Source: Aquificaceae bacterium
GTDB lineage: Bacteria > Aquificota > Aquificia > Aquificales > Aquificaceae
Direction of reading: 5' to 3'
DNA: 64,000 bases
Assembly (NCBI GenBank): GCA_037925075.1
Contig: JAXSNR010000001.1
Coordinates: 64,001-128,000 of the forward strand
Shown here: positions 1-64,000 of the stretch, piece after piece
Position numbering within the stretch: the first letter of the stretch is position 1
Layout: every line of letters starts with the position of its first letter
Made by a program: the position numbers and the translations under genes
Notes under the pieces: model-generated
What the model was told of the DNA's origin: nothing
Databases searched by the model: none
What the model saw: only the letters and a program-made list of their open reading frames with translations

Positions 1-1341
1 TATGCCAAGGTGCTTGGCTATTTCTTCTGCGGTGGGTTCCCTGCCAAGCTCCTGAAAGAGCTTTTTGTGAGCTTTGGTGATATCGTTTATGGTTTCTATC
101 ATATGTACAGGTATGCGTATGGTTCTTGCCTGATCCGCTATCGCCCTTGTTATCGCCTGACGTATCCACCATGTGGCATAGGTGGAAAACTTGTAGCCCT
201 TTCTGTAGTCGTATTTGTCCACCGCCTTCATAAGCCCTATGTTGCCCTCTTGTATAAGGTCAAGGAAGTGAAGACCTCTATTTACATACTTTTTGGCTAT
301 GGAAACCACAAGCCTTAGGTTGCACTTGACCATAACCTGCTTTGCCTGTGTTACCTTTGTCCTTCCCTCTCTTATTATGTGCATAACTCTTTGAAGCTCT
401 TCGGGAAGTATGCCCATCTCACGTTTTAGGTCTTCTATTTCCTTTTTGAGTGTAAGATACTCATCTCTAAGCATTTGAAACCTTGCAAAGCCATAGCCTG
501 CCCTTTCTGCCTTTTTCTGTAAGGTGGTGTCTTGGTGGTATTTTTGTATAAGCTCCTCTATGTTTGGGTGGATGCTTTCCAGTTTCTTTTTCCTTACTTC
601 AAATTCTTTGAGCTTCTTTGTGTATTTGTTGTAAAGGTTCAAAAGTTCATCCGCAATTCTTTCGAACTTAGAGTGTTTTAGCTTCATGTCTTTTAGAATT
701 CTGTTCATTTTTGCATGTCTTCTGAGATATTCCTTTTTGTACTCTGGCGTTGCGTATAAAAGGTAAGCGTCCCTCCAGTAGATGGCTTCTTTGTATGCCT
801 TTGCCAGGTCAAGTCCTTTTTCTATAAAGTACCTTTCTAAATGCTCGTGGCTTTCTTCGTACTCCTCAAGGGTTTTACTTTCATCCACCGTATCCATAAG
901 ATCACTAGCTTTTAGCTTGCCGTTGCATACCTCCCCCCAGTCTCTAAGCACTCTGTCTATAAGAAAAGAAGTCCTCAAAAGCCCTCTTCTCATTATCTTT
1001 CTTCCTATCTCTATCTGTCTTGCGTACATTATCTCCTCTTCCCTTTTGAGAAGCGGTATCTTGCCCATGTCTTTCAGATATAGCCTTACAGGGTCTCCGT
1101 CTTTACCAGTAAGAAGTAGGCTTTCGGTGGATACGGTAAAGGCATCCTCCTTTTCTACTTCCTCTGTTGCTTCTTCCGTTTCTACTATCTTTACACCTCT
1201 CTCCTGAAGAAAGTCCATTATCTCTTCGTAAAGCTCCGTATCCACAAGCTCCGGACCAAGAAGCTCATTAATTTCATCATAGGTCACATAGCCCTTTTCA
1301 CTGACCTCAATCAGCTTTTTCATAAGCTGTTTGTAGAGCAT
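1..1341 (-). CDS. rpoD: RNA polymerase primary sigma-70 factor (3' end runs off window)
   Basis: Not in ORF track; manual translation from ATG 1341 (GGAGG upstream): [10 protein letters not shown]...[16 protein letters not shown] (region 1.2)...[74 protein letters not shown] (region 2). Confidence 0.97.
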
Positions 1342-1387
1342 CTAAAACCTCCTGTCGCAGGGTACTTTTATCTCCATAACTTTGTAA

Positions 1388-1416
1388 AATATACTCATAC
1401 CTTTTGGGTCTGGCAA
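1388..1416 (-). promoter_or_regulatory. Putative sigma-70 promoter of rpoD
   Basis: Minus strand TTGCCA-17 nt-TATATT upstream of the rpoD RBS. Confidence 0.6.
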
Positions 1417-1445
1417 CTCAGATTGGGGTATAAGGTTATGGCAAC

Positions 1446-4400
1446 CTAAGACCTTTGGGCTTCTTCTATTATTTTTATTTCTTCCTTTGTTAGACCATAG
1501 AGCCTATAAACCAGCTCATCTATTTCCCTTTCCCACTCGGTGGTGTCCGCCTCTGGGTTTTGCTTTTTGGTGGTGATGATTTTATCCACTAAGGCGGATA
1601 TGTGGTCTGCTATGTGCTGGTTTTCGGGGGTGATGGGGGGTAGGGGAAGATTTATTAAAAACGCTTTTTTATATCTGTATCCTTCCTCTCCTAATCCACC
1701 ACCAGAATACCACTTTTTAAAAAAGTAAGCTACAGGCATGGAATTTAGCAATCCGCAAAGGTATTTAACATTCTTACCTGTCATTAAAAACGCCGTGGCT
1801 TCAACATAAAATTTTTCAGTATCATAATAAAATTGTGGTTTATGAACAATCTCCGAATACATCACCTTCTCCTTTTCAAACTCGTGGTAGTAAGCAATTT
1901 GGTCTTGCGTCTCAAACCATTTATTACCTGTCTTTTTTCGTGCATTGAAGCCAAGTTTTGGATATTTCTTTCCAGATTGTTCTAATTGGCGTATGTCAAA
2001 ATTGCTTAAAAAGTATTCTTTCAAAGCGGGGTAATCTTCAATGTCCAAATGCAAAGCTGGGAATGTCCCTATTATCCACAGCCCCGCCCACTCGTAATAA
2101 TACCTTTTAATATCCCTGCCCCTTAGGATTGGCTTGATAATAGCGGATGTGCGTTTTCTTTCTTCTTCATCCCTGCAATTCGCCAGTATTTCATTTCGCT
2201 TTTCTGTGGTGATTATAAAAGCTTCGTTCAAGCCTGTTAGTATGCCACGATAAATCTTCACATCCCACTCCTTTAAAGGCTTGCCCATTTGCTCTATCTT
2301 CTCTTTTAGCCTTTGCTCTGCGGTAGAACCTATAAACCATGGACCTTTATCCAGCTTTTCAAGGATTAAATACCAAGCTATTCTCGTTAGGTTTAGCATC
2401 ATTTCAGTAATTACCTTCTCTTTTGGTATTGAAAGCTCTCCTCTTATGTTTAGCCCTCTTTCAAGAACTATAGGTTCCTTAAGGGTCAAAGCCTTTAGGT
2501 TAAACTTGTCCGCCTTTGCCTTTTGGATTGTAAGGATGTTAGTATCCACCGTGCTACTTTCAAAAACACCGGGTCCTAAATCAATGAGTAAAACAGGGTT
2601 GTATTTGGTAAAGAATTCCCTTAGCTTTTCACCATAGCCTGCACGCATCCACTTGTTGGAAGTTATAAAGCAAAGGTATCCATTGGGTTTTAGTATCTTT
2701 ATGCCCTGCTCGTAGAAAAGCACATACACATCACCTCTTCTGTCAAAGGTTTCATATCCCTGATCCTTGTACCTCTTAGCAAGCTTGCCACCATCCTTTT
2801 GAAGTTGAACATACGGCGGATTTCCTATCACAATATCAAATCCATCCTCCACTCCAAACATCCACTCAGGGTCAAACCAGTCCGCTCTATCAAGCTGGTC
2901 AAAGATATCAAAGCGCACTATTTTTTCCACATCTTCACTTTTCCAACCAAGCTTGGTTAATATTTCCTTCATTTCCTCCCTTATCCTTCTGGCTTCCTTC
3001 TGGATTTTCTTTTTCTCTTCCCTTTCCCTTATGGAAAAGTGCTTTTTATAAAGCTCCTTTAACTTCTCCTTCAGCCCTGATAAAGCCTGATCTCCAAAAT
3101 TCAGTTGTTTGTTATTTTCAATCCCTATCAGAAAATCCGCACACACAAAGTTTGTCTCCAAGTGTGGAAGTGGCATTATGCCATAGTTTTCCGCCTGTGG
3201 GTCTATCTTCTGGTCTATAAGAAGAGATAGGAAAAACCTTAGCTTGCATATCTGCACCGCTATGTTTTGTATATCCACTCCATATATTGAGTTTTGTATT
3301 AGGTAAAGCTTTCTTGCGTAGTCTGGATATTTAGTTTTTTCGCTAAAGTTTTCGCTTAGCTCCTTTAACAGCTCTCTTCTTTCTTGTTCATCTTTTGTTC
3401 TATTAAAAATCTCCTCCACTTCTTTTAATGCCTTTCTCCTCTGAATGTATTTCCATTTTGTGTTGTCCTTGTCAATCCTACTTAAAAGATGTACAAGCTT
3501 GTGAAGAACGCCCATAGGAAAGGCACCGGAGCCTACCGCAGGGTCTAAGATTTTAAGCTGGTCAATAACGAATATAAGTGTGTCCTTTTCTTCTTCGGTA
3601 AGCTGGACTTCTTCCTCTGAATAGGATAGCAATTTTCTTAGTTTTTCCTCTTCTATTGTTGTGTGGGTTTTGAAGTATTGCACAAGGACTTCTTCAGCCA
3701 TAAAATCCACTACTTCCTTGGGAGTGTAGTAGGAGCCTGTTTGCTTTCTTGCGGTTGTCTTTGTCTCTTCATTATACACCGCAAGAAGATTTTCAAAGAT
3801 GTGTCCCAAAAGCTCTGGGTCAAGGGATACTTCCACATCCACAGGCGATGACTCGTCGGCGGTAAAGTTGTAGTCTTTTAGGATGTTTATAAGTCCTCTA
3901 ACTCTTTCAACCTTTTTCTCTCCATAAAAGTGGGATAGGTCTTCGTATCTTTCTGATGAGAAAAACAGATAGTCAGGGATTTTTGCCCTCTTGCTTTCGT
4001 TTCTTGAAAAACCATCCACATAATTTTTATCGTCATCAAGGCACTCAAACAAGCCACCGTTTATAAAGGGAACCTTTTCAAAAAGCCTTATGAACTCTTC
4101 CTTTGGGATTTTCAAAAACTTTTCGTATCTAAAAAGGCTCTTAACACCAAACTCCTTTATATTGGCTGGATAGCCCTTATCTTCCGCAAATTTCCTGTCC
4201 TTTATAGGTCTGTTTAGGGTTGCAAAAAACAGGTTTTGGAGAATTACATTGTAGTAATGGTCTTTTTCCCCAAAGTCTTTTACTATCTCCCTTAGGCTCA
4301 TTTCATCAAAAATTTCCTGTGGGACGAGCGACTTTTCCTTCAAAAACCATACAAAAATAAGCCTTGTTAAAAGCCTTATAAGGTTTTCTTCCTTAGTCCC

Positions 4401-4988
4401 TCCGGGAAAATACGCATTTTCCTTCAAAGCCCATGCGTACCAGTTTTGGATTTCCTTGTAAAACTCCTTTATGAGTGGCTTTACAGAAAAGGCTTGCTTT
4501 ATGCTCTCAAGGTCCTTTAGCTCAATCTCCATCAAAGCCTTTTTGAAAGTGCGGTAAGGCTTTCCCCTTTGCACATAGTAGGTATATCTCTTGTAATGGT
4601 TATACTTTTTCTTTGTGCCTTTATATTCCGCATAGACAAGTGAAAATCTAAAGTTTTTATTCTCATCATAAAACACAAAAAAGCCCGCATCAAAAAACTC
4701 AGAAGACAAAAGATATTTTGCTAATTGAAATTGCTTTACTTTGCTTGTCCTTTCTGTAAGCTCACCAGCATATTTTATGGTAAAAACACAAAAATCAGTA
4801 TCATCTTCTAACTTAACCTTACCAATAAGGGTTATCTCTCCAAACTCCTTAAACTTATCTTTATCTTCAAGCTCATATTTTTCATCAAAAAGCTCAAAGT
4901 TTTTGTTTTTTATACTTATAAAATCCCGTAAGGTTTCGGGTGAAAAGTTTTCAATTAGCTCATCAATCTTATTGTCCACCTCGCCCAT
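1446..4988 (-). CDS. Type IIG-like (Eco57I/TaqI-C family) N6-adenine DNA methyltransferase / restriction-modification protein
   Basis: 1180 aa; GSYYTP, motif I ILDPAVGSGAF, motif IV IGNPPY, C-terminal TaqI-like target recognition region ending EIDELVYRLYGLTKEEI. Confidence 0.9.
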   Translation of the reverse strand: MGEVDNKIDELIENFSPETLRDFISIKNKNFELFDEKYELEDKDKFKEFGEITLIGKVKLEDDTDFCVFTIKYAGELTERTSKVKQFQLAKYLLSSEFFDAGFFVFYDENKNFRFSLVYAEYKGTKKKYNHYKRYTYYVQRGKPYRTFKKALMEIELKDLESIKQAFSVKPLIKEFYKEIQNWYAWALKENAYFPGGTKEENLIRLLTRLIFVWFLKEKSLVPQEIFDEMSLREIVKDFGEKDHYYNVILQNLFFATLNRPIKDRKFAEDKGYPANIKEFGVKSLFRYEKFLKIPKEEFIRLFEKVPFINGGLFECLDDDKNYVDGFSRNESKRAKIPDYLFFSSERYEDLSHFYGEKKVERVRGLINILKDYNFTADESSPVDVEVSLDPELLGHIFENLLAVYNEETKTTARKQTGSYYTPKEVVDFMAEEVLVQYFKTHTTIEEEKLRKLLSYSEEEVQLTEEEKDTLIFVIDQLKILDPAVGSGAFPMGVLHKLVHLLSRIDKDNTKWKYIQRRKALKEVEEIFNRTKDEQERRELLKELSENFSEKTKYPDYARKLYLIQNSIYGVDIQNIAVQICKLRFFLSLLIDQKIDPQAENYGIMPLPHLETNFVCADFLIGIENNKQLNFGDQALSGLKEKLKELYKKHFSIREREEKKKIQKEARRIREEMKEILTKLGWKSEDVEKIVRFDIFDQLDRADWFDPEWMFGVEDGFDIVIGNPPYVQLQKDGGKLAKRYKDQGYETFDRRGDVYVLFYEQGIKILKPNGYLCFITSNKWMRAGYGEKLREFFTKYNPVLLIDLGPGVFESSTVDTNILTIQKAKADKFNLKALTLKEPIVLERGLNIRGELSIPKEKVITEMMLNLTRIAWYLILEKLDKGPWFIGSTAEQRLKEKIEQMGKPLKEWDVKIYRGILTGLNEAFIITTEKRNEILANCRDEEERKRTSAIIKPILRGRDIKRYYYEWAGLWIIGTFPALHLDIEDYPALKEYFLSNFDIRQLEQSGKKYPKLGFNARKKTGNKWFETQDQIAYYHEFEKEKVMYSEIVHKPQFYYDTEKFYVEATAFLMTGKNVKYLCGLLNSMPVAYFFKKWYSGGGLGEEGYRYKKAFLINLPLPPITPENQHIADHISALVDKIITTKKQNPEADTTEWEREIDELVYRLYGLTKEEIKIIEEAQRS

Positions 4989-4991
4989 CTT

Positions 4992-7900
4992 CTACTCCCT
5001 TCGGTTTTCTATTGCTATTATAACCTCTTCTTCAAGTTCCTTTTTTGATTTTACCTTTTCAAGAAAGTCATCCCCCAGCTTTTCCTTAAGGCTATTTATC
5101 TTTTCTTTCAAAGAGTTTATATTACCTTTTTTGTAATCTTCCTCCCAATCAACTATAACAGACAAAGCGTATTCTGATAGCGTGCCATAGTCTTTTATAT
5201 CCTCTATCAAAGCGGAAATAAAAGGTTCATATTCCTTTAGCCTTTCATCTTTCTTGAGACTTTTCAAAAGATTAAAAGCCCTCCTTTCTCTATCTTGCCC
5301 TGCCTTACCAATTTTCTTTGCTTTGTATTCTTTTCTATTAATATTCTCGTAGTCCTCCCAAGCCCTTTTGCTAAATTCAAGGGTTGGAGTATCCTTATCC
5401 GCCTTTATCTTCTCATATACATCTTCAAAGGAAACCACATAGGGCTTTTCGTCTTTATCGTAGTTTTTGTATAAAACAAACAAGTCTTTACCTCTTTTTA
5501 TAAACACGCATAGCTCCTCTTCCGTGCTGGGCTTTGCGGTCTTAACTCTGTTTGGTATGTCCTCTATTGCTTCTTCAATTTCCGGTGATTGCTCCTTAAT
5601 CCTTTCGTATTCTTTCCTTATCTTTGTAAAAAAGCTTTCCTCCTCTTCTGGCAAGGTGGTTAGCCTTCTGTAAAGCTCGGACGGCTGGGGCTTTTCATCG
5701 GGATGGAAGATTTTGGCATCCTCTCCCAGAACTTGATGTATCATAAACATCTTCTCTTGGGCTATCTCCCTTGACTTTACAATATCTGCCCCCTTTTCCG
5801 TGGGGAAGAAATGCACTATGTAGATTTTGTCATACACCTTTTTGCCTATCCTGTTAATCCTTCCCACTCTTTGAATAACTCTAACAGGGTTAAAGGGAAT
5901 GTCGTAGTTTATCACCACCCCAGCCCTGTTTAGGTTAAAGCCTTCTGAAAGCTTGTCTGTGGTCAAAAGAATTTGGTACTTGTCTTCTTGCTCCTTAGCT
6001 TGTGCATCAAAGTTTTTGTAAATGGCTTCTGAAACTTGTTTTGATAGGTTGCCATAGGCGGTAAGCAAAATATTCCCAAACCTTTCCCTTAATATACCTT
6101 CAAGATATTTTGCGGTATCCACATACTCCGTGAATATAACCACCTTTCTTTTTTCTCTTAGCCACTTTTCTATTTCCTCAATGAGCTTCTGAGCTTTTGG
6201 ATCGTTCTCATCAAGCCCATAAAATTCAAAACCTTGTATAAGCTCTTCAAAAAGCTCTTTGTCCTTTCTTAGGTCCTCCAAAAAGCCTTTGAGACTGCTA
6301 ATCTCATATACCTTGTGATATTTGCTGTCTTTTTTTAGCTCCTGTAGGGATTTTTTGTATTCATCCAAAAGCTCATTGACTCTGTCTTCGTCCTCCTCGC
6401 TTACTAACTCCTCCATCATATCCCTGTCAAGGATAAACTTTCCTGTTTTTTCCACAAACTCAAGGGCAAGCTCATGAACCTCTTTGAACCTCTTTATGCT
6501 CTCCTTAAAGGCACCAAAGCTACTTTCAAACCTTTTGACCAAAAGCCTCCTCATAAAGTGGTAAAGGCTTTGCTGGGATGTGTAGGTAAAGTCTTCTGTC
6601 TCTTCTTCTTTTCTATCTTCGTATCTGGCAGGGAAGTATAGGGCACCTCTGAAATCTCCCCCCTCATCATAGGGTAAAAAGGCGTCAATGACATCTTCGT
6701 AGAACTTAAGCTGATCTTTGGTAAGCTCAAAGAACACCTCTATTGGGTTTTCCACCTCTGGAAAATCTACCTTTTCTCCATAATACTTTAGGTCAAGGCG
6801 GTTTCTCCTTATGGTTACTGGCTCAATAATCTTCCTCATTCCGTCCGCTATCTTCTTTATTTCTCCTCTTACCTTTTTAAGCTCTTCCTCTCCTATTCCT
6901 CTCCTATCTTCCTTAAAAACTTCTTTGTAGTATTTTAGAACCTTTTCTCTTTTCTTCTCATCCTTTGAGTTTGCGTATCTTATGATGTAGGAAAGCTTGT
7001 TAAAGCTTCTTTGGTATTTTTCAAACACTTGGGAAAGGTCTTCATCATAAACAAGGCTGGACTTTTTAGGCACATCAAAAAGCTTCAAAAGGGCAAAAAT
7101 GTCCGATGGCTTGTTGTTAAAGGGCGTGGCGGTCAAAAGAATTACCTTTTTGCCCCTACATATCTCCCTAAGGTAGTGGTATCTTTGGGTAAGCTCGTTT
7201 CTAAACCTGTGGGCTTCATCCACGATTACCACTTCAAAATCCCCTCGTTCTTTCACCAGCTCCAAAGCAGTATCTAACTTGCCTATGGAAAAGACTTTCC
7301 AACCATAAAGCTCAAAGTCTTCTATATACTTCCGCCATCCATACTTTCCCATTTCGTCCCCCATAAGATGTGGCGGGCATATAACTATGCCTTTCTTACC
7401 AAGAAGATGGGCGGTAAGGCTCGCTATAACACTTTTGCCAAGCCCCACCACATCCGCTATTATGACGCCGTTGTGGTATTCACAATTCTGAACTGCCTGT
7501 GCCACCGCTTCTATCTGATAGGCATAGGGCTTGTAGCCAATTTCTTCCATAAAAGTCCTTATGTCCTTTTCAAGCTTGCCTTCTTGTAGCTGTATGTATG
7601 TCCTTAGCAAATACGCATAGGCTTGAAAAGGTGTAATGTCGCTAAAGATGGTTTGCCTTTTAATTACCTCTATTACATGTGATTTATCAATCTCAATGGC
7701 GTCCTTCCAACGCTCATCAAAATACTTCTCTACTTCCACAAATCCATAATCCTTTATCTCTACATTGAACTCCTCTTGGGACTCAAGCCCAAACTTTGTT
7801 AGATTGCTACTTCCTGTAATAAAAAAGCCTTCTCCACCAAGCAAATCTCTATAATCTTCCTTCACCTTAAAGATGTATAGCTTTGCATGGTTTGGCTTTT

Positions 7901-8270
7901 TTGTCTTTTTCAGGATTAGTTTATTCTCCTCTACAAGCTTTATGAAAAACTCAACTTGCTCGTACGCTTCCTTACTATCAAACTCCGCGGAAGTGAAAGC
8001 TGTCCGTAGGGAATGATAAAAGTCTTCCGCTCCCGCCTTAGGCACCTCATAAAGCCCATAGGCAGACCTATCCACTCCAAGCCCCACCAAAACCTTTATA
8101 TGCCCATCTTTAAGCTTTCCCTTCTCATACAGATTTTTTAGCTCCTCGTAAAGCCCCCCGACACCAGAAAAATAGAAATATCCCACTAAAATTTTGATCT
8201 CCTTGCTGTACCTTATAAGTTTCCTTAACCTTTCCCCTAAGGTCTTCTCTCCCGAATTGGTAATAAACAT
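4992..8270 (-). CDS. PLD-nuclease / SNF2-like SF2 helicase fusion
   Basis: 1092 aa; N-terminal HAKLY...GSSNLT...EFN PLD motif; ADVVGLGKS, DEAH, TATP, SEGFNL, QRVGRINRIG helicase motifs. Confidence 0.88.
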   Translation of the reverse strand: MFITNSGEKTLGERLRKLIRYSKEIKILVGYFYFSGVGGLYEELKNLYEKGKLKDGHIKVLVGLGVDRSAYGLYEVPKAGAEDFYHSLRTAFTSAEFDSKEAYEQVEFFIKLVEENKLILKKTKKPNHAKLYIFKVKEDYRDLLGGEGFFITGSSNLTKFGLESQEEFNVEIKDYGFVEVEKYFDERWKDAIEIDKSHVIEVIKRQTIFSDITPFQAYAYLLRTYIQLQEGKLEKDIRTFMEEIGYKPYAYQIEAVAQAVQNCEYHNGVIIADVVGLGKSVIASLTAHLLGKKGIVICPPHLMGDEMGKYGWRKYIEDFELYGWKVFSIGKLDTALELVKERGDFEVVIVDEAHRFRNELTQRYHYLREICRGKKVILLTATPFNNKPSDIFALLKLFDVPKKSSLVYDEDLSQVFEKYQRSFNKLSYIIRYANSKDEKKREKVLKYYKEVFKEDRRGIGEEELKKVRGEIKKIADGMRKIIEPVTIRRNRLDLKYYGEKVDFPEVENPIEVFFELTKDQLKFYEDVIDAFLPYDEGGDFRGALYFPARYEDRKEEETEDFTYTSQQSLYHFMRRLLVKRFESSFGAFKESIKRFKEVHELALEFVEKTGKFILDRDMMEELVSEEDEDRVNELLDEYKKSLQELKKDSKYHKVYEISSLKGFLEDLRKDKELFEELIQGFEFYGLDENDPKAQKLIEEIEKWLREKRKVVIFTEYVDTAKYLEGILRERFGNILLTAYGNLSKQVSEAIYKNFDAQAKEQEDKYQILLTTDKLSEGFNLNRAGVVINYDIPFNPVRVIQRVGRINRIGKKVYDKIYIVHFFPTEKGADIVKSREIAQEKMFMIHQVLGEDAKIFHPDEKPQPSELYRRLTTLPEEEESFFTKIRKEYERIKEQSPEIEEAIEDIPNRVKTAKPSTEEELCVFIKRGKDLFVLYKNYDKDEKPYVVSFEDVYEKIKADKDTPTLEFSKRAWEDYENINRKEYKAKKIGKAGQDRERRAFNLLKSLKKDERLKEYEPFISALIEDIKDYGTLSEYALSVIVDWEEDYKKGNINSLKEKINSLKEKLGDDFLEKVKSKKELEEEVIIAIENRRE

Positions 8271-8285
8271 GCCAATTATTTTACT
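8256..8285. repeat. 30-bp direct repeat H, copy 1 (helicase start codon and upstream)
   Basis: attggtaataaacatgccaattattttact, identical to 9455-9484. Confidence 0.95.
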
Positions 8286-8313
8286 ATCCTGAATATATCC
8301 TCTAAGCTTCTTC
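8283..8313. repeat. 31-bp direct repeat N, copy 1 (duplicate of nitroreductase 3' end)
   Basis: actatcctgaatatatcctctaagcttcttc, 30/31 identical to 11859-11889. Confidence 0.95.
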
Positions 8314-8436
8314 CCAACTATAACATTTTGACTTCTTTAAAGAAATTTTTTCCGAAAGTTGAAGTTGCATCAAAGAAAACAAAAAACACTCATTAAAAAG
8401 TAGAAGCGGAAAAATCTTCGCAAATTTTACTTAAAC

Positions 8437-9249
8437 TTATTCTTTTTCTATGTCAATTAACCTTCTTACAAGTTCATCTTCATCGTCAATCTCTACCAAT
8501 CGCTTTTTATAAAGCCTCATAAGTGAATCAATTGAAACCACTTTTACAACTATGTCGTCTGATATTCGAAATCTCCTTGTATTTTCGTCTCTCTTAATTA
8601 TCCAAACATGTTTTGTATAATTTTTTATGCCCCATTCACTATCTTGTTCAAACCTGTAAGAATCACCCCTTAAACTATTTATATAGTTCTCTATCTGCTT
8701 TTCCTTTTCCTTCAGATCGCCAAGCGTAGCATCATAAATCACTACTAAATTTCCAATTCTAAAAATGCCATCAGCATGTCCCCTTTGCTTATAAAATTTT
8801 CTTATATTGTTAATCCCTAATAGTTTTAATACTACATGTACATCGTGTTCAAATTGTTCCCAATCATTTTCTGTTTTCAGGCTTTTAAAAAATGGAGGTA
8901 AGTAAGGATCTTCTTGAGGTACCTCTTCGTCTAATTCGTGTATATACCATCCACTCTTAGTTAACTTTAATAGTGGAATGCCCGGTGGGGGCGAATCTAA
9001 TTTAGCCTTAAGGTTAACATTAAAATATATTTTGTCACCAATAATTCTTACGTCAGAAATACGACCTTCGTATATATGCTCAATCTGGCGATTATCATTA
9101 ATCTTCACAAATAGCGTATCAAGTTGTTCACAGTCTTCTATGTTCACTTGTGGTGCAAGTGGCTTAGTGTAAAATGTTTTTGTGACATTATCCCAGTGAT
9201 AACGCCAAGTTGTCACCATGATGTTAATCTTCCTACCCATGTGTAACAT
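8437..9249 (-). CDS. Hypothetical protein with C-terminal Mrr-like PD-(D/E)XK endonuclease fold
   Basis: ORF track 8437..9372; start more likely ATG 9249 or 9240; WEQFEHDVHVVLKLLG...ADG...VIYDAT...QIENY resembles Mrr-type catalytic domains; AT-rich. Confidence 0.55.
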   Translation of the reverse strand: MLHMGRKINIMVTTWRYHWDNVTKTFYTKPLAPQVNIEDCEQLDTLFVKINDNRQIEHIYEGRISDVRIIGDKIYFNVNLKAKLDSPPPGIPLLKLTKSGWYIHELDEEVPQEDPYLPPFFKSLKTENDWEQFEHDVHVVLKLLGINNIRKFYKQRGHADGIFRIGNLVVIYDATLGDLKEKEKQIENYINSLRGDSYRFEQDSEWGIKNYTKHVWIIKRDENTRRFRISDDIVVKVVSIDSLMRLYKKRLVEIDDEDELVRRLIDIEKE

Positions 9250-9454
9250 CCTTTTACTTTTATGCCCCTTGCTTATATTATAGTTCAAAACAAGCTGATT
9301 GCCAATATAGTGGTGAAATTCCAAGAGAGTTCTCAAAACTAAGACTATTTTCCTTGTTTTTTCACAAGCCAAAGCCCTCGGCTACTTTCCACTTTAAGTT
9401 TCTTAAATCCCATATCCCTCCAATACCTCTCCACACCTCGGGGCTTTTTGCCAG

Positions 9455-9484
9455 ATTGGTAATAAACATGCCAATTATTTTACT
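9455..9484. repeat. 30-bp direct repeat H, copy 2 (orphan copy of helicase 5' end)
   Basis: Identical to 8256-8285; on the minus strand reads TAAAATaattggc-ATG TTT ATT ACC AAT (MFITN). Confidence 0.95.
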
Positions 9485-9671
9485 TCCTTGACAAGATTTT
9501 CAGTGCTATTTCTTTAACTTTCCCCCTTGTCGCCAAATCCCATGTAAATAGGAACTCTGCATAATGCAACGGTTGCGGACATACAAAATACAAGGCATAA
9601 TCAAGCCTTTAAATTAGTAAACGCAACCCCCAACCAAGCAGGTGCGTACTCTTATTCGAACTTTTTATAGC

Positions 9672-11579
9672 TCATATGAACAACTTTTCATATATTTTTC
9701 TTAAAAAATTAGCAGTCTCTTCATCTTCACAGAATATATATGTACCCTTAATGCCCCTTGTTAAAAATATTCTATAACGGTTTATCAAAAGTTTATAAGC
9801 CCTTTCTTCTGCTTTTTTATCTCCATTTTTTCCAGCATTTATTAACTGTTTCAAACTGCGTTTGCCTATGTTATCTTCACAGTTATCTCCAATTTGCCAT
9901 TTACCATCTCTTATAACAAAATCACGACCCCATATAATACCCGCGTAATCTGTCTCAAACCCCTGGCACCCATATATCGAGGCACACTTTTCTAATTTAT
10001 TTGATTCACCCTTTACCCAGAATGGAACATAATCTTTTTTAGGGTCCATGAGCCAGTAAATATTCTTACCTAACCCCTTATAAATGTCCAATCCAGAAGG
10101 TAATGGATATCCGATACGAAGATTTTTCTCTGATTTTGGATGATCGTTATCCCCAGGCGATTCGGTAAAGGAGGCAATTAAAGCAACTTTAAATCCCTGG
10201 TTCTTTTTATCCTCCAGTAATGAAAATAACTCATCTATATGAGAACACACTTTAAAATCATAATTATCTTTCCATGAATTTATATTGTCTTTTGAAAGAT
10301 TATTTGGATTTTCTAGAAGGTTTTCTACAAACTTATGGTATTGTTCTCCTCCCTGTGTTCTATAAAAACCTTTTAAAAATTTCATTTCTATTGTCTTACT
10401 TTGTCTTTTTGCTTCATTAACAAAATTTTCAGTAGTACCCTCCTCTTCCTCGTTCAGTATCTGGCCCTCATCATAAAAGAAAACAGCTACCCTCCCTCTT
10501 TGCATTGCATAATGAATATTTTCCCTTGTCATCCTTTGAGCTTCATCATATATTACAATATCAAACTTACCACCTTCGAAGTTCTTTTCAGCAATACCTT
10601 TATAATTTCCTTTCGGGCCAACTGAATAAAATTTAATAGGGTCACTAAGGCCATGTCCAATTGAGTCAAAAATACTTTTTATTGAATTTATTAACCTATT
10701 ATTACGGTAAGCCAATATTGTTTCATAGTTATTACTAAAACTATTTAGTAAAAGATGAATTGCAACAAGAGTTTTCCCAGAACCAGGTGCACCTTGAACA
10801 AGGTATACTATGTCTTTTGCATTATTTTTAACATCCATCATTATTTCGTTTATAAGCTCTAATTGCTCCAAAGATAGTCCCCATCCATTTTCTGCTAATG
10901 TCAGATAACTTTGTTTTTGTATTTCTTCAAAATGTTGCTTTATAGCATCAAATAGCTTTTTTGACTGCTTATACTGGCCTTTAATAAATCTTTCTATGGT
11001 TTCATGATCAAGAGTTGATCTGAGATGCGAGCTTATGAAGTCTTTTAATTTTTCTTTGTCGTTTTTGTAAAAAACTTGTATATCATTAAACTTTATTTCT
11101 ACGTCGTTTTCATTAGCGTTGTACATCAGAACTGCTGGTATTATATTGAAATTTTCAGATTCTGAATGAGAAAATATAATCTTCCCAACATAATTTTTTA
11201 CTTGATACTCTGGGTGTGTTGTTATCCCAATATCGCTTTCAATGAGATATTCATGAGAGCATCCATTTGCTTTTTTCCATCCTTTTAGTTCAAAAACAAT
11301 AATGGTAGGTTTGTCGTTCTTATCTTTTCCAAATATAATCAGGTCAATTCTTTCATCACTAAATGGTAATCTGTATTCAAAAACCACAGTTAGGTTGTGT
11401 AGCTCATTATAATTAAGAGCCTCCTTTAAAAAATCTATTGATGATTTCCATGCGTTTATCTGTTCAATATCTGGCTGATCACCATATATAATTCTAAAAC
11501 TATTTTTAAAGGCGTATAACAGTATGTTTGAGTCTTTGACTATAAAATCCCTTATAAGACCGGTAAATATATTGTTCAT
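9672..11579 (-). CDS. DUF2075-family nuclease/SF1-like helicase (Schlafen group 3-like helicase domain)
   Basis: 635 aa; FEY...RIDL...FELKGW nuclease motif, Walker A GAPGSGKT, DEAQR, SIYGCQGFETDYAG, LTRGIKG; GGAGG RBS; AT-rich. Confidence 0.85.
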   Translation of the reverse strand: MNNIFTGLIRDFIVKDSNILLYAFKNSFRIIYGDQPDIEQINAWKSSIDFLKEALNYNELHNLTVVFEYRLPFSDERIDLIIFGKDKNDKPTIIVFELKGWKKANGCSHEYLIESDIGITTHPEYQVKNYVGKIIFSHSESENFNIIPAVLMYNANENDVEIKFNDIQVFYKNDKEKLKDFISSHLRSTLDHETIERFIKGQYKQSKKLFDAIKQHFEEIQKQSYLTLAENGWGLSLEQLELINEIMMDVKNNAKDIVYLVQGAPGSGKTLVAIHLLLNSFSNNYETILAYRNNRLINSIKSIFDSIGHGLSDPIKFYSVGPKGNYKGIAEKNFEGGKFDIVIYDEAQRMTRENIHYAMQRGRVAVFFYDEGQILNEEEEGTTENFVNEAKRQSKTIEMKFLKGFYRTQGGEQYHKFVENLLENPNNLSKDNINSWKDNYDFKVCSHIDELFSLLEDKKNQGFKVALIASFTESPGDNDHPKSEKNLRIGYPLPSGLDIYKGLGKNIYWLMDPKKDYVPFWVKGESNKLEKCASIYGCQGFETDYAGIIWGRDFVIRDGKWQIGDNCEDNIGKRSLKQLINAGKNGDKKAEERAYKLLINRYRIFLTRGIKGTYIFCEDEETANFLRKIYEKLFI

Positions 11580-11580
11580 T

Positions 11581-11661
11581 TTATACCTCCCTTAAGTTTT
11601 TCATTACCATAATCTGTACTTTGTTGTAAACCTTAAATTTAGTTTCCCAGCGGAATCTCAT
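11581..11661 (-). pseudogene. Type I R-M specificity subunit (hsdS) N-terminal relic
   Basis: GGAGG RBS then MRFRWETKFK..., resembling the KFRWETEFKETEIG N-termini of thermophile HsdS; ends after 26 aa just before the DUF2075 ATG. Confidence 0.5.
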
Positions 11662-11702
11662 AACTCCTCCCGTTTAATCTTTAGAACATTATATCTTCAA
11701 TC

Positions 11703-11852
11703 CTAATGATTTTTGTCTTCAAAGGGAATGCCCCCTTCTTCGGGTTTAATGCCAACATGCGTGCTAAGTTCAAGAGCCACATATTTATACTCATGAGCTT
11801 CAACCTTCCCTCTTAATTTATCCACCGCTTTCCAAAGTTCATCCTCAAAAGA
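11703..11852 (-). pseudogene. Internally deleted Type I R-M methyltransferase (hsdM) relic
   Basis: SFEDELWKAVDKLRGKVEAHEYKYVAL (HsdM N-terminal LWKAADKLRG..EYK motif) fused to HVGIKPEEGGIPFEDK (HsdM C-terminal YVG..EDDGEPFEEK motif); no start codon. Confidence 0.7.
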
Positions 11853-11854
11853 CT

Positions 11855-12370
11855 TCAGACTATCCTGAATATATCCCCTAAGCTTCTTCTTGGTGTAGGT
11901 AGTGGCTCTTCCGCTGGGTATCCTACGGTAAGTATGGCTACGGGTTTTAACTCTTTTGGTGCGGACAGGCTAGACTTTAGACCTGCTTCTTCAAAGGCTC
12001 CTATCCAGCATGTGCCAAGTCCAAGGGCTACCGCCGCAAGCTGGGCATAGGCACAGGCTATGGTGGCATCTTGCACACAGTAAAGTTCTGCTCCCCTTTT
12101 GCCATACTTTATTGCACTCCTTGATGGGTTCGCAAAGAAGACAAAAACCACGGGAGCCTGTGCTATAAACCATTGGCTCAGAGCCCACCGGGCAACTTCC
12201 GCCTTTTTTGCTTCATCAAGGATTACCATCACCTCATAAGCCTGAAGATTTCCCGCAGATGGCGCACTCCTTATGGCTTCCATTATCTTTATGAGCTTTT
12301 CTTCTTCAACGGGCTTTTTCTGATAGCTTCTTATAGAATGTCTGTTTTTTAGCACTTCAAAGAACTCCAT
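11855..12370 (-). CDS. Nitroreductase family protein
   Basis: RHSIRSY, APSAGNLQ, GLGTCWIGAF, TVGYP motifs. Confidence 0.92.
   Translation of the reverse strand: MEFFEVLKNRHSIRSYQKKPVEEEKLIKIMEAIRSAPSAGNLQAYEVMVILDEAKKAEVARWALSQWFIAQAPVVFVFFANPSRSAIKYGKRGAELYCVQDATIACAYAQLAAVALGLGTCWIGAFEEAGLKSSLSAPKELKPVAILTVGYPAEEPLPTPRRSLGDIFRIV
11859..11889. repeat. 31-bp direct repeat N, copy 2 (native nitroreductase 3' end)
   Basis: actatcctgaatatatcccctaagcttcttc, 30/31 identical to 8283-8313. Confidence 0.95.
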
Positions 12371-12992
12371 CTTTTAAAAGCTCCTCCACCTCTGAGTCTT
12401 CCACCTGTCTAAAATCTTTGTAAAACATGCCCACTGCAAAGCTACCGCTCTCGGAGGTGTGAAGACAATAAACTTCGTCCGCATGCTCTTGCAGTCTTTT
12501 CATGCTTTCCACAGGACACACGGGTACGGCGACCAAAACCCTTTTTGCACCCTTTCTTTTTAGGTACTCCACTCCGGCGATTACCGTCTGCCCTGTGGCT
12601 ATACCATCATCCACCACAAGAACCACCTTATCCTTTGCCTCCAACTCTTTACCCTTTAAAAACTTTTCTTCTCTTTCCCTTATCTTTTTCAGCTCCTCCT
12701 TTGCAACCTTTTCTATGTCCTCTTGGGAAAGTCCAAAGTAATCCACAGTCCATCTGTCTGTGTAGATCCTTCCACCAGGGTCTATGGCTCCAAAGGCAAG
12801 CTCAGGGTTTGAGGGAACGCCCAACTTTCTCACTATAAGAAGGCTTAGGGGCACGCCAAGAGTTTCTGAAACCTCCTTTGCCACCACCACGCCACCCCTT
12901 GGTACTCCAAGCACAAGGTCCACATCTTTTACCTTCTCCTTCAAAAACTCTCCTAAAAGTTTTCCCGCTTCTTCCCTGTTTTTAAAGACCAT
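12357..12992 (-). CDS. Type I phosphoribosyltransferase family protein
   Basis: FKNREEAG, GVPRGG, VVDDGIATGQT; start reassigned to ATG 12992 (MVFKNR), which avoids overlap with the divergent gene. Confidence 0.88.
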   Translation of the reverse strand: MVFKNREEAGKLLGEFLKEKVKDVDLVLGVPRGGVVVAKEVSETLGVPLSLLIVRKLGVPSNPELAFGAIDPGGRIYTDRWTVDYFGLSQEDIEKVAKEELKKIREREEKFLKGKELEAKDKVVLVVDDGIATGQTVIAGVEYLKRKGAKRVLVAVPVCPVESMKRLQEHADEVYCLHTSESGSFAVGMFYKDFRQVEDSEVEELLKDGVL

Positions 12993-12995
12993 GTC

Positions 12996-13005
12996 TATAA
13001 TTTTA
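12996..13005. promoter_or_regulatory. Bidirectional -10 element TATAATTTTA
   Basis: Reads TATAAT on + (9 nt before ATG 13011) and TAAAAT on - (7 nt before ATG 12992); no SD on either side. Confidence 0.6.
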
Positions 13006-13010
13006 AAGTC

Positions 13011-13298
13011 ATGGGCAAGCATAGAAAAAATAAGGTGAAGTTAGAGCACCATCTTTTGGAAGGGCTTAGTGAATATCTGGAAGAGCTTTCTCGCATGGAA
13101 TCCGTTAGCTCCATAATACCGGGTAGGATAATAAGGCAGAACGGGGGTAGAGGCTCACGGGGGCTTTTTCTAAAATACAGGACAAGCTCTGGCTATAAGC
13201 TCTTGTACAAGATTGGCACATCTGTGCAAGAGGTTTTTGTGGTATGCAAGGACCCACAAGCCTTTGAAAAAGCCTTTGCGGAGAAAATAAAGCTATGA
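13011..13298 (+). CDS. DUF2103-like small protein
   Basis: KLEHHLLEGL...IIPGRI...GYKLL...VQEVFVV pattern. Confidence 0.65.
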   Translation: MGKHRKNKVKLEHHLLEGLSEYLEELSRMESVSSIIPGRIIRQNGGRGSRGLFLKYRTSSGYKLLYKIGTSVQEVFVVCKDPQAFEKAFAEKIKL

Positions 13299-13786
13299 GG
13301 CTTTTAATTGTATTCCTGTCTTTTGTAAGCCTTTTGATGGCTCAAGAGGTGAAGGTTTCTGCCATAGTTCAGGGCAGGGTGGAAAAGGTGTTTGTAAAGG
13401 AAGGTCAGAGGGTAGAGAAGGGAGAGGTGCTTGTGCAAATAGACCCTGTGCTTTACACAACTCAGAAAAGGAGCCTACAAGCTCAGCTAAATCTTCAAAG
13501 GGTTGTATTGGAGAAGGTGGAGAGGGATTTTAGGAGGTATGAAGAGCTCTTCAACAGGGGGCTTCTTTCAAGGAGCGAATACGAGGACTGGAAAAGTAAG
13601 TATGAAAAGGAGCTTGCACAGCATGAATCTCTAAAGGCTCAACTTGATAGGATAGAAAAGCTTATAGAGTACTGCACCATAAGGTCGCCTGTAAGGGGTG
13701 TTATAAAAAGGCTCTTTGTCAGGGAAGGTCTTTTTGTAAATGGGACTACAAGCCCTGAAGTTTTACTACTTATTGAAGAAAGATAG
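13295..13786 (+). CDS. Short periplasmic adaptor-like protein (lipoyl-like halves plus alpha-hairpin)
   Basis: Signal peptide; VQGRVEKVFVKEGQRVEKGEVL...IRSPVRGVI; only 163 aa. Confidence 0.7.
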   Translation: MRLLIVFLSFVSLLMAQEVKVSAIVQGRVEKVFVKEGQRVEKGEVLVQIDPVLYTTQKRSLQAQLNLQRVVLEKVERDFRRYEELFNRGLLSRSEYEDWKSKYEKELAQHESLKAQLDRIEKLIEYCTIRSPVRGVIKRLFVREGLFVNGTTSPEVLLLIEER

Positions 13787-14442
13787 CTACCTTACCACTT
13801 CCCACTCGGTTATAAGATGGGCACCCCTCTTGAAGTGAGACCTAAGCCTTAGGTGAAGAAGGTTTTTTAGGCTTTTAAAGCCCTCTCCACCTACAAGTGT
13901 AGGCACATTCTCACCACCCACTATTACAGGTAGATGTATAAGCCTTATCTCGTCCACAAAACCCCTTCTGATGAATTCCCAGTTTATGGAGGCTCCACCT
14001 TCCACCATAAGGCTTTTTATTCCCTTTTCATACAGAAGAGGCATAAGCCTTTCAAAATCCACAAGGTCCTCACCCACCACCAACACCTCAGCACCCAAAG
14101 CCCTTATTTTTTGAATCTTTTCCTCTGGAGCTCTATTTGTGGTGACTATGATGGTGTGTGCGTCCTTTGAAAAGATGTTGGCATCCAGTGGTACGTTGGC
14201 GGTGGAACAGGGTATTATGCGTGTGGGGTTTTTGCCCTTTACATACCTGACTGTGAGGCTTGGGTTGTCCGTTCTGACCGTCTCACAACCCACCATTATG
14301 CCATCCACCTTTGCCCTTACTTCATGAAGATACCTGTAAGCCTCTTGGTCCATAAGGGTCATAAGCTCCTTGCTGGAAGCACCTCTATATAGGGTCAGCT
14401 TTCCATCCACGCTTACTTCGGAGACGATTATCACATAGGGCC

Positions 14443-14446
<4 letters not shown>
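13787..14446 (-). CDS. RibD C-terminal type pyrimidine reductase (Rib7/ArfC-like, no deaminase domain)
   Basis: RPYVI...SVDGK, VGCETVRTDNPSLTVR, LMVEGG, DEIRL. Confidence 0.85.
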
Positions 14447-16082
<1,636 letters not shown>

Positions 16083-16097
16083 TTAAGCAATTATACA

Positions 16098-16556
16098 CTA
16101 CTTTTCAAATCTGAAAAACACAGAAAGGTAGTCTTTTCCTATTTTGTACCTGCTTATGAGAAGCTTTTCTCTAAACTGCTTAGGTATCTTTTCATAGGTG
16201 TCCGTGAGCACCACAGCTAGCATTACATCTATGCCAAGGTATTCGCCTTCTTTACTAAAGCCCTCCAACTTCAAAAGCTGTTCAATACCATCCTTTGATA
16301 GGATTTTAAAGAAAGCCCATTGCTTGGAAGTTTCCCTATCCTTTCTAACCGTACCATCCACATCCGAAAGTCTTATCTCCTGATCCTTGCTTAGGAAAAG
16401 TACCTTTTTCTTTGTAAGAAGCCTAAGGATGCCATCCTTTATGTCAAAGTTCATGCCGGGGTATGCCTTTTTAAGTTCCTCTGGAGTTAACCTTATCTCT
16501 AACTCCGCATCTATAAGATTGCCGAAGTTTAAAAGGTCTTCAATAAATAAGCCCAT
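16098..16556 (-). CDS. Hypothetical protein
   Basis: 152-aa ORF filling the gap between same-strand genes; no motif recognised. Confidence 0.65.
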   Translation of the reverse strand: MGLFIEDLLNFGNLIDAELEIRLTPEELKKAYPGMNFDIKDGILRLLTKKKVLFLSKDQEIRLSDVDGTVRKDRETSKQWAFFKILSKDGIEQLLKLEGFSKEGEYLGIDVMLAVVLTDTYEKIPKQFREKLLISRYKIGKDYLSVFFRFEK

Positions 16557-16611
16557 AGGTATAAAAATATACCAGCACTTAAGGATTGCGAAAAGAAGGT
16601 TAGCTTTTAAG

Positions 16612-17952
16612 CTATAAGTTTTTCCTTATTTCTCTCCTGTAAGCCCAGTAGAAAATAAGAGCCCGCAGTGTGGTTTCAAAGCTCATAAAGACCCAAGGTA
16701 CCACTGGGTGTGGAAAGAGTTTTAATGTAAGCATGGAAGGTAATATCCTGAAAATCCAAAAGGAGGAGAGATTAACCAAAAGAGGTATATGGGTCTTACC
16801 CATGCCTTTTAGAGAACCAGAAAAGATGCTCGCGTAGGCCATCTGAGGCTGAGAGAGGGCAACTATAACAAGATAATAAACCGCATACTCTATCACTTCC
16901 TTGTCCCTTGTAAAGATGAGAGAAAAGTACTGTGGGAAAAGGGCTATAAAAAGCCCTATAGAGCCCATTATAATTGCGGTGGTGTGGGCACTTGCTCTAA
17001 CACCGTGGTCAAGCCCTTTGAAGTTCTTGGCACCCCAGTTTTGACCTGCCAGTGTAGTTGATGCAATCATCATACCAAAACCTATCATAAAGGAAACACT
17101 TTCTACTCTGAGACCCACTTGATGTGCCGCAAGGACCTTATCTCCAAACTGGGCCACAAGACCCACAAAGATGTTAAAGGAGAGGCTAGTAAAAGCCCTT
17201 TCTATGGCGGTGGGTGTGCCTATTCTAAGCATCTGAAAAAGCACAGCTCTTTTAAAGTTCAGTTTTAAGGGAAAGGGCTTTTTGTACCTTATGTACAGGT
17301 ATATGTAGAAAAGAAGACCCGCAAGCTCCGAAAGGGCTATACCCCAACCCGCACCTGCCACCTCAAGCCTTGGAAAACCAAATTTTCCGTATATGAGAAG
17401 GTACGCGGAGCCTATGTTTATCACATTCATAAGAAGGGCGGCCTTGAAAGGTGTTTTTGTGTCTCCATAGCCGTTGTATCCCGCATAAAGGGCGTTGGTT
17501 ATAAAGCCTACGGTTATAAACATAAAAACAGGCTTTAAGTATTCCCTTGCAAGGCTTGCGACCGTATGGGAAGCTCCAAAGGTGAGCATGAGATGTGCAA
17601 CAAGCTCCTCACCCCAGAAGGTTAGGGGTAAGGCTATCGCAAGGGAAAGAACCATACCCCAAAGAAGAGCTGGTGATGGGTCTTTGCCTGCTCCTACCCT
17701 TTGAGCCACAAGGACAGAGGTGCCCGTGTAGGCAAGAGCCATAAGGGAGTATATGAACCAAAGCATGCTGGTGGAATATCCTACCGAAGCAACCGCAGAA
17801 GCGGAAAGCCCAGAGACCAAAATTATAGAAAAGGCACTCTCTACAGTGTATAGCAGGTTTGACAGAATTATGGGGAGGGCAAGCCTTAGAACTCTACGGG
17901 CAACCTTTAACTTCCCTTCCGAGGGGTCTATAAGGATTCTGTTATCGGGCAT
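16612..17952 (-). CDS. MATE family efflux transporter
   Basis: About 12 TM segments; LALPIILSNL, GDTKTP, GQNWGAKN, GMGKT. Confidence 0.92.
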   Translation of the reverse strand: MPDNRILIDPSEGKLKVARRVLRLALPIILSNLLYTVESAFSIILVSGLSASAVASVGYSTSMLWFIYSLMALAYTGTSVLVAQRVGAGKDPSPALLWGMVLSLAIALPLTFWGEELVAHLMLTFGASHTVASLAREYLKPVFMFITVGFITNALYAGYNGYGDTKTPFKAALLMNVINIGSAYLLIYGKFGFPRLEVAGAGWGIALSELAGLLFYIYLYIRYKKPFPLKLNFKRAVLFQMLRIGTPTAIERAFTSLSFNIFVGLVAQFGDKVLAAHQVGLRVESVSFMIGFGMMIASTTLAGQNWGAKNFKGLDHGVRASAHTTAIIMGSIGLFIALFPQYFSLIFTRDKEVIEYAVYYLVIVALSQPQMAYASIFSGSLKGMGKTHIPLLVNLSSFWIFRILPSMLTLKLFPHPVVPWVFMSFETTLRALIFYWAYRREIRKNL

Positions 17953-18688
17953 AGGCTTTCATTACCTGAAGAGTCTTTTCATAGCCAAGCCTGTATATTT
18001 CATCCGCCTTAAGGAGGCTCAAAGGAGAATAAGAATACAGGTCTGGCTCTATCAAAACATGGCACAGCTCTTTTCTTTTCTCCGTGTTAGACCTAACAGC
18101 CAAAAGAAAGCTTCTCACAAGTATCTGAAATATATTCCCAACCCTTTCAAGTGGTGTGTTTGGGTTTACGTCAACGCCCACAAGCATACCTTCCATACCT
18201 AAGAGGGGCTCAACGGGTAGGTTGTTGGTTATACCACCATCCATAAGGATGTAGCTTTTATACCTTACAGGCTCAAATATGCCCGGTAGGGCACAGCTAC
18301 CCAAAAGAAGGGGAAAAAGGCTACCACTGTCAAAATAGTGAGTCTTACCACTTTTTATATCCACCGCACCTATAAAAAGCCTTTTGCTTAAGTCCTCTAT
18401 CCTCTCCACAGAAAGCATGCTTCTTAGATACTTTTCCGCATGTTTTAGAGATATAAGCCCAAGCCTTGGCACTGTGGGTCTAAGGTATTTTAGCCACTCC
18501 CTTGACTTTACCACTTTAAGCATCTCTTCCGGAGTGTAGCCATCGCAGTAAAAGGCACCTACCAAAGCCCCCGCACTTACACCGCTTATGGCCCCTATTT
18601 CAAAGCCAAGCTCTTCAAGGGCTTTTATAACTCCTACGTGTGCAATACCGCGAGAGGCTCCACCAGAAAGTGCAAGATTAACCTTCAT
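17942..18688 (-). CDS. Patatin-like phospholipase
   Basis: LSGGASRG, GVSAG, DGG motifs. Confidence 0.92.
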   Translation of the reverse strand: MKVNLALSGGASRGIAHVGVIKALEELGFEIGAISGVSAGALVGAFYCDGYTPEEMLKVVKSREWLKYLRPTVPRLGLISLKHAEKYLRSMLSVERIEDLSKRLFIGAVDIKSGKTHYFDSGSLFPLLLGSCALPGIFEPVRYKSYILMDGGITNNLPVEPLLGMEGMLVGVDVNPNTPLERVGNIFQILVRSFLLAVRSNTEKRKELCHVLIEPDLYSYSPLSLLKADEIYRLGYEKTLQVMKAYAR

Positions 18689-19151
18689 GTATTAAAAGAA
18701 TAGTGCAAAAACAGGCTATTCCATCGTACTTACAAAAGCCCTCTGTGCTTTTACCTTTTATGGATATGTTCTCTGGTGCCACAGACAAAAGCTCCGAAAG
18801 GTTCTTTTTTATGGCTTCTTTGTGAGGTGCTATCTTTGGCTTGTCTGCTATAAGCACACAGTCAAGGTTAAGTATTCTGTAGCTTTTTTCTTTCATTCTT
18901 CTTAGGGCTTCTTGAAGGAAAAGCCTTGAGTCTGCGTTTTTCCACCTTGGGTCCTTGTCTGAAAAAATCTGCCCCATGTCTGGCTCTCCAAGGGCTCCAA
19001 GGATGGCGTCGGTTATGGCATGAAGTAGCACATCCGCATCTGAGTGTCCCTTTAAGCCCACAGAAGACTCAATGACTACTCCACCAAGCTTAAGGGCTTT
19101 TCCTTCCTCAAAAGCATGGGAGTCAAAGCCAAGCCCTATTCTTATGTTCAT
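18678..19151 (-). CDS. ispF: 2-C-methyl-D-erythritol 2,4-cyclodiphosphate synthase
   Basis: RIGLGFDSH, GHSDADVLLHAITDAILGA. Confidence 0.95.
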   Translation of the reverse strand: MNIRIGLGFDSHAFEEGKALKLGGVVIESSVGLKGHSDADVLLHAITDAILGALGEPDMGQIFSDKDPRWKNADSRLFLQEALRRMKEKSYRILNLDCVLIADKPKIAPHKEAIKKNLSELLSVAPENISIKGKSTEGFCKYDGIACFCTILLIHEG

Positions 19152-19576
19152 TGGTTGAGAAATTGCATAAAGTAGAAGATAAGCCAGCCTGTTATGGCTA
19201 CATAAATCCAGACAAAGGCGGTTATTGGAGCTATCTTCCTGTGCCTTTCAAAAAGCCCCTTAAGGGCATACCTCAAGGTTATAACCGCAAGGGGGAAATT
19301 CACTATGGCAAGGGCTGTGTGGGACCAAAGGATAAAAAGAAAAAGCCCCCTATAGGGTCCCTCGTACCTTCCAACGGGCACAAGCCCCTGAGCCTGAAGT
19401 AGGTTCCTAAGGATGTAAAGGAAGACAAATATAAGGGCAAACACGGAGGCGGTTATCATAGCCCTTTTGTGTGCCTGCCTTTTCCCAGCCTTTATGAGTA
19501 TTACACCAAGAACTATGGCAATGCCACTTACGGATATGGTGAGCATACTTAGAAGAGTTATAAAAGTGGTGAGCAT
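19148..19576 (-). CDS. DUF420 family membrane protein
   Basis: Four TM segments; HKRAM, SHTALA, HRKIA, WIYVAITG. Confidence 0.8.
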   Translation of the reverse strand: MLTTFITLLSMLTISVSGIAIVLGVILIKAGKRQAHKRAMITASVFALIFVFLYILRNLLQAQGLVPVGRYEGPYRGLFLFILWSHTALAIVNFPLAVITLRYALKGLFERHRKIAPITAFVWIYVAITGWLIFYFMQFLNQ

Positions 19577-19616
19577 GTAGTTTATTATACAAGTACAAAG
19601 GTGTTAAAATCTTAGT

Positions 19617-20366
19617 ATGTTTCAGATTGACCTGTCGGGTAAAAAAGCTCTCATAACGGGCTCCACCAGAGGAATAGGAAAAGCCATAGCGGAATTCCTT
19701 GCAATGTCTGGGGCAAGTGTGATAATAACGGGAAGAGACCAAAGCAAGGCGGAGGAGGTGGCAACCAGTATAGCCAAAAGCCACAAGGTGGAAGCCCTTG
19801 GCATCGCCATGGACCTATCTGACAAAGACTCCATAAGCTCAGCCTATGAGAAGATAGAATCGGTTTTTGGTGGTGTGGACATACTCATAAACAACGCAGG
19901 CATAACAAGGGATAAGCTCTTTTTGAGGATGTCCCTTGAGGATTGGGAGGAGGTCCTGAGGGTGAACCTCACGGGCACCTTTCTGATAACCTCCCTTGCG
20001 GTAAAGGGCATGTTAAAGAAGAGATGGGGTAGGATAGTAAACCTGTCCTCTGTGGTGGGCTTTACGGGTAATGTGGGGCAGGTGAACTACTCTTCAACCA
20101 AGTCCGCCCTTCTTGGCTTTACAAAAAGCCTCGCCAAAGAGCTGGCAAGCAGAAACATAACTGTCAATGCGGTAGCCCCGGGCTTTATAGAAACGGACAT
20201 GACCTCGGTGCTCAGCGAAGACCTAAAGCAGGCTTATCTCAAAAACATACCTCTGGGTAGATTTGGAAAGCCCGAGGATGTGGCGGGTGTGGTGCTTTTC
20301 CTATGTTCGGAGTATGCCAGCTACATAACCGGTCAAGTCCTGCACGTAAACGGCGGTATGTATTAA
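19617..20366 (+). CDS. fabG: 3-oxoacyl-ACP reductase
   Basis: TGSTRGIG, NNAGITRD, YSSTK, VAPGFIETDMT. Confidence 0.93.
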   Translation: MFQIDLSGKKALITGSTRGIGKAIAEFLAMSGASVIITGRDQSKAEEVATSIAKSHKVEALGIAMDLSDKDSISSAYEKIESVFGGVDILINNAGITRDKLFLRMSLEDWEEVLRVNLTGTFLITSLAVKGMLKKRWGRIVNLSSVVGFTGNVGQVNYSSTKSALLGFTKSLAKELASRNITVNAVAPGFIETDMTSVLSEDLKQAYLKNIPLGRFGKPEDVAGVVLFLCSEYASYITGQVLHVNGGMY

Positions 20367-20376
20367 CTTTTCTTTT

Positions 20377-20865
20377 ATGCCCCTTTGCTACATAGCCATT
20401 GGAAGCAACTTAGAGGACAGGCTCTTTTACATAAATAAGGCTTTGGAGCTTCTCAAAGACTACGGCCGGATAAGAAAGGTATCCACTCTATACATTAGCA
20501 AACCATGGGGCAAGGTAAATCAGCCTGATTTTCTAAACGGTGTGGTTGAATTTGAGACAAGACTTGGACCTATAAGCCTTCTTAAGGTTTTAAAGGAAAT
20601 AGAAAAGAAAACGGGCAGAAAACCGAGAGAAAGATGGGGACCAAGGGAGATTGACCTTGACATACTCTTGTATGAGAATCATGTCCTTATGCTCAGCTTT
20701 CTTAGAATTCCGCACCTCCACCTTACAGAGAGGGACTTTTTTCTCTTTCCGCTCCTTGAACTGAACCCTGACCTTGTACATCCCTTACACAAGACCAAGC
20801 TTGAAGAATACGCAAAGAAGCTTGAAAACCACCTTGTGCCCTTTGCATGCCTTTTACCATTTTAG
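20377..20865 (+). CDS. folK: 2-amino-4-hydroxy-6-hydroxymethyldihydropteridine diphosphokinase
   Basis: IGSNL, FLNGV, RWGPREIDLDILL. Confidence 0.95.
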   Translation: MPLCYIAIGSNLEDRLFYINKALELLKDYGRIRKVSTLYISKPWGKVNQPDFLNGVVEFETRLGPISLLKVLKEIEKKTGRKPRERWGPREIDLDILLYENHVLMLSFLRIPHLHLTERDFFLFPLLELNPDLVHPLHKTKLEEYAKKLENHLVPFACLLPF

Positions 20866-21882
20866 CTCGCTTCTTTTGGTGTAGGTTTGTGGCTTTGCTT
20901 GGAAGAAGTCCGTCTTTGTGTCGTTTATGCTCCTAAACTGGTCAATCCACTTCATGGGGTTATCCGTCACCTCAGGATACAAGGGCTTAAAGCCAAGTTG
21001 GGTAAGCCTTAGGTTAGAAAGATACTTTATGTACCTATCTATGAGGTAGTCGTTAAGACCAAGTATCTGGTTCTGGGTGACATACTTGCCCCACTCTATT
21101 TCCTTTTCCGTGGCAAATCTAAAAAACTCATACACCCACCTTTCTATCTCTGGTGTGAAAAGCTCTTGCTGTTCTTCCTTTAACGTCAGGATGATGTTTC
21201 TAAAGAGGGTCACGTGGGTTAGCTCATCTCTGTTGATGTACTTGATCTGCTGGACCGTGTTTCTTACCTTTCCTTGTCTTCCAAGGGTGTAAAAGAAGGC
21301 AAAGCCTGAGTAAAAGTAAAGGCTTTCAAGCACGTAGTTGCCAAAAACCGCCTTTATGAAGTTATCCTCCGTAGGATTTCTTATAAACTCGTTGTACAGC
21401 TCCGCAACGACCCTGTTTCTTTCCATCAGCACAGGGTCCTGCCTCCAGTAGTTGTATATTTCATCGGCAACCCTCGGGTCCACCACGCTTTCAAGGATGA
21501 ACTGATATGAGTAGCTATGCAAGGCTTCCTGAAACTCCTGAGAGGTAAGAGCCATCACAAGCTCCGGTGCGGTTATGTACCTTGCAAACTCCTTAAGCAT
21601 GTTTACCTGATAGGAGTCAAGGGCTATAAGGAAGGAAAGAACCATCTCGTAAGCCCTTTTTTCGTACTCGGAAAGCTCTTTTTCATACTGCTTTCTGTCT
21701 TCGTGCATGGATATCTCTTCCGGTATCCAAAAGTTGGTAAAGCCCATGGTCTTATAAAGGTCAAAAGCCCACTGATACTTGACGCTGTTTAGCTCCATTA
21801 TGTTGGTTGGATTGCCAAAGGCTATTTTTCTCTTAGAAGGTTCTCTATCGCCCTCAGGGTTAAAGATTATAGTCCTTTCCAT
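20854..21882 (-). CDS. nrdB: Class I ribonucleotide reductase beta subunit
   Basis: FWIPEE, QEALHSYSY, ESLYFYSGF, RDELTH, TDFF. Confidence 0.95.
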   Translation of the reverse strand: MERTIIFNPEGDREPSKRKIAFGNPTNIMELNSVKYQWAFDLYKTMGFTNFWIPEEISMHEDRKQYEKELSEYEKRAYEMVLSFLIALDSYQVNMLKEFARYITAPELVMALTSQEFQEALHSYSYQFILESVVDPRVADEIYNYWRQDPVLMERNRVVAELYNEFIRNPTEDNFIKAVFGNYVLESLYFYSGFAFFYTLGRQGKVRNTVQQIKYINRDELTHVTLFRNIILTLKEEQQELFTPEIERWVYEFFRFATEKEIEWGKYVTQNQILGLNDYLIDRYIKYLSNLRLTQLGFKPLYPEVTDNPMKWIDQFRSINDTKTDFFQAKPQTYTKRSELKW

Positions 21883-21893
21883 CTTCTACCTCC

Positions 21894-24185
21894 TTAGGTG
21901 GAACAGCTTTCACACTCTTCAATATCTGTCATGGACTTGCTTCTTGTGTAGTACATGGTCTTTAAGCCCAACTCCCAAGCAAGCTCGTAAAGCCTTGAAA
22001 GCTTGGGACCATCTATATTCTCCGGGTCTATGAAGAGGTTAAGGGACTGTGCTTGGTCTATCCACCTTTGCCTTACCGCACCAGCTTTTATTATCCACTC
22101 TTGGTCTATACTGTATGCACTTTTGTAATGCCAAAAGTATTTGTCAATCTCCGGTGGCACCTGCGGAAGTATGCCGGACATGTTCTCTTCCTTGTAATAC
22201 TTGGCGAATATGGGGTCTACCGAAGGGGTTGCACCCACTATGAGAGAAGTGGAGCCTGTGGGCATTACCGCAATAAGGTACGCGTTTCTCATGCCGTGCC
22301 TTTTGACCTCTTCCGCAAGACCAACCCAGTCAAAACCGTTTTTAGAAATCCTCGTGTTCTCCTCCGCGGTCCTACCAAAGAAGATACCCTTGCTCCAGTC
22401 GGAGCCTTCAAAGAGCTCATACCTTCCCCTTTCCTTTGCCAACTGCATGGAACCTTTTATAGCATAGTAGGCTATCCTTTCAAAGAGGGCTTCCGCAAAC
22501 TCAAGGTGCTCTTCTGACTCCCATTGGATACCGTGCTTAACAAGGCAGTAGTGGTAGTTGCTCACCCCTATGCCTATGGACCTGTACCTTTTGTTTGTCC
22601 ATTCTGCCTCCTTTATGGCATAGAAGTTTATGCTTATCACATTGTCCAACACCCTCACCAACAGTGGCACAACCCTTTCCATATCCTCCTTTGTGTAGAC
22701 CTTTCCCAAGTTTATGGAGCCAAGATTACACACTACCACATCGCCAGCCTTCTTTCTGTGGATTATGGTACCATCTTCTTGTAGAGTATCTTCCATGTGT
22801 AGAGTAGTGGACATGTTTTGGACAATCTCATGGCAAAGGTTGGAACTATATACCATACCACAGTGTTTATTAGGATTTAGACGGTTGGCGGTGTCTCTAA
22901 AAAAGATATAGGGCTCTCCAGTTTCAAAGATCACGGTCAAAAGCCTCTTCCACAGTTCAAAGGCATCCACTTGCTTTTTTGCATAATCTGGTAGCTCCTT
23001 TTCCAGCCGGAGGTAAAGTTCTTCAAACTCCTCTCCGTAAAAATCTTCAAGGTTTTTCCCATCCTTTACAGCCTTACAGTAATAGGGGTCAAAAAGCGTC
23101 CATTTCTCCCTTGCTTTGAGCCTTTTCATAAAGAGGTCTGGAATGGCTATTGCGGGATGTATGTCATGGGCTTTTTTTCTTTCGTCCCCCACATTGGTTT
23201 TCACCTCAAGAAAATCCAAAACATCCTTGTGCCATATATCAAGGGTTATGGAAGCAGAACCTTTCCTCATACCAAGCTGGTCCACGTATATCATCACATC
23301 GTTGAGTATCTTCACCACAGGGAGAACTCCAGAGCTTGCACCTTTGAACTTCCTTATGGGTGCACCCGTTGCCCTTATTTTACCCAAGTATATGCCAAGA
23401 CCACCTGCAAACTTGGAAATCTGCCCAGCCTTCTGCACGTTGTCGAAGATGTCATAAAGGTCGTCATCCACCGTGAGGACAAAGCAGGAGCTAAGCTGAG
23501 TGTGGGTCCTGCGGGCGTTCATAAGGGTGGGGGTTGCCAAGGATATCTCGTGCTTGCTCATAAGGTCATAAAAAAGCTTTGCATAACCAAGCCTCTCTTC
23601 CTTTTTCTCTGGAAGGGCAAGGGTCATGGCTATAAGCATATACATCTCCTGAGGTAGCTCTAGTATGTTTCCGTCCTCATCTCTGACCAAATATCTATCT
23701 GCGAGCACCTTTATACCCGTGTAGTTAAAAAGCAGGTCCCTGTCAGGGTCTATATACCTTGCCATCTGACTGAAGTCCTCTTCCGTGTACTCTTTGAGGA
23801 GGTACTCTCCATATATACCCTTTTCCGCATAGGTTTTTACCAGCTTGTAAAAGCTATCTGGGTTGTATGGTTTGTATTTTCCGTTTATTTTGTCCTTTAC
23901 CTCATAGCCCCTGAGATGCCCAACGTCCTTGTAAAGGTCATAAAGAAGCAATCTTGCCGCCACGTATTGCCACTGGGGTGTTTGGGGTGATACCTTCTCC
24001 GCCGCAGTCCTTATAAGGAGCTGTTGTATTTCCTTGGTACTTATCCCATCCTTGAACTGTATCTGAGCATCCAATTCAAGCTCCATAGGGTCCACATCTA
24101 TACCTGCACAGGCAAAGTCTATTACTATGCGTATCTTAGATATGTCCAAAGACTCCTTTTTTCCGCTCCTTTTGAGAACTTGCAT
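21894..24185 (-). CDS. nrdA: Class I ribonucleotide reductase alpha subunit with ATP-cone
   Basis: VLKRSG ATP-cone, ATPTLMN, SSCF, SNLCHEI, CNLGS, MPTGSTS, YY, C-terminal CESC. Confidence 0.96.
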
Positions 24186-24324
24186 GAGCTTACCTCCTTT
24201 TCTTATGTTTTTAGTTTATGTTCATCCACATCCTTGTGGCAAGTTCAAGAGGTCCTTGAAAAGCCATGACTTTGGCCCCTATTCTACTTAGTATGGCTTC
24301 TTCCATAAAAAACACTCCTGAAGG

Positions 24325-25575
24325 CTACTCCATCTTCAGATGGGCTATCGCCTCAATGTGGTAGGTATTGGGAAAGTTATCCACCATTCTTACACTGATA
24401 GGCTTGTAGCCACCTTTTACCAAGACCTTTAAGTCTCTTGCCAGTGTGGTGGGTTCGCAGGAGATGTAAAGGATTTCCCTTGGTTTATTCCTTAGAATCA
24501 TTTTAGCTTCACCGTTGGAAAGCCCTGACCTTGGAGGGTCAAGAAAAAAAAGGTCTATAGGCTCTCCCGCATGTCTTTTGAGGGCTTCCAGACCGCTCTC
24601 GTGCTCAAAGCTCACATTGCTTACAGAATTTATCTTTGCATTGTATTCAGCATCTCTTATAGCTGACCTGTTAGTGTCGTAAGCTAAGACAAATTCTGAC
24701 CTTTCCGCCAAGAAAAGGCTAAAAAATCCTATACCGCAGTGTAGCTCGAGAACACGATTGAGCATTTCCTTTGGAAGAGTAGAACCTACAAAGGAGCCCC
24801 ACAGAAAATGGTTAACCTGAATAAAGGAGTCCATACTTACCCTGTATCTGTAAGGACCAACCTTTACAAAGGTAAAATCCCTACCAAGGCTATAGAGTCT
24901 CTGGTCTTTGTATAGACCCACACCCACTACCTTCTTGGGAAGAATAGCTTCTATTAGCCTTCTGAGTTTGTCTTTGGGAAAACTTTTTTCTGAGTAAAGC
25001 TTTAAAAGAAATTCTCCTTCATGAGGAGAATAAAGCACGTGTATCTCCTTTAAACCATCTATCTTTTTTACAATCTCTTTGAGAGAGGGAATTAGATCAT
25101 TGATGGCTGGGTGGACAACAAGGCACTCCTTAACTTCAACTATCTTATGGCTTCTTCTTTCAAAAAATCCCAACTTTCCCTCGGAAGCCTTAAACTGAAC
25201 CCTAACCCTGTACCCAAACTCTTCAGAAGACAGGGAAGGTTCAAGACTTTTCAGCTCTAACTTACCTATCCTACTTAGGGTTTCAAGAAGTATCTCCTCC
25301 TTTGACTTTATCTGAGCGGGATAGTCCATATGTTGAAGTTGGCATCCTCCACAGATTCCAAAGTATGGACAAGGTGGTTCTCTCCTCGCGGAGGAGGGCA
25401 TTATCACCCTCTTTACCCTTGCAAGAAGGTAGTCTTTCTTCTCCTGAAAGGTCTGAACCTCTACTATTTCACCGGGAAGTGCGTAATCCACAAGGACGCT
25501 TTTTCCTTCCCTCTGGGCAAAGCCGTAGCCACCGTAGACGAGCTTTTTTATGTACAGACCCTCTTGTGAGTTCAT
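24325..25575 (-). CDS. rlmD: 23S rRNA (uracil-5)-methyltransferase RlmD/TrmA family
   Basis: TRAM domain, CPYFGICGGCQLQH Fe-S motif, FIQVN, DPPRSG, YISCEPTTLARD. Confidence 0.85.
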   Translation of the reverse strand: MNSQEGLYIKKLVYGGYGFAQREGKSVLVDYALPGEIVEVQTFQEKKDYLLARVKRVIMPSSARREPPCPYFGICGGCQLQHMDYPAQIKSKEEILLETLSRIGKLELKSLEPSLSSEEFGYRVRVQFKASEGKLGFFERRSHKIVEVKECLVVHPAINDLIPSLKEIVKKIDGLKEIHVLYSPHEGEFLLKLYSEKSFPKDKLRRLIEAILPKKVVGVGLYKDQRLYSLGRDFTFVKVGPYRYRVSMDSFIQVNHFLWGSFVGSTLPKEMLNRVLELHCGIGFFSLFLAERSEFVLAYDTNRSAIRDAEYNAKINSVSNVSFEHESGLEALKRHAGEPIDLFFLDPPRSGLSNGEAKMILRNKPREILYISCEPTTLARDLKVLVKGGYKPISVRMVDNFPNTYHIEAIAHLKME

Positions 25576-26555
25576 GAGAGTCCTATAAGAGTTTGAAAGT
25601 CTTCCTCAGACATAACATCTATATGCCAGCCGGTAAGCTTGTTTGCCAACTTCACGTTTACACCATGCTTGCCTATAGCGAGAGATAGTTTTTCCTTGGG
25701 CACCGCCACCTCTGCCCTTTTGCTTTTTCTGTCAAGCCTTATTTTTGACACGGGGGCAGGAGAGAGGCTTCTCCTTATAAGCTCTTCATCATCGGAGGTC
25801 CATCTTATCACATCTATCTTCTCACCAGAAAGCTCCTCGGATATGGGAGCTATCCTTGAACCTCTTATGCCCACTATAACACCCACGGGGTCTATTTTCG
25901 AGTCCTCGGAATGTACAAGCACCTTTGCCCTCTCCCCCGGCTCTCTCACTACAGCTTTGATGACCACATCACCTCTTGCAACCTCTGGCACCTCATGCTC
26001 TATGAGCTTTTTAAGAAATTTAGGGTGAGTCCTTGACAGTATTATTTCATATCTTCCCCTTTTCTCCTTCACACTCAAAAGCAGGGCCTTAATCCTATTG
26101 CCCTGTTTGTACTCTTCTTTTCTTATCTGTTCTCTTTGTGGAAGTACTCCCACCACCTTGCCCAGGTCCACTATTACATCACCCTCTTCAGTCACCCTTC
26201 TAACTATACCGAACACTATATCCCCCTCTCTTTCAAGATATTCGAGGTATCCCCTCTCTTCCTCTGCCCTCTCAAGCTCTTTTAGAAATTCCTCCTTTGC
26301 AGCATGAGCTGCTATCCTGTTTACGTCCTCCGTTGATATATCCAAAGGAAGCTTTACCAACTCACCGTTTCTTCTTCTCACTACGCATACCCTTATTTGA
26401 TCATCCTCAAGATGTACTTCAAGGTCTTCCCTTATTCTTCTATCCTTTTTTATGGCGATGGCTATGGCGTTCTTTAGAGACTTCTCCACAATCCACTCGG
26501 GTAGGCTTTTGTCCTTTGCTACCTGCTCTATAAGCTTTTTAAGATTCTTTACCAT
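25572..26555 (-). CDS. nusA: Transcription termination/antitermination factor NusA
   Basis: S1 and KH domains; REPGERAK, IDPVG, EKIDVI, AIGKHGVNVKLA. Confidence 0.95.
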   Translation of the reverse strand: MVKNLKKLIEQVAKDKSLPEWIVEKSLKNAIAIAIKKDRRIREDLEVHLEDDQIRVCVVRRRNGELVKLPLDISTEDVNRIAAHAAKEEFLKELERAEEERGYLEYLEREGDIVFGIVRRVTEEGDVIVDLGKVVGVLPQREQIRKEEYKQGNRIKALLLSVKEKRGRYEIILSRTHPKFLKKLIEHEVPEVARGDVVIKAVVREPGERAKVLVHSEDSKIDPVGVIVGIRGSRIAPISEELSGEKIDVIRWTSDDEELIRRSLSPAPVSKIRLDRKSKRAEVAVPKEKLSLAIGKHGVNVKLANKLTGWHIDVMSEEDFQTLIGLS

Positions 26556-27022
26556 TTTTCAATCTCCAAGTTGGCTCTGGCAATAAGAGAAAGGGGAATG
26601 TGATATTCTCTACCCGTTTCCTTTTCTCTTAGTTGTAGAATACCCTCTCTGAGAGCCTCTATGTATCCTTTCATCTCCCTTTTGCCTTCTATAGGTTCTC
26701 TAAGGATAACCCTTATTAGTCTTCCTTGAAAAAACTCAAAGTGAGAAGGCTTTGTTAGCTCCCTCGTAAGCCCAGGTGAGGACACCTCAAGCACGTAAGA
26801 AACGGGCACAATATCCTCCACATCCAACAGGGCACTTATTCTCTTGCTTACCTCTTCGCAATCTCCTAAGGTTATGCCACCTTCCTTGTCCAGTATAACC
26901 CTCAACACCCATCCCCTTTCCGATTTAAACTCCACATCAAAGAGTTTATAGCCCATGTTTTTCACTATGGGCTCCACAAGCTCCTTTACTTTTTCCGCTA
27001 TTACTTTTTCCTGCAAATGCAT
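26549..27022 (-). CDS. rimP: Ribosome maturation factor RimP
   Basis: GITLGDCEEVS, YVLEVSSPGLTR; upstream of nusA; start reassigned to ATG 27022 (MHLQEKV). Confidence 0.93.
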   Translation of the reverse strand: MHLQEKVIAEKVKELVEPIVKNMGYKLFDVEFKSERGWVLRVILDKEGGITLGDCEEVSKRISALLDVEDIVPVSYVLEVSSPGLTRELTKPSHFEFFQGRLIRVILREPIEGKREMKGYIEALREGILQLREKETGREYHIPLSLIARANLEIEKW

Positions 27023-27058
27023 GGTTCTACAATTATAGCACTGTATAATGTTCTTGGT

Positions 27059-27970
27059 ATGGAGCTTGAGCTTGTGATATCGGAAGTAAGGAGGGTGCTC
27101 AGGGGGAAGGATGAAGTGGTGAAATACTCTTTCGTATGCCTTCTCTCGGGCGGGCACCTTCTTTTGGAAGATGTGCCGGGTGTAGGGAAAACTACCCTTG
27201 CCCTTTCCATGGCGAGAGTTCTTGGCTTTTCCTTTGCAAGGATCCAGTTTACGAGCGACCTTTTACCCTCTGACATACTTGGGGTGAGCGTTTATGACCA
27301 ATCAAAGAAATCCTTTGTTTTCAAAAGAGGACCCATATTTAACAACCTCATACTTGCGGATGAGATAAACAGGGCTACACCAAAAACCCAGAGTGCACTG
27401 TTAGAAGCGATGGCGGAGGGTAAGGTCTCCATTGATGGCGTAACCTACGAGCTTCCTCAGCCCTTTTTTGTGATAGCCACACAAAACCCCGTAGAACAGT
27501 ATGGTACATATCCTCTTCCAGAGTCTCAGCTTGACAGGTTTAGCATGAGGCTAAGCCTTGGATACCCAGACATGGAAACGGAAGCCCAAATACTCAGGGG
27601 AGAAAACCCCCTTGAAAAGGTTGAAAGATTAAAGCCCGTGCTAAAGCCTCAAGAAATTGTATCCACGATGGATGGTATAAAAAAGTGCTACGTATCCCCA
27701 GAGGTAGCCCACCTCGCGGTGGAAATAGCCCATGCCACAAGACAGCATCCAGATATAATCCTTGGCGTATCCACAAGGGGTCTTATACATCTTATAAACT
27801 GTGCCAAGGCGATGGCTTACACTAAGGACCGAGACTTTGTGGTTCCAGAAGACATTTTTGAACTTGCACCCCTTTGCCTTTCCCACAGGATAATAACAAG
27901 GGAAGGTGGGCAGGCGGATCAAATCATAAGGAGTGTAGTTGAAGATATAAAAACCGTCTTCAAATCTTAA
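27059..27970 (+). CDS. MoxR family AAA+ ATPase
   Basis: EDVPGVGKT, RIQFTSDLLPSD, ADEINRATPKTQSALLEAM, ATQNP; start reassigned to ATG 27059. Confidence 0.93.
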   Translation: MELELVISEVRRVLRGKDEVVKYSFVCLLSGGHLLLEDVPGVGKTTLALSMARVLGFSFARIQFTSDLLPSDILGVSVYDQSKKSFVFKRGPIFNNLILADEINRATPKTQSALLEAMAEGKVSIDGVTYELPQPFFVIATQNPVEQYGTYPLPESQLDRFSMRLSLGYPDMETEAQILRGENPLEKVERLKPVLKPQEIVSTMDGIKKCYVSPEVAHLAVEIAHATRQHPDIILGVSTRGLIHLINCAKAMAYTKDRDFVVPEDIFELAPLCLSHRIITREGGQADQIIRSVVEDIKTVFKS

Positions 27971-27983
27971 TAATTTTTTCACA

Positions 27984-28019
27984 AAAAGCGATATATAATA
28001 TAAAAGCGATATATAATAT
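27984..28019 (+). repeat. Perfect 18-bp tandem duplication containing TATAAT
   Basis: aaaagcgatatataatat x2, directly upstream of the AAGGAGG RBS of the OmpA-family gene. Confidence 0.92.
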
Positions 28020-28038
28020 AGTGTAAGGAGGTAGGAAC

Positions 28039-28698
28039 ATGAAAAAGGTAGCCTTAGCTTTAGCATTATCCTCAGGCTTTGTAATGGCCCAGGACAAGGA
28101 AAAGTCCCTTGACCCCTGCGGGAGCCCCAAGGAGTTTTACTCCAAGTATCTCTTGGACAAATGCTACAAGGGGTACTTTGATGCCATAGTGGAGAACAAA
28201 AGGCTTGCAGAGGAAGCAAGCAAGAAAGCTGATGATCTTGAGGGAAGGGTCAGAAAGCTTGAAGGCACAGCAGAAGACCACGAAAGACGCATAAGAGCCC
28301 TTGAGGGAAGACCTGCACCAACACCTGCACCCACACCAAAGAGGGAGGAAGGTGTTGGTCCATACAAGTGGCAACTTGAAGAAGTCGGGGTTGTCTACTT
28401 TGACTTTGATAAGTTCCACATAAAGTCCTCTGAAGCAAAGAAGCTTGACGAGATGGTGGAAAAGCTAAAAGGAGAAAGCAGGGAAGTTCTTGTGGTAGGC
28501 TTTGCAGATACCAGAGGAAGTAGCAAATACAACTTCAACCTATCCACGTGGAGGGCACAGATGGTAGCCAGCCATCTGGCAAGGAAGGGCGTGGATATAG
28601 GAAGGATAAGGGTGGCTTCTTACGGTAAGGAGGTGGCGGACCTTCTAGGTCCAAAACACGCACAGCAAAGAGCGGTAAGAATCTACCTTATAAAGTAA
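28039..28698 (+). CDS. OmpA-family peptidoglycan-binding protein with coiled coil and Pro-rich linker
   Basis: Signal peptide; PAPTPAPTP linker; VYFDFDK, GFADTRGS..YNFNLSTWRA. Confidence 0.88.
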   Translation: MKKVALALALSSGFVMAQDKEKSLDPCGSPKEFYSKYLLDKCYKGYFDAIVENKRLAEEASKKADDLEGRVRKLEGTAEDHERRIRALEGRPAPTPAPTPKREEGVGPYKWQLEEVGVVYFDFDKFHIKSSEAKKLDEMVEKLKGESREVLVVGFADTRGSSKYNFNLSTWRAQMVASHLARKGVDIGRIRVASYGKEVADLLGPKHAQQRAVRIYLIK

Positions 28699-29804
28699 TC
28701 CCTTAACCTTCTGGCACCCTCTTTGAGGGTGCCCCCATCCTTTGCAAAGGATATCCTTATGTATTTTTCTGTGTTGTTCTTCCCAAAATCCACACCGGGC
28801 GTAACCGCAACCTTTGCCTCCCTCAAAAGTTTCTGTGAAAGAGTGTAACCATCAATCCCGTACATTTCCACCTTTGCCCACAGATAAAAGGCTCCCTCCG
28901 GGTATGCGTCAATGTCAAAAAGGTCCTTCAGCTGTTGGTAAAGAAAATCTCTCCTTTTTCTGTAGGTATCTCTCACCTTCTCAAGATAGGCATAGTCAAA
29001 AGCTCCGAGAGCGGCGTATTGGCTCAATACGGGGGCGGATATGAAAAGGTTCTGTAGCACCAACTCCGCCTTCCTCACCAGACTATCGTCGGGAAGTACC
29101 ATCCAGCCAAGCCTAAAGCCGGGCATACAAAAAGCTTTTGAAAAGCCACTTATAACTATTGCCCTTTGGCTGAATTCAAGAGCGGTCCTTTCTTTCCTAT
29201 CATAAACCAGTCCATGGTATATCTCGTCAGATATAAAGTATTTACCTTTCTCCTCGCAGTATGCTATCAAAGATTTCAGGTTATCATCCTTATAGAGAGT
29301 GCCGGTGGGGTTTGCGGGAGAGGATATATGGACTGCACTAAAGTCCTTTATCTCCCTCAGATGGTCGGGGACTATCTGATATCCTGTACTTCTGTCCACC
29401 CTTACAAAAAGGGGGTCTATGTCAAGCACGTGGGCAAAGTTCTTGTAGCAAGGGTAAGAGGGGTCAGAAAGCACAACTCTTTCTCCTGCGTTCATAAGTA
29501 TGGCATAGGCTACAAGGAAGGCTCCCGATGTTCCAGTGGTTATAACAACCCTTGAAGGGGAAACATCAACGCCATAATACTCATAGTAGTGCTGGGCTAT
29601 ACGTCCCCTCAGCTCCCAAAGACCAAGACTGGGTGTGTAGAAGTACTTTTTTTCCTTTATAGCTCTCTCAATAGCTTCTATTACGGTAGGTGGAGGCTCA
29701 AGGTCTGGTTCACCTATTTCCATATGAACCACATCCCTTATGGCTTGGGCTTCCTTGAGAATGTCCATAACTATAAAGGGGCTTACTCTGTCAAGTCTTC
29801 CCAT
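28683..29804 (-). CDS. PLP-dependent aminotransferase class I/II (aspartate aminotransferase-like)
   Basis: IGEPD, SPANPTG, SDEIYH, GFSKAFCMPGFRLG. Confidence 0.93.
   Translation of the reverse strand: MGRLDRVSPFIVMDILKEAQAIRDVVHMEIGEPDLEPPPTVIEAIERAIKEKKYFYTPSLGLWELRGRIAQHYYEYYGVDVSPSRVVITTGTSGAFLVAYAILMNAGERVVLSDPSYPCYKNFAHVLDIDPLFVRVDRSTGYQIVPDHLREIKDFSAVHISSPANPTGTLYKDDNLKSLIAYCEEKGKYFISDEIYHGLVYDRKERTALEFSQRAIVISGFSKAFCMPGFRLGWMVLPDDSLVRKAELVLQNLFISAPVLSQYAALGAFDYAYLEKVRDTYRKRRDFLYQQLKDLFDIDAYPEGAFYLWAKVEMYGIDGYTLSQKLLREAKVAVTPGVDFGKNNTEKYIRISFAKDGGTLKEGARRLRDYFIR
28713..28733. terminator. Hairpin just downstream of the OmpA-family stop, inside the convergent CDS
   Basis: Perfect 9-bp stem ggcaccctc-ttt-gagggtgcc; no clear U-tract. 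Confidence 0.4.
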
Positions 29805-30006
29805 CTTTAATGTTTTCTAGAAAAGCATCGTAGTACAACTTACTATCAAAGGACTTGCCTTCAAGCATAGGTCTGAAAGCTTCTTTCAAGACCTCCTTTA
29901 AGAGTATGGCTTCAAACTCAATGGCAACCGCTTTTTTATCTCTTTTAAGAGTATCCATGTAATTCGTTCCTTGAATGGAAAAAAGCATTTTTCTGCTAGG
30001 CTCCAT
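29791..30006 (-). CDS. Small rod-binding (FlgJ N-terminal-like) protein
   Basis: KAVAIEFEAILLKEVLKEAFRPM...KLYYDAF resembles the FEA.F...MLK.MR rod-binding motif. Confidence 0.55.
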   Translation of the reverse strand: MEPSRKMLFSIQGTNYMDTLKRDKKAVAIEFEAILLKEVLKEAFRPMLEGKSFDSKLYYDAFLENIKDGKT

Positions 30007-30009
30007 TGC

Positions 30010-30019
30010 TAAAATTATA
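30010..30019. promoter_or_regulatory. Bidirectional -10 element TAAAATTATA
   Basis: Reverse complement of the 12996-13005 element; TAAAAT 6 nt before ATG 30022 (+) and TATAAT 7 nt before ATG 30006 (-). Confidence 0.6.
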
Positions 30020-30021
30020 AT

Positions 30022-32622
30022 ATGTTTCTTCTCATTCTTTTCTTCTTTTTCCCCCTAAGCCTCTTTGCCCAAGTTTTCCTAATGTCCAACTACCCCCTTA
30101 GGAAAAGCAACATAGAGCAGGTTATAAATAAACAGAATTATAGGGAAATGGTGGAGATGCTAAAAAAGATAGAGGATGTGAAAGATGTCTACCTCATGGA
30201 AGGCGAAGAGGTGTACATCTACATAGAGAGGTTCCCCATCATCAGGTCTATACACATAAAGGGAAACTTGGCACTCATCAGAGAGGAGATACTTTCTTAT
30301 CTTGGTTTTTACGAGGGTATGCCGGTACGAGGTCCAGAGTTCAACGAAGGAGATGTAGAGGGTAGGATAAAAAGGCTATACATGGATAGAGGTTTTCTTG
30401 ATGCATCTGTGGGGGTTACGCTGGTAAAGGACGAAAATGGCTATATAGACCTGTACATAGGGATAGATGAGGGGCCTGTGTATTTTACAGAGGGGGGAGT
30501 TTACAAGGGTACAAGCTACAACGCTTCTCTTTTGGACGAGGCTATGGGGCTTGTAAAGGGTAGAGTGGTAAAGGAAAGCTTTTTCAGAGAAAGCGTGTTC
30601 CAGCTTCAGGACTTTTACATTGGGGAAGGGTTCTGGGACAGCTTTGTTTATTACGAGGGGCTGGAAAGGATAAGGCTAAACAGACCTTTCTACCATGTTC
30701 TTATGCCAATGGATAGAAGTGTAAGGAAAAGACCTCTCAGACTTTTTGGTTCTTTGTCTGAGGGTATATCAAACCTTTTTAGCCACCCAATTGCTACCCT
30801 TAGAGCCTTGACTGGGAAAGGGTTTGTCGCAAGACCCGTTTTTCAGATAATTGAGGGCAAGAGGTACAGAATCCATTGGGAAGGGGCGAGCTTTTTTAAG
30901 GAAAAGGACCTCATCCGCATAAGCGGTTTAGAAGAGAAGGGCGTTGACCCCTTTTCCCTTGAGGAGGCAAGGGAAAACATAATAAACGCATACCACAAAA
31001 AGGGTTTTTTTGATGTGAAGGTTGAATATGAAATGGCAGGAGATAGCATAAATTTCAAAATACAGGAAGGGGATAGGTACACGGTAGTGGGAGAGGGCCT
31101 TAACGAACAGTTTTATGACGAGGACGCACTGGAGAAATTGCTTGAATCTGAGCTTGAAAAATTACACAAAGATGGTTATACACTTGCGGAAGGTAGGTTA
31201 AAAAAAGAAGTTCTTAGAGAAAAAAAGGAGGTCAAAGTAAATTTTGATATAAACCCGGGGAAAAGGCAAATACTAAAGGATGTAATTTATGAAGGAGAAA
31301 ATAAGGATATAAAAGTGCTTTTTAGGAAGTACAAAGATAAACTACCAGCCATATTCAACACCAACTTGATTGAAGCCATAAACATAGACCTACAAAACTA
31401 TTTCCTTAAAAAGGGTTTCATGGAGGGCAGTTTTGACATAGACGTTAAAATTCAAGAGGAGGAGGAAAACCTTTTTTACATATACACGTACAAAGTGAAG
31501 GAGGGGGAAGTCTACGGGCTTGGTAATACCATCTACTATGGATATGAAAAAACTTCACTCCGGGAGCTTTCTTACATGACAGAAAAGGCAAAGAATTACT
31601 CGCAGAGTCTTGACGATACCACGCTGAATAACATGTTAACCAGCGGAGTTTTCAATGGTGTGTCTATAAATACCTTTGTGGACAAGGAAAAAAAATTAGT
31701 GCACCGACTGATTCAGGTGTCGGAGGACAAAAGGGGCATGTTTGACCTTTCTCTTGGATACAACACCGAAGAAAACATATCTGCGGAGGTTTTTCTTGGA
31801 TTGAAGCACCTATTGGGGATAGGGCTTTCCTCTGGCTTGAAATATAAGAAAACGGGTAAGAGAGAGCTTTACGAACTTAGCCTTTCTGACAACTTCCTCT
31901 TTTCGAGCAGATACTGGTTCAAATCTAACCTGTTCAAGACCTATGAAGAGCATAAAAGCTATAATCTGAACTCATACGGTTCTAACCTTCAGTTAGGATA
32001 CAGAATAACAAGGAATACATCCGTAGGTCCTGTTTTTAGCCTTCTCAAGAACGAGGTAGACGGGCAGAGGTATAACCTTAAAAAGTATGGAGTTTTTCTT
32101 CTTAGGGAGTTCAAAGATGACCTTTTCTCACCAAGCAGAATACACTACGATAGCGTGAGCCTTAGCTTTGTGGAAGGCGATGCACGCTACGCAAAGTTTG
32201 AGCTATCCACCTTCTATCTTATACCAATGCCAAAAGACCTTAAGCTTAGCTTCAAAGTGGCGGGAGGAGGAGTCTGGGGTGATGCACCCATATTTGACAG
32301 GTTTTTCCTTGGAGGTCTCAAGGATTTAAGGGGATATTCCTTTGAAGAAGTGGGTCAACCCAAGGGTGGTAAGTATTACAGCTTTGGCAGGCTTGAATTC
32401 ATACTTCCTTTCAAAGAGCCCTTTATAGGAGTTGTTTTTGCGGATGCTGGAAGTGTTGCGGACGGACCTAAAAACTTGCTTAAAGATATCAAAACGGATG
32501 GGGGCTTTGCCTTAGGGATAAACACACCCATAGGACCCATTAGGCTTGATGTGGCTTTTCCCTTTGAGAGAAAGTGGCTCAGTAGGTTTAAAGTTTATCT
32601 TTCTGTAGGCTATTACTACTGA
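30022..32622 (+). CDS. Omp85 (BamA/TamA) family outer membrane protein
   Basis: POTRA-like repeats; FFLGGLKDLRGY, TPIGPIRLDVAFP; C-terminal aromatic residue. Confidence 0.9.
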   Translation: MFLLILFFFFPLSLFAQVFLMSNYPLRKSNIEQVINKQNYREMVEMLKKIEDVKDVYLMEGEEVYIYIERFPIIRSIHIKGNLALIREEILSYLGFYEGMPVRGPEFNEGDVEGRIKRLYMDRGFLDASVGVTLVKDENGYIDLYIGIDEGPVYFTEGGVYKGTSYNASLLDEAMGLVKGRVVKESFFRESVFQLQDFYIGEGFWDSFVYYEGLERIRLNRPFYHVLMPMDRSVRKRPLRLFGSLSEGISNLFSHPIATLRALTGKGFVARPVFQIIEGKRYRIHWEGASFFKEKDLIRISGLEEKGVDPFSLEEARENIINAYHKKGFFDVKVEYEMAGDSINFKIQEGDRYTVVGEGLNEQFYDEDALEKLLESELEKLHKDGYTLAEGRLKKEVLREKKEVKVNFDINPGKRQILKDVIYEGENKDIKVLFRKYKDKLPAIFNTNLIEAINIDLQNYFLKKGFMEGSFDIDVKIQEEEENLFYIYTYKVKEGEVYGLGNTIYYGYEKTSLRELSYMTEKAKNYSQSLDDTTLNNMLTSGVFNGVSINTFVDKEKKLVHRLIQVSEDKRGMFDLSLGYNTEENISAEVFLGLKHLLGIGLSSGLKYKKTGKRELYELSLSDNFLFSSRYWFKSNLFKTYEEHKSYNLNSYGSNLQLGYRITRNTSVGPVFSLLKNEVDGQRYNLKKYGVFLLREFKDDLFSPSRIHYDSVSLSFVEGDARYAKFELSTFYLIPMPKDLKLSFKVAGGGVWGDAPIFDRFFLGGLKDLRGYSFEEVGQPKGGKYYSFGRLEFILPFKEPFIGVVFADAGSVADGPKNLLKDIKTDGGFALGINTPIGPIRLDVAFPFERKWLSRFKVYLSVGYYY

Positions 32623-32762
32623 GGCTTTCTCCTTTCAATTTTTTGCTTGTACTCTTCTATCTTCTCCTTTCTGTGTTGAGGGTTTGAAAAGTAAAGGACG
32701 CTTATCAAAAAGGATGCAAGGGAAAGGATAAGAAGTACAAAGAAGACAATAGCTTTTTTCAT
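32616..32762 (-). CDS. Small single-TM hypothetical protein (48 aa)
   Basis: Below track cutoff; MKKAIVFFVLLILSLASFLISVLYFSNPQHRKEKIEEYKQKIERRKPQ. Confidence 0.55.
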   Translation of the reverse strand: MKKAIVFFVLLILSLASFLISVLYFSNPQHRKEKIEEYKQKIERRKPQ

Positions 32763-32768
32763 GTTCTT

Positions 32769-32788
32769 AAAAGGGGGTAGGAACCCCC
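32769..32788 (-). terminator. Intrinsic terminator after coxA
   Basis: Minus strand GGGGG-ttccta-CCCCC-TTTT just after the coxA stop. Confidence 0.55.
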
Positions 32789-32794
32789 AAGGTC

Positions 32795-34414
32795 TTATTG
32801 CTTTTTGTGGTGTTTTTCAAGCCAATCGTAGTTGTAGGGGTCCCAGTCTTCTGGCATGTGCGGAATTTTATCAAAGTTGTGTGGAGGTGGTGGAGAAGGA
32901 ACTAACCATTCAAGGGATGGGGATTGCCAAGGGTTGTCCTCCGCCTTTTTGCCGAACTTGGTAGAGAGTATGAGGTTTAGAACCGCCAAAGCTATACCTA
33001 TACCAAGTATCATAGAACCTATGGTTTGCAGTTCATGAAGCCTTATCCAGCTTTCTATGGGTGGGTAGTCCGCATACCTTCTGGGCATTCCCTCCAGACC
33101 CACTATAAACTGTAGGAAATAAAAGAGATTAGAACCTATCATGATAAGCACGAGGGCTATCTTAGCCCATAGCTCACTGTACATCCTACCCGTATACTTA
33201 GGATACCAGTAGTGAAAGCCACCAAAGACTGCGAGGGTAAGAGCCATACCAAGCACGTAGTGAAAGTGAGCCACAATAAAGTGAGAATCATGCACCGCTA
33301 TGTCAAAGGCTGGAAGACCAAGGGGTATTCCTGTAAGACCACCTATCAGGAACATAAATATGGCGGAAAGTATGTATAGCATTGGTGCAGTAAATCTTAT
33401 GGAGCCCTTATATAGAGTGAAGATCCAGTTGAATATTTTTATACCCGTTGGCACACCTATGAGAACAGTAGTGTAAGAGAAGATTATCCTTATCCAATCT
33501 GGCACACCACTGGTGAACATGTGGTGTATCCAAACCATAAAGCCAAGTATGGCTATGCCCCATATGGCAAGTATCATAGAGGTCCTTCCAAATATCTCCC
33601 TTCTTGAGAAGGTGGCTATTATCTCGGATATAACACCAAAGGCGGGTAGTATCATCACATAAACCACAGGGTGAGAATAGAACCAGAAGAGGTTTTGATA
33701 AAGCAGTGGGTCCCCACCCCTTGTGGGGTCAAAGAAGGCGGTGTGGAAATACTTATCCATAAGGAGCATGGTTACAGCACCTGCAAGGGCTGGCACACCC
33801 AGTATCTGGATTACGTTCATGGCAAGGAAGGCATGCAAGAAGAGGTTCATCTTCTTTAGAGTTATTCCCGGTGCCCTCATGGTGAGGTTTGTCACCACAA
33901 GGTTTATGGCAGCAGCCAAAGAGGAAGCACCTAGAAGATGAATGATAAGAACATAAAAGGCAACAGGTCCTGCGTTCTCGTTTAAAGAGAAGGGAGGGTA
34001 TCCTGTCCACATCATCCTTATGTGATTGCCCGGGAGAAGAGTGAGAAGAGCAAGCACGCTGGCGGCGAAGAAAAACCAGTAGCTAAGAGCGTTGAACCTT
34101 GGGAAAGCCACATCCCTTGCTCCTATCATAAGGGGCAAGAGATAGTTTCCAAAGGAGCTCCATATGGCAACAGCCCACCAGAACTGCATTAGAACTCCAT
34201 GCACTGTGAGAGCCTGGTTGTATGCGTCTTCTCCCATGTATTGAAGACCCGGTTGGTACAGCTCCATCCTTATGGCAAGAGCAGAAAGTCCGGCGATCAG
34301 GAAAAACACAAGACTAGTAACGCCGTACAATATGCCTATCTTCTTGTGGTCTGTGGTAAATATCCACTCCTTTAGTCCTGCACTGAAATACGGCCTGTAG
34401 CTTATCGCTGCCAT
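32795..34414 (-). CDS. coxA: Cytochrome c oxidase subunit I (A2-type)
   Basis: DHKKIG, WTGYPP, WFYSHPVVY (YS motif), WIHHM, HFHY, GMPRRY. Confidence 0.95.
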   Translation of the reverse strand: MAAISYRPYFSAGLKEWIFTTDHKKIGILYGVTSLVFFLIAGLSALAIRMELYQPGLQYMGEDAYNQALTVHGVLMQFWWAVAIWSSFGNYLLPLMIGARDVAFPRFNALSYWFFFAASVLALLTLLPGNHIRMMWTGYPPFSLNENAGPVAFYVLIIHLLGASSLAAAINLVVTNLTMRAPGITLKKMNLFLHAFLAMNVIQILGVPALAGAVTMLLMDKYFHTAFFDPTRGGDPLLYQNLFWFYSHPVVYVMILPAFGVISEIIATFSRREIFGRTSMILAIWGIAILGFMVWIHHMFTSGVPDWIRIIFSYTTVLIGVPTGIKIFNWIFTLYKGSIRFTAPMLYILSAIFMFLIGGLTGIPLGLPAFDIAVHDSHFIVAHFHYVLGMALTLAVFGGFHYWYPKYTGRMYSELWAKIALVLIMIGSNLFYFLQFIVGLEGMPRRYADYPPIESWIRLHELQTIGSMILGIGIALAVLNLILSTKFGKKAEDNPWQSPSLEWLVPSPPPPHNFDKIPHMPEDWDPYNYDWLEKHHKKQ

Positions 34415-34429
34415 GGTAGTGCACCTCCT

Positions 34430-35146
34430 TTAAAGGTTTTGTTTATTGGATTCATTGCTTGTTTGCATACCTTCCTTCATCCATCTTTCAAACTCTTCTT
34501 TTGGGACCACCTTTAGGACAGCCGCCATTTTGGAATGCTGAGTACCACAGTACTCCCTACAAAAGGTCCAGTAGTCGCCGGGCTGGTTTATCTGGAACCA
34601 AAGGTGAGTTATCCTTCCGGGGACGCAATCTTCCATAACCTTTGCAGGATGCACATAGAAGGAATGAAGCACATCTCTGGAAGTACAAAGCACTTTTACT
34701 GGTGTTCCCGCAGGAATATAAGCCTTGAACATGTCATTGACCTTGTCCGGGCTAAGGTATGCGTTAGTTTCTGGGTTTACAACACTGTTGAAAAAGGAGT
34801 AGACCTTTTTTCCGTTTGGATATTCAAATTCCCAACCCCACATGAAGGCGGTAACCTTTATCTCCATGGCACTCTCAGGCGCGGTTCTTTGCACCTTGTA
34901 AAAGGCAAAGCTATGCGTCGCCAAGTATATAACCACAATTGTGGGTATTATAGTCCAAAGGACTTCAAGGGCTTTGCTTTCATGCACATGTTGAGCCTTT
35001 TCGTTGGCCCCTTTCCTGTATCTGTACTTTATGAGGAAATAGGCTCCCGGGATGAATACCACAAGGTAGATGGCCACCGCCACAAAGAGCCAAATCTCGT
35101 ACATGGTCTGCCAGTAATTGGCAGGATAGGCAAGCACTTCCTTCAT
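34430..35146 (-). CDS. coxB: Cytochrome c oxidase subunit II
   Basis: LEVLWT, DVLHSF, CREYCGTQHSKM CuA motif. Confidence 0.95.
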   Translation of the reverse strand: MKEVLAYPANYWQTMYEIWLFVAVAIYLVVFIPGAYFLIKYRYRKGANEKAQHVHESKALEVLWTIIPTIVVIYLATHSFAFYKVQRTAPESAMEIKVTAFMWGWEFEYPNGKKVYSFFNSVVNPETNAYLSPDKVNDMFKAYIPAGTPVKVLCTSRDVLHSFYVHPAKVMEDCVPGRITHLWFQINQPGDYWTFCREYCGTQHSKMAAVLKVVPKEEFERWMKEGMQTSNESNKQNL

Positions 35147-35940
35147 GGGTGCACCTCCTTTCTATTCTTGTTGTATAAGTATGCAAGGGCAAAAGTGCCT
35201 AAAATACCAAATATGCCAACGCCCGCAAATATCAATGTTGGGTCTATAAGGTACCTACTTCTTGCATGGTCGTACCTATAACAGGCAAGAAGGGCAAGGT
35301 CCACAAGGTTGTTTATTGAGGGCTTTTCTCTTTTAGCATCCAAAAAGGCAAGGCTTACATCCCTGTCCCTGAGAAAGGCACCGTACAGATACCTCATCAT
35401 CTTACCATCTGGAGAAAGGAATATGGTTGCGTTGGGATGTATAAATATCTTGTCTCTGTCTATGAAGTAGAACCTGTATCCCACAGATTGGGTTATCTTT
35501 CTTATGTCTTCTTTTGAGAGAATGCCCACAAGCCAATTATCTGGCATATGAGTAGTGCCAAAGTTTTTTAGCATGAAGTTTTTCATAGTTTCAAGGTTAT
35601 CCCTTTCGTCAAAGGAAAGGACCACATATCTGTAATCTTTGGAGAGGTTTTCTGAAATCCTATATAGGTGCTGTGCGCTTATGGGACAGACTGTGTCGCA
35701 AGTGTAGTAGGCAAAGAGAAGGGCTGTGGGCTTCCCCTTTATAAATTCCACAAGGCTTGTCTCTCCCTTTAGGGTTTTTACTTTCACATCTGGCACCTGT
35801 TTGCCTATAAAGAGGTCTTCTTGAACCTTTACCACGCTAACATCCTGCTCTCCATAGTAGCTTGTGTATCTACCGTATTCATAGGGTTCTCTTGCAAAGA
35901 TTACGGATAACATGGCCAATAAAAGGAAAAAAAGCTTCAT
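35143..35940 (-). CDS. SCO family copper chaperone
   Basis: YYTCDTVCP (CxxxC), IHPN, RYLYG; within the cox operon. Confidence 0.88.
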   Translation of the reverse strand: MKLFFLLLAMLSVIFAREPYEYGRYTSYYGEQDVSVVKVQEDLFIGKQVPDVKVKTLKGETSLVEFIKGKPTALLFAYYTCDTVCPISAQHLYRISENLSKDYRYVVLSFDERDNLETMKNFMLKNFGTTHMPDNWLVGILSKEDIRKITQSVGYRFYFIDRDKIFIHPNATIFLSPDGKMMRYLYGAFLRDRDVSLAFLDAKREKPSINNLVDLALLACYRYDHARSRYLIDPTLIFAGVGIFGILGTFALAYLYNKNRKEVHP

Positions 35941-36719
35941 GCCAAGCTACCTATTAGGTATGCACTGCTTGCCACAAGGAGCCACATTATATCCACAAAG
36001 TGCCAGTATAGGGTTATGGCTTTGATGTAAGTGTGTCCCTTATGGTTTCCAGCCTTGCCAGACAGTAAAAGGAACATAGCTACCAACATGGTAAGAAGAC
36101 CAACTACTATGTGAGAGGTGTGAATGCCTGTTAGCATGTAAAAGCCTGTCCCGTACATGTTTGAGCTAAGCGTAAAGCCCTCGTGCCAAAGGTGAAGCCA
36201 TTCCATCACGTGTATAACCATAAAGGCTGAGCCAAGGATCATGGTGAATAAGACAAAGATGGCAGATAGACCATTCTTACCCTTCTCAAAGAGCTTCTCC
36301 GCCATGGCCATGGTGGCACTAGAAGCCCAGAGGATGAAGGTAAGTATCAGAGGTATGGTGAGGTTCATACCCTTTGGAACCCATTGGGACCAAACCTCTG
36401 CATGGGTAGCCCTTGCCATGTAGAAACCCGCAAACATGGTCCCAAATATGACCACTTCGGACACTATAAAGAACATCATCGCGGGCATACCAAGCCCCTC
36501 TTCATGACCTTTGGAGAAGAACTCCTGTACCCACCCTGCAATACCGAGCACAAAGAGCACAAGACTGATACCACCAAAAACAAGAGCCAGCATAGGCTTT
36601 TGCCAAACCATAAGGGCTATAAAGGTGAGAGGAACCAGCAAGACCGCAATACCTACGGGTAGGGGCCAGTAGCTATACTCGTGCTCTCCAAGATGGTGGT
36701 GCACCTCGTGCTGTGTCAT
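35937..36719 (-). CDS. coxC: Cytochrome c oxidase subunit III
   Basis: FIVSEV, FYMLTGIHTSH, YWHFVDIMW. Confidence 0.92.
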   Translation of the reverse strand: MTQHEVHHHLGEHEYSYWPLPVGIAVLLVPLTFIALMVWQKPMLALVFGGISLVLFVLGIAGWVQEFFSKGHEEGLGMPAMMFFIVSEVVIFGTMFAGFYMARATHAEVWSQWVPKGMNLTIPLILTFILWASSATMAMAEKLFEKGKNGLSAIFVLFTMILGSAFMVIHVMEWLHLWHEGFTLSSNMYGTGFYMLTGIHTSHIVVGLLTMLVAMFLLLSGKAGNHKGHTYIKAITLYWHFVDIMWLLVASSAYLIGSLA

Positions 36720-36819
36720 TTTTTACCTCCTTTTAGGCTTATAAGCATGAAAAATATTATCAATTCCACTTGCAAACAATCAACCACAATTACTTATAGC
36801 AACATAATAAAAGCTTATA

Positions 36820-37719
36820 CTACTTGAAGGACATCTCCTTTATCTTCTCTCTCTCCTCTTTCCAGCTGAGCCTTCTTTGTACACTGACCACAAGGCTACT
36901 TACTTCCTGCCAAGGAAGGTCCATGTAGGTGGGAACCCCATATACAAGGGCGTTCTTTGCCTGATAGGAGAGGACTTTGACCACCCTTGAGGATTCACCT
37001 GTGGGTAGGACCGCATCCACTATGATATAGATTTTTGGGTCTCCTTGGTCTGCGGTGGGAAGGTTGTGGGGGATGCCCACGTTGGTTATTTTTAGCCTAA
37101 GCTTTTCACCTCTTTCTAACTGAATTTCTATATCCTCAGACTTTGCCATACCCGTTGGAAAGCTATGGTCATGTCTGGGCTTTTTGCTGTGGAAGTATTC
37201 GAAGGGAAACTTTTGCACAAGCCTTTTATCACCAAGAGAGGACATGTGGCAATCTTGACAGGATTTTTGAACCTTTGTCAGATGCCATTCTTTGTAAGTC
37301 TCCTGATGGCATCCCGCACAGAAAAAGGACTTAGCGTAGTTTAGGTCCTGCCTTGATGGATGAGGAGGCGACCATACCTTATGTGGTCCATGCATGGCCT
37401 TTGTTTGCTCCTTAAAGTGGCAAGCAATACAGGAGACACCATCATCCCTGAACTCAACCCTAAGGGTTGGTTTTACCTCTGGGTCAACCTGATGGGGTGC
37501 GTGGCAGGAAAGACATTTTGTTTTTGTATAACTCTCACTTTCAATCTTAAACCTCTCGCTTTTCCATGCCATGGCGTGCCTACTCTTTTCCCACTCTTTA
37601 AATATCTCCGCGTGGCAATCAGAACACCTCTTTGCCTGTGGCCTTTGGAGTAGGTCTTTTTCTACAAACACATCTCCACAGGAACTAATGAAAACAAGAA
37701 ACAAAAAAAGGACTTTCAT
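36820..37719 (-). CDS. Pentaheme c-type cytochrome, probable lipoprotein
   Basis: Five CxxCH motifs (CSDCH, CLSCH, CIACH, CAGCH, CQDCH); ISSC lipobox-like; C-terminal PHNLPT. Confidence 0.85.
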   Translation of the reverse strand: MKVLFLFLVFISSCGDVFVEKDLLQRPQAKRCSDCHAEIFKEWEKSRHAMAWKSERFKIESESYTKTKCLSCHAPHQVDPEVKPTLRVEFRDDGVSCIACHFKEQTKAMHGPHKVWSPPHPSRQDLNYAKSFFCAGCHQETYKEWHLTKVQKSCQDCHMSSLGDKRLVQKFPFEYFHSKKPRHDHSFPTGMAKSEDIEIQLERGEKLRLKITNVGIPHNLPTADQGDPKIYIIVDAVLPTGESSRVVKVLSYQAKNALVYGVPTYMDLPWQEVSSLVVSVQRRLSWKEEREKIKEMSFK

Positions 37720-37754
37720 TTTCCCCTCCTTGGATATATAATATTAACCTTGCA

Positions 37755-37827
37755 GGCCCGGTAGCTCAGTTGGTAGAGCACCCGGCTGAAAACCGGGGTG
37801 TCGGCGGTTCGACCCCGCCCTGGGCCA
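37755..37827 (+). tRNA. tRNA-Phe (GAA), CCA not encoded
   Basis: GGCCCGG/CTGGGCC acceptor stem, D-arm GCTCAGTTGGTAGAGC, anticodon arm CCCGG-CTGAAAA-CCGGG, T-loop GGTTCGACC; discriminator A followed by CTT. Confidence 0.96.
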
Positions 37828-38731
37828 CTTTCAAAAGCTCAACCCTTACCCTGTAGTCAATTAGTATCTCAATAGGCTTGCTTTTAAGCTCTGGATCAAG
37901 GAAGGGAATGGCATAGGGAGAGGTCTCTAACTTAAGCTTTTCCTCAGGAGAAAGAAGGTCCTCACAGCTTAGGCATGCTCCTGTGCCACCCCTTTTTCTT
38001 CCAACGCTCCTTGTGGAGAAGATCCCAAAGCCCAATTGCCTGAGTGCTTTTCTAATAGGTAAGGATGAGGTATAGGATACCCAAACACCCTTTTGGTCCA
38101 TAAGCCTTTTCACTTGAGAAAGAAACTGAAGGCTCCAAAGCTCTGGATTTCTGTAGGGAGAAAAGCCGTCATGAAAGACCGCATGAGCGTAAAACTCGGA
38201 AACTTCCAATATCTTCTCTCTCGCATCTCCAAGGTACAGCTTGAAGGAAATACCATTCTTTTCAAACTCAGGAAGGTTATCCCATAAGAGCCTGTGCAAG
38301 GCTTTAAACTCGTCAGGGAGTGGAGGCACCACCTGTGGCAGTTCCTTTTCAAAGGAGATGACCCTAAACTGTACCTTAGGGTTTATTTCCCTTAGCTTTT
38401 TTATGGCAACAGCCACATTGTAGCCAAGTCCAAAGCCTATATCCAAAAGGGTTATCTCCCTTTGGTGGCTTGCCTTATTAAGAAGCCCGGAGGGTTCAAG
38501 GAACTTTTCAAGGCACTCTCTCACTGAGCCCGCAAACACGCTATGGTATGGCTCGCCGTAGGTGGGATGGATGAGGGTGTAGTCGCCCGCCTGAGTTTGA
38601 AGGACACCCTTAGCCCTAATGGAAGGGCTTAACCAAGCTTTAAGCTCTGTAAGTACAGCCCTTATGCCTTTTTCTGATAGCTCAATTCCCCTTAATCTCA
38701 TGTATTCCTCTAACAGGTCTCTCAGGTCCAC
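37766..38731 (-). CDS. mnmD: Stand-alone MnmC2/MnmD (DUF752) tRNA mnm5s2U methyltransferase
   Basis: YGEPYHS..G, LDIGFGLGYN, GDA, HDGFSPYRNPELWS, GRKR. Confidence 0.85.
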   Translation of the reverse strand: MDLRDLLEEYMRLRGIELSEKGIRAVLTELKAWLSPSIRAKGVLQTQAGDYTLIHPTYGEPYHSVFAGSVRECLEKFLEPSGLLNKASHQREITLLDIGFGLGYNVAVAIKKLREINPKVQFRVISFEKELPQVVPPLPDEFKALHRLLWDNLPEFEKNGISFKLYLGDAREKILEVSEFYAHAVFHDGFSPYRNPELWSLQFLSQVKRLMDQKGVWVSYTSSLPIRKALRQLGFGIFSTRSVGRKRGGTGACLSCEDLLSPEEKLKLETSPYAIPFLDPELKSKPIEILIDYRVRVELLKVAQGGVEPPTPRFSAGCSTN

Positions 38732-38810
38732 AGTGTAATAAATCTAAATGACATTCTTGTGGTGTCAGGCGGAAGTTAGAAGATAGGGGTTCTATGATAA
38801 TATAACAGGG

Positions 38811-39917
38811 ATGCGAAAGCTACTTATTGCCCTTGTTTTTGTGCTGGTCGCGGTTCTGGTGCTTTTGTTTGCCATAAGAGGCAATAAGGTAAAGTATGCG
38901 GTGGCAAAGGAAGAGGAGGTATCAACCCTTGTTTATGGTTCTGGCTATGCGAGGGCAAGTCAGTATTCTGTGGTTAAGGCGGAAGTTTCTGGATATGTAA
39001 GCCAGATATTTGTAAAGGAGGGGGACTATGTAAAAAAGGGGCAGGTGCTTGCCCTGATGGACGCAAAGACCATAGAAGCCAGCATAAGGGAGGTTTCAGA
39101 AAGGATAAACCTTGTGCGTGAAAGGCTAAAAAAAAACTCACCCTATCTGAAAAGCCTTGAAAAGGCAATGGAGCAAGCCTATACAAACATGGAAAACAGC
39201 AAGAGACTCTTTGAAAGAAGGGAAAGGCTCTTTTCTCAAGGGCTTATACCAAAAGAAGCCTACGAGCAAAGCAGAACCCAATACGAGTTAAGCCTAAAGG
39301 AGTACGAAAGGGTAAAGAGCGGTTATGAGGATGCGGTAAAGACTCTCAAGTACGAAGAAAGAATTCTATCTGCGGAAAGGGAAAGGCTTTTGAGAGAAAG
39401 GGAGAAGTATGTTATAAAAAGCCCTATAGAGGGTTATGTACTTAAAAAGTTTGTGGAGGTGGGGGACTTTATAAACCATCTCAGTCAAGAAAACAAACTT
39501 TTTTCCATAGGCTCAAAGGATTGGGAGGTTTGGCTTGAGGTGGATGAGGAGTACGCGGGCATGCTAAAAGAGGGACAAAGGGTTATCCTTAGGCTTGACG
39601 CCTATCCCAATGAGAGGTTTGAAGGCAGAGTTATTCAGGTTATAAGAGAGGTAGACAGAAGTAGAAAGCTTATAACGGTAAAGGTCAGTGCGGAACTTCC
39701 AGAGGACCTGCCCAACGGCTCCACCGTAGATGGTCAGATAGAGGTGGAAAGGAGAAAGGCTCTTCTTATACCAGCCATTGCCTATAAGGATGGTTATGTG
39801 CTTTTGTACGATGGGGTAAGGAAGGTCAAAGTACCCGTAAAGGTAGGTAAAAAATATGGAGAATACCTTGAGGTAATGGAGGGGCTAAAGCCGGGAGATA
39901 GGGTAATACTACCATGA
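38811..39917 (+). CDS. MacA-like periplasmic adaptor subunit
   Basis: N-terminal anchor, lipoyl-like halves, long hairpin, GLKPGDRV. Confidence 0.88.
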   Translation: MRKLLIALVFVLVAVLVLLFAIRGNKVKYAVAKEEEVSTLVYGSGYARASQYSVVKAEVSGYVSQIFVKEGDYVKKGQVLALMDAKTIEASIREVSERINLVRERLKKNSPYLKSLEKAMEQAYTNMENSKRLFERRERLFSQGLIPKEAYEQSRTQYELSLKEYERVKSGYEDAVKTLKYEERILSAERERLLREREKYVIKSPIEGYVLKKFVEVGDFINHLSQENKLFSIGSKDWEVWLEVDEEYAGMLKEGQRVILRLDAYPNERFEGRVIQVIREVDRSRKLITVKVSAELPEDLPNGSTVDGQIEVERRKALLIPAIAYKDGYVLLYDGVRKVKVPVKVGKKYGEYLEVMEGLKPGDRVILP

Positions 39918-41134
39918 GGCACATACTCTTTGTGTCTTTAAAGTTTCTTTACGAAAGAAAAAGGCAGACAATCATATCCGTGTTGGGAGTTTCCATAGGT
40001 GTTTCCGCCTTTATAGTTATGAGTTCCCTTATGCTTGGCTTTCAAAACTACTTTATACAGCAGGTTATAGACCTTGAGCCCCATATTAGGATAAAGCCAA
40101 GGGAGGAAAAACAAAGCACAGAACCCTTTTCTCTTTTGCTTGGTGAAAAGCCCGTAGAAAAGGACAGGATACTGGGATGGCAGGATATGGTGCAAAACCT
40201 TGAAAAACATCCGCATGTGCTTGGTGTGGCACCAAGGCTTGTAAGCAGAGGAATTTTAAAGTACGGAGTGAAGGAAAAACCGATAACCCTTTTGGGCATT
40301 GACCCACAGAGAGAGCCAAAAGCGTCCATAATAGAGAAGTTTTTGGTGCATAAGAACCTAAAAAAGCTTGAAACCAACAAAACGGGCCTTATCGTAGGTG
40401 TCCTTGTGGCAAAAAGCCTTGGCATAAAAGATTTGGGCAAAAAGCTTTTGCTTGTGGCACCCAACGGACAGACCCTTCTGGTCACGGTGGAGGACTTTTT
40501 TGAGTCGGGCATTACCAACATAGATGATGCGAGAGTTTATATAAACATAAAGACACTTCAGAGCCTTTTGAACAAGCAGGGAGAGGTCAATGAGATAATT
40601 CTAAAAATAAGGGATGTGAATATGGCGGAAAGGCTATCAAGGGAGTTTCAAGAGCTTGTGCCTTACGAGGTGGAAAGCTGGCAGAAGGCTTACAGAAACT
40701 TTTTGAGCATATTCAAAATACAAAACATAATAACCTACATGATAGTCTTTGCCATACTTACAGTTTCCGCCTTTGGAATTTTTAACATCATAATGATGAC
40801 GGTTTTGGAGAAGAAAAGGGATATTGCAATACTTATGGCCATGGGTTTTTTGCGTAAGGACATACTTCTTATATTTATGGTGGAAGGCTTTGTGGTGGGT
40901 GTATTGGGTGCGGCCTTTGGCTCTATAATAGGATTTGGAATTCAGGAGTATCTTGAGTCTGTTAAGCTTGATGTGGAGGGGCTCATAAGGACAAAGGGCT
41001 TTGTGCTTGACAGAAGCCCTATCTTTTACTTTTACGCTTTGGTTTTTTCTCTCTTTTTCTCCCTTTTGGCAAGCCTTTATCCTTCTTACAGGGCAAGCAG
41101 GCTAAACCCTGTGGATATCTTTAGAAGCCAATGA
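39914..41134 (+). CDS. ABC transporter permease (MacB/LolE/FtsX family)
   Basis: LGVSIGV, EKKRDIAILMAMG, YPSYRASRLNPV. Confidence 0.9.
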   Translation: MRHILFVSLKFLYERKRQTIISVLGVSIGVSAFIVMSSLMLGFQNYFIQQVIDLEPHIRIKPREEKQSTEPFSLLLGEKPVEKDRILGWQDMVQNLEKHPHVLGVAPRLVSRGILKYGVKEKPITLLGIDPQREPKASIIEKFLVHKNLKKLETNKTGLIVGVLVAKSLGIKDLGKKLLLVAPNGQTLLVTVEDFFESGITNIDDARVYINIKTLQSLLNKQGEVNEIILKIRDVNMAERLSREFQELVPYEVESWQKAYRNFLSIFKIQNIITYMIVFAILTVSAFGIFNIIMMTVLEKKRDIAILMAMGFLRKDILLIFMVEGFVVGVLGAAFGSIIGFGIQEYLESVKLDVEGLIRTKGFVLDRSPIFYFYALVFSLFFSLLASLYPSYRASRLNPVDIFRSQ

Positions 41135-41787
41135 AACTGATAGAGCTAAAAGGTGTTAAAAAGTCCATAGGTCAGGAGCATATACTTAAAGGTGTAGATT
41201 TTGGAGTGTATGAAGGGGAGTTTGTTGCCATAATAGGTGCCAGTGGATCGGGAAAAAGCTCCATGCTTTACATTATGGGGCTTCTCGACAGACCCACAGA
41301 GGGTGAGGTCTTTTTTGAGGGTCAAAGGGTGGAATTTTCCGACGAGAAAAGGCTTTCGGAGATAAGAAACAAAAAGATAGGCTTTGTATTCCAGTTTCAT
41401 TATCTCATATCAGAGTTTAACCTTTTGGAGAACGTTATGCTACCCGCCATAAAGATGGGCATGGAAAGGGATAAGGCGGAGGAGAGGGCTTATGAACTTC
41501 TCAAGAAGTTGGGACTTGGAGGGAAAGAAAAGAGGAAGATTTATCAGATCTCCGGCGGGGAGATGCAAAGGGTCGCCATAGCAAGAGCTTTGATGAACAA
41601 ACCCTCTGTAATACTTGCGGATGAGCCCACGGGAAACTTGGACAGCAAAAACACTCAAAGGGTTATGGAAATCTTCCAAGAGATAAACTCGGAGGGAACT
41701 ACCATAGTGATGGTCACCCACGAACTTGAACTTGCCAAGCTTTCGCACAGGGTGGTGGAAGTTAAAGATGGTGAGATTTTAAGATAA
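41131..41787 (+). CDS. ABC transporter ATP-binding protein (LolD/MacB-type)
   Basis: GASGSGKS, GFVFQ, ISGGEMQRVAIARA, ADEPTGNLD. Confidence 0.93.
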   Translation: MKLIELKGVKKSIGQEHILKGVDFGVYEGEFVAIIGASGSGKSSMLYIMGLLDRPTEGEVFFEGQRVEFSDEKRLSEIRNKKIGFVFQFHYLISEFNLLENVMLPAIKMGMERDKAEERAYELLKKLGLGGKEKRKIYQISGGEMQRVAIARALMNKPSVILADEPTGNLDSKNTQRVMEIFQEINSEGTTIVMVTHELELAKLSHRVVEVKDGEILR

Positions 41788-41807
41788 GAGAATAAAAAAA
41801 TTAACTA

Positions 41808-41836
41808 TTGACAAATGATATATATTAGCTTATAAT
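41808..41836 (+). promoter_or_regulatory. Perfect consensus sigma-70 promoter of the molybdoenzyme operon
   Basis: TTGACA(41808)-17 nt-TATAAT(41831), followed by a GGAGGAGG RBS. Confidence 0.8.
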
Positions 41837-41870
41837 TAAAAACATGACTTTAATCAGGAGGAGGTAAGCC

Positions 41871-44800
41871 ATGGGAGACCTCAATCGTAGGGATCTTTTA
41901 AAGCTTGGAGCTATGAGCTTGGCGTCCCTTTCAAGTCCTGCCTTTTCCGCCATAAGGGTTTTTGAACCCGTGGTGAAGGTGGAAAACCCTCTTGCCTACT
42001 ATCCAAACAGGGATTGGGAGAGGTTTTACAGGGATATATACCGCTCGGAGTCTTCCTTTGTATTTCTGTGTGCCCCCAACGACACACATAACTGCTTACT
42101 TACCGCTCATGTAAAAAACGGCGTTATAACAAGGATAGAACCCACTTACAAGTTTGGAGAGGCGACGGACATATACGGACTTAAGGTATCCCACAGATGG
42201 GACCCAAGGTGTTGCAATAAAGGCATAGCCCTTATGAGGAGGTTTTATGGAGACAGAAGGGTGAAAGGTCCTATGGTTAGGAGGGGCTTTTACGATTGGT
42301 ATAAGGCGGGTTTTCCAAGGGATCCTATAACTGGGAAACCTCCAGAAAAGTACTTCCAGAGAGGGAAGGACAAATTCATAAAGGTTACATGGGATGAAGT
42401 GGCAGACATAATAGCAAAAACTCTGATAAACATAGCGACTACCTATAGCGGTGAAGAGGGCAGAAAAAGACTTGAAGCACAAGGTCATTATCCCAAGCCC
42501 ATGCTCGATGCTATGGAGGGAGCCGGTACAAGGGTTCTCAAGTTTAGGGGTTCTATGCCCTTCCTTGCGGTGGTAAGGTATACCTCTGCATACAGGATGG
42601 CAAACATGGTGGCACTTCTTGACAGTCATATAAGGGGAGTTGGACCGGATAAGGCACTTGGTGGAAGGGGTTGGGACAACTATTCCTTTCATACGGACCT
42701 TGCACCTGGCCATCCCATGGTTTCTGGTCAGCAAAACGTGGAGTTTGACCTTTGTATGTTTGAGCACTCAAAACTGCTTATACTCTGGGGCATGAACCCC
42801 TTCACCACAAAGATGCCCGATTGCCACTGGCTTACGGAAGCAAGGATAAAGGGGTCAAAGGTGATAGTAATATCCAACGATTACTCACCCACAGCAAGGT
42901 CTGCGGATGAGCTTATTGTGGTAAGGACAGGAACAGACACAGCCTTAGCCCTGTCTATAGCCTATGTGATAATGAAGGAAAAGCTCTATCAAGAAAGGTA
43001 TGTAAAGAGCTTTACAGATATGCCCTTGCTTGTAAGAATGGACAATGGAAAGGTTCTAAGGGCAGGGGACATAATACCCAACTACAAACCCAAGCAACTT
43101 AAAAAGGCTGTAGTCTTTAAACCCGGTGAGCCACTTCCACCCTTCTTCAAACAGGACAAGCAGTATATACCAGAGCCGATAAGAAATAACGACATGGAAG
43201 ATTTTGTAGTATGGGACACAAAGACAAATTCTCCAAAGGTTATAACAAGGGATGATGTAGGTGAAGACTTTTTCAAGCTCGGCATAGACCCAGCCCTTAC
43301 GGGAAGTTATAAAGTGAAAACGGTTGATGGCAAGGAGGTTGAAGTAAAGCCCCTTTTCCAAGTTTACCTTGAGTTCTTTGAACAGAACTACACACCCAAA
43401 CAAGCTGAGATAATAACTGGCGTCCCAGCGAAAAAAATAGAGTCCCTTGCAAAGGAGATAGCAAGACATCCAAGAAATATGAAACTGGCGCAAGGCATGG
43501 GCGTGAACCAGTACCAGCATGCGGACCTCAAGGACAGAGCCATGTACATGATATGTGCCCTCACAGATAACATAGGGCACCCAACAGGAAACATAGGCTC
43601 TTACGCTGGTAATTTTAGGCTTGCCCTCTTTAATGGAGCACCTCAATACTTTGCAGAAGACCCCTTCAACATAGAGCTTGATCCTAACAAGCCTGCAAAG
43701 GTGAAGTTCTACTGGAAGCCAGAGTCCGCCCACTACTACTCTTACGATGACCGTCCTCAGTATATGGGAGACCACACCATAACTGGCAAATCACACATGC
43801 CCACACCTACAAAGTTTATTTGGTTTGTAGACGCCAACTCCACCCTTGGAAATGCCAAGTGGAAGTACAACATCATTATGAACACACTTCCAAAGATAGA
43901 GTGCATAGTTACCAACGAATGGTGGTGGTCGCTTACCTGTGAATATTCAGACATTGTGCTGGGTGTGGACGCTTGGAACGAGAACAAGTACTGGGACATA
44001 GCAGGCTCCGTAACCAACCCCTTTGTGTACGTGTGGCCCAAAACTGGACACAGAAGGTTCTTTGATACAAAAAACGATGCAGAGACCTTTGCCCTTGTTT
44101 CTAACAGGCTAACAGAGCTAACGGGAGACGAAAGGTTCAGAAACTATTGGAGGTTTGTGATAGAAGGTAAGCAGGATGTGGTTTATGTCCAAAGAGTTAT
44201 AAATGCCTCTGCAAATCTTAGAGGTTATAAGATTGAAGAGATAGCCAAAAAGGCCCATGAGGGCATACCATCCCTCATAATGACAAGAAGCTATCCCAAG
44301 TATGTGGGCGAAGACCAGACAAAGGATAGTATGCCATGGTATACAAAAAGTGGAAGGCTTGAGTTTTACAGGGAAGAGCGGGAGTTTATGGATGCGGGTG
44401 AAAACCTACCTGTTTACAGAGAACCTATAGACTCAACCCACCATGAGCCAAACGTGATAGTGGCAAAGCCCCACCCACTCTTAAGGCCAAAGAAGCCAGA
44501 AGATTATGGAATCAGCAGTAAGGATGCCCTTCTCAACACAGAATGGAGGCAAGCAAGGAATGTGCTTATAGAGCCTGAAAAGCTACCGGGTACAAAGCAT
44601 CCCCTTATGGTAACCATTGGGGCATCCCACATAATTCACACACCAAAATACAGGCACGCAGCCCATACCACAACAGGGGATACGGATGTGACCACATTAC
44701 TCTTCGGTCCCTTTGGAAACATATACAGGCACGACAAAAGAATGCCCTTCATATCCGAGGCATACATAGACATAAACCCCAAAGACCTTCAAAAGATGGG

Positions 44801-45335
44801 CATACAGGACGGCGATTACGTCTATGTGGATGCGGACCCTCAGGATAGACCCTTTAAAGGCTGGCAGAAGAGAAAGGAGGATTATGAGGTAGGTAGGCTA
44901 CTCCTGAGGGCAAGGGCATCTAACAACACACCACCCGGCTGTGCCAAGATATGGTTTAACATGTATGGCTCCTCTCACGGAACTGTAAGAGGAACAAAGG
45001 AAAACCCGAATGGATTAGCCAAGAACCCCCACACCCACTATCAATCCCTGTATAGAAAGGGAAGCCACCAGAGTGTGGTAAGAACATGGTTAAAGCCCAC
45101 TTATCAAACGGATACACTGATAAGGAAAGAGCTTATGGGGCAGGTTATAGGTAAGGGCTTTGCACCAGATGTGCACTGCACCATAGGAGCACCAAGAGAA
45201 GCCTTTGGCAAGATAACAAAAGCGGAGGATGGCGGAATAGGTGGTAAGGGTCTTTGGAGGCCTGTAAAGCTTGGCTTTAGACCCACAACCGCCAACGAAA
45301 GTCTTAGGAAATATCTGAAAGGAAAGTTTGTTTAA
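41871..45335 (+). CDS. Tat-exported type II DMSO-reductase-family molybdoenzyme alpha subunit (periplasmic NarG/NxrA-like)
   Basis: NRRDLLK Tat motif; CAPNDTHNC...PRCCNKG FS0 motif; NYSFHTDL (Asp Mo-ligand position); YTKSGRLEFY. Confidence 0.9.
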   Translation: MGDLNRRDLLKLGAMSLASLSSPAFSAIRVFEPVVKVENPLAYYPNRDWERFYRDIYRSESSFVFLCAPNDTHNCLLTAHVKNGVITRIEPTYKFGEATDIYGLKVSHRWDPRCCNKGIALMRRFYGDRRVKGPMVRRGFYDWYKAGFPRDPITGKPPEKYFQRGKDKFIKVTWDEVADIIAKTLINIATTYSGEEGRKRLEAQGHYPKPMLDAMEGAGTRVLKFRGSMPFLAVVRYTSAYRMANMVALLDSHIRGVGPDKALGGRGWDNYSFHTDLAPGHPMVSGQQNVEFDLCMFEHSKLLILWGMNPFTTKMPDCHWLTEARIKGSKVIVISNDYSPTARSADELIVVRTGTDTALALSIAYVIMKEKLYQERYVKSFTDMPLLVRMDNGKVLRAGDIIPNYKPKQLKKAVVFKPGEPLPPFFKQDKQYIPEPIRNNDMEDFVVWDTKTNSPKVITRDDVGEDFFKLGIDPALTGSYKVKTVDGKEVEVKPLFQVYLEFFEQNYTPKQAEIITGVPAKKIESLAKEIARHPRNMKLAQGMGVNQYQHADLKDRAMYMICALTDNIGHPTGNIGSYAGNFRLALFNGAPQYFAEDPFNIELDPNKPAKVKFYWKPESAHYYSYDDRPQYMGDHTITGKSHMPTPTKFIWFVDANSTLGNAKWKYNIIMNTLPKIECIVTNEWWWSLTCEYSDIVLGVDAWNENKYWDIAGSVTNPFVYVWPKTGHRRFFDTKNDAETFALVSNRLTELTGDERFRNYWRFVIEGKQDVVYVQRVINASANLRGYKIEEIAKKAHEGIPSLIMTRSYPKYVGEDQTKDSMPWYTKSGRLEFYREEREFMDAGENLPVYREPIDSTHHEPNVIVAKPHPLLRPKKPEDYGISSKDALLNTEWRQARNVLIEPEKLPGTKHPLMVTIGASHIIHTPKYRHAAHTTTGDTDVTTLLFGPFGNIYRHDKRMPFISEAYIDINPKDLQKMGIQDGDYVYVDADPQDRPFKGWQKRKEDYEVGRLLLRARASNNTPPGCAKIWFNMYGSSHGTVRGTKENPNGLAKNPHTHYQSLYRKGSHQSVVRTWLKPTYQTDTLIRKELMGQVIGKGFAPDVHCTIGAPREAFGKITKAEDGGIGGKGLWRPVKLGFRPTTANESLRKYLKGKFV

Positions 45336-45347
45336 AGGAGGTGAGCC

Positions 45348-46457
45348 ATGGCTAAGGCTTACAATTGGCAGTTGGGTAGGGAAGTAAACTATCCATACGA
45401 ACCCAAAAGACCAAAACGCCAGTTTGCTGTAGTTATGGACCTTAACAAGTGCATAGCCTGTCAGACATGCACAGTAGCCTGCAAAACCACATGGACGCCA
45501 GGACGGGGTCAAGAGTACATACTTTGGAACAACGTAGAAACTAAACCTTGGGGTTTTTATCCTCTTGGTTGGGATATAAGGCTACTGGAACTCTTGGATG
45601 GAAATAAGAAAACCGTCTTTGATGCTCCAGAGGGAGAAAGGGTATTGGGTTGGATGCCAGAGGATATGGACTGGATGTATCCAAATGTGGGAGAAGATGA
45701 GGTAAATGAGCCTGTTGATGTGGGTACTGTACTTGAAAACCTTCCCCATCCCATATGGATGTTCTATCTACCAAGAATATGCAATCACTGTACCTACCCT
45801 GCATGCCTTGCCGCCTGCCCAAGACAGGCAATATACAAAAGGGAAGAGGATGGCATAGTGCTTATAGACCCAGAAAGGTGTGAAGGCTATCAGGAGTGTG
45901 TAAGGGCTTGTCCTTACAAGAAGACCATGTTCAACTTTGTTGCAAGGATATCCCAAAAGTGCATAGGTTGTTTTCCAAGGGTGGAAGAGGGGCTTCAGCC
46001 CCAATGTGTTATTACCTGCATAGGGAAGATAAGGCTTATGGGCTTTATAAACCCACCGGAGAAGGCAAGGCAAGATAACCCAATAGACTTCCTTGTACAT
46101 ATAAAAAAGGTTGCACTTCCTCTTTATCCTCAAACAGGGCTTGAGCCAAATGTTTACTACATACCACCAATAAACGTGCCCCTTAGCTTTCTAAAGCAGA
46201 TGTTTGGTCCAGGTGTAGAGCATGCGGTAAAGACCTACACGGCTATGAGGGAAGGCAAAGAGCCAGAGCTACAGGCACTCTTGCACCTTTTTGGTTCAAC
46301 ACCAAGAATTCCACATACATTTGCAGTAGGTAGGAACGAGGTCATAGCGTATGATGAAGCAGGGAAAGAAATAGTTAGAGTGCCTCTTGTTGAGCCTATT
46401 CAATTCAGGCCTCACAAGGATGAAAGGTTAGATGTGGTAAGACAGGACATACCTTAA
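45348..46457 (+). CDS. Fe-S beta subunit (NarH/NxrB-like)
   Basis: YNWQLGR, CIACQTCTVAC, CNHCTYPACLAAC, CEGYQECVRAC, CIGC...CVITC. Confidence 0.92.
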   Translation: MAKAYNWQLGREVNYPYEPKRPKRQFAVVMDLNKCIACQTCTVACKTTWTPGRGQEYILWNNVETKPWGFYPLGWDIRLLELLDGNKKTVFDAPEGERVLGWMPEDMDWMYPNVGEDEVNEPVDVGTVLENLPHPIWMFYLPRICNHCTYPACLAACPRQAIYKREEDGIVLIDPERCEGYQECVRACPYKKTMFNFVARISQKCIGCFPRVEEGLQPQCVITCIGKIRLMGFINPPEKARQDNPIDFLVHIKKVALPLYPQTGLEPNVYYIPPINVPLSFLKQMFGPGVEHAVKTYTAMREGKEPELQALLHLFGSTPRIPHTFAVGRNEVIAYDEAGKEIVRVPLVEPIQFRPHKDERLDVVRQDIP

Positions 46458-46468
46458 GGAGGTGAGCC

Positions 46469-47305
46469 ATGAGGTATGCGGGAGTTTTAATCTTGGGACT
46501 TATGCTTTCAGGTGTTGTTTTTTCCCAAGAGTTAGTATGCAAGAGGGTAAAAAGCTTACCACTGGACCCCTTTGATAAGGCGTGGGCAGATGTCAAGCCT
46601 GTGGATGTTCCCCTCAGCGGTCAGACGGTGACAACCCCGATGCAACTCAAGCCCTCAGTGACAAGCATTGCCGTAAAATGCCTTAATGATGGAAAGAACA
46701 TAGCTTTCCATTTTATTTGGCCCGATAAAACCGAAGATAGGTTTCACTTAGTAAGCAAATTCTCGGATGCGGTAGCAGTTCAGATTCCCTATAAGCCATC
46801 CGCAGATGTTCCAGTAACTATGGGAGAAAAAGGTCAGAGAGTTCTCATACTACATTGGAGTGCCTTCCGACAAGAAAACATAGATAAGGGCTACTCAGAT
46901 ACCGCCAAGATATACCCAAATTACGCCTACGACTGGTACCCACATACAGACTCACCTTATAAGTACCCTGAAAACTGGGCTAATCAGTATGCTTTAAATT
47001 ACATAGGGGGTGAGAAGGTTTTCAGAAAGAACACCTTTAACACACCAGTGAGGGAAGTGGTTGCAGAGGGCTATGGCTCTTCCACATGGAAGGATATACA
47101 GGGAGCAGAAGGAAAGGGCGTATACAAAGATGGAAAATGGCATGTGGTTATAAAGAGGGCTTTTGTGGAAGAAAGCACTTCAAACCCTGAATGGGGACCT
47201 GGAAAGGAAACCTTTGCAAGCTTTGCGGTATGGGATGGAAGCAACGGAGAAGTGGGTGCGAGGAAGTCCTTGAGCTATTCATGGATAAAGCTAAAGGTGG
47301 AGTAA
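46469..47305 (+). CDS. Heme b-binding gamma subunit (ethylbenzene dehydrogenase gamma-like)
   Basis: Sec-type signal peptide; FSDAVAVQ, TMG, AEGYG, FAVWDGSNGE..RK. Confidence 0.82.
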   Translation: MRYAGVLILGLMLSGVVFSQELVCKRVKSLPLDPFDKAWADVKPVDVPLSGQTVTTPMQLKPSVTSIAVKCLNDGKNIAFHFIWPDKTEDRFHLVSKFSDAVAVQIPYKPSADVPVTMGEKGQRVLILHWSAFRQENIDKGYSDTAKIYPNYAYDWYPHTDSPYKYPENWANQYALNYIGGEKVFRKNTFNTPVREVVAEGYGSSTWKDIQGAEGKGVYKDGKWHVVIKRAFVEESTSNPEWGPGKETFASFAVWDGSNGEVGARKSLSYSWIKLKVE

Positions 47306-47306
47306 G

Positions 47307-47996
47307 ATGGAGCTTTATAAAGCTTTCCTTTATAGATTCTTATCGCTGGCTTTTGACTATCCGAGTGAGGAAAACCTCAAGACTCTAAAGGAGGGTCTTG
47401 AGGACCTCTCCCTATCTCTTAAAAACCTTGGTGTTGATTTTGACATAGAAGTGCTAAAAACATGCTTGCAAGATTACGAAAGTGAAGAAAGGCTTTTAGA
47501 CCTTCAGTGTGAGTGGAGCTACCTCTTTGCCACATCTCAGAAGGCACCAAACTGGGAAACCGCTTACGAGCTTGAAAAGGCAGGAAGGAAGGCATACGAG
47601 CTTGCAGATATAGAAGGTTTTTACAGAGCCTTTGGTCTTGAGGTAAGACAAGGATATGAACCGGATGGGTTAATTCCGCAGATAGAATTTTTGAGCCTTC
47701 TGCTCTTAAAAAAGGTCCACGCTGAACAAGTGGAGAAGATGGAAATAGCCAGTAAAGCCTACGAGGATTTCTTCCGAGAGCATCTTGGAAGGTGGTACAG
47801 GCTTTTCTGCCAACTTGTTGAAGAAGAGACTCAGGAGGAATACTACAGGCTTATGTCTAAGCTAATGCGTTCTTTCCTTGACAGAGAAAGACAGGAAATA
47901 AAGGGCATACTGGACATCACAGAGTATAAAAAGGAAATGCTTGAAGGCTCCACATGGGAGTGCGGTATCAATCAAAAAGCTCCACCGCTCTCCTGA
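47307..47996 (+). CDS. TorD/NarJ-family molybdoenzyme chaperone
   Basis: YRFLSLAFDYP, ETAY, LADIEGFYRAFG, EPD, FFREHLGRW. Confidence 0.88.
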   Translation: MELYKAFLYRFLSLAFDYPSEENLKTLKEGLEDLSLSLKNLGVDFDIEVLKTCLQDYESEERLLDLQCEWSYLFATSQKAPNWETAYELEKAGRKAYELADIEGFYRAFGLEVRQGYEPDGLIPQIEFLSLLLLKKVHAEQVEKMEIASKAYEDFFREHLGRWYRLFCQLVEEETQEEYYRLMSKLMRSFLDRERQEIKGILDITEYKKEMLEGSTWECGINQKAPPLS

Positions 47997-49344
47997 GGAC
48001 TTGTTCCGTCTCTTCCCTGCTGGGCATTTCCGTATAAATTCTTATGAGTGGCTCCGTGCCGGAGGCTCTAAAAAGTAGCCAGCCATCTCCTTCAAAAATA
48101 AGCTTAAGACCGTCAAGGGTGATAACCTTTGAAACCTTAAAGTCTCCAAGCTTCTCTGGAGGGTTTTCTATAAGCTTTTTGAGTTTTTGCTTTTTGTCCT
48201 CCTCCGCATGCAGATCGACCCTATTGTAGTACGCCTCTCCGTATTCCCTAAAGATTTCCGAGATTAACTCAGAAAGGGATTTGTCCTTTAGGAGAAGAAG
48301 CTCAAGGAGGTTAAGACCCGCAAAAAGCCCATCCCTCTCGGGAAGAAAATCCACAATGCCATAACCTCCGCTTTCCTCACCTCCAAATATTACCTTTTCC
48401 CTTAGTATAACCTCGTTTATGTTCTTAAAGCCTACCGCCACCTCTTTTAGCTCCACTCCTTCCCTTTTGCATATTCTGTCCGCAAGGTAAGTGGTGGATA
48501 CGGTCTTTACCACAATACCATCCCTTACATTCTTGTTTTTAAGAATATGATACAAAAGCAACACATACATAAGCTGTGTGTTCACAAAGTCTCCCTTTTC
48601 ATCCACCAAGACTATACGGTCTCCATCTCCGTCGTTGGCTATGCCGAGGTCCGCTCCCACTGCTCTGACCTTCATAAAAAGAGGCTCAAGGTGCTTCTCC
48701 ACAGGCTCCGGTGCATGTCCTCCAAACAGGGGATCCCTGTAGCTTCTTATCTGATGGACTGTAAGCCTTGTACCAGAAAGCACATGGGAATAGGTCCCCA
48801 AGGCGGAGCCGTACATGGCGTCATGCACAAGCAAAAACTCCCTTTGACCAAATAGCTCCATGTTTATGCTTTTTTTGACCTCCCTCATGTACTCAGCCCA
48901 GATATTCACATACTCGGGATTAAACTTTTCGGGCTTTATATCCTTTGCATTTTTTAACTCCTCTTCCACCTGTGCCACAAAGTCCGGTGTGGCGGAGCCA
49001 CCAAAGGAGTCCTTTATCTTATACCCGTTGTATTCCGGTGGATTGTGGGAGGCGGTTATCATAACTCCGTTGTCAAAGCCCATGTATTTAACCGCAAAGG
49101 AGACCATGGGAGTGGCGCAAGACTTTATACTTAGATAACATTCAAAGCCCATGGTTTTGAAAACCCTATAAACCTCAAGGGCAAAATATTCAGACATAAA
49201 CCGGTTATCGTAGCCAACCACCACCTTTTTTTTACCTTGTCTTTCAAGCACCCTCGCATGTGCATAAGCGACCTTTCTAACGTTCTCAAAGGTAAAAGTA
49301 TCACCTATGATGGCTCTCCATCCGTCGGTTCCAAACTTTATCAT
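47968..49344 (-). CDS. Phosphoglucomutase/phosphomannomutase
   Basis: FGTDGWR, TASHNP, DGDGDR, GEES, RASGTEP. Confidence 0.94.
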   Translation of the reverse strand: MIKFGTDGWRAIIGDTFTFENVRKVAYAHARVLERQGKKKVVVGYDNRFMSEYFALEVYRVFKTMGFECYLSIKSCATPMVSFAVKYMGFDNGVMITASHNPPEYNGYKIKDSFGGSATPDFVAQVEEELKNAKDIKPEKFNPEYVNIWAEYMREVKKSINMELFGQREFLLVHDAMYGSALGTYSHVLSGTRLTVHQIRSYRDPLFGGHAPEPVEKHLEPLFMKVRAVGADLGIANDGDGDRIVLVDEKGDFVNTQLMYVLLLYHILKNKNVRDGIVVKTVSTTYLADRICKREGVELKEVAVGFKNINEVILREKVIFGGEESGGYGIVDFLPERDGLFAGLNLLELLLLKDKSLSELISEIFREYGEAYYNRVDLHAEEDKKQKLKKLIENPPEKLGDFKVSKVITLDGLKLIFEGDGWLLFRASGTEPLIRIYTEMPSREETEQVLRRAVELFD

Positions 49345-50198
49345 CTTTGCCCTCCTTGTGGTACGTTTATTATTGGCGTCATCTTGGTATCATAGGGTAA
49401 AAGTATTATGGTGTTGTTTTGGCTTCTGGCGTATTCCTGAATGTTTTCTACAAACTTCCACATAAGGTATTCTCTCGTAAGAGACCCAGCTATTATCCTG
49501 TTTGCCTCAGCTATTCCTTGAGCTTCTACCTTTTTTCTCTCCGCCTCAAGCTTTTCCTTTTCCAAAAGAAACTGCATCCTTTGAGCCTCTTCGTAGGCCC
49601 TACGCTTTTCTTCAATGGCTTTTACCACACTATCCGGTAGCCTTATATCTCTTATAAGCACATCCTCAAGGACAAGGTACCTCTTTGTAAGTTGTCCCTG
49701 CACCTCCCTTTTTATCCTTTCCTGCAATTTTTGCCTCTCTTGATATACTACGGAGCTTTCCATTTCCGCTATGGCATCTCTAACCGCCGTTCTAACTATT
49801 TGCTTTATTATCTTCTCCTCGTAGTCAGGTCCATACTCTCTTATTAATTCTGGTGCCTTGTTGGCATCCACCCTATAAAGAACCGCCACATCCATACTTA
49901 CGGGCAAGCCATCTTTTGAAAGACTGCTTATGGGGTTTTGCCTCTCTCTGGTAAACTCCACAGCCTTAGTTCTTATCTCAACCTTTTCCACAGTTTGTAG
50001 AAAGGGAATTCTAAAGTGTAGCCCCTCTCTCAAAGGTGCTGGGTCAATCTTACCTAAAGTTCTTTTTACTCCTACAAAACCTGATTGAACTATCACTAGG
50101 GGATTGCCCGCAAGGGCAAGAAGCAAAAGGACTATTAAAAAAACCACAAAGTAGCTTATAGACCTAAAGCCTTCAAAAGTGGGGTTTTTAATCTTCAC
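49341..50198 (-). CDS. SPFH/band 7 (prohibitin) family protein
   Basis: N-terminal TM; EGLHFRIPF, SKDG, AIEEK, EAERKKVEAQG. Confidence 0.9.
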   Translation of the reverse strand: MKIKNPTFEGFRSISYFVVFLIVLLLLALAGNPLVIVQSGFVGVKRTLGKIDPAPLREGLHFRIPFLQTVEKVEIRTKAVEFTRERQNPISSLSKDGLPVSMDVAVLYRVDANKAPELIREYGPDYEEKIIKQIVRTAVRDAIAEMESSVVYQERQKLQERIKREVQGQLTKRYLVLEDVLIRDIRLPDSVVKAIEEKRRAYEEAQRMQFLLEKEKLEAERKKVEAQGIAEANRIIAGSLTREYLMWKFVENIQEYARSQNNTIILLPYDTKMTPIINVPQGGQR

Positions 50199-50235
50199 AT
50201 TACCCTCCTCAAAGGGAAATTATAATAGACTTGAT

Positions 50236-51333
50236 ATGATTGCCCAGGACATTCTAAAAGAGGCTCTTAAGAAAAACAAGCTAAAAAGCGAAGCCTACGG
50301 AAAGCTTGAGTACCTGAGGTTTACCGACGACTTTAAAGAGGTTCCTCGTGGCACCGTTCTTTTCAAAGACAACATCATATGGGGCTATCCACACATAGGC
50401 AGGATCTTTCAGCTTTCTACAGGCATTCCTGAGCAGTTTGAAGCTCCCTTTTGGGTTGAGGAAAAGGTAGACGGATACAATGTGAGAGTGTTTATGCATG
50501 AGGGAGAAATTTACGCCCTCACAAGGGGTGGTTATGTATGTGCCTTTACCACAGACAGGGTTCTTGATTTTATAGACCCAAAATTCTTTGAGGACAACCC
50601 TGATCTTGTGCTGTGTATGGAGGTGGCAGGACCGGAAAATCCCTATGTGGAGGAAAGCCCACCCTATGTGAAGGAAGATGTCAAGTTTTTTCTTTTTGAC
50701 ATAATGCAAAAAAACAGTCAAGGCTTTTTACCCTACAGAGAAAAGTTAAAGCTTATAGAGAAGTATAACCTTCCAAGTGTAGAAGGGTACGGACTGTACA
50801 CTCCAGACAAGATAGAAGACTTAAAGGCTCTCCTCAAAAGACTAAACGACGAAAGAAAAGAGGGTGTAGTGCTAAAAGAGGACTCTAAAAGGGACAAAAG
50901 GGTCAAGTACATCACAAGCTATGCAAACCTTAACGACATTAGGATAACCTCTCTAAACATGCTTGGGCTTCCCGCAGACTACTACACCAACAGATTATTA
51001 AGGCTTGCACTCTTTATAGAAGAGGAGGGGTTAGAAAAGAGCGAAGAGCTATACAGGGAATTGGGAGAGGCTTTTCTTAGTGGGCTTTTTTCCGCATGCA
51101 AGATGGCAAAAGAAGAGGGCAAGGTTCGTAGGGTCTTCCGGTGCAGGTTCAGAAGAAGGGACAATGTCCTCATCTTCTTGGAGCAGATGAAACACGCCTC
51201 TGTTCATATACAGGTAAATCAGCTATCTCTAAGGGAAGAGGGTGGGCTTTGGCTTTTGGAGTTTGAAAAGGTTTTCCTTAATATGACGGGGCTTCTTGGA
51301 CATCTTCTAAGGGGTGGGTCCCTTATAGATTAG
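50236..51333 (+). CDS. ATP-dependent RNA ligase, Rnl3/Pab1020 family
   Basis: [17 protein letters not shown] (motif I), TRGG, GPENPY, FDI, EGVVLK, VKY; start reassigned to ATG 50236. Confidence 0.9.
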
Positions 51334-51911
51334 GCTCTAAGTGTATAGCTTTCAAGTATGACTCTAAAACTCCTTGGGTCTATGAGCTTTATTCCCACCT
51401 TGTCCGCCCAGTTTCTGAGACCCTCGTCCGCGGACACAAGAATGCCGTCAAGCTCGTAGGCTAAAAGCAGAACATCAAGGTCTTCTTTACTGTCTATTAT
51501 GCCTGTCCTGAGAGCCTCACGGTATTTTTCTCTGAGCTTGTTTATAAGTTTTCCCACATCCTCTTGGGTAAGCCTTCCAGCCTCTTTTGTATGCTCTTCC
51601 GCAATCCGTAGACCCTTGTTTATCCTATAACGCACTTCTTCTATAAACTCATACAGAAATTCCGCAGGCACCATAAGGTTAAACCTTCTCGGAGAGCGGA
51701 CCCTTACCGCGAGCTCAAACCTTGGCTTGAGATTTCCAAGCTCCACCATTTTGTTAAACTCTTCATAAACGGAGGTGGGCATGTAAAACTGTGCCCTGCT
51801 ATGAGAAGCCAAAGTTATGAAGTTTTCTATGGCTCCAAGCTGATCCTTTTCAAACTGACTGTAAATGTCAGGGTTTGTAAATACGCTTGTATCAAGCACA
51901 AAAACTTCCAT
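51330..51911 (-). CDS. Protein-only RNase P (HARP, Aq880-like PIN domain)
   Basis: [61 protein letters not shown]. Confidence 0.92.
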
Positions 51912-51912
51912 T

Positions 51913-52044
51913 TTACCTCAATAGGTTAATTATAAGGTATGGGCTATCCCTGTTTATCAAAAGCACAAACCTAATTTCCACGATGTCCACTTTGGGCACA
52001 TCCACTTCCAGAGTTTTATAAGCCTCGTAAGGGAGCACAGCCAT
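51913..52044 (-). pseudogene. 43-aa ORF, possible internally deleted coiled-coil/TM (DUF1640-like) gene
   Basis: [49 protein letters not shown] 7 nt upstream; stop 1 nt before the HARP ATG. Confidence 0.35.
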
Positions 52045-52048
52045 AGTT

Positions 52049-52876
52049 CTAATTATAATTTCCTTTGGTAAGGTAATCCAACACAGAGCCTTTTACCACC
52101 TCGTAAGGCACTTCATAGCCCGTCCATATTCTGAAGCTTTCCATACCCTGATAGAGTAGCATATCAAGACCATCTTGATAGGAGCATCCCTTTTCCTTTG
52201 CAAACTTCAAAAGTGGAGTTTCTCTGTAGATGATGTCCATGACCTTATGCTCCGGCTTAAGCATGCGGTAGTCAAATATAGGTGGGTCTTCATCCCTTAG
52301 ACCAAGGGAAGTGGTATTAACAATTAGCTCCACATCTTCCAGCACATCCTCTGGCCTTTTCACATGCAGGCAGTTAAACTCCTCACAAAGCCTTTTGGCC
52401 TTTTCCTCAGTCCTGTTCCACAGAAAAACCTCCGCGCCTTCAACTTTTAAAGCATACAGTACAGCCCTTGCGGAGCCTCCCGCACCAAGCACCAAGATCT
52501 TAAGACCCTTAAGGTCAGGAGTTAGCCCTCTTACCGCCTTTAAAAAACCAACCCAGTCCGTGTTGTAGGCATAAACTCCCTCGTCGCTAAACTTCAAGGT
52601 GTTGGCAGAGCCTATGGCTTGGGCGTGTCTGTCTTTGAAGTCCGCAAGTTCAAGGGCTTTTTCCTTGTGGGGAAGTGTTATGTTAGCACCTTTTACTCCA
52701 AGAGCTTTTAGACCTCTAAAGGCAGACTCAAACTCTTCAGGTTTTACCTCAAAGGGAACATAAACCGCGTTTAGAGAAAAATGTTCAAAGGATTTGTTTT
52801 GAAAAACCGGAGAAAGGGAATGTTTTACAGGATAACCTAATATGCAGTAAACTTGGGTCTTTCCGTCAATGGTCAT
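52049..52876 (-). CDS. aroE: Shikimate dehydrogenase
   Basis: GYPVKHSLSP, GANITLPHK, NTD, GAGGSAR, NRT, MLLYQG. Confidence 0.95.
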   Translation of the reverse strand: MTIDGKTQVYCILGYPVKHSLSPVFQNKSFEHFSLNAVYVPFEVKPEEFESAFRGLKALGVKGANITLPHKEKALELADFKDRHAQAIGSANTLKFSDEGVYAYNTDWVGFLKAVRGLTPDLKGLKILVLGAGGSARAVLYALKVEGAEVFLWNRTEEKAKRLCEEFNCLHVKRPEDVLEDVELIVNTTSLGLRDEDPPIFDYRMLKPEHKVMDIIYRETPLLKFAKEKGCSYQDGLDMLLYQGMESFRIWTGYEVPYEVVKGSVLDYLTKGNYN

Positions 52877-53124
52877 CCAATCTGATACTTGGGCTGAAGT
52901 ATCTCTACCTTTTTGACCCAGCTAAGATTGCCTTTGATTGCCATATCCACCACATTCTTGACGCTTACGTCCGCTATTATACAATCGGTGCAACCACCCT
53001 CAAACTGAAGGTAAACCTCGCCTTCTCTTATATCCACCACCTTTAGGTTTCCGTGGTGTTCTTTAAGGGCTGGTCTGATCCTTTCCAGTACTTCTTCTAC
53101 TTCTTTTAGTTCCTTGTCAGTCAT
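52873..53124 (-). CDS. NifU C-terminal (Nfu) domain Fe-S carrier
   Basis: IRPALKEHHGN, GGCTDC. Confidence 0.85.
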   Translation of the reverse strand: MTDKELKEVEEVLERIRPALKEHHGNLKVVDIREGEVYLQFEGGCTDCIIADVSVKNVVDMAIKGNLSWVKKVEILQPKYQIG

Positions 53125-53363
53125 GGCTTATCCTCCAGTTGTCTGTATAAATCTTGTATCTCCTGCCAGAGATTTCCCTGAGCTTCGTCATCCAAGTCCA
53201 TCAGCCTGCAAAAGCCCTTAAGAGTTAGCTTATCCGCAACCACATCCTCTATGTCCTCCTCCAAAAGGATACGATAGCCATACCTCATGAGCGTTTCTTT
53301 TACGTGCGGGAAGTTTCTGAGAAGCTCCATAAGGTTTGTGTCCAAGGTGATCCTTTCCTTCAT
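53121..53363 (-). CDS. Small hypothetical protein (DUF1858-like)
   Basis: ITLDTNLMELLRNFPHVKETLMRYG pattern; ATGA-coupled on both sides. Confidence 0.55.
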   Translation of the reverse strand: MKERITLDTNLMELLRNFPHVKETLMRYGYRILLEEDIEDVVADKLTLKGFCRLMDLDDEAQGNLWQEIQDLYRQLEDKP

Positions 53364-53611
53364 GTTTCTTTCACCTTTCTAACAAAAAGGTGATACTCAC
53401 CCTCTTCCTCGTAAAGTCCCAAAAACTCCTGACCCGTAGCTTTGCACCATGCGGGTATATCCTCCACCACCCCCGGGTCGTCCGCCACAAGCTCAAGCAC
53501 TTGACCCACTTGCATGGTCTTTATAACCTTTGCAGTTTCAGCCACGGGCACAGGGCAAAAAGTCCCCACCACATCATGAACCACGTCTGGTTTTATGTTT
53601 TCAATTTCCAT
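53360..53611 (-). CDS. TusA family sulfur carrier
   Basis: GTFCPVP, ADDPG, DIPAWC. Confidence 0.9.
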   Translation of the reverse strand: MEIENIKPDVVHDVVGTFCPVPVAETAKVIKTMQVGQVLELVADDPGVVEDIPAWCKATGQEFLGLYEEEGEYHLFVRKVKET

Positions 53612-54647
53612 ATTTTACTCCCTGTCTATTGTATATTTTAAGAGATTCTACCAGTTCCTCATCTGGTGGCTCTCCCCAAAGGGTGTGCTCCACAGAGCCA
53701 AGGCTGACGACCACCTCACAGGGCTGATTTTTTGAATACCTTGCGACAAGGTCAGCGACAAGCTTTTTCTCCTCTTCCCTTAGGCCACCCTTTATAAGGG
53801 CAAAGGTGCCCTTTAGGTCCTTTCTGTACGCATAGTCATACCTTTTCCTAAAGCCTTGAAGAAACCTGACCTCCCCTTCGTTCCTCGCCACTATGAGCTT
53901 GGCTCCAGAGGGAAGCCTAAAATGTCTTCCAACGGAAAAAAGTATCAGGTCTTCTCTTGTTAGTACCCCTTCTATCGCAAAGGCTTCCCTAAACCTGTAG
54001 GCATAGTTTTCATCCGTAAGATAGCAACATCCTCCTGCGGGCTGTTCGTAGTCAATGCCATACTTCTCCGCTAGGGCTATCTGTCTTCTTCTCCCTCTAC
54101 CTCTTATATCAAGGAGTTTTTCCCTGTACACCCATCCAAGTTTTTCGGGTATGGTCTCTGGAAGCACTTTTGCGGAAAGGGGTCTTAGAATGTAACCTTC
54201 AAGCCCAGATTCCTTTTCTATGAGCATAAGCCTTTCGTATGTTTGGCTCATGGGTCTTTGGCCAAGCACTTCACCGGTGATCACAAAATGGAAGCCTTCC
54301 TTCTCCATTATCTCCTTTGCCTTTTTGAGCATAAATATCCTACAATCCACACAAGGATTTACGTTTTTGCCATATCCATGCTTTGGATTTAGAATTATGT
54401 CAAAGTACTCCTGCGATATATCCACTATCTCTATAGGAACTTGAAGCTGGGCTGCTGCCCTAAGAGCGGGATTGACATATTGCGACCCGTCTTCTCTCCT
54501 CAGTCCAAGGCGCCTTTTGTGTTCGGTGATACAAAAGCCCGTGTAAAAGTGCAAAGCTTTTATCTCAACGCCTTGGTCCTGAAGGAGGCGGACCGCTAAG
54601 GAGCTATCCAGCCCTCCAGAAAAAAGAGCAACAGCCCTTACCTTCAT
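53601..54647 (-). CDS. THUMP-less ThiI/MnmA-like PP-loop sulfurtransferase
   Basis: SGGLDS PP-loop, TGFC, NPCVDC, TGEVLGQRPMSQ, PAGGCC, GRHFR, RNEGE. Confidence 0.78.
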   Translation of the reverse strand: MKVRAVALFSGGLDSSLAVRLLQDQGVEIKALHFYTGFCITEHKRRLGLRREDGSQYVNPALRAAAQLQVPIEIVDISQEYFDIILNPKHGYGKNVNPCVDCRIFMLKKAKEIMEKEGFHFVITGEVLGQRPMSQTYERLMLIEKESGLEGYILRPLSAKVLPETIPEKLGWVYREKLLDIRGRGRRRQIALAEKYGIDYEQPAGGCCYLTDENYAYRFREAFAIEGVLTREDLILFSVGRHFRLPSGAKLIVARNEGEVRFLQGFRKRYDYAYRKDLKGTFALIKGGLREEEKKLVADLVARYSKNQPCEVVVSLGSVEHTLWGEPPDEELVESLKIYNRQGVKYGN

Positions 54648-55105
54648 GTGGAAAGAAACTCAAACTCCCTGCTTTCTTCTTCTTCCTCTTCGTAGCAGTC
54701 GGGTATACGCATAGCCTCTTCTACCCTTCCCTGCTTGAGAAGGTAATCCTTTATGGCCACATGCAAGGTTTCCAGTCCAAGGTTTGTGCAATGAATCTTC
54801 TGTGGAGGAAGTCCGCCAAGCTCATCAAATATATCCTTGTAGGTAAGGTTCAAAGCGTAGCTTATAGGCTTGCCCTTTATCATCTCTGTAAGCTGTGAAG
54901 AAACCGCAATGGCGGAGCCACAGCCAAAGGTTTTAAACCTTACATCCTCTATTATATCCTTTTCGGGGTTTATCTTTAGAGTAAATAGCATGGCGTCGCC
55001 ACAGGCTGGATTGCCACACTGCCCAATGGCGTTGGCATCCTCAAGCACACCCACATTTCGTGGGTTCAAAAAGTGGTCAAGCACCTTCTCACTGTATTCA
55101 AACAT
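54644..55105 (-). CDS. iscU: Fe-S cluster scaffold IscU
   Basis: YSEKVLDHFLNPRNVG, NPACGD, TFGCGSAIA, PPQKIHC; acidic tail. Confidence 0.94.
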   Translation of the reverse strand: MFEYSEKVLDHFLNPRNVGVLEDANAIGQCGNPACGDAMLFTLKINPEKDIIEDVRFKTFGCGSAIAVSSQLTEMIKGKPISYALNLTYKDIFDELGGLPPQKIHCTNLGLETLHVAIKDYLLKQGRVEEAMRIPDCYEEEEEESREFEFLST

Positions 55106-55185
55106 CTTAACACCTCCTTAACTTTGATGAAGTAGAATATGACACCTCTCTGGAAATCTGCTATGACCTTTATCAAAGATGTGGA

Positions 55186-55869
55186 TTACATATAGTTTTC
55201 CACAATTGTGCCAAAAGTTCTACTAAGCCTGTGGTCATCTTCAAGCTCAAGAAACTCCTTGACTTTAACCTTGCTTGCAAAAAGCCTTGAGTGTTCCACT
55301 GGAACCATTTCGTCCTGCCTGCCATGGAATACGTAAATCTCGTAGGGAACTTCCGAAGGGAAATCCACTCCACCATCTTCGATTATCTCATAGCCCTTTT
55401 GAAGTATATCTATGGCGAAGTCTTTGTGTATGGTCAGCTCAAGCCCTGTTTCGCACTCTGTAAAGCTCAGCTCCTCTTTACCCTCAAGCCAGTTCTTGCA
55501 TTTTTCCTCTCCCACCTCCTTCAAGGTAAGGTCTAAGGTTGAGTAAGAGGGAGCAAAAAGAAAAACCTTACCCACCTTTTCTGGCTTATAGAATTTAAGG
55601 TAGTTAAGCCATACATATCCACCGTGAGAACTCCCAGAAAGCCAAAGGGTAGAAAACTTCTGAGAAAAGCCTTTTACAAGGGCATCAAGCACTTCAAGGG
55701 TCTTAGTGGTAGTTGTTGTCTGATAGTCCATATCCATGGCAAAGAGAGAAAACCTACCTTTGAAACTTCTTTCCCTTAGAAGGCTTAGCTTACTGCCTCT
55801 TACATTGCTGGCAAAACCATGAAGGTGTATTAAAATAACCTCAGGATTTGTAGGCTCGTAGATGAACAT
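55186..55869 (-). CDS. Alpha/beta hydrolase (YqiA-like esterase)
   Basis: HLHGFAS, GSSHGG, HGRQDEMVP, DDH. Confidence 0.88.
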   Translation of the reverse strand: MFIYEPTNPEVILIHLHGFASNVRGSKLSLLRERSFKGRFSLFAMDMDYQTTTTTKTLEVLDALVKGFSQKFSTLWLSGSSHGGYVWLNYLKFYKPEKVGKVFLFAPSYSTLDLTLKEVGEEKCKNWLEGKEELSFTECETGLELTIHKDFAIDILQKGYEIIEDGGVDFPSEVPYEIYVFHGRQDEMVPVEHSRLFASKVKVKEFLELEDDHRLSRTFGTIVENYM

Positions 55870-56437
55870 AAGGGAAATTATAGAGGATTTGGAAACGAGA
55901 AGGAAGGTCTTTCACCTTTTCGCCCTTCTTCTGTGGCTAATTCCTTTGAATTTCTTTCCGAGAGGACTTAGCCTGCTTGTCTTCTTAATGGTTATAGCTA
56001 TCAACCTTTTGACTGTTCTAAGGCTTTGGGAAAACAAGTTTAACCTTTACTACAGGCTTATATACATCCTTGAAAGGGAGAAGAACCTTTCAAAGCCCGG
56101 CATTCAGGCTCTTTGGGCAAACTTGGGCATATTTTTGGCGTTTTTGATTTTTGGGAAAGAACCTGCCATGGTGGCTGTGGCAACCCTTGCAGTAGGAGAC
56201 GCCTTTGCCAGCGTGGTGGGTATAAGGTGGGGTAGGACAAGAATAGGAGGGAGAAGTCTTGAGGGTACCCTTGCCTTCTTTTTCTCCAGTTTTATTGTAC
56301 TCTTGCCCTTCATTGGACTGTGGAAAGCTCTTTCCGTGTCCCTTTTTTCCGCGGTGGTTGAAGCTTTACCTGTTAGGATAGATGACAACCTTACCGTGCC
56401 CTTGACCGCAGGGTTTGTTTGTTGGATAATGCTTTAG
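55862..56437 (+). CDS. Polyprenol/diacylglycerol kinase (CTP-dependent) family membrane protein
   Basis: RRKVFH, GDAFASVVG, RSLEGT, IDDNLTVP. Confidence 0.85.
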   Translation: MNIREIIEDLETRRKVFHLFALLLWLIPLNFFPRGLSLLVFLMVIAINLLTVLRLWENKFNLYYRLIYILEREKNLSKPGIQALWANLGIFLAFLIFGKEPAMVAVATLAVGDAFASVVGIRWGRTRIGGRSLEGTLAFFFSSFIVLLPFIGLWKALSVSLFSAVVEALPVRIDDNLTVPLTAGFVCWIML

Positions 56438-56439
56438 AC

Positions 56440-57333
56440 ATGCTTATAAAAGAAGGGGTCAATCTTGCACCTTTTACCACCATAGGCGTGGGCGGTTTGG
56501 CGAAGTACCTTAGCCAACCAAAAAGCGAAAAAGAGCTAAGGCATTCCCTTTTCTTTGCCTTTGATAGAGGTTTAGAAATCTTTATTCTTGGTAGGGGTGC
56601 AAACACCATTTTTGGGGACTTTGACGGTCTTGTGGTGAGTATGAGAGCCTTCAAATGTCTAAAGGTAAAGAGAGAAGAAAATTTCTTCATTGTAGAGGCT
56701 GAGGCTGGAGTGCCCCTGTCGGAGCTTGTAAAGTTGTCTCTGAGGGAAAACCTAGAAGGTATTTACAGGCTTATGGGATTTCCAGCGACCGTTGGTGGTG
56801 CGGTGGCCATGAACGCGGGAGCCTTTAACTACGAGATAAGCCAGCACCTTGTGGAGGTTGTCTTTATGGATTGGGAAGGTGAAATCCATAAGATAAAGAG
56901 GGAAGAGCTTAACTTTTCCTATAGGTATTCCCCTTTCCCTGAACTTGGCATTGTGCTTTCAGCCAGTTTTAAGGTACCAGTAAGCAAAAGCAGTGTAAAG
57001 GGAGAGTACGAATTTATAAGAGAAAAAAGGAAGAAAACTCAACCCATAAACATGCCCACAAGTGGATCCACCTTTAAAAACCCACCAGAGGATCACGCGG
57101 GAAGGCTTTTAGAAACCGTAGGTATGAAGGGCTACAGAATGGGTCAAATAGCCTTTTCCCATCTTCATGCCAACTTCCTTATAAACTTGGGAGGTGGAAG
57201 CTTTGAAGATGTGGTTAGAATAATACAAGAGGCAAAGAGAAGGGTTTTTGAAGAGTTTGGTATAACCCTTGAAGAGGAGGTAAGGCTCGTTGAAGGTAGT
57301 AGTGCTTATGGGAGGATGGTCCGCAGAACGTGA
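56440..57333 (+). CDS. murB: UDP-N-acetylmuramate dehydrogenase
   Basis: TTIGVGG, GRGAN, PATVGGAVAMNAGA, FSYRYS, GSTFKNP, HANFLIN; start reassigned to ATG 56440. Confidence 0.94.
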   Translation: MLIKEGVNLAPFTTIGVGGLAKYLSQPKSEKELRHSLFFAFDRGLEIFILGRGANTIFGDFDGLVVSMRAFKCLKVKREENFFIVEAEAGVPLSELVKLSLRENLEGIYRLMGFPATVGGAVAMNAGAFNYEISQHLVEVVFMDWEGEIHKIKREELNFSYRYSPFPELGIVLSASFKVPVSKSSVKGEYEFIREKRKKTQPINMPTSGSTFKNPPEDHAGRLLETVGMKGYRMGQIAFSHLHANFLINLGGGSFEDVVRIIQEAKRRVFEEFGITLEEEVRLVEGSSAYGRMVRRT

Positions 57334-58159
57334 GATATCCATAAAAAGCGGTCAGGCAGTGCTAAAAGCTTTAAAGGAGCTTGGACATGAAGCCCTTCCC
57401 CTTGACCTTACAGAAGACCTGTGTGAGAAGTTGAGGGAGATAAAACCTGACAAGGTCTTTATAGCCCTTCATGGTCCGTATGGAGAGGACGGAAGGGTAC
57501 AAGGACTTCTTGACATCTTGGGCATCCCTTACATAGGCTCAGGAGTACTTGGAAGTAGTATAGCCATGGATAAGGATACGACCAAAAAGGTCCTTTCCTT
57601 TCATGGCATAAAGGTGCCCCATTGGGTGTGTGTAAGGTCAGAAGAGGAGGAGTTAAAGTGGGATATCTATCCTGCGGTGGTAAAGCCTGCGGATCAGGGC
57701 TCAAGTGTGGGGCTTTTTGTGGTAAAAAACCAAGAGGAAGCAAAGGAAGCTATAGCCAAATGCCTTGATATTTCAAGAAAGGTTATGGTGGAAGAGTATA
57801 TAGAAGGTAGGGATGTAACCGTGGGAATCTTAAAGGAAAAGGCACTGCCACCCATCGAAATAAGACCAAAAAAGGGAGTGTACGATTACGAAAGCAAGTA
57901 TACAAAAGGTATGACGGAATACCTTTTTGTAGAAGACAAAGACCTTGTTGAAAGGCTACAAAAGACAGCACTTCTTGCCCACAAATCTCTTGAACTTAAA
58001 GACCTTTCAAGGGTAGACTTCAGAGTAGACAAAGAAGGAAATATATACCTTCTGGAAGTGAATACCATACCCGGCTTGACGGAGTTAAGCCTTTTTCCTA
58101 TGGCTTGCAGAAAGGCAGGGCTTGATTTTAAAGAATTGATAGATATGTTATTATTTTAA
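57290..58159 (+). CDS. ddl: D-alanine--D-alanine ligase
   Basis: GGWSAEREIS, LHGPYGEDG, GSSVG, YDYESKY, EVNTIPG. Confidence 0.95.
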   Translation: MKVVVLMGGWSAEREISIKSGQAVLKALKELGHEALPLDLTEDLCEKLREIKPDKVFIALHGPYGEDGRVQGLLDILGIPYIGSGVLGSSIAMDKDTTKKVLSFHGIKVPHWVCVRSEEEELKWDIYPAVVKPADQGSSVGLFVVKNQEEAKEAIAKCLDISRKVMVEEYIEGRDVTVGILKEKALPPIEIRPKKGVYDYESKYTKGMTEYLFVEDKDLVERLQKTALLAHKSLELKDLSRVDFRVDKEGNIYLLEVNTIPGLTELSLFPMACRKAGLDFKELIDMLLF

Positions 58160-58161
58160 TC

Positions 58162-58884
58162 ATGAAAAAAACTGGGAGACAGGGGAAATTGATTGGTTAT
58201 ATTCTTTCCATATTATGGCTTTCTTCGATGGGTCTTTCTGGCTTCCTTTTCCCCTACTTTACCGACAACATAGACTTCTTCAAAATAAAGGCTCTACACA
58301 TAGAAGGTCTTGAAACCATACCATCCGAGGTTATAGTGGATGAAATTAGAAAATTTAAAAACAACTGGCTATTCATTGACAACACAACTTTCTTAAGAAG
58401 CTTAAACAATAAAACTGGCAATTCCATTAATAGCGTAAAAACAGATAGAGTTTTTAGCACTAAAGGGGTAGAGTTAAGAATATTTGTTGAAGAAAGGAAA
58501 CCAATTGTCACCATGATTAAAGATGATCTTGTGTATTTCTTAGACGAAAATGGAACAGTATTTCAATCACAATATATGCAAGTCGTCAAGCCTGTAGTAT
58601 ATACCCATGATATTGAGCTTGTGAAAAGAAACTTCAATAATTTAAAAATGTTAATTGATTTAACGGGAGGAAACCTGGGGGAAATCTACATAACGAATCT
58701 GAATACTGTAGCTTACACTATAGAGGGATTAAAGATAAACATGCCTCCCATATTTCTCCTAAACAGACAGACTTTACAAAATGTGATAGATGTTTTTAAA
58801 ATTTATAATATTGATATGAAGACCAAAGAGTTAGACTTAAACATGGAGGGTATAGTAATAATAAGAGGAGAAAAGATAAGATGA
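58162..58884 (+). CDS. ftsQ: Cell division protein FtsQ/DivIB-like
   Basis: Single TM, POTRA-like segment, VEERKP; position between ddl and ftsA. Confidence 0.7.
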   Translation: MKKTGRQGKLIGYILSILWLSSMGLSGFLFPYFTDNIDFFKIKALHIEGLETIPSEVIVDEIRKFKNNWLFIDNTTFLRSLNNKTGNSINSVKTDRVFSTKGVELRIFVEERKPIVTMIKDDLVYFLDENGTVFQSQYMQVVKPVVYTHDIELVKRNFNNLKMLIDLTGGNLGEIYITNLNTVAYTIEGLKINMPPIFLLNRQTLQNVIDVFKIYNIDMKTKELDLNMEGIVIIRGEKIR

Positions 58885-60134
58885 AGTTAATAACAGCTCT
58901 TGACATAGGAACCAGTAAGGTGGTAGCCCTTGTGGGGGAGATAGACAGCTACGGTGACGTTCATATAATTGGAATTGGGGAGAGCCCTTCGAAAGGTATA
59001 GACAGGGGTTATGTTACAAGATTAGACCTTGCGGTGAATTCAGTTCTCAGTGCTATCAAAGAAGCTCAGGAAATGTCCGGTGTAAAACTCTCAACGGTTG
59101 TACTTGGTATTTCTGGTCCAACCCTCAAAAGTCAAAACGAAAGGGACACGGTGAGCATATCCTCTCAGCCTGTGGAGATAGACTATACACACATAGAAAG
59201 GTTGATAGATAGGGCTGTTATGCGATCAAGGGAGGAGGGCTATGAGATACTCAGCGCAGTACCCAGAAGGTTTGTGTTAGACGAACAAGAGGGCGTTATA
59301 GACCCCGTGGGTCTTCTTGGCTCAAAGATATCCGCAGAGGTGCATGTGGTAAAGATAGGAACAAGCCTTCTAAGAAATACAGAAAAGGTTGTTATGAACG
59401 CCGGTGTGGATATAACTGGTAAGTTTCTTTCTCCTCTTGCCTCTGCGGAAGCAGTACTTACCAACGAGGAAAAGGAAGAAGGTGTACTTATGATAGATAT
59501 AGGTGCAGGGCTTACAGATTTTGTGGTCTTTTCCGAGGGAGCAATACTCTTTACAGGATGTATTCCAGTTGGTGGTATTAACATAACAAAGGACATAGCA
59601 CACTACATGAAAGTAAACATAGAACAGGCGGAGAAGATAAAGGTAGAAAGCGGGTACGCACTGGCGGATGCGGTAAACGAGACAGAAAGGATAAAGATAA
59701 AACCAAGAGGTGAAGAAAAAGAGGTAACAATTGGAAGAAAACAGCTTGCTGAGGTAATACAGATAAGGCTTGAAGAAATAATGGAAAGAATAGCGGACCA
59801 CCTGAATTCTCAGGGGGTGAACTTGGACTCTCTCCATGGGGGGGTGGTCATAACAGGTGGATCCGCAAAGTTGACTGGCATGCGGGAGTTTCTCGAAAGG
59901 TATTTTGACCTTCCTGTAAGGATAGGCTACCCTATTGGTGTGATAGGTCTAAAGGAAAAGGTACAAGACCCAGCCTACTCTACAGTGGTAGGGCTTGTCA
60001 AACTGGCTCACAGAGGGCTTCCACTTGAAAAGAGGGGAGTATCCCAAAAGGGAAAAGAGAAGGCTATGGATAATGCCTTTAACCTTTCAAGCCTTATAAC
60101 CAAGCTCAAAGCCTTTTTTAAGGATATAATGTAA
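58881..60134 (+). CDS. ftsA: Cell division protein FtsA
   Basis: LDIGTSKV, DIGAG, GGINIT.DIA, TGGSA, VRIG, amphipathic C-terminus. Confidence 0.95.
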   Translation: MKLITALDIGTSKVVALVGEIDSYGDVHIIGIGESPSKGIDRGYVTRLDLAVNSVLSAIKEAQEMSGVKLSTVVLGISGPTLKSQNERDTVSISSQPVEIDYTHIERLIDRAVMRSREEGYEILSAVPRRFVLDEQEGVIDPVGLLGSKISAEVHVVKIGTSLLRNTEKVVMNAGVDITGKFLSPLASAEAVLTNEEKEEGVLMIDIGAGLTDFVVFSEGAILFTGCIPVGGINITKDIAHYMKVNIEQAEKIKVESGYALADAVNETERIKIKPRGEEKEVTIGRKQLAEVIQIRLEEIMERIADHLNSQGVNLDSLHGGVVITGGSAKLTGMREFLERYFDLPVRIGYPIGVIGLKEKVQDPAYSTVVGLVKLAHRGLPLEKRGVSQKGKEKAMDNAFNLSSLITKLKAFFKDIM

Positions 60135-60150
60135 ACCAAGGAGGAGAGGT

Positions 60151-61236
60151 ATGGAAGCTTTTAACCCTACCAGAATAAAGGTGTTCGGAGTCGGGGGCGG
60201 TGGCTCCAACGCGGTAAACAGGATGTATCTTGAAGGTATGGAAGGGGTAGACCTCTTTGTGATAAATACAGACGTTCAACATATCGCATCTCTCTCTGTC
60301 CCTAACAAAATACAGATAGGTGAAAAGGTTACAAAGGGCTTGGGTGCTGGTGCAAAGCCAGAGATAGGAGAGCAAGCAGCCCTTGAGGATGCGGACAAGA
60401 TAAGGGAGGTTCTCAGAAACACAGACATGCTCTTTATAGCCAGTGGTCTTGGTGGAGGGACTGGAACTGGTGCAGCACCTGTAATAGCGGAAATAGCCAA
60501 AGATATGGGTATACTTACAGTGGCTGTGGTTACTAAACCCTTTAACTTCGAAGGACCAAAAAGGATGCAGGTGGCAAACGAAGGACTTGAAAAGCTCAAA
60601 GATGTGGTGGATACCTACATAGTGGTTAACAATCAGAAGCTGGTAGAGATGGCTGATCGAAACTTCAGCATAAAGGACGCCTTTAAAATGGTGGATGATG
60701 TTTTGGCAAAGGCGGTCATGGGGATAACCAGTATAGTGGTCACTCCAGCCCTTATAAATGTGGACTTTGCGGACGTTAAAACGGTCATGGAAAAGGGTGG
60801 TCTTGCCCTTATAGGCATAGGCGAAGGCAGGGGAGATGGAAGAAGGGACTATGCCATAGAACAAGCCATAAGCAGTCCTCTTCTTGAAGGCAACAGCATA
60901 CAGGGTGCAAGGAGGCTTCTTGTAACCCTTTGGGTAAGCGAGGATGTGCCCTTTAGAGAGGTTGAGGAAACCATAAGCAGGATAAGAGAAACCGCCCATG
61001 AAGACGCATTAATAATCTTTGGTGCAATGCTTGAAAACAGTAAGGAAAACTTCATGCGGGTGGCTGTGGTTGCCACTGATTTTGAAAACGCCCAAAGCTT
61101 GGGACAGCTCAAAGTGGTCAAAAAACCCGAATTTAAAGAGCCCATGAAAAAGGCAGTCCCAGAAACCACCATAGAACCTATTCAACCAGAAATTGAAGAA
61201 ATACCCGCCTATCTTAGGAGGAAGAGGAAGATATAA
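60151..61236 (+). CDS. ftsZ: Cell division protein FtsZ
   Basis: GVGGGGSNAV, GGGTGTG, INVDFADV, C-terminal IPAYLRR. Confidence 0.97.
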   Translation: MEAFNPTRIKVFGVGGGGSNAVNRMYLEGMEGVDLFVINTDVQHIASLSVPNKIQIGEKVTKGLGAGAKPEIGEQAALEDADKIREVLRNTDMLFIASGLGGGTGTGAAPVIAEIAKDMGILTVAVVTKPFNFEGPKRMQVANEGLEKLKDVVDTYIVVNNQKLVEMADRNFSIKDAFKMVDDVLAKAVMGITSIVVTPALINVDFADVKTVMEKGGLALIGIGEGRGDGRRDYAIEQAISSPLLEGNSIQGARRLLVTLWVSEDVPFREVEETISRIRETAHEDALIIFGAMLENSKENFMRVAVVATDFENAQSLGQLKVVKKPEFKEPMKKAVPETTIEPIQPEIEEIPAYLRRKRKI

Positions 61237-61239
61237 CCT

Positions 61240-61512
61240 ATGCAGAGAATAGACACAAGGGGTGATAAGTCCTTAGCCTTCCTTTTGGGACTTGTTTATG
61301 GATATAGGAATGCGGAATTTGAGCTAAAAATTTTTGACCTTGAACACTTTTGCATAGAGAATCATCTAAAAGACAAAGTTTATTACATAAACAGAAAGAG
61401 TGGAGAGCTCTATGAACACTACACAGAAGAAACCACGCACATATGCGCCATAAGGGAAGATAAAATTAACGGTAAAGTGGTGCTTTTTGTATACAAAAAG
61501 AAAGTGAAATAA
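61240..61512 (+). CDS. Hypothetical protein
   Basis: 90-aa ORF starting 3 nt after the ftsZ stop. Confidence 0.6.
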   Translation: MQRIDTRGDKSLAFLLGLVYGYRNAEFELKIFDLEHFCIENHLKDKVYYINRKSGELYEHYTEETTHICAIREDKINGKVVLFVYKKKVK

Positions 61513-61517
61513 AAGCC

Positions 61518-61546
61518 TTGAATTAAAAGGGTTCAAAGCCTATAAT
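61518..61546 (+). promoter_or_regulatory. Putative sigma-70 promoter (near-leaderless) of the TolC/CusB operon with overlapping dyad
   Basis: TTGAAT-17 nt-TATAAT-6 nt-ATG; dyad TTGAA-N9-TTCAA at 61518-61536. Confidence 0.55.
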
Positions 61547-61552
61547 ACCAGC

Positions 61553-62737
61553 ATGCTTTTTATGATGCTCCTTTTCCTTATCATTTCCTCTTCTTCCAAC
61601 GCAGGGGAGGTTGAAGAGCTTGTAAGATACGCCCTTGAGAATTCACCGGTATTAAAAACCTACCAAAACATGAAAAGGTCAGTCCAACACAAGGAAAGGT
61701 ATCTAAAAAGCCTACCCAACCCATCAGTCTCCGCAGGACTTGTTAACCTTCCACTAAACAGACCCTATCCAAGCAAGTACGAACCTATGAGCAGTTTCTC
61801 CATCGGAGTGAGCCAGATGTACACCCTTCCCATAAAGAGAGAAAGAGAGGCTTTTGTGGCAAGGGCAGAAGTTGAACTTTTAAGCAGGCAGGAGGAAGTA
61901 GCAAAAAGGGAGCTTGTGAGAGATATAAAGCTCAAGTATCTTGAGTGGCTGTACGCAGGAAAGAAGGAAGACCTTTTAAAGAATATACTTTCTGAGATAA
62001 GACTTCTTGAGAAGCTTACCGGAGAAAACTATAAGCTTGGAAAGGCAAGCCTTTCTGACCTTTTTTCTCTGAGTGCAGAAGCCATAAGGGTTGAAAGGGA
62101 AATAAAAAGCCTTTTAGAGGAAGGAAAACTAAAAAAGCTTGAGCTTGAGAGCCTTGTAGGGAAAAGGGTAGAACTTAGGGGAGAAGAACCAAACCTTGAA
62201 GAGTTTAACCTCAAAGAGCTTAACGAAGAAAAAAGCCCTTACCTTATGGCAGTTTTGGGTGATATAGAAAGGCTAAAAGCTGAAGTAGAAAGGAGAAGGG
62301 TAGAATACCTCCCAGACTTTGAGCTGATGGCGGAATATATGATAAGACCTGGTCTGGATAACATGTTCAGCCTCAGGGCAAGCATGAGCCTACCCCTTAG
62401 AAGGTCTATGAGGGAAGATCTTATGGTCCTTGAAAAATTGGAAGAGCTAAGGGCAAAGGAGCAAGAACTTGAAAGGCTAAAGCTTCAGCTTAGAAGGGAG
62501 ATAAACTCCCTGAAGGTGGAAGAAGAGAGGATAAGGGCGGTGCAAAGGCTCACAGAAGAGCTTATGAGGGAAAAGGAAAGGGAGCTGAAAGCCCTTGAGG
62601 TTTCTTATTCTTTTGGAAAGGCGGGCCTTAGGGACATACTCAGACTACACAGAGAACTATGGGAGCTTAGGATGGGCCTTCTTGAGCTTGAGCTCTCTCT
62701 AAAGAGCCTTTACATAAGGGCGGAGGTTTACCGATGA
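61553..62737 (+). CDS. TolC/CusC family outer membrane efflux protein
   Basis: Signal peptide, ALENSP, LPNP, YLPDF, helical repeats; coupled to an adaptor gene. Confidence 0.82.
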   Translation: MLFMMLLFLIISSSSNAGEVEELVRYALENSPVLKTYQNMKRSVQHKERYLKSLPNPSVSAGLVNLPLNRPYPSKYEPMSSFSIGVSQMYTLPIKREREAFVARAEVELLSRQEEVAKRELVRDIKLKYLEWLYAGKKEDLLKNILSEIRLLEKLTGENYKLGKASLSDLFSLSAEAIRVEREIKSLLEEGKLKKLELESLVGKRVELRGEEPNLEEFNLKELNEEKSPYLMAVLGDIERLKAEVERRRVEYLPDFELMAEYMIRPGLDNMFSLRASMSLPLRRSMREDLMVLEKLEELRAKEQELERLKLQLRREINSLKVEEERIRAVQRLTEELMREKERELKALEVSYSFGKAGLRDILRLHRELWELRMGLLELELSLKSLYIRAEVYR

Positions 62738-64000
62738 GAAAGGTTATTCTCTTTGCCTTTTTAGTGGTTTTTCTCGGCGTAGCCCTTTTGACCTTTTACA
62801 TTACAAAAAACTCCAAAGAAACTAAACATGAGAACCACAAGGCTTTACTTACCCTACAAGGGGAAGGTATAAGGCTTAACTTGTATTCGGAAGATGGAAG
62901 TCTCAAGGTGGGCAAAAACCGCATATTTCTTGAACTTAGCCCAGAGGGAAGGCTTGAAGGCTTGTACTTTTACATGCCACCTATGCCGGGGATGGGTGAG
63001 ATGCGAGAGGATGCCCTTCTTGAAGAGAAGGGAAAAGGGAGGTATGAGGGGACTGTAAGCATAAGTATGGCGGGTTCATGGCAGTTAATAGCAAAGGTTG
63101 ATGGGAAGGTTCTCAAAAGGGACCTATCCATACCCTTGCATACACAACAGAAGACTGAGAAAAGGGAGGAAGGCATAAGCATAACACCCGATAAACTTCA
63201 GCTTATTGGCATACAGTCAGAGGAGGTAAAGAGCATAGAGCTTATGGAAAGCTTTAGCACCGTCGGGTATGCGTCCTATGACCTATCAAGGACATACGAG
63301 GTGACCATCCGGTCTGACGCATGGGTTCTGGACACCTTTGGGAGGTTTGAAGGAGAGCTTATAGGTGCGGGTACGCCCCTTATGAGAATTCTGAGCCCTG
63401 AGGTGGAGATAGCTCAGGCTGAGCTAAGGCTTTCAAAGGAGATGGGAAGAAAGGAGCTTGAAAAGCTTGTGCAAGAAAGACTTTCTTACATTAAGGCTGG
63501 TGAGGTCATAAGCTCTCCATATTCTGGTGTGATCGTGGAAAGGAAGGTCTCGCCCGGAGGGTTTATAAAGGCTGGAGACACCGCCTATCGTATAGCGGAC
63601 ATATCAAAGGTATGGGTGATTGCGGAAGTACCCCAAGAGTACGCGGTAAGCGTAAAGAAGGGCATGAAGGTTATGCTAAGCCCTGTGGGAAGCCATGAAA
63701 GTATGTACGGAAAGGTTGAGTACATCTTCCCTGAGGCGGACAGAGAGGCAAGAACCATAAGGGTAAGGATAGACCTTCCAAGGAAAGACCTAAAGATAAA
63801 CCAACTCTTTGAGGTTTACTTTGAAATGTCCCTTGGAAAGGTCTTGGCGGTGCCAGAGAGTGCGGTGGTGGATACGGGCAGGAGGCAGGTGGTCTTTGTG
63901 GAAAGGGAGCCCGGGCTCTACGAGCCAAGAAGAGTAAAACTGGGAAGAAGGGCTGAGGGCTATTATGAGGTGCTTGAAGGACTTAGAGAAGGGGAGAAGG
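62734..64000 (+). CDS. CusB-like heavy-metal efflux periplasmic adaptor with N-terminal YtkA/FixH-like domain (3' end runs off window)
   Basis: Not in ORF track; manual translation MRKVILF...FYMPPMPGMGEM...GRYEG..SMAGSW...QLIGI...IADISKVWVIAEV...VPESAVVDTGRRQVVFV...YYEVLEGLREGE. Confidence 0.88.
   Translation, partial: MRKVILFAFLVVFLGVALLTFYITKNSKETKHENHKALLTLQGEGIRLNLYSEDGSLKVGKNRIFLELSPEGRLEGLYFYMPPMPGMGEMREDALLEEKGKGRYEGTVSISMAGSWQLIAKVDGKVLKRDLSIPLHTQQKTEKREEGISITPDKLQLIGIQSEEVKSIELMESFSTVGYASYDLSRTYEVTIRSDAWVLDTFGRFEGELIGAGTPLMRILSPEVEIAQAELRLSKEMGRKELEKLVQERLSYIKAGEVISSPYSGVIVERKVSPGGFIKAGDTAYRIADISKVWVIAEVPQEYAVSVKKGMKVMLSPVGSHESMYGKVEYIFPEADREARTIRVRIDLPRKDLKINQLFEVYFEMSLGKVLAVPESAVVDTGRRQVVFVEREPGLYEPRRVKLGRRAEGYYEVLEGLREGEK

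Follow-up and report, generated by a model that had tools for sequence, protein, structure and literature searches.

A block of about 10 kb, carrying likely anti-virus genes, lies behind the housekeeping gene nitroreductase in the genome of a hot-spring member of the Aquificaceae. It contains extra copies of adjoining gene ends, which are most likely the scars of a known, mechanistically open, integrase-less gain of restriction genes rather than a new cassette-loading site. The locus is a further case of a described type of insertion, not a new cassette system. The features on which this reading is based, numbered within the analysed window of 64,000 nucleotides, are compiled in Table 1.

Table 1. 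Features of the nitroreductase–rpoD island and its flanks (window coordinates).
Feature	Position	Strand	Evidence
Putative native rpoD promoter, right island flank	1388..1416	-	-35 TTGCCA, 17 bp, -10 TATATT
TCTGA, right copy of 5-bp island-bounding repeat	1418..1422	-	In front of rpoD promoter
Whole island, 10.4 kb	1423..11854	-	Nitroreductase stop to rpoD promoter; absent in 15/20 relative loci running directly into rpoD
Type IIG-like restriction-modification fusion, 1180 aa	1446..4988	-	PADLOC REase_MTase_IIG E 1.7e-181; Pfam Eco57I, TaqI_C
PLD + SNF2 helicase, 1092 aa	4992..8270	-	Pfam PLDc_2, SNF2-rel, Helicase_C
Repeat H copy 1, helicase 5' end: TAAAAT box, 9-nt leader, first 5 codons	8256..8285	-	Similar leader in G017/G015
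Repeat N, spare copy of nitroreductase 3' end, ancestral Glu codon retained	8283..8313	-	Glu in 19/20 relative loci
Cassette 2 gene, 267 aa, predicted PUA-like (1-105) + FokI-like PD-(D/E)XK nuclease (109-267)	8437..9240	-	Predicted fold
σ70-like promoter of cassette 2 gene	9277..9305	-	11/12, consensus match only
Open stretch after H copy 2, stop at end, possible gene relic	9348..9454	-	No homologue found
Repeat H copy 2, cassette 1/cassette 2 border	9455..9484	-	Sequence match to copy 1
Schlafen group 3 helicase-domain protein, 635 aa	9672..11579	-	PF09848 E 7.8e-69
hsdS relic, first 10 codons	11632..11661	-	8/10 aa identical to hsdS start in G056/L073
Collapsed hsdM: N-terminal 31 aa fused to C-terminal piece, ~1.3 kb lost	11706..11858	-	HsdM_N E 4.9e-4
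TCTGA, left copy, contains native nitroreductase stop	11855..11859	-	Comparison with relatives
Nitroreductase, 171 aa, intact, left flank	11855..12370	-	PF00881; same length in relatives
Repeat N in real nitroreductase gene	11859..11889	-	Glu to Gly change versus relatives

The limits of the island were defined by comparison with relatives, for which 25 genus-level nitroreductase rows yielded 20 orthologous loci from 19 genomes; 5 of the 24 genus genomes gave no nitroreductase orthologue match. The nitroreductase stop lies right after codon 171 in 18 of the 20 loci and one codon later in 2, and rpoD follows directly in 15. The preliminary description had proposed that the inserted DNA supplies the stop of the real gene, which was not confirmed: the stop is located at the relatives' position, and the same TCTGA recurs at the far end of the island. 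An overlap of at least 5 bp is expected in 0.7% of random junctions. On the right, the rpoD promoter DNA, putatively assigned from its consensus, matches the sequence directly after the nitroreductase stop in relatives (e.g., G003, locus L007). Neither terminal inverted repeats nor TG...CA ends were found at the island ends (1423 and 11854), and positions 1-20000 of the window contain no tRNA target. Both cassettes within the island are GC-poor (34% and 33%, versus 44.5%).

The type I relics and the DUF2075 gene previously assigned to cassette 1 were borne out, the former by homologue alignments and the latter by the match of the 635-aa protein to its Pfam family. The collapsed hsdM exhibits 72% identity to homologues in three genomes (G045, G056 and G115), its C-terminal piece aligns about 1.3 kb further on in loci L072 and L073, and the nitroreductase end aligns in frame with hsdM 5' ends (L077). 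The N-terminal part of the 635-aa protein matches PADLOC PDC-S41 (E 3.3e-37). Cassette 1 begins inside the collapsed hsdM and has no defined end, and collapse by deletion is visible within the cassette itself. No homologue was found for a relic peptide at 9483-9608, and no gene could be assigned to the sequence upstream of H copy 2, so that the succession of cassette 1 and H is a presumed donor context. Homologues of the helicase occur in 11 other neighbourhoods among relatives, a comparison that left out two partial matches (G011 and G014), and in most relatives the module lies 10-60 bp from host genes; 0 of 16 relative helicase loci carried the helicase start in duplicate. Assignment to DISARM was rejected, as the helicase reached 170 bits for DrmD against a cut-off of 610 and the island has no further genes to form a drmABC core. 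A 20-bp repeat around the helicase locus of G017/G015 and an 18-bp repeat in G050 lie inside ORFs and were dropped as chance.

Repeats N and H, joined between the helicase and cassette 2, form a 58-bp junction (N|H) in which they overlap by 3 bp (8283-8285), and this junction occurs again as separate halves of 31 and 30 bp. These coordinates and matches were confirmed, with 30/30 identical positions between the H copies and 30/31 between the N copies, as was the minus-strand reading RSLEDIFRIVK-stop, ttggc, ATG, MFITN. The genome search that had been recommended for additional copies, carried out as a whole-assembly mismatch scan, found none closer than 8-9 mismatches, and H had 0 matches in viral contigs. 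A helicase-like continuation after H copy 2 (9/14 nt with one gap, p 0.01-0.07, in a window picked post hoc) was considered too weak to retain.

According to the preliminary description, N|H was the ancestral empty junction of a possible defence hotspot. The comparison of the relatives' nitroreductase-to-rpoD junctions that it had called for does not agree: the K-stop nitroreductase end was found at 0 of 20 loci, a helicase at that place likewise at 0 of 20, and no locus carries a defence gene behind nitroreductase. A hotspot extending across the genus is also at odds with the many other neighbourhoods of the helicase module. The N|H-helicase allele was detected neither in the 20 loci of other species nor in four sequencing runs, and the AGT core has so far not been found to border any second cassette. 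A search of the literature on Aquificaceae islands, integrase-independent hotspots and duplication remodelling returned nothing on the present locus.

Since the block as a whole is bounded by TCTGA holding the native stop, the N|H junction, complete as it seems, probably arose as a deletion joint, and cassette 1 probably predates cassette 2; the order of events in the preliminary description is probably wrong. We favour, with moderate confidence, a stepwise origin. Foreign DNA containing a type I R-M operon, the Schlafen-like gene, the helicase and the IIG enzyme would have been joined at the stop through TCTGA microhomology, after which the type I genes would have collapsed through deletions; the boundaries of this step are observed, whereas the event itself and the two later steps we infer. 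Cassette 2 would then have arrived at the helicase start, accompanied by an additional copy of the junction region. A deletion at an imperfect microhomology would have removed cassette 1 from this copy, either later in the same chromosome or earlier in a sister strain; in the latter case, the DNA of that strain would have been taken up and joined by homology on one side and illegitimately on the other. Such a course would leave remnants of 30-31 bp on either side without damage to nitroreductase, the rpoD promoter or the helicase start, and the likely gain would be that a modification-dependent nuclease is placed in front of the R-M pair already present. At 7 of 10 positions, the end of cassette 1 that lies upstream of H copy 2 agrees with the N end, as would be expected if microhomology had made N|H from the order N, cassette 1, H; of 4000 island positions drawn at random, 0.9% reached the anchored score under an ad hoc scoring scheme. 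The previously claimed entry of cassette 2 with a duplication of about 58 bp is retained insofar as the cassette is bracketed by a copy of the host-gene end/R-M start junction, and abandoned insofar as it took N|H for a prior empty junction. This order relies on short-overlap statistics with tests chosen post hoc.

The main competing explanation, which we regard as rather unlikely, places the helicase first: the helicase-IIG module would have been inserted cleanly in the last nitroreductase codon, making N|H the primary joint, cassette 2 would have followed with an exact 58-bp duplication, and an allele bearing cassette 1 would have been merged later by recombination anchored in nitroreductase and in the 30-bp H. 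Taken with the right flank, N|H is compatible with an insertion having a 1-bp overlap, the module is mobile and lies close to host genes in most relatives, 58 bp is near the 46-bp duplications given by Furuta, Abe and Kobayashi (2010; PMC2853133), and the single N mismatch fits two alleles. However, this explanation requires that an identical 30-bp H reached one site twice, independently, or else a deletion anyway, and the similarity found upstream of H copy 2 speaks for a joint derived from cassette 1 and H. The dedicated loading site of the preliminary description, with a 3-bp core at which cassette 1 was inserted last, seems quite improbable. Although one 3-bp stretch marks the end of both the N and the H half, an overlap of at least 3 bp is expected in 6% of random junctions, which leaves the core unremarkable, and late entry of cassette 1 would have restored the native CTGA ending by chance in only about 0.2% of cases in island composition. 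Moreover, while an independent insertion struck the nitroreductase stop in G006 and a repeat element lies there in G005, the G006 duplicate has other limits than N|H and non-coding cargo, cassette 1 starts within a gene relic, and the 20 relative loci hold no defence cassette behind nitroreductase.

Insertion by an enzyme acting in trans, such as the single Xer or a Tn7-like transposase, is very improbable. The target repeat of Tn7 is 5 bp long, equalling that of the island, and one rve transposase is present elsewhere in the genome, inside the block of about 12 kb that splits dprA; however, the island ends lack the inverted or TG...CA termini of a Tn7-like or IS transposon, which led us to reject this class. 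The resemblance of H to dif reaches 16/22 at a 7-bp spacer, at which 37 genome sites reach 16, but only 13/22 at the canonical 6-bp spacer (11-6-11), where 932 genome sites reach at least 14, and H can be accounted for by a -10 box and the codons MFITN; a Xer/dif module was accordingly set aside. The recommended search of the genome (assembly 99.95% complete) did reveal one tyrosine recombinase (PF00589), located beside a dif-like site on contig C2, and neither a serine recombinase (PF00239) nor IS110 (PF01548). Integron cassette arrays, Xer/pdif and IMEX modules gain small accessory genes serially at one locus. The island shares this serial gain, but it lacks an integron integrase, attC- or dif-like sites and a dedicated recombinase, and its cassette ends lie inside gene relics; a site-specific system was therefore discarded. 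Misassembly or a strain chimera has an almost negligible probability: the assembly is probably metagenomic and the repeats are near assembly word size, but a single contig of run X1, possibly the assembly source, covers 3200-13200 with 0 differences across all inner junctions, and contigs of four further runs from two studies bridge single junctions (X2, X3 and X4 from the same study; X5 from a second, across 11859-11889). Among the joints listed for contigs of X1, X4, X5 and X7, which drop rare variants, none falls inside 8256-11889, and no intermediate allele was seen in them, with one genome representing the species.

Comparable scars elsewhere in the genus support the earlier claim of repeated insertion events. 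In the same genome, a second R-M locus contains a 322-bp duplicate at 82% (G000:C2:85097-85418 versus 86303-86609) that spans a host-gene end, a TATAAT and a methyltransferase gene start, and brackets a GATase-like gene; the layout is the same, here complete, and G024 has neither insert at this site. In G006, an insert of 262 bp comes with a perfect duplicate of 25 bp across the same nitroreductase stop as that of the island; G015 is empty. In G012 and G008, the host gene upstream of a 31%-GC gene recurs behind it as a copy consisting of a 47-50 bp piece joined to the 98-111 bp 3' end, which would provide a precedent for long duplication followed by internal deletion. A 33-bp repeat (G000:C1:647429/653812) was rejected, as it flanks a block lying elsewhere in relatives and the empty site was not found. 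The locus and its sister sites look like several stages within one genus: the perfect 25-bp duplicate would be fresh, those of G012/G008 and N|H collapsed, and the 322-bp duplicate at 82% aged. These apparent stages suggest duplication followed by trimming.

Insertion with long target duplication is said to have been reported by Nobusato et al. in 2000. The phenomenon, which the preliminary description had taken as possibly undescribed, is documented for R-M genes in PMC2853133, whose class comprises inserts below 20 kb without a mobility gene and duplicates above 30 bp that are unique in the genome; its discussion leaves the mechanism open, and lone type IV nuclease (mcrA) inserts and R-M genes as targets are also reported there. 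Duplicates across the genus sites measure 25, 38, 58, about 145 and 322 bp, varying as in that report; the recurring type of scar matches this kind of insertion. Those here and at the second locus (58 and 322 bp) are unique, cassette 2 is a 1.14-kb, one-gene insert without a mobility gene, in line with the integrase-less character first noted, and the G006/G015 pair provides an empty site. Also shared are the duplicate over a stop or start codon, the intact host gene and the low-GC cargo. In contrast to that class as described there, 2.4 kb interrupt the copy on the upstream side or else the downstream one has collapsed, the outer island repeat of 5 bp is far below 30 bp, and the cargo of cassette 2 belongs to an unassigned nuclease family. 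Against the R and M genes of this class, with a lone mcrA also on record, cassette 2 carries a predicted nuclease alone. The sister-site junctions constitute testable material for the still-open mechanism. A dedicated recombinase-free route in this group, repeatedly loading defence genes at particular host-gene 3' ends ahead of R-M promoters, with long duplication and trimming to about 30 bp locking the new gene in, is doubtful; two gene ends were each struck separately in two lineages, and an unassigned family of PUA-FokI-like nucleases is among the cargoes. Homology-facilitated illegitimate recombination in natural transformation was reportedly described by de Vries and Wackernagel in 2002. 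As far as PMC6382021 presents it, its one-sided anchor and microhomology join would give a spare host-gene end ahead of incoming R-M genes; ComEC is present in this genome, but the split dprA argues against present-day transformation.

The designation of the cassette 2 product as Mrr-like proved too narrow. The protein has no Pfam family match and is also missed by NCBIfam and PADLOC; Mrr_cat (PF04471) gave 0 matches for it and matched 1 of 88 family members (E 0.011). A first fold from 2 sequences (pLDDT 57) was superseded by a later prediction. The predicted nuclease domain resembles FokI (Z 13.7, rmsd 2.6, 146 aligned) and BspD6I (Z 12.5), with invariant G154, D157, G158 and D170, and residues 1-105 consistently match YTH, THYN1, VcaM4I, ASCH and PH1033 chains at Z 5.5-6.7, below the Z 8 under which the tool advises caution. 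The nuclease family comprises 212 clusters, and a PDB sequence search with its alignment returned nothing significant. The protein was not found in 120 other genomes of the order, and scans of genome contigs were also empty; the cassette DNA gave only short matches in the 24 genus genomes, to nitroreductase and the Schlafen-like gene, and none in plasmids. The relic peptide at 9348-9455 may be a GNAT C-terminus. The predicted combination of an EVE/YTH/ASCH-like N-terminus with a PD-(D/E)XK C-terminus would match that of the PUA-containing modification-dependent endonucleases of Lutz et al. (2019; PMC6765204), although here the nuclease domain is closest to FokI/BspD6I and lacks Pfam or PDB sequence matches. 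Furthermore, the cassette 2 gene adjoins a methyltransferase, unlike most PUA nucleases, for which the abstract of that study describes such a neighbour as rare. The protein is predicted to be a heat-stable candidate modification-dependent restriction enzyme.

The repeat layout is real and was correctly spotted in the preliminary description, which had also partly misread it. Both repeats, H at the helicase 5' end and N at the nitroreductase 3' end, were found where they had been placed (table), and a search of the 1.6-Mb assembly detected no further copy of either, the next best site lying 8–9 mismatches away. The GC content of the two inserts is 34% and 33%, against 44.5%. The metagenomic runs containing the window DNA were from hot springs. 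A single contig of run X1, possibly the source of the assembly, covers positions 3200–13200 with 0 differences; X2 contigs bridge the joined N-H copy and the separate H and N copies, X3 and X4 contigs bridge one junction each, and the nitroreductase end is also bridged by an X5 contig belonging to a separate study. Given this coverage, misassembly as the origin of the layout is hardly credible. No joint inside the region was among those listed for the run contigs, which lose rare variants.

All 20 nitroreductase orthologue loci, from 19 of the 24 genus genomes, were compared. The stop directly follows codon 171 in 18 of them and comes one codon later in two; none ends in Lys, which argues against the Lys-ending N-H copy being the ancestral empty junction. 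rpoD follows immediately in 15 loci, other neighbours in two and a contig edge in three, and the helicase, methyltransferase, Schlafen-like gene and nuclease are absent from all 20. In the window, the sequence that relatives have downstream of the stop occupies position 1417 and lower coordinates, with TCTGA in front of it, and the real nitroreductase ends in the same TCTGA. Thus, the stop is native, at the relatives' position, rather than supplied by inserted DNA, and the island comprises everything between the two motifs, including the restriction-modification pair previously regarded as resident, which the 20 loci lack. The 3-bp core proved ordinary, since such an overlap is expected in 6% of random junctions (0.7% for 5 bp). 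In the spare N, the Glu codon seen in 19 of the 20 relatives is retained; the real gene now encodes Gly there.

Repeat H corresponds to the 5' end of the helicase gene itself, with a TAAAAT box and a short leader ahead of five codons, and the helicase leader is nearly identical in two relatives (G015 and G017). Among 16 relative helicase loci, 11 different neighbourhoods were found, none containing the nitroreductase, and no duplicate of the helicase start occurs in any of the 16; a methyltransferase lies behind the helicase in 11, and four of the other five stop at a contig edge. Starts of this module (L034–L049) usually carry a -10-like box 7–15 nt before the ATG and lack a clear ribosome-binding site, pointing to near-leaderless expression, workable beside many host genes. 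A second, distant (35%) island of this type is present in the same genome, G000. In the 10 bp upstream of the second H copy, 7 positions match the end of N, a score equalled at 0.9% of 4000 random island positions under our own scoring, picked post hoc; a microhomology joint of N to cassette 1-H would leave such a match.

We consider it fairly probable that the island was joined at the nitroreductase stop by microhomology, and that cassette 2 arrived last, bringing a copy of the junction region. This copy would have lost cassette 1 either once it was in place or at an earlier time, in a sister allele, the latter route involving joining by one-sided homology; the two sub-routes are inseparable from sequence alone. 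Joining of this one-sided kind resembles homology-facilitated illegitimate recombination (HFIR), as cited in PMC6382021. A clearly smaller chance is given to an initial arrival of the helicase with a later merging of alleles. The order first proposed, with cassette 1 entering the N-H copy last at the core, appears improbable, since the native CTGA would have to be restored by chance (0.2%). Insertion by an enzyme acting in trans seems more doubtful still, as inverted ends are absent from the island and the resemblance of H to a dif site does not exceed chance. The recombinase search proposed in the preliminary description revealed a single tyrosine recombinase, located next to a dif-like palindrome, one rve transposase on contig C2, and neither resolvase nor IS110 in the assembly (99.95% complete); window positions 1–20000 contain no tRNA. 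ComEC is present, and some 12 kb, including the rve transposase, separate the two parts of a split dprA.

Duplicates of gene ends recur across stops or starts, the shortest being 25 bp long and the longest 322 bp. In G006, a 262-bp non-coding insert is accompanied by a perfect duplicate of 25 bp that spans the nitroreductase stop, at a site that is empty in G015; the insert carries palindromic, REP-like elements also found in locus L047. At a second site in G000 (L087), a 322-bp duplicate (82%) spans a host-gene 3' end, a TATAAT and the first part of the gene for an adenine methyltransferase of 875 aa. Its copies enclose a GATase-like gene ahead of a restriction-modification pair (29–33% GC), which we take, from gene sizes and N-termini, to be type III. 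The layout is that of N-H-cassette-N-H with both copies whole, and G024 lacks either insert at this position. At the same host gene, G012 and G008, counted as one event because they are close kin, carry a different gene of 31% GC and then a collapsed host-gene copy, in which a 47–50 bp piece is joined to a 98–111 bp 3' end. This relic is a direct precedent for a collapsed copy. On the host gene's other side lie three further low-GC genes, of 839, about 900 and 194 aa. In G045, a type I hsd operon lies within a 38-bp duplicate (89%), flanked on both sides by a 31-bp repeat that resembles CRISPR repeats, and was possibly inserted into a one-spacer array. In G000, a two-component/sulfur-related block of 6.3 kb, which sits elsewhere in relatives, is bounded by a 33-bp direct repeat (31/33).

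Coordinates of the features discussed (window positions unless a contig, C, or locus, L, is named)
Feature	Location	Remark
H copies	8256-8285; 9455-9484	identical
N copies	8283-8313; 11859-11889	one mismatch
Joined N-H copy	8256-8313	
TCTGA	1418-1422; 11855-11859	
Island	1423-11854	
Cassette 2	8314-9454	minus strand
Cassette 1	9485-11858	minus strand
Second GTTGCCA after IIG stop	1423-1446	25 bp before native one
10-bp inverted match to DNA behind rpoD -10 box	1423-1446	
Second PLD-helicase + methyltransferase island	G000:C1:269483-278500	
Split dprA	G000:C2:335-13198	
Insert and 25-bp duplicate	L013:1458-1769	G006
322-bp duplicate	C2:85097-85418; 86303-86609	G000
Low-GC 300-aa gene + internally deleted host-gene copy	L092:7061-8598; L093:1711-3264	G012; G008
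hsd operon	L072:4767-11592	G045
33-bp direct repeat	G000:C1:647429-653844	L088
Cassette 2 nuclease homologue	L059:7938-8807	

The locus is a further case of a known class, insertion with long target duplication, defined by Furuta et al. 2010 (PMC2853133). In that paper, the repeats span starts and stops, restriction-modification genes serve as targets, there is a lone mcrA case, competent species are favoured and the mechanism is left open. The present locus works alike, its strict membership falling short by an empty allele. Our literature search found no description of this locus, whose value lies in a useful set of stages and a nuclease outside assigned families.

Cassette 1 is not tidily built. 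Its first part enters hsdM a few codons after the start (72% identity to G045, G056 and G115), skips about 1.3 kb to the C-terminus and retains ten hsdS codons; the remainder encodes an intact protein of 635 aa whose helicase domain is of Schlafen group 3. Cassette 2 is one 267-aa gene with its own promoter (11/12 consensus match), whose product has no match in Pfam, NCBIfam or PADLOC; clustering at the 50% level gives it 212 relatives. The protein is predicted to have the PUA + PD-(D/E)XK architecture that, in PMC6765204, typifies modification-dependent enzymes. In a model built from 88 sequences (pLDDT 93.9), residues 109–267 match the FokI cleavage domain (Z 13.7, rmsd 2.6, 146 aligned), and residues 1–105 match YTH, THYN1, VcaM4I, ASCH and PH1033 chains at Z 5.5–6.7 only; Foldseek aligned the model with BspD6I (E 1.3e-4). 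A homologue of this nuclease lies on an archaeal-looking contig (L059). It is flanked on either side by what we take, from their motifs, to be queC-like and queE-like genes, with a GTP cyclohydrolase-like gene adjoining, and a link to 7-deazaguanine chemistry is possible.
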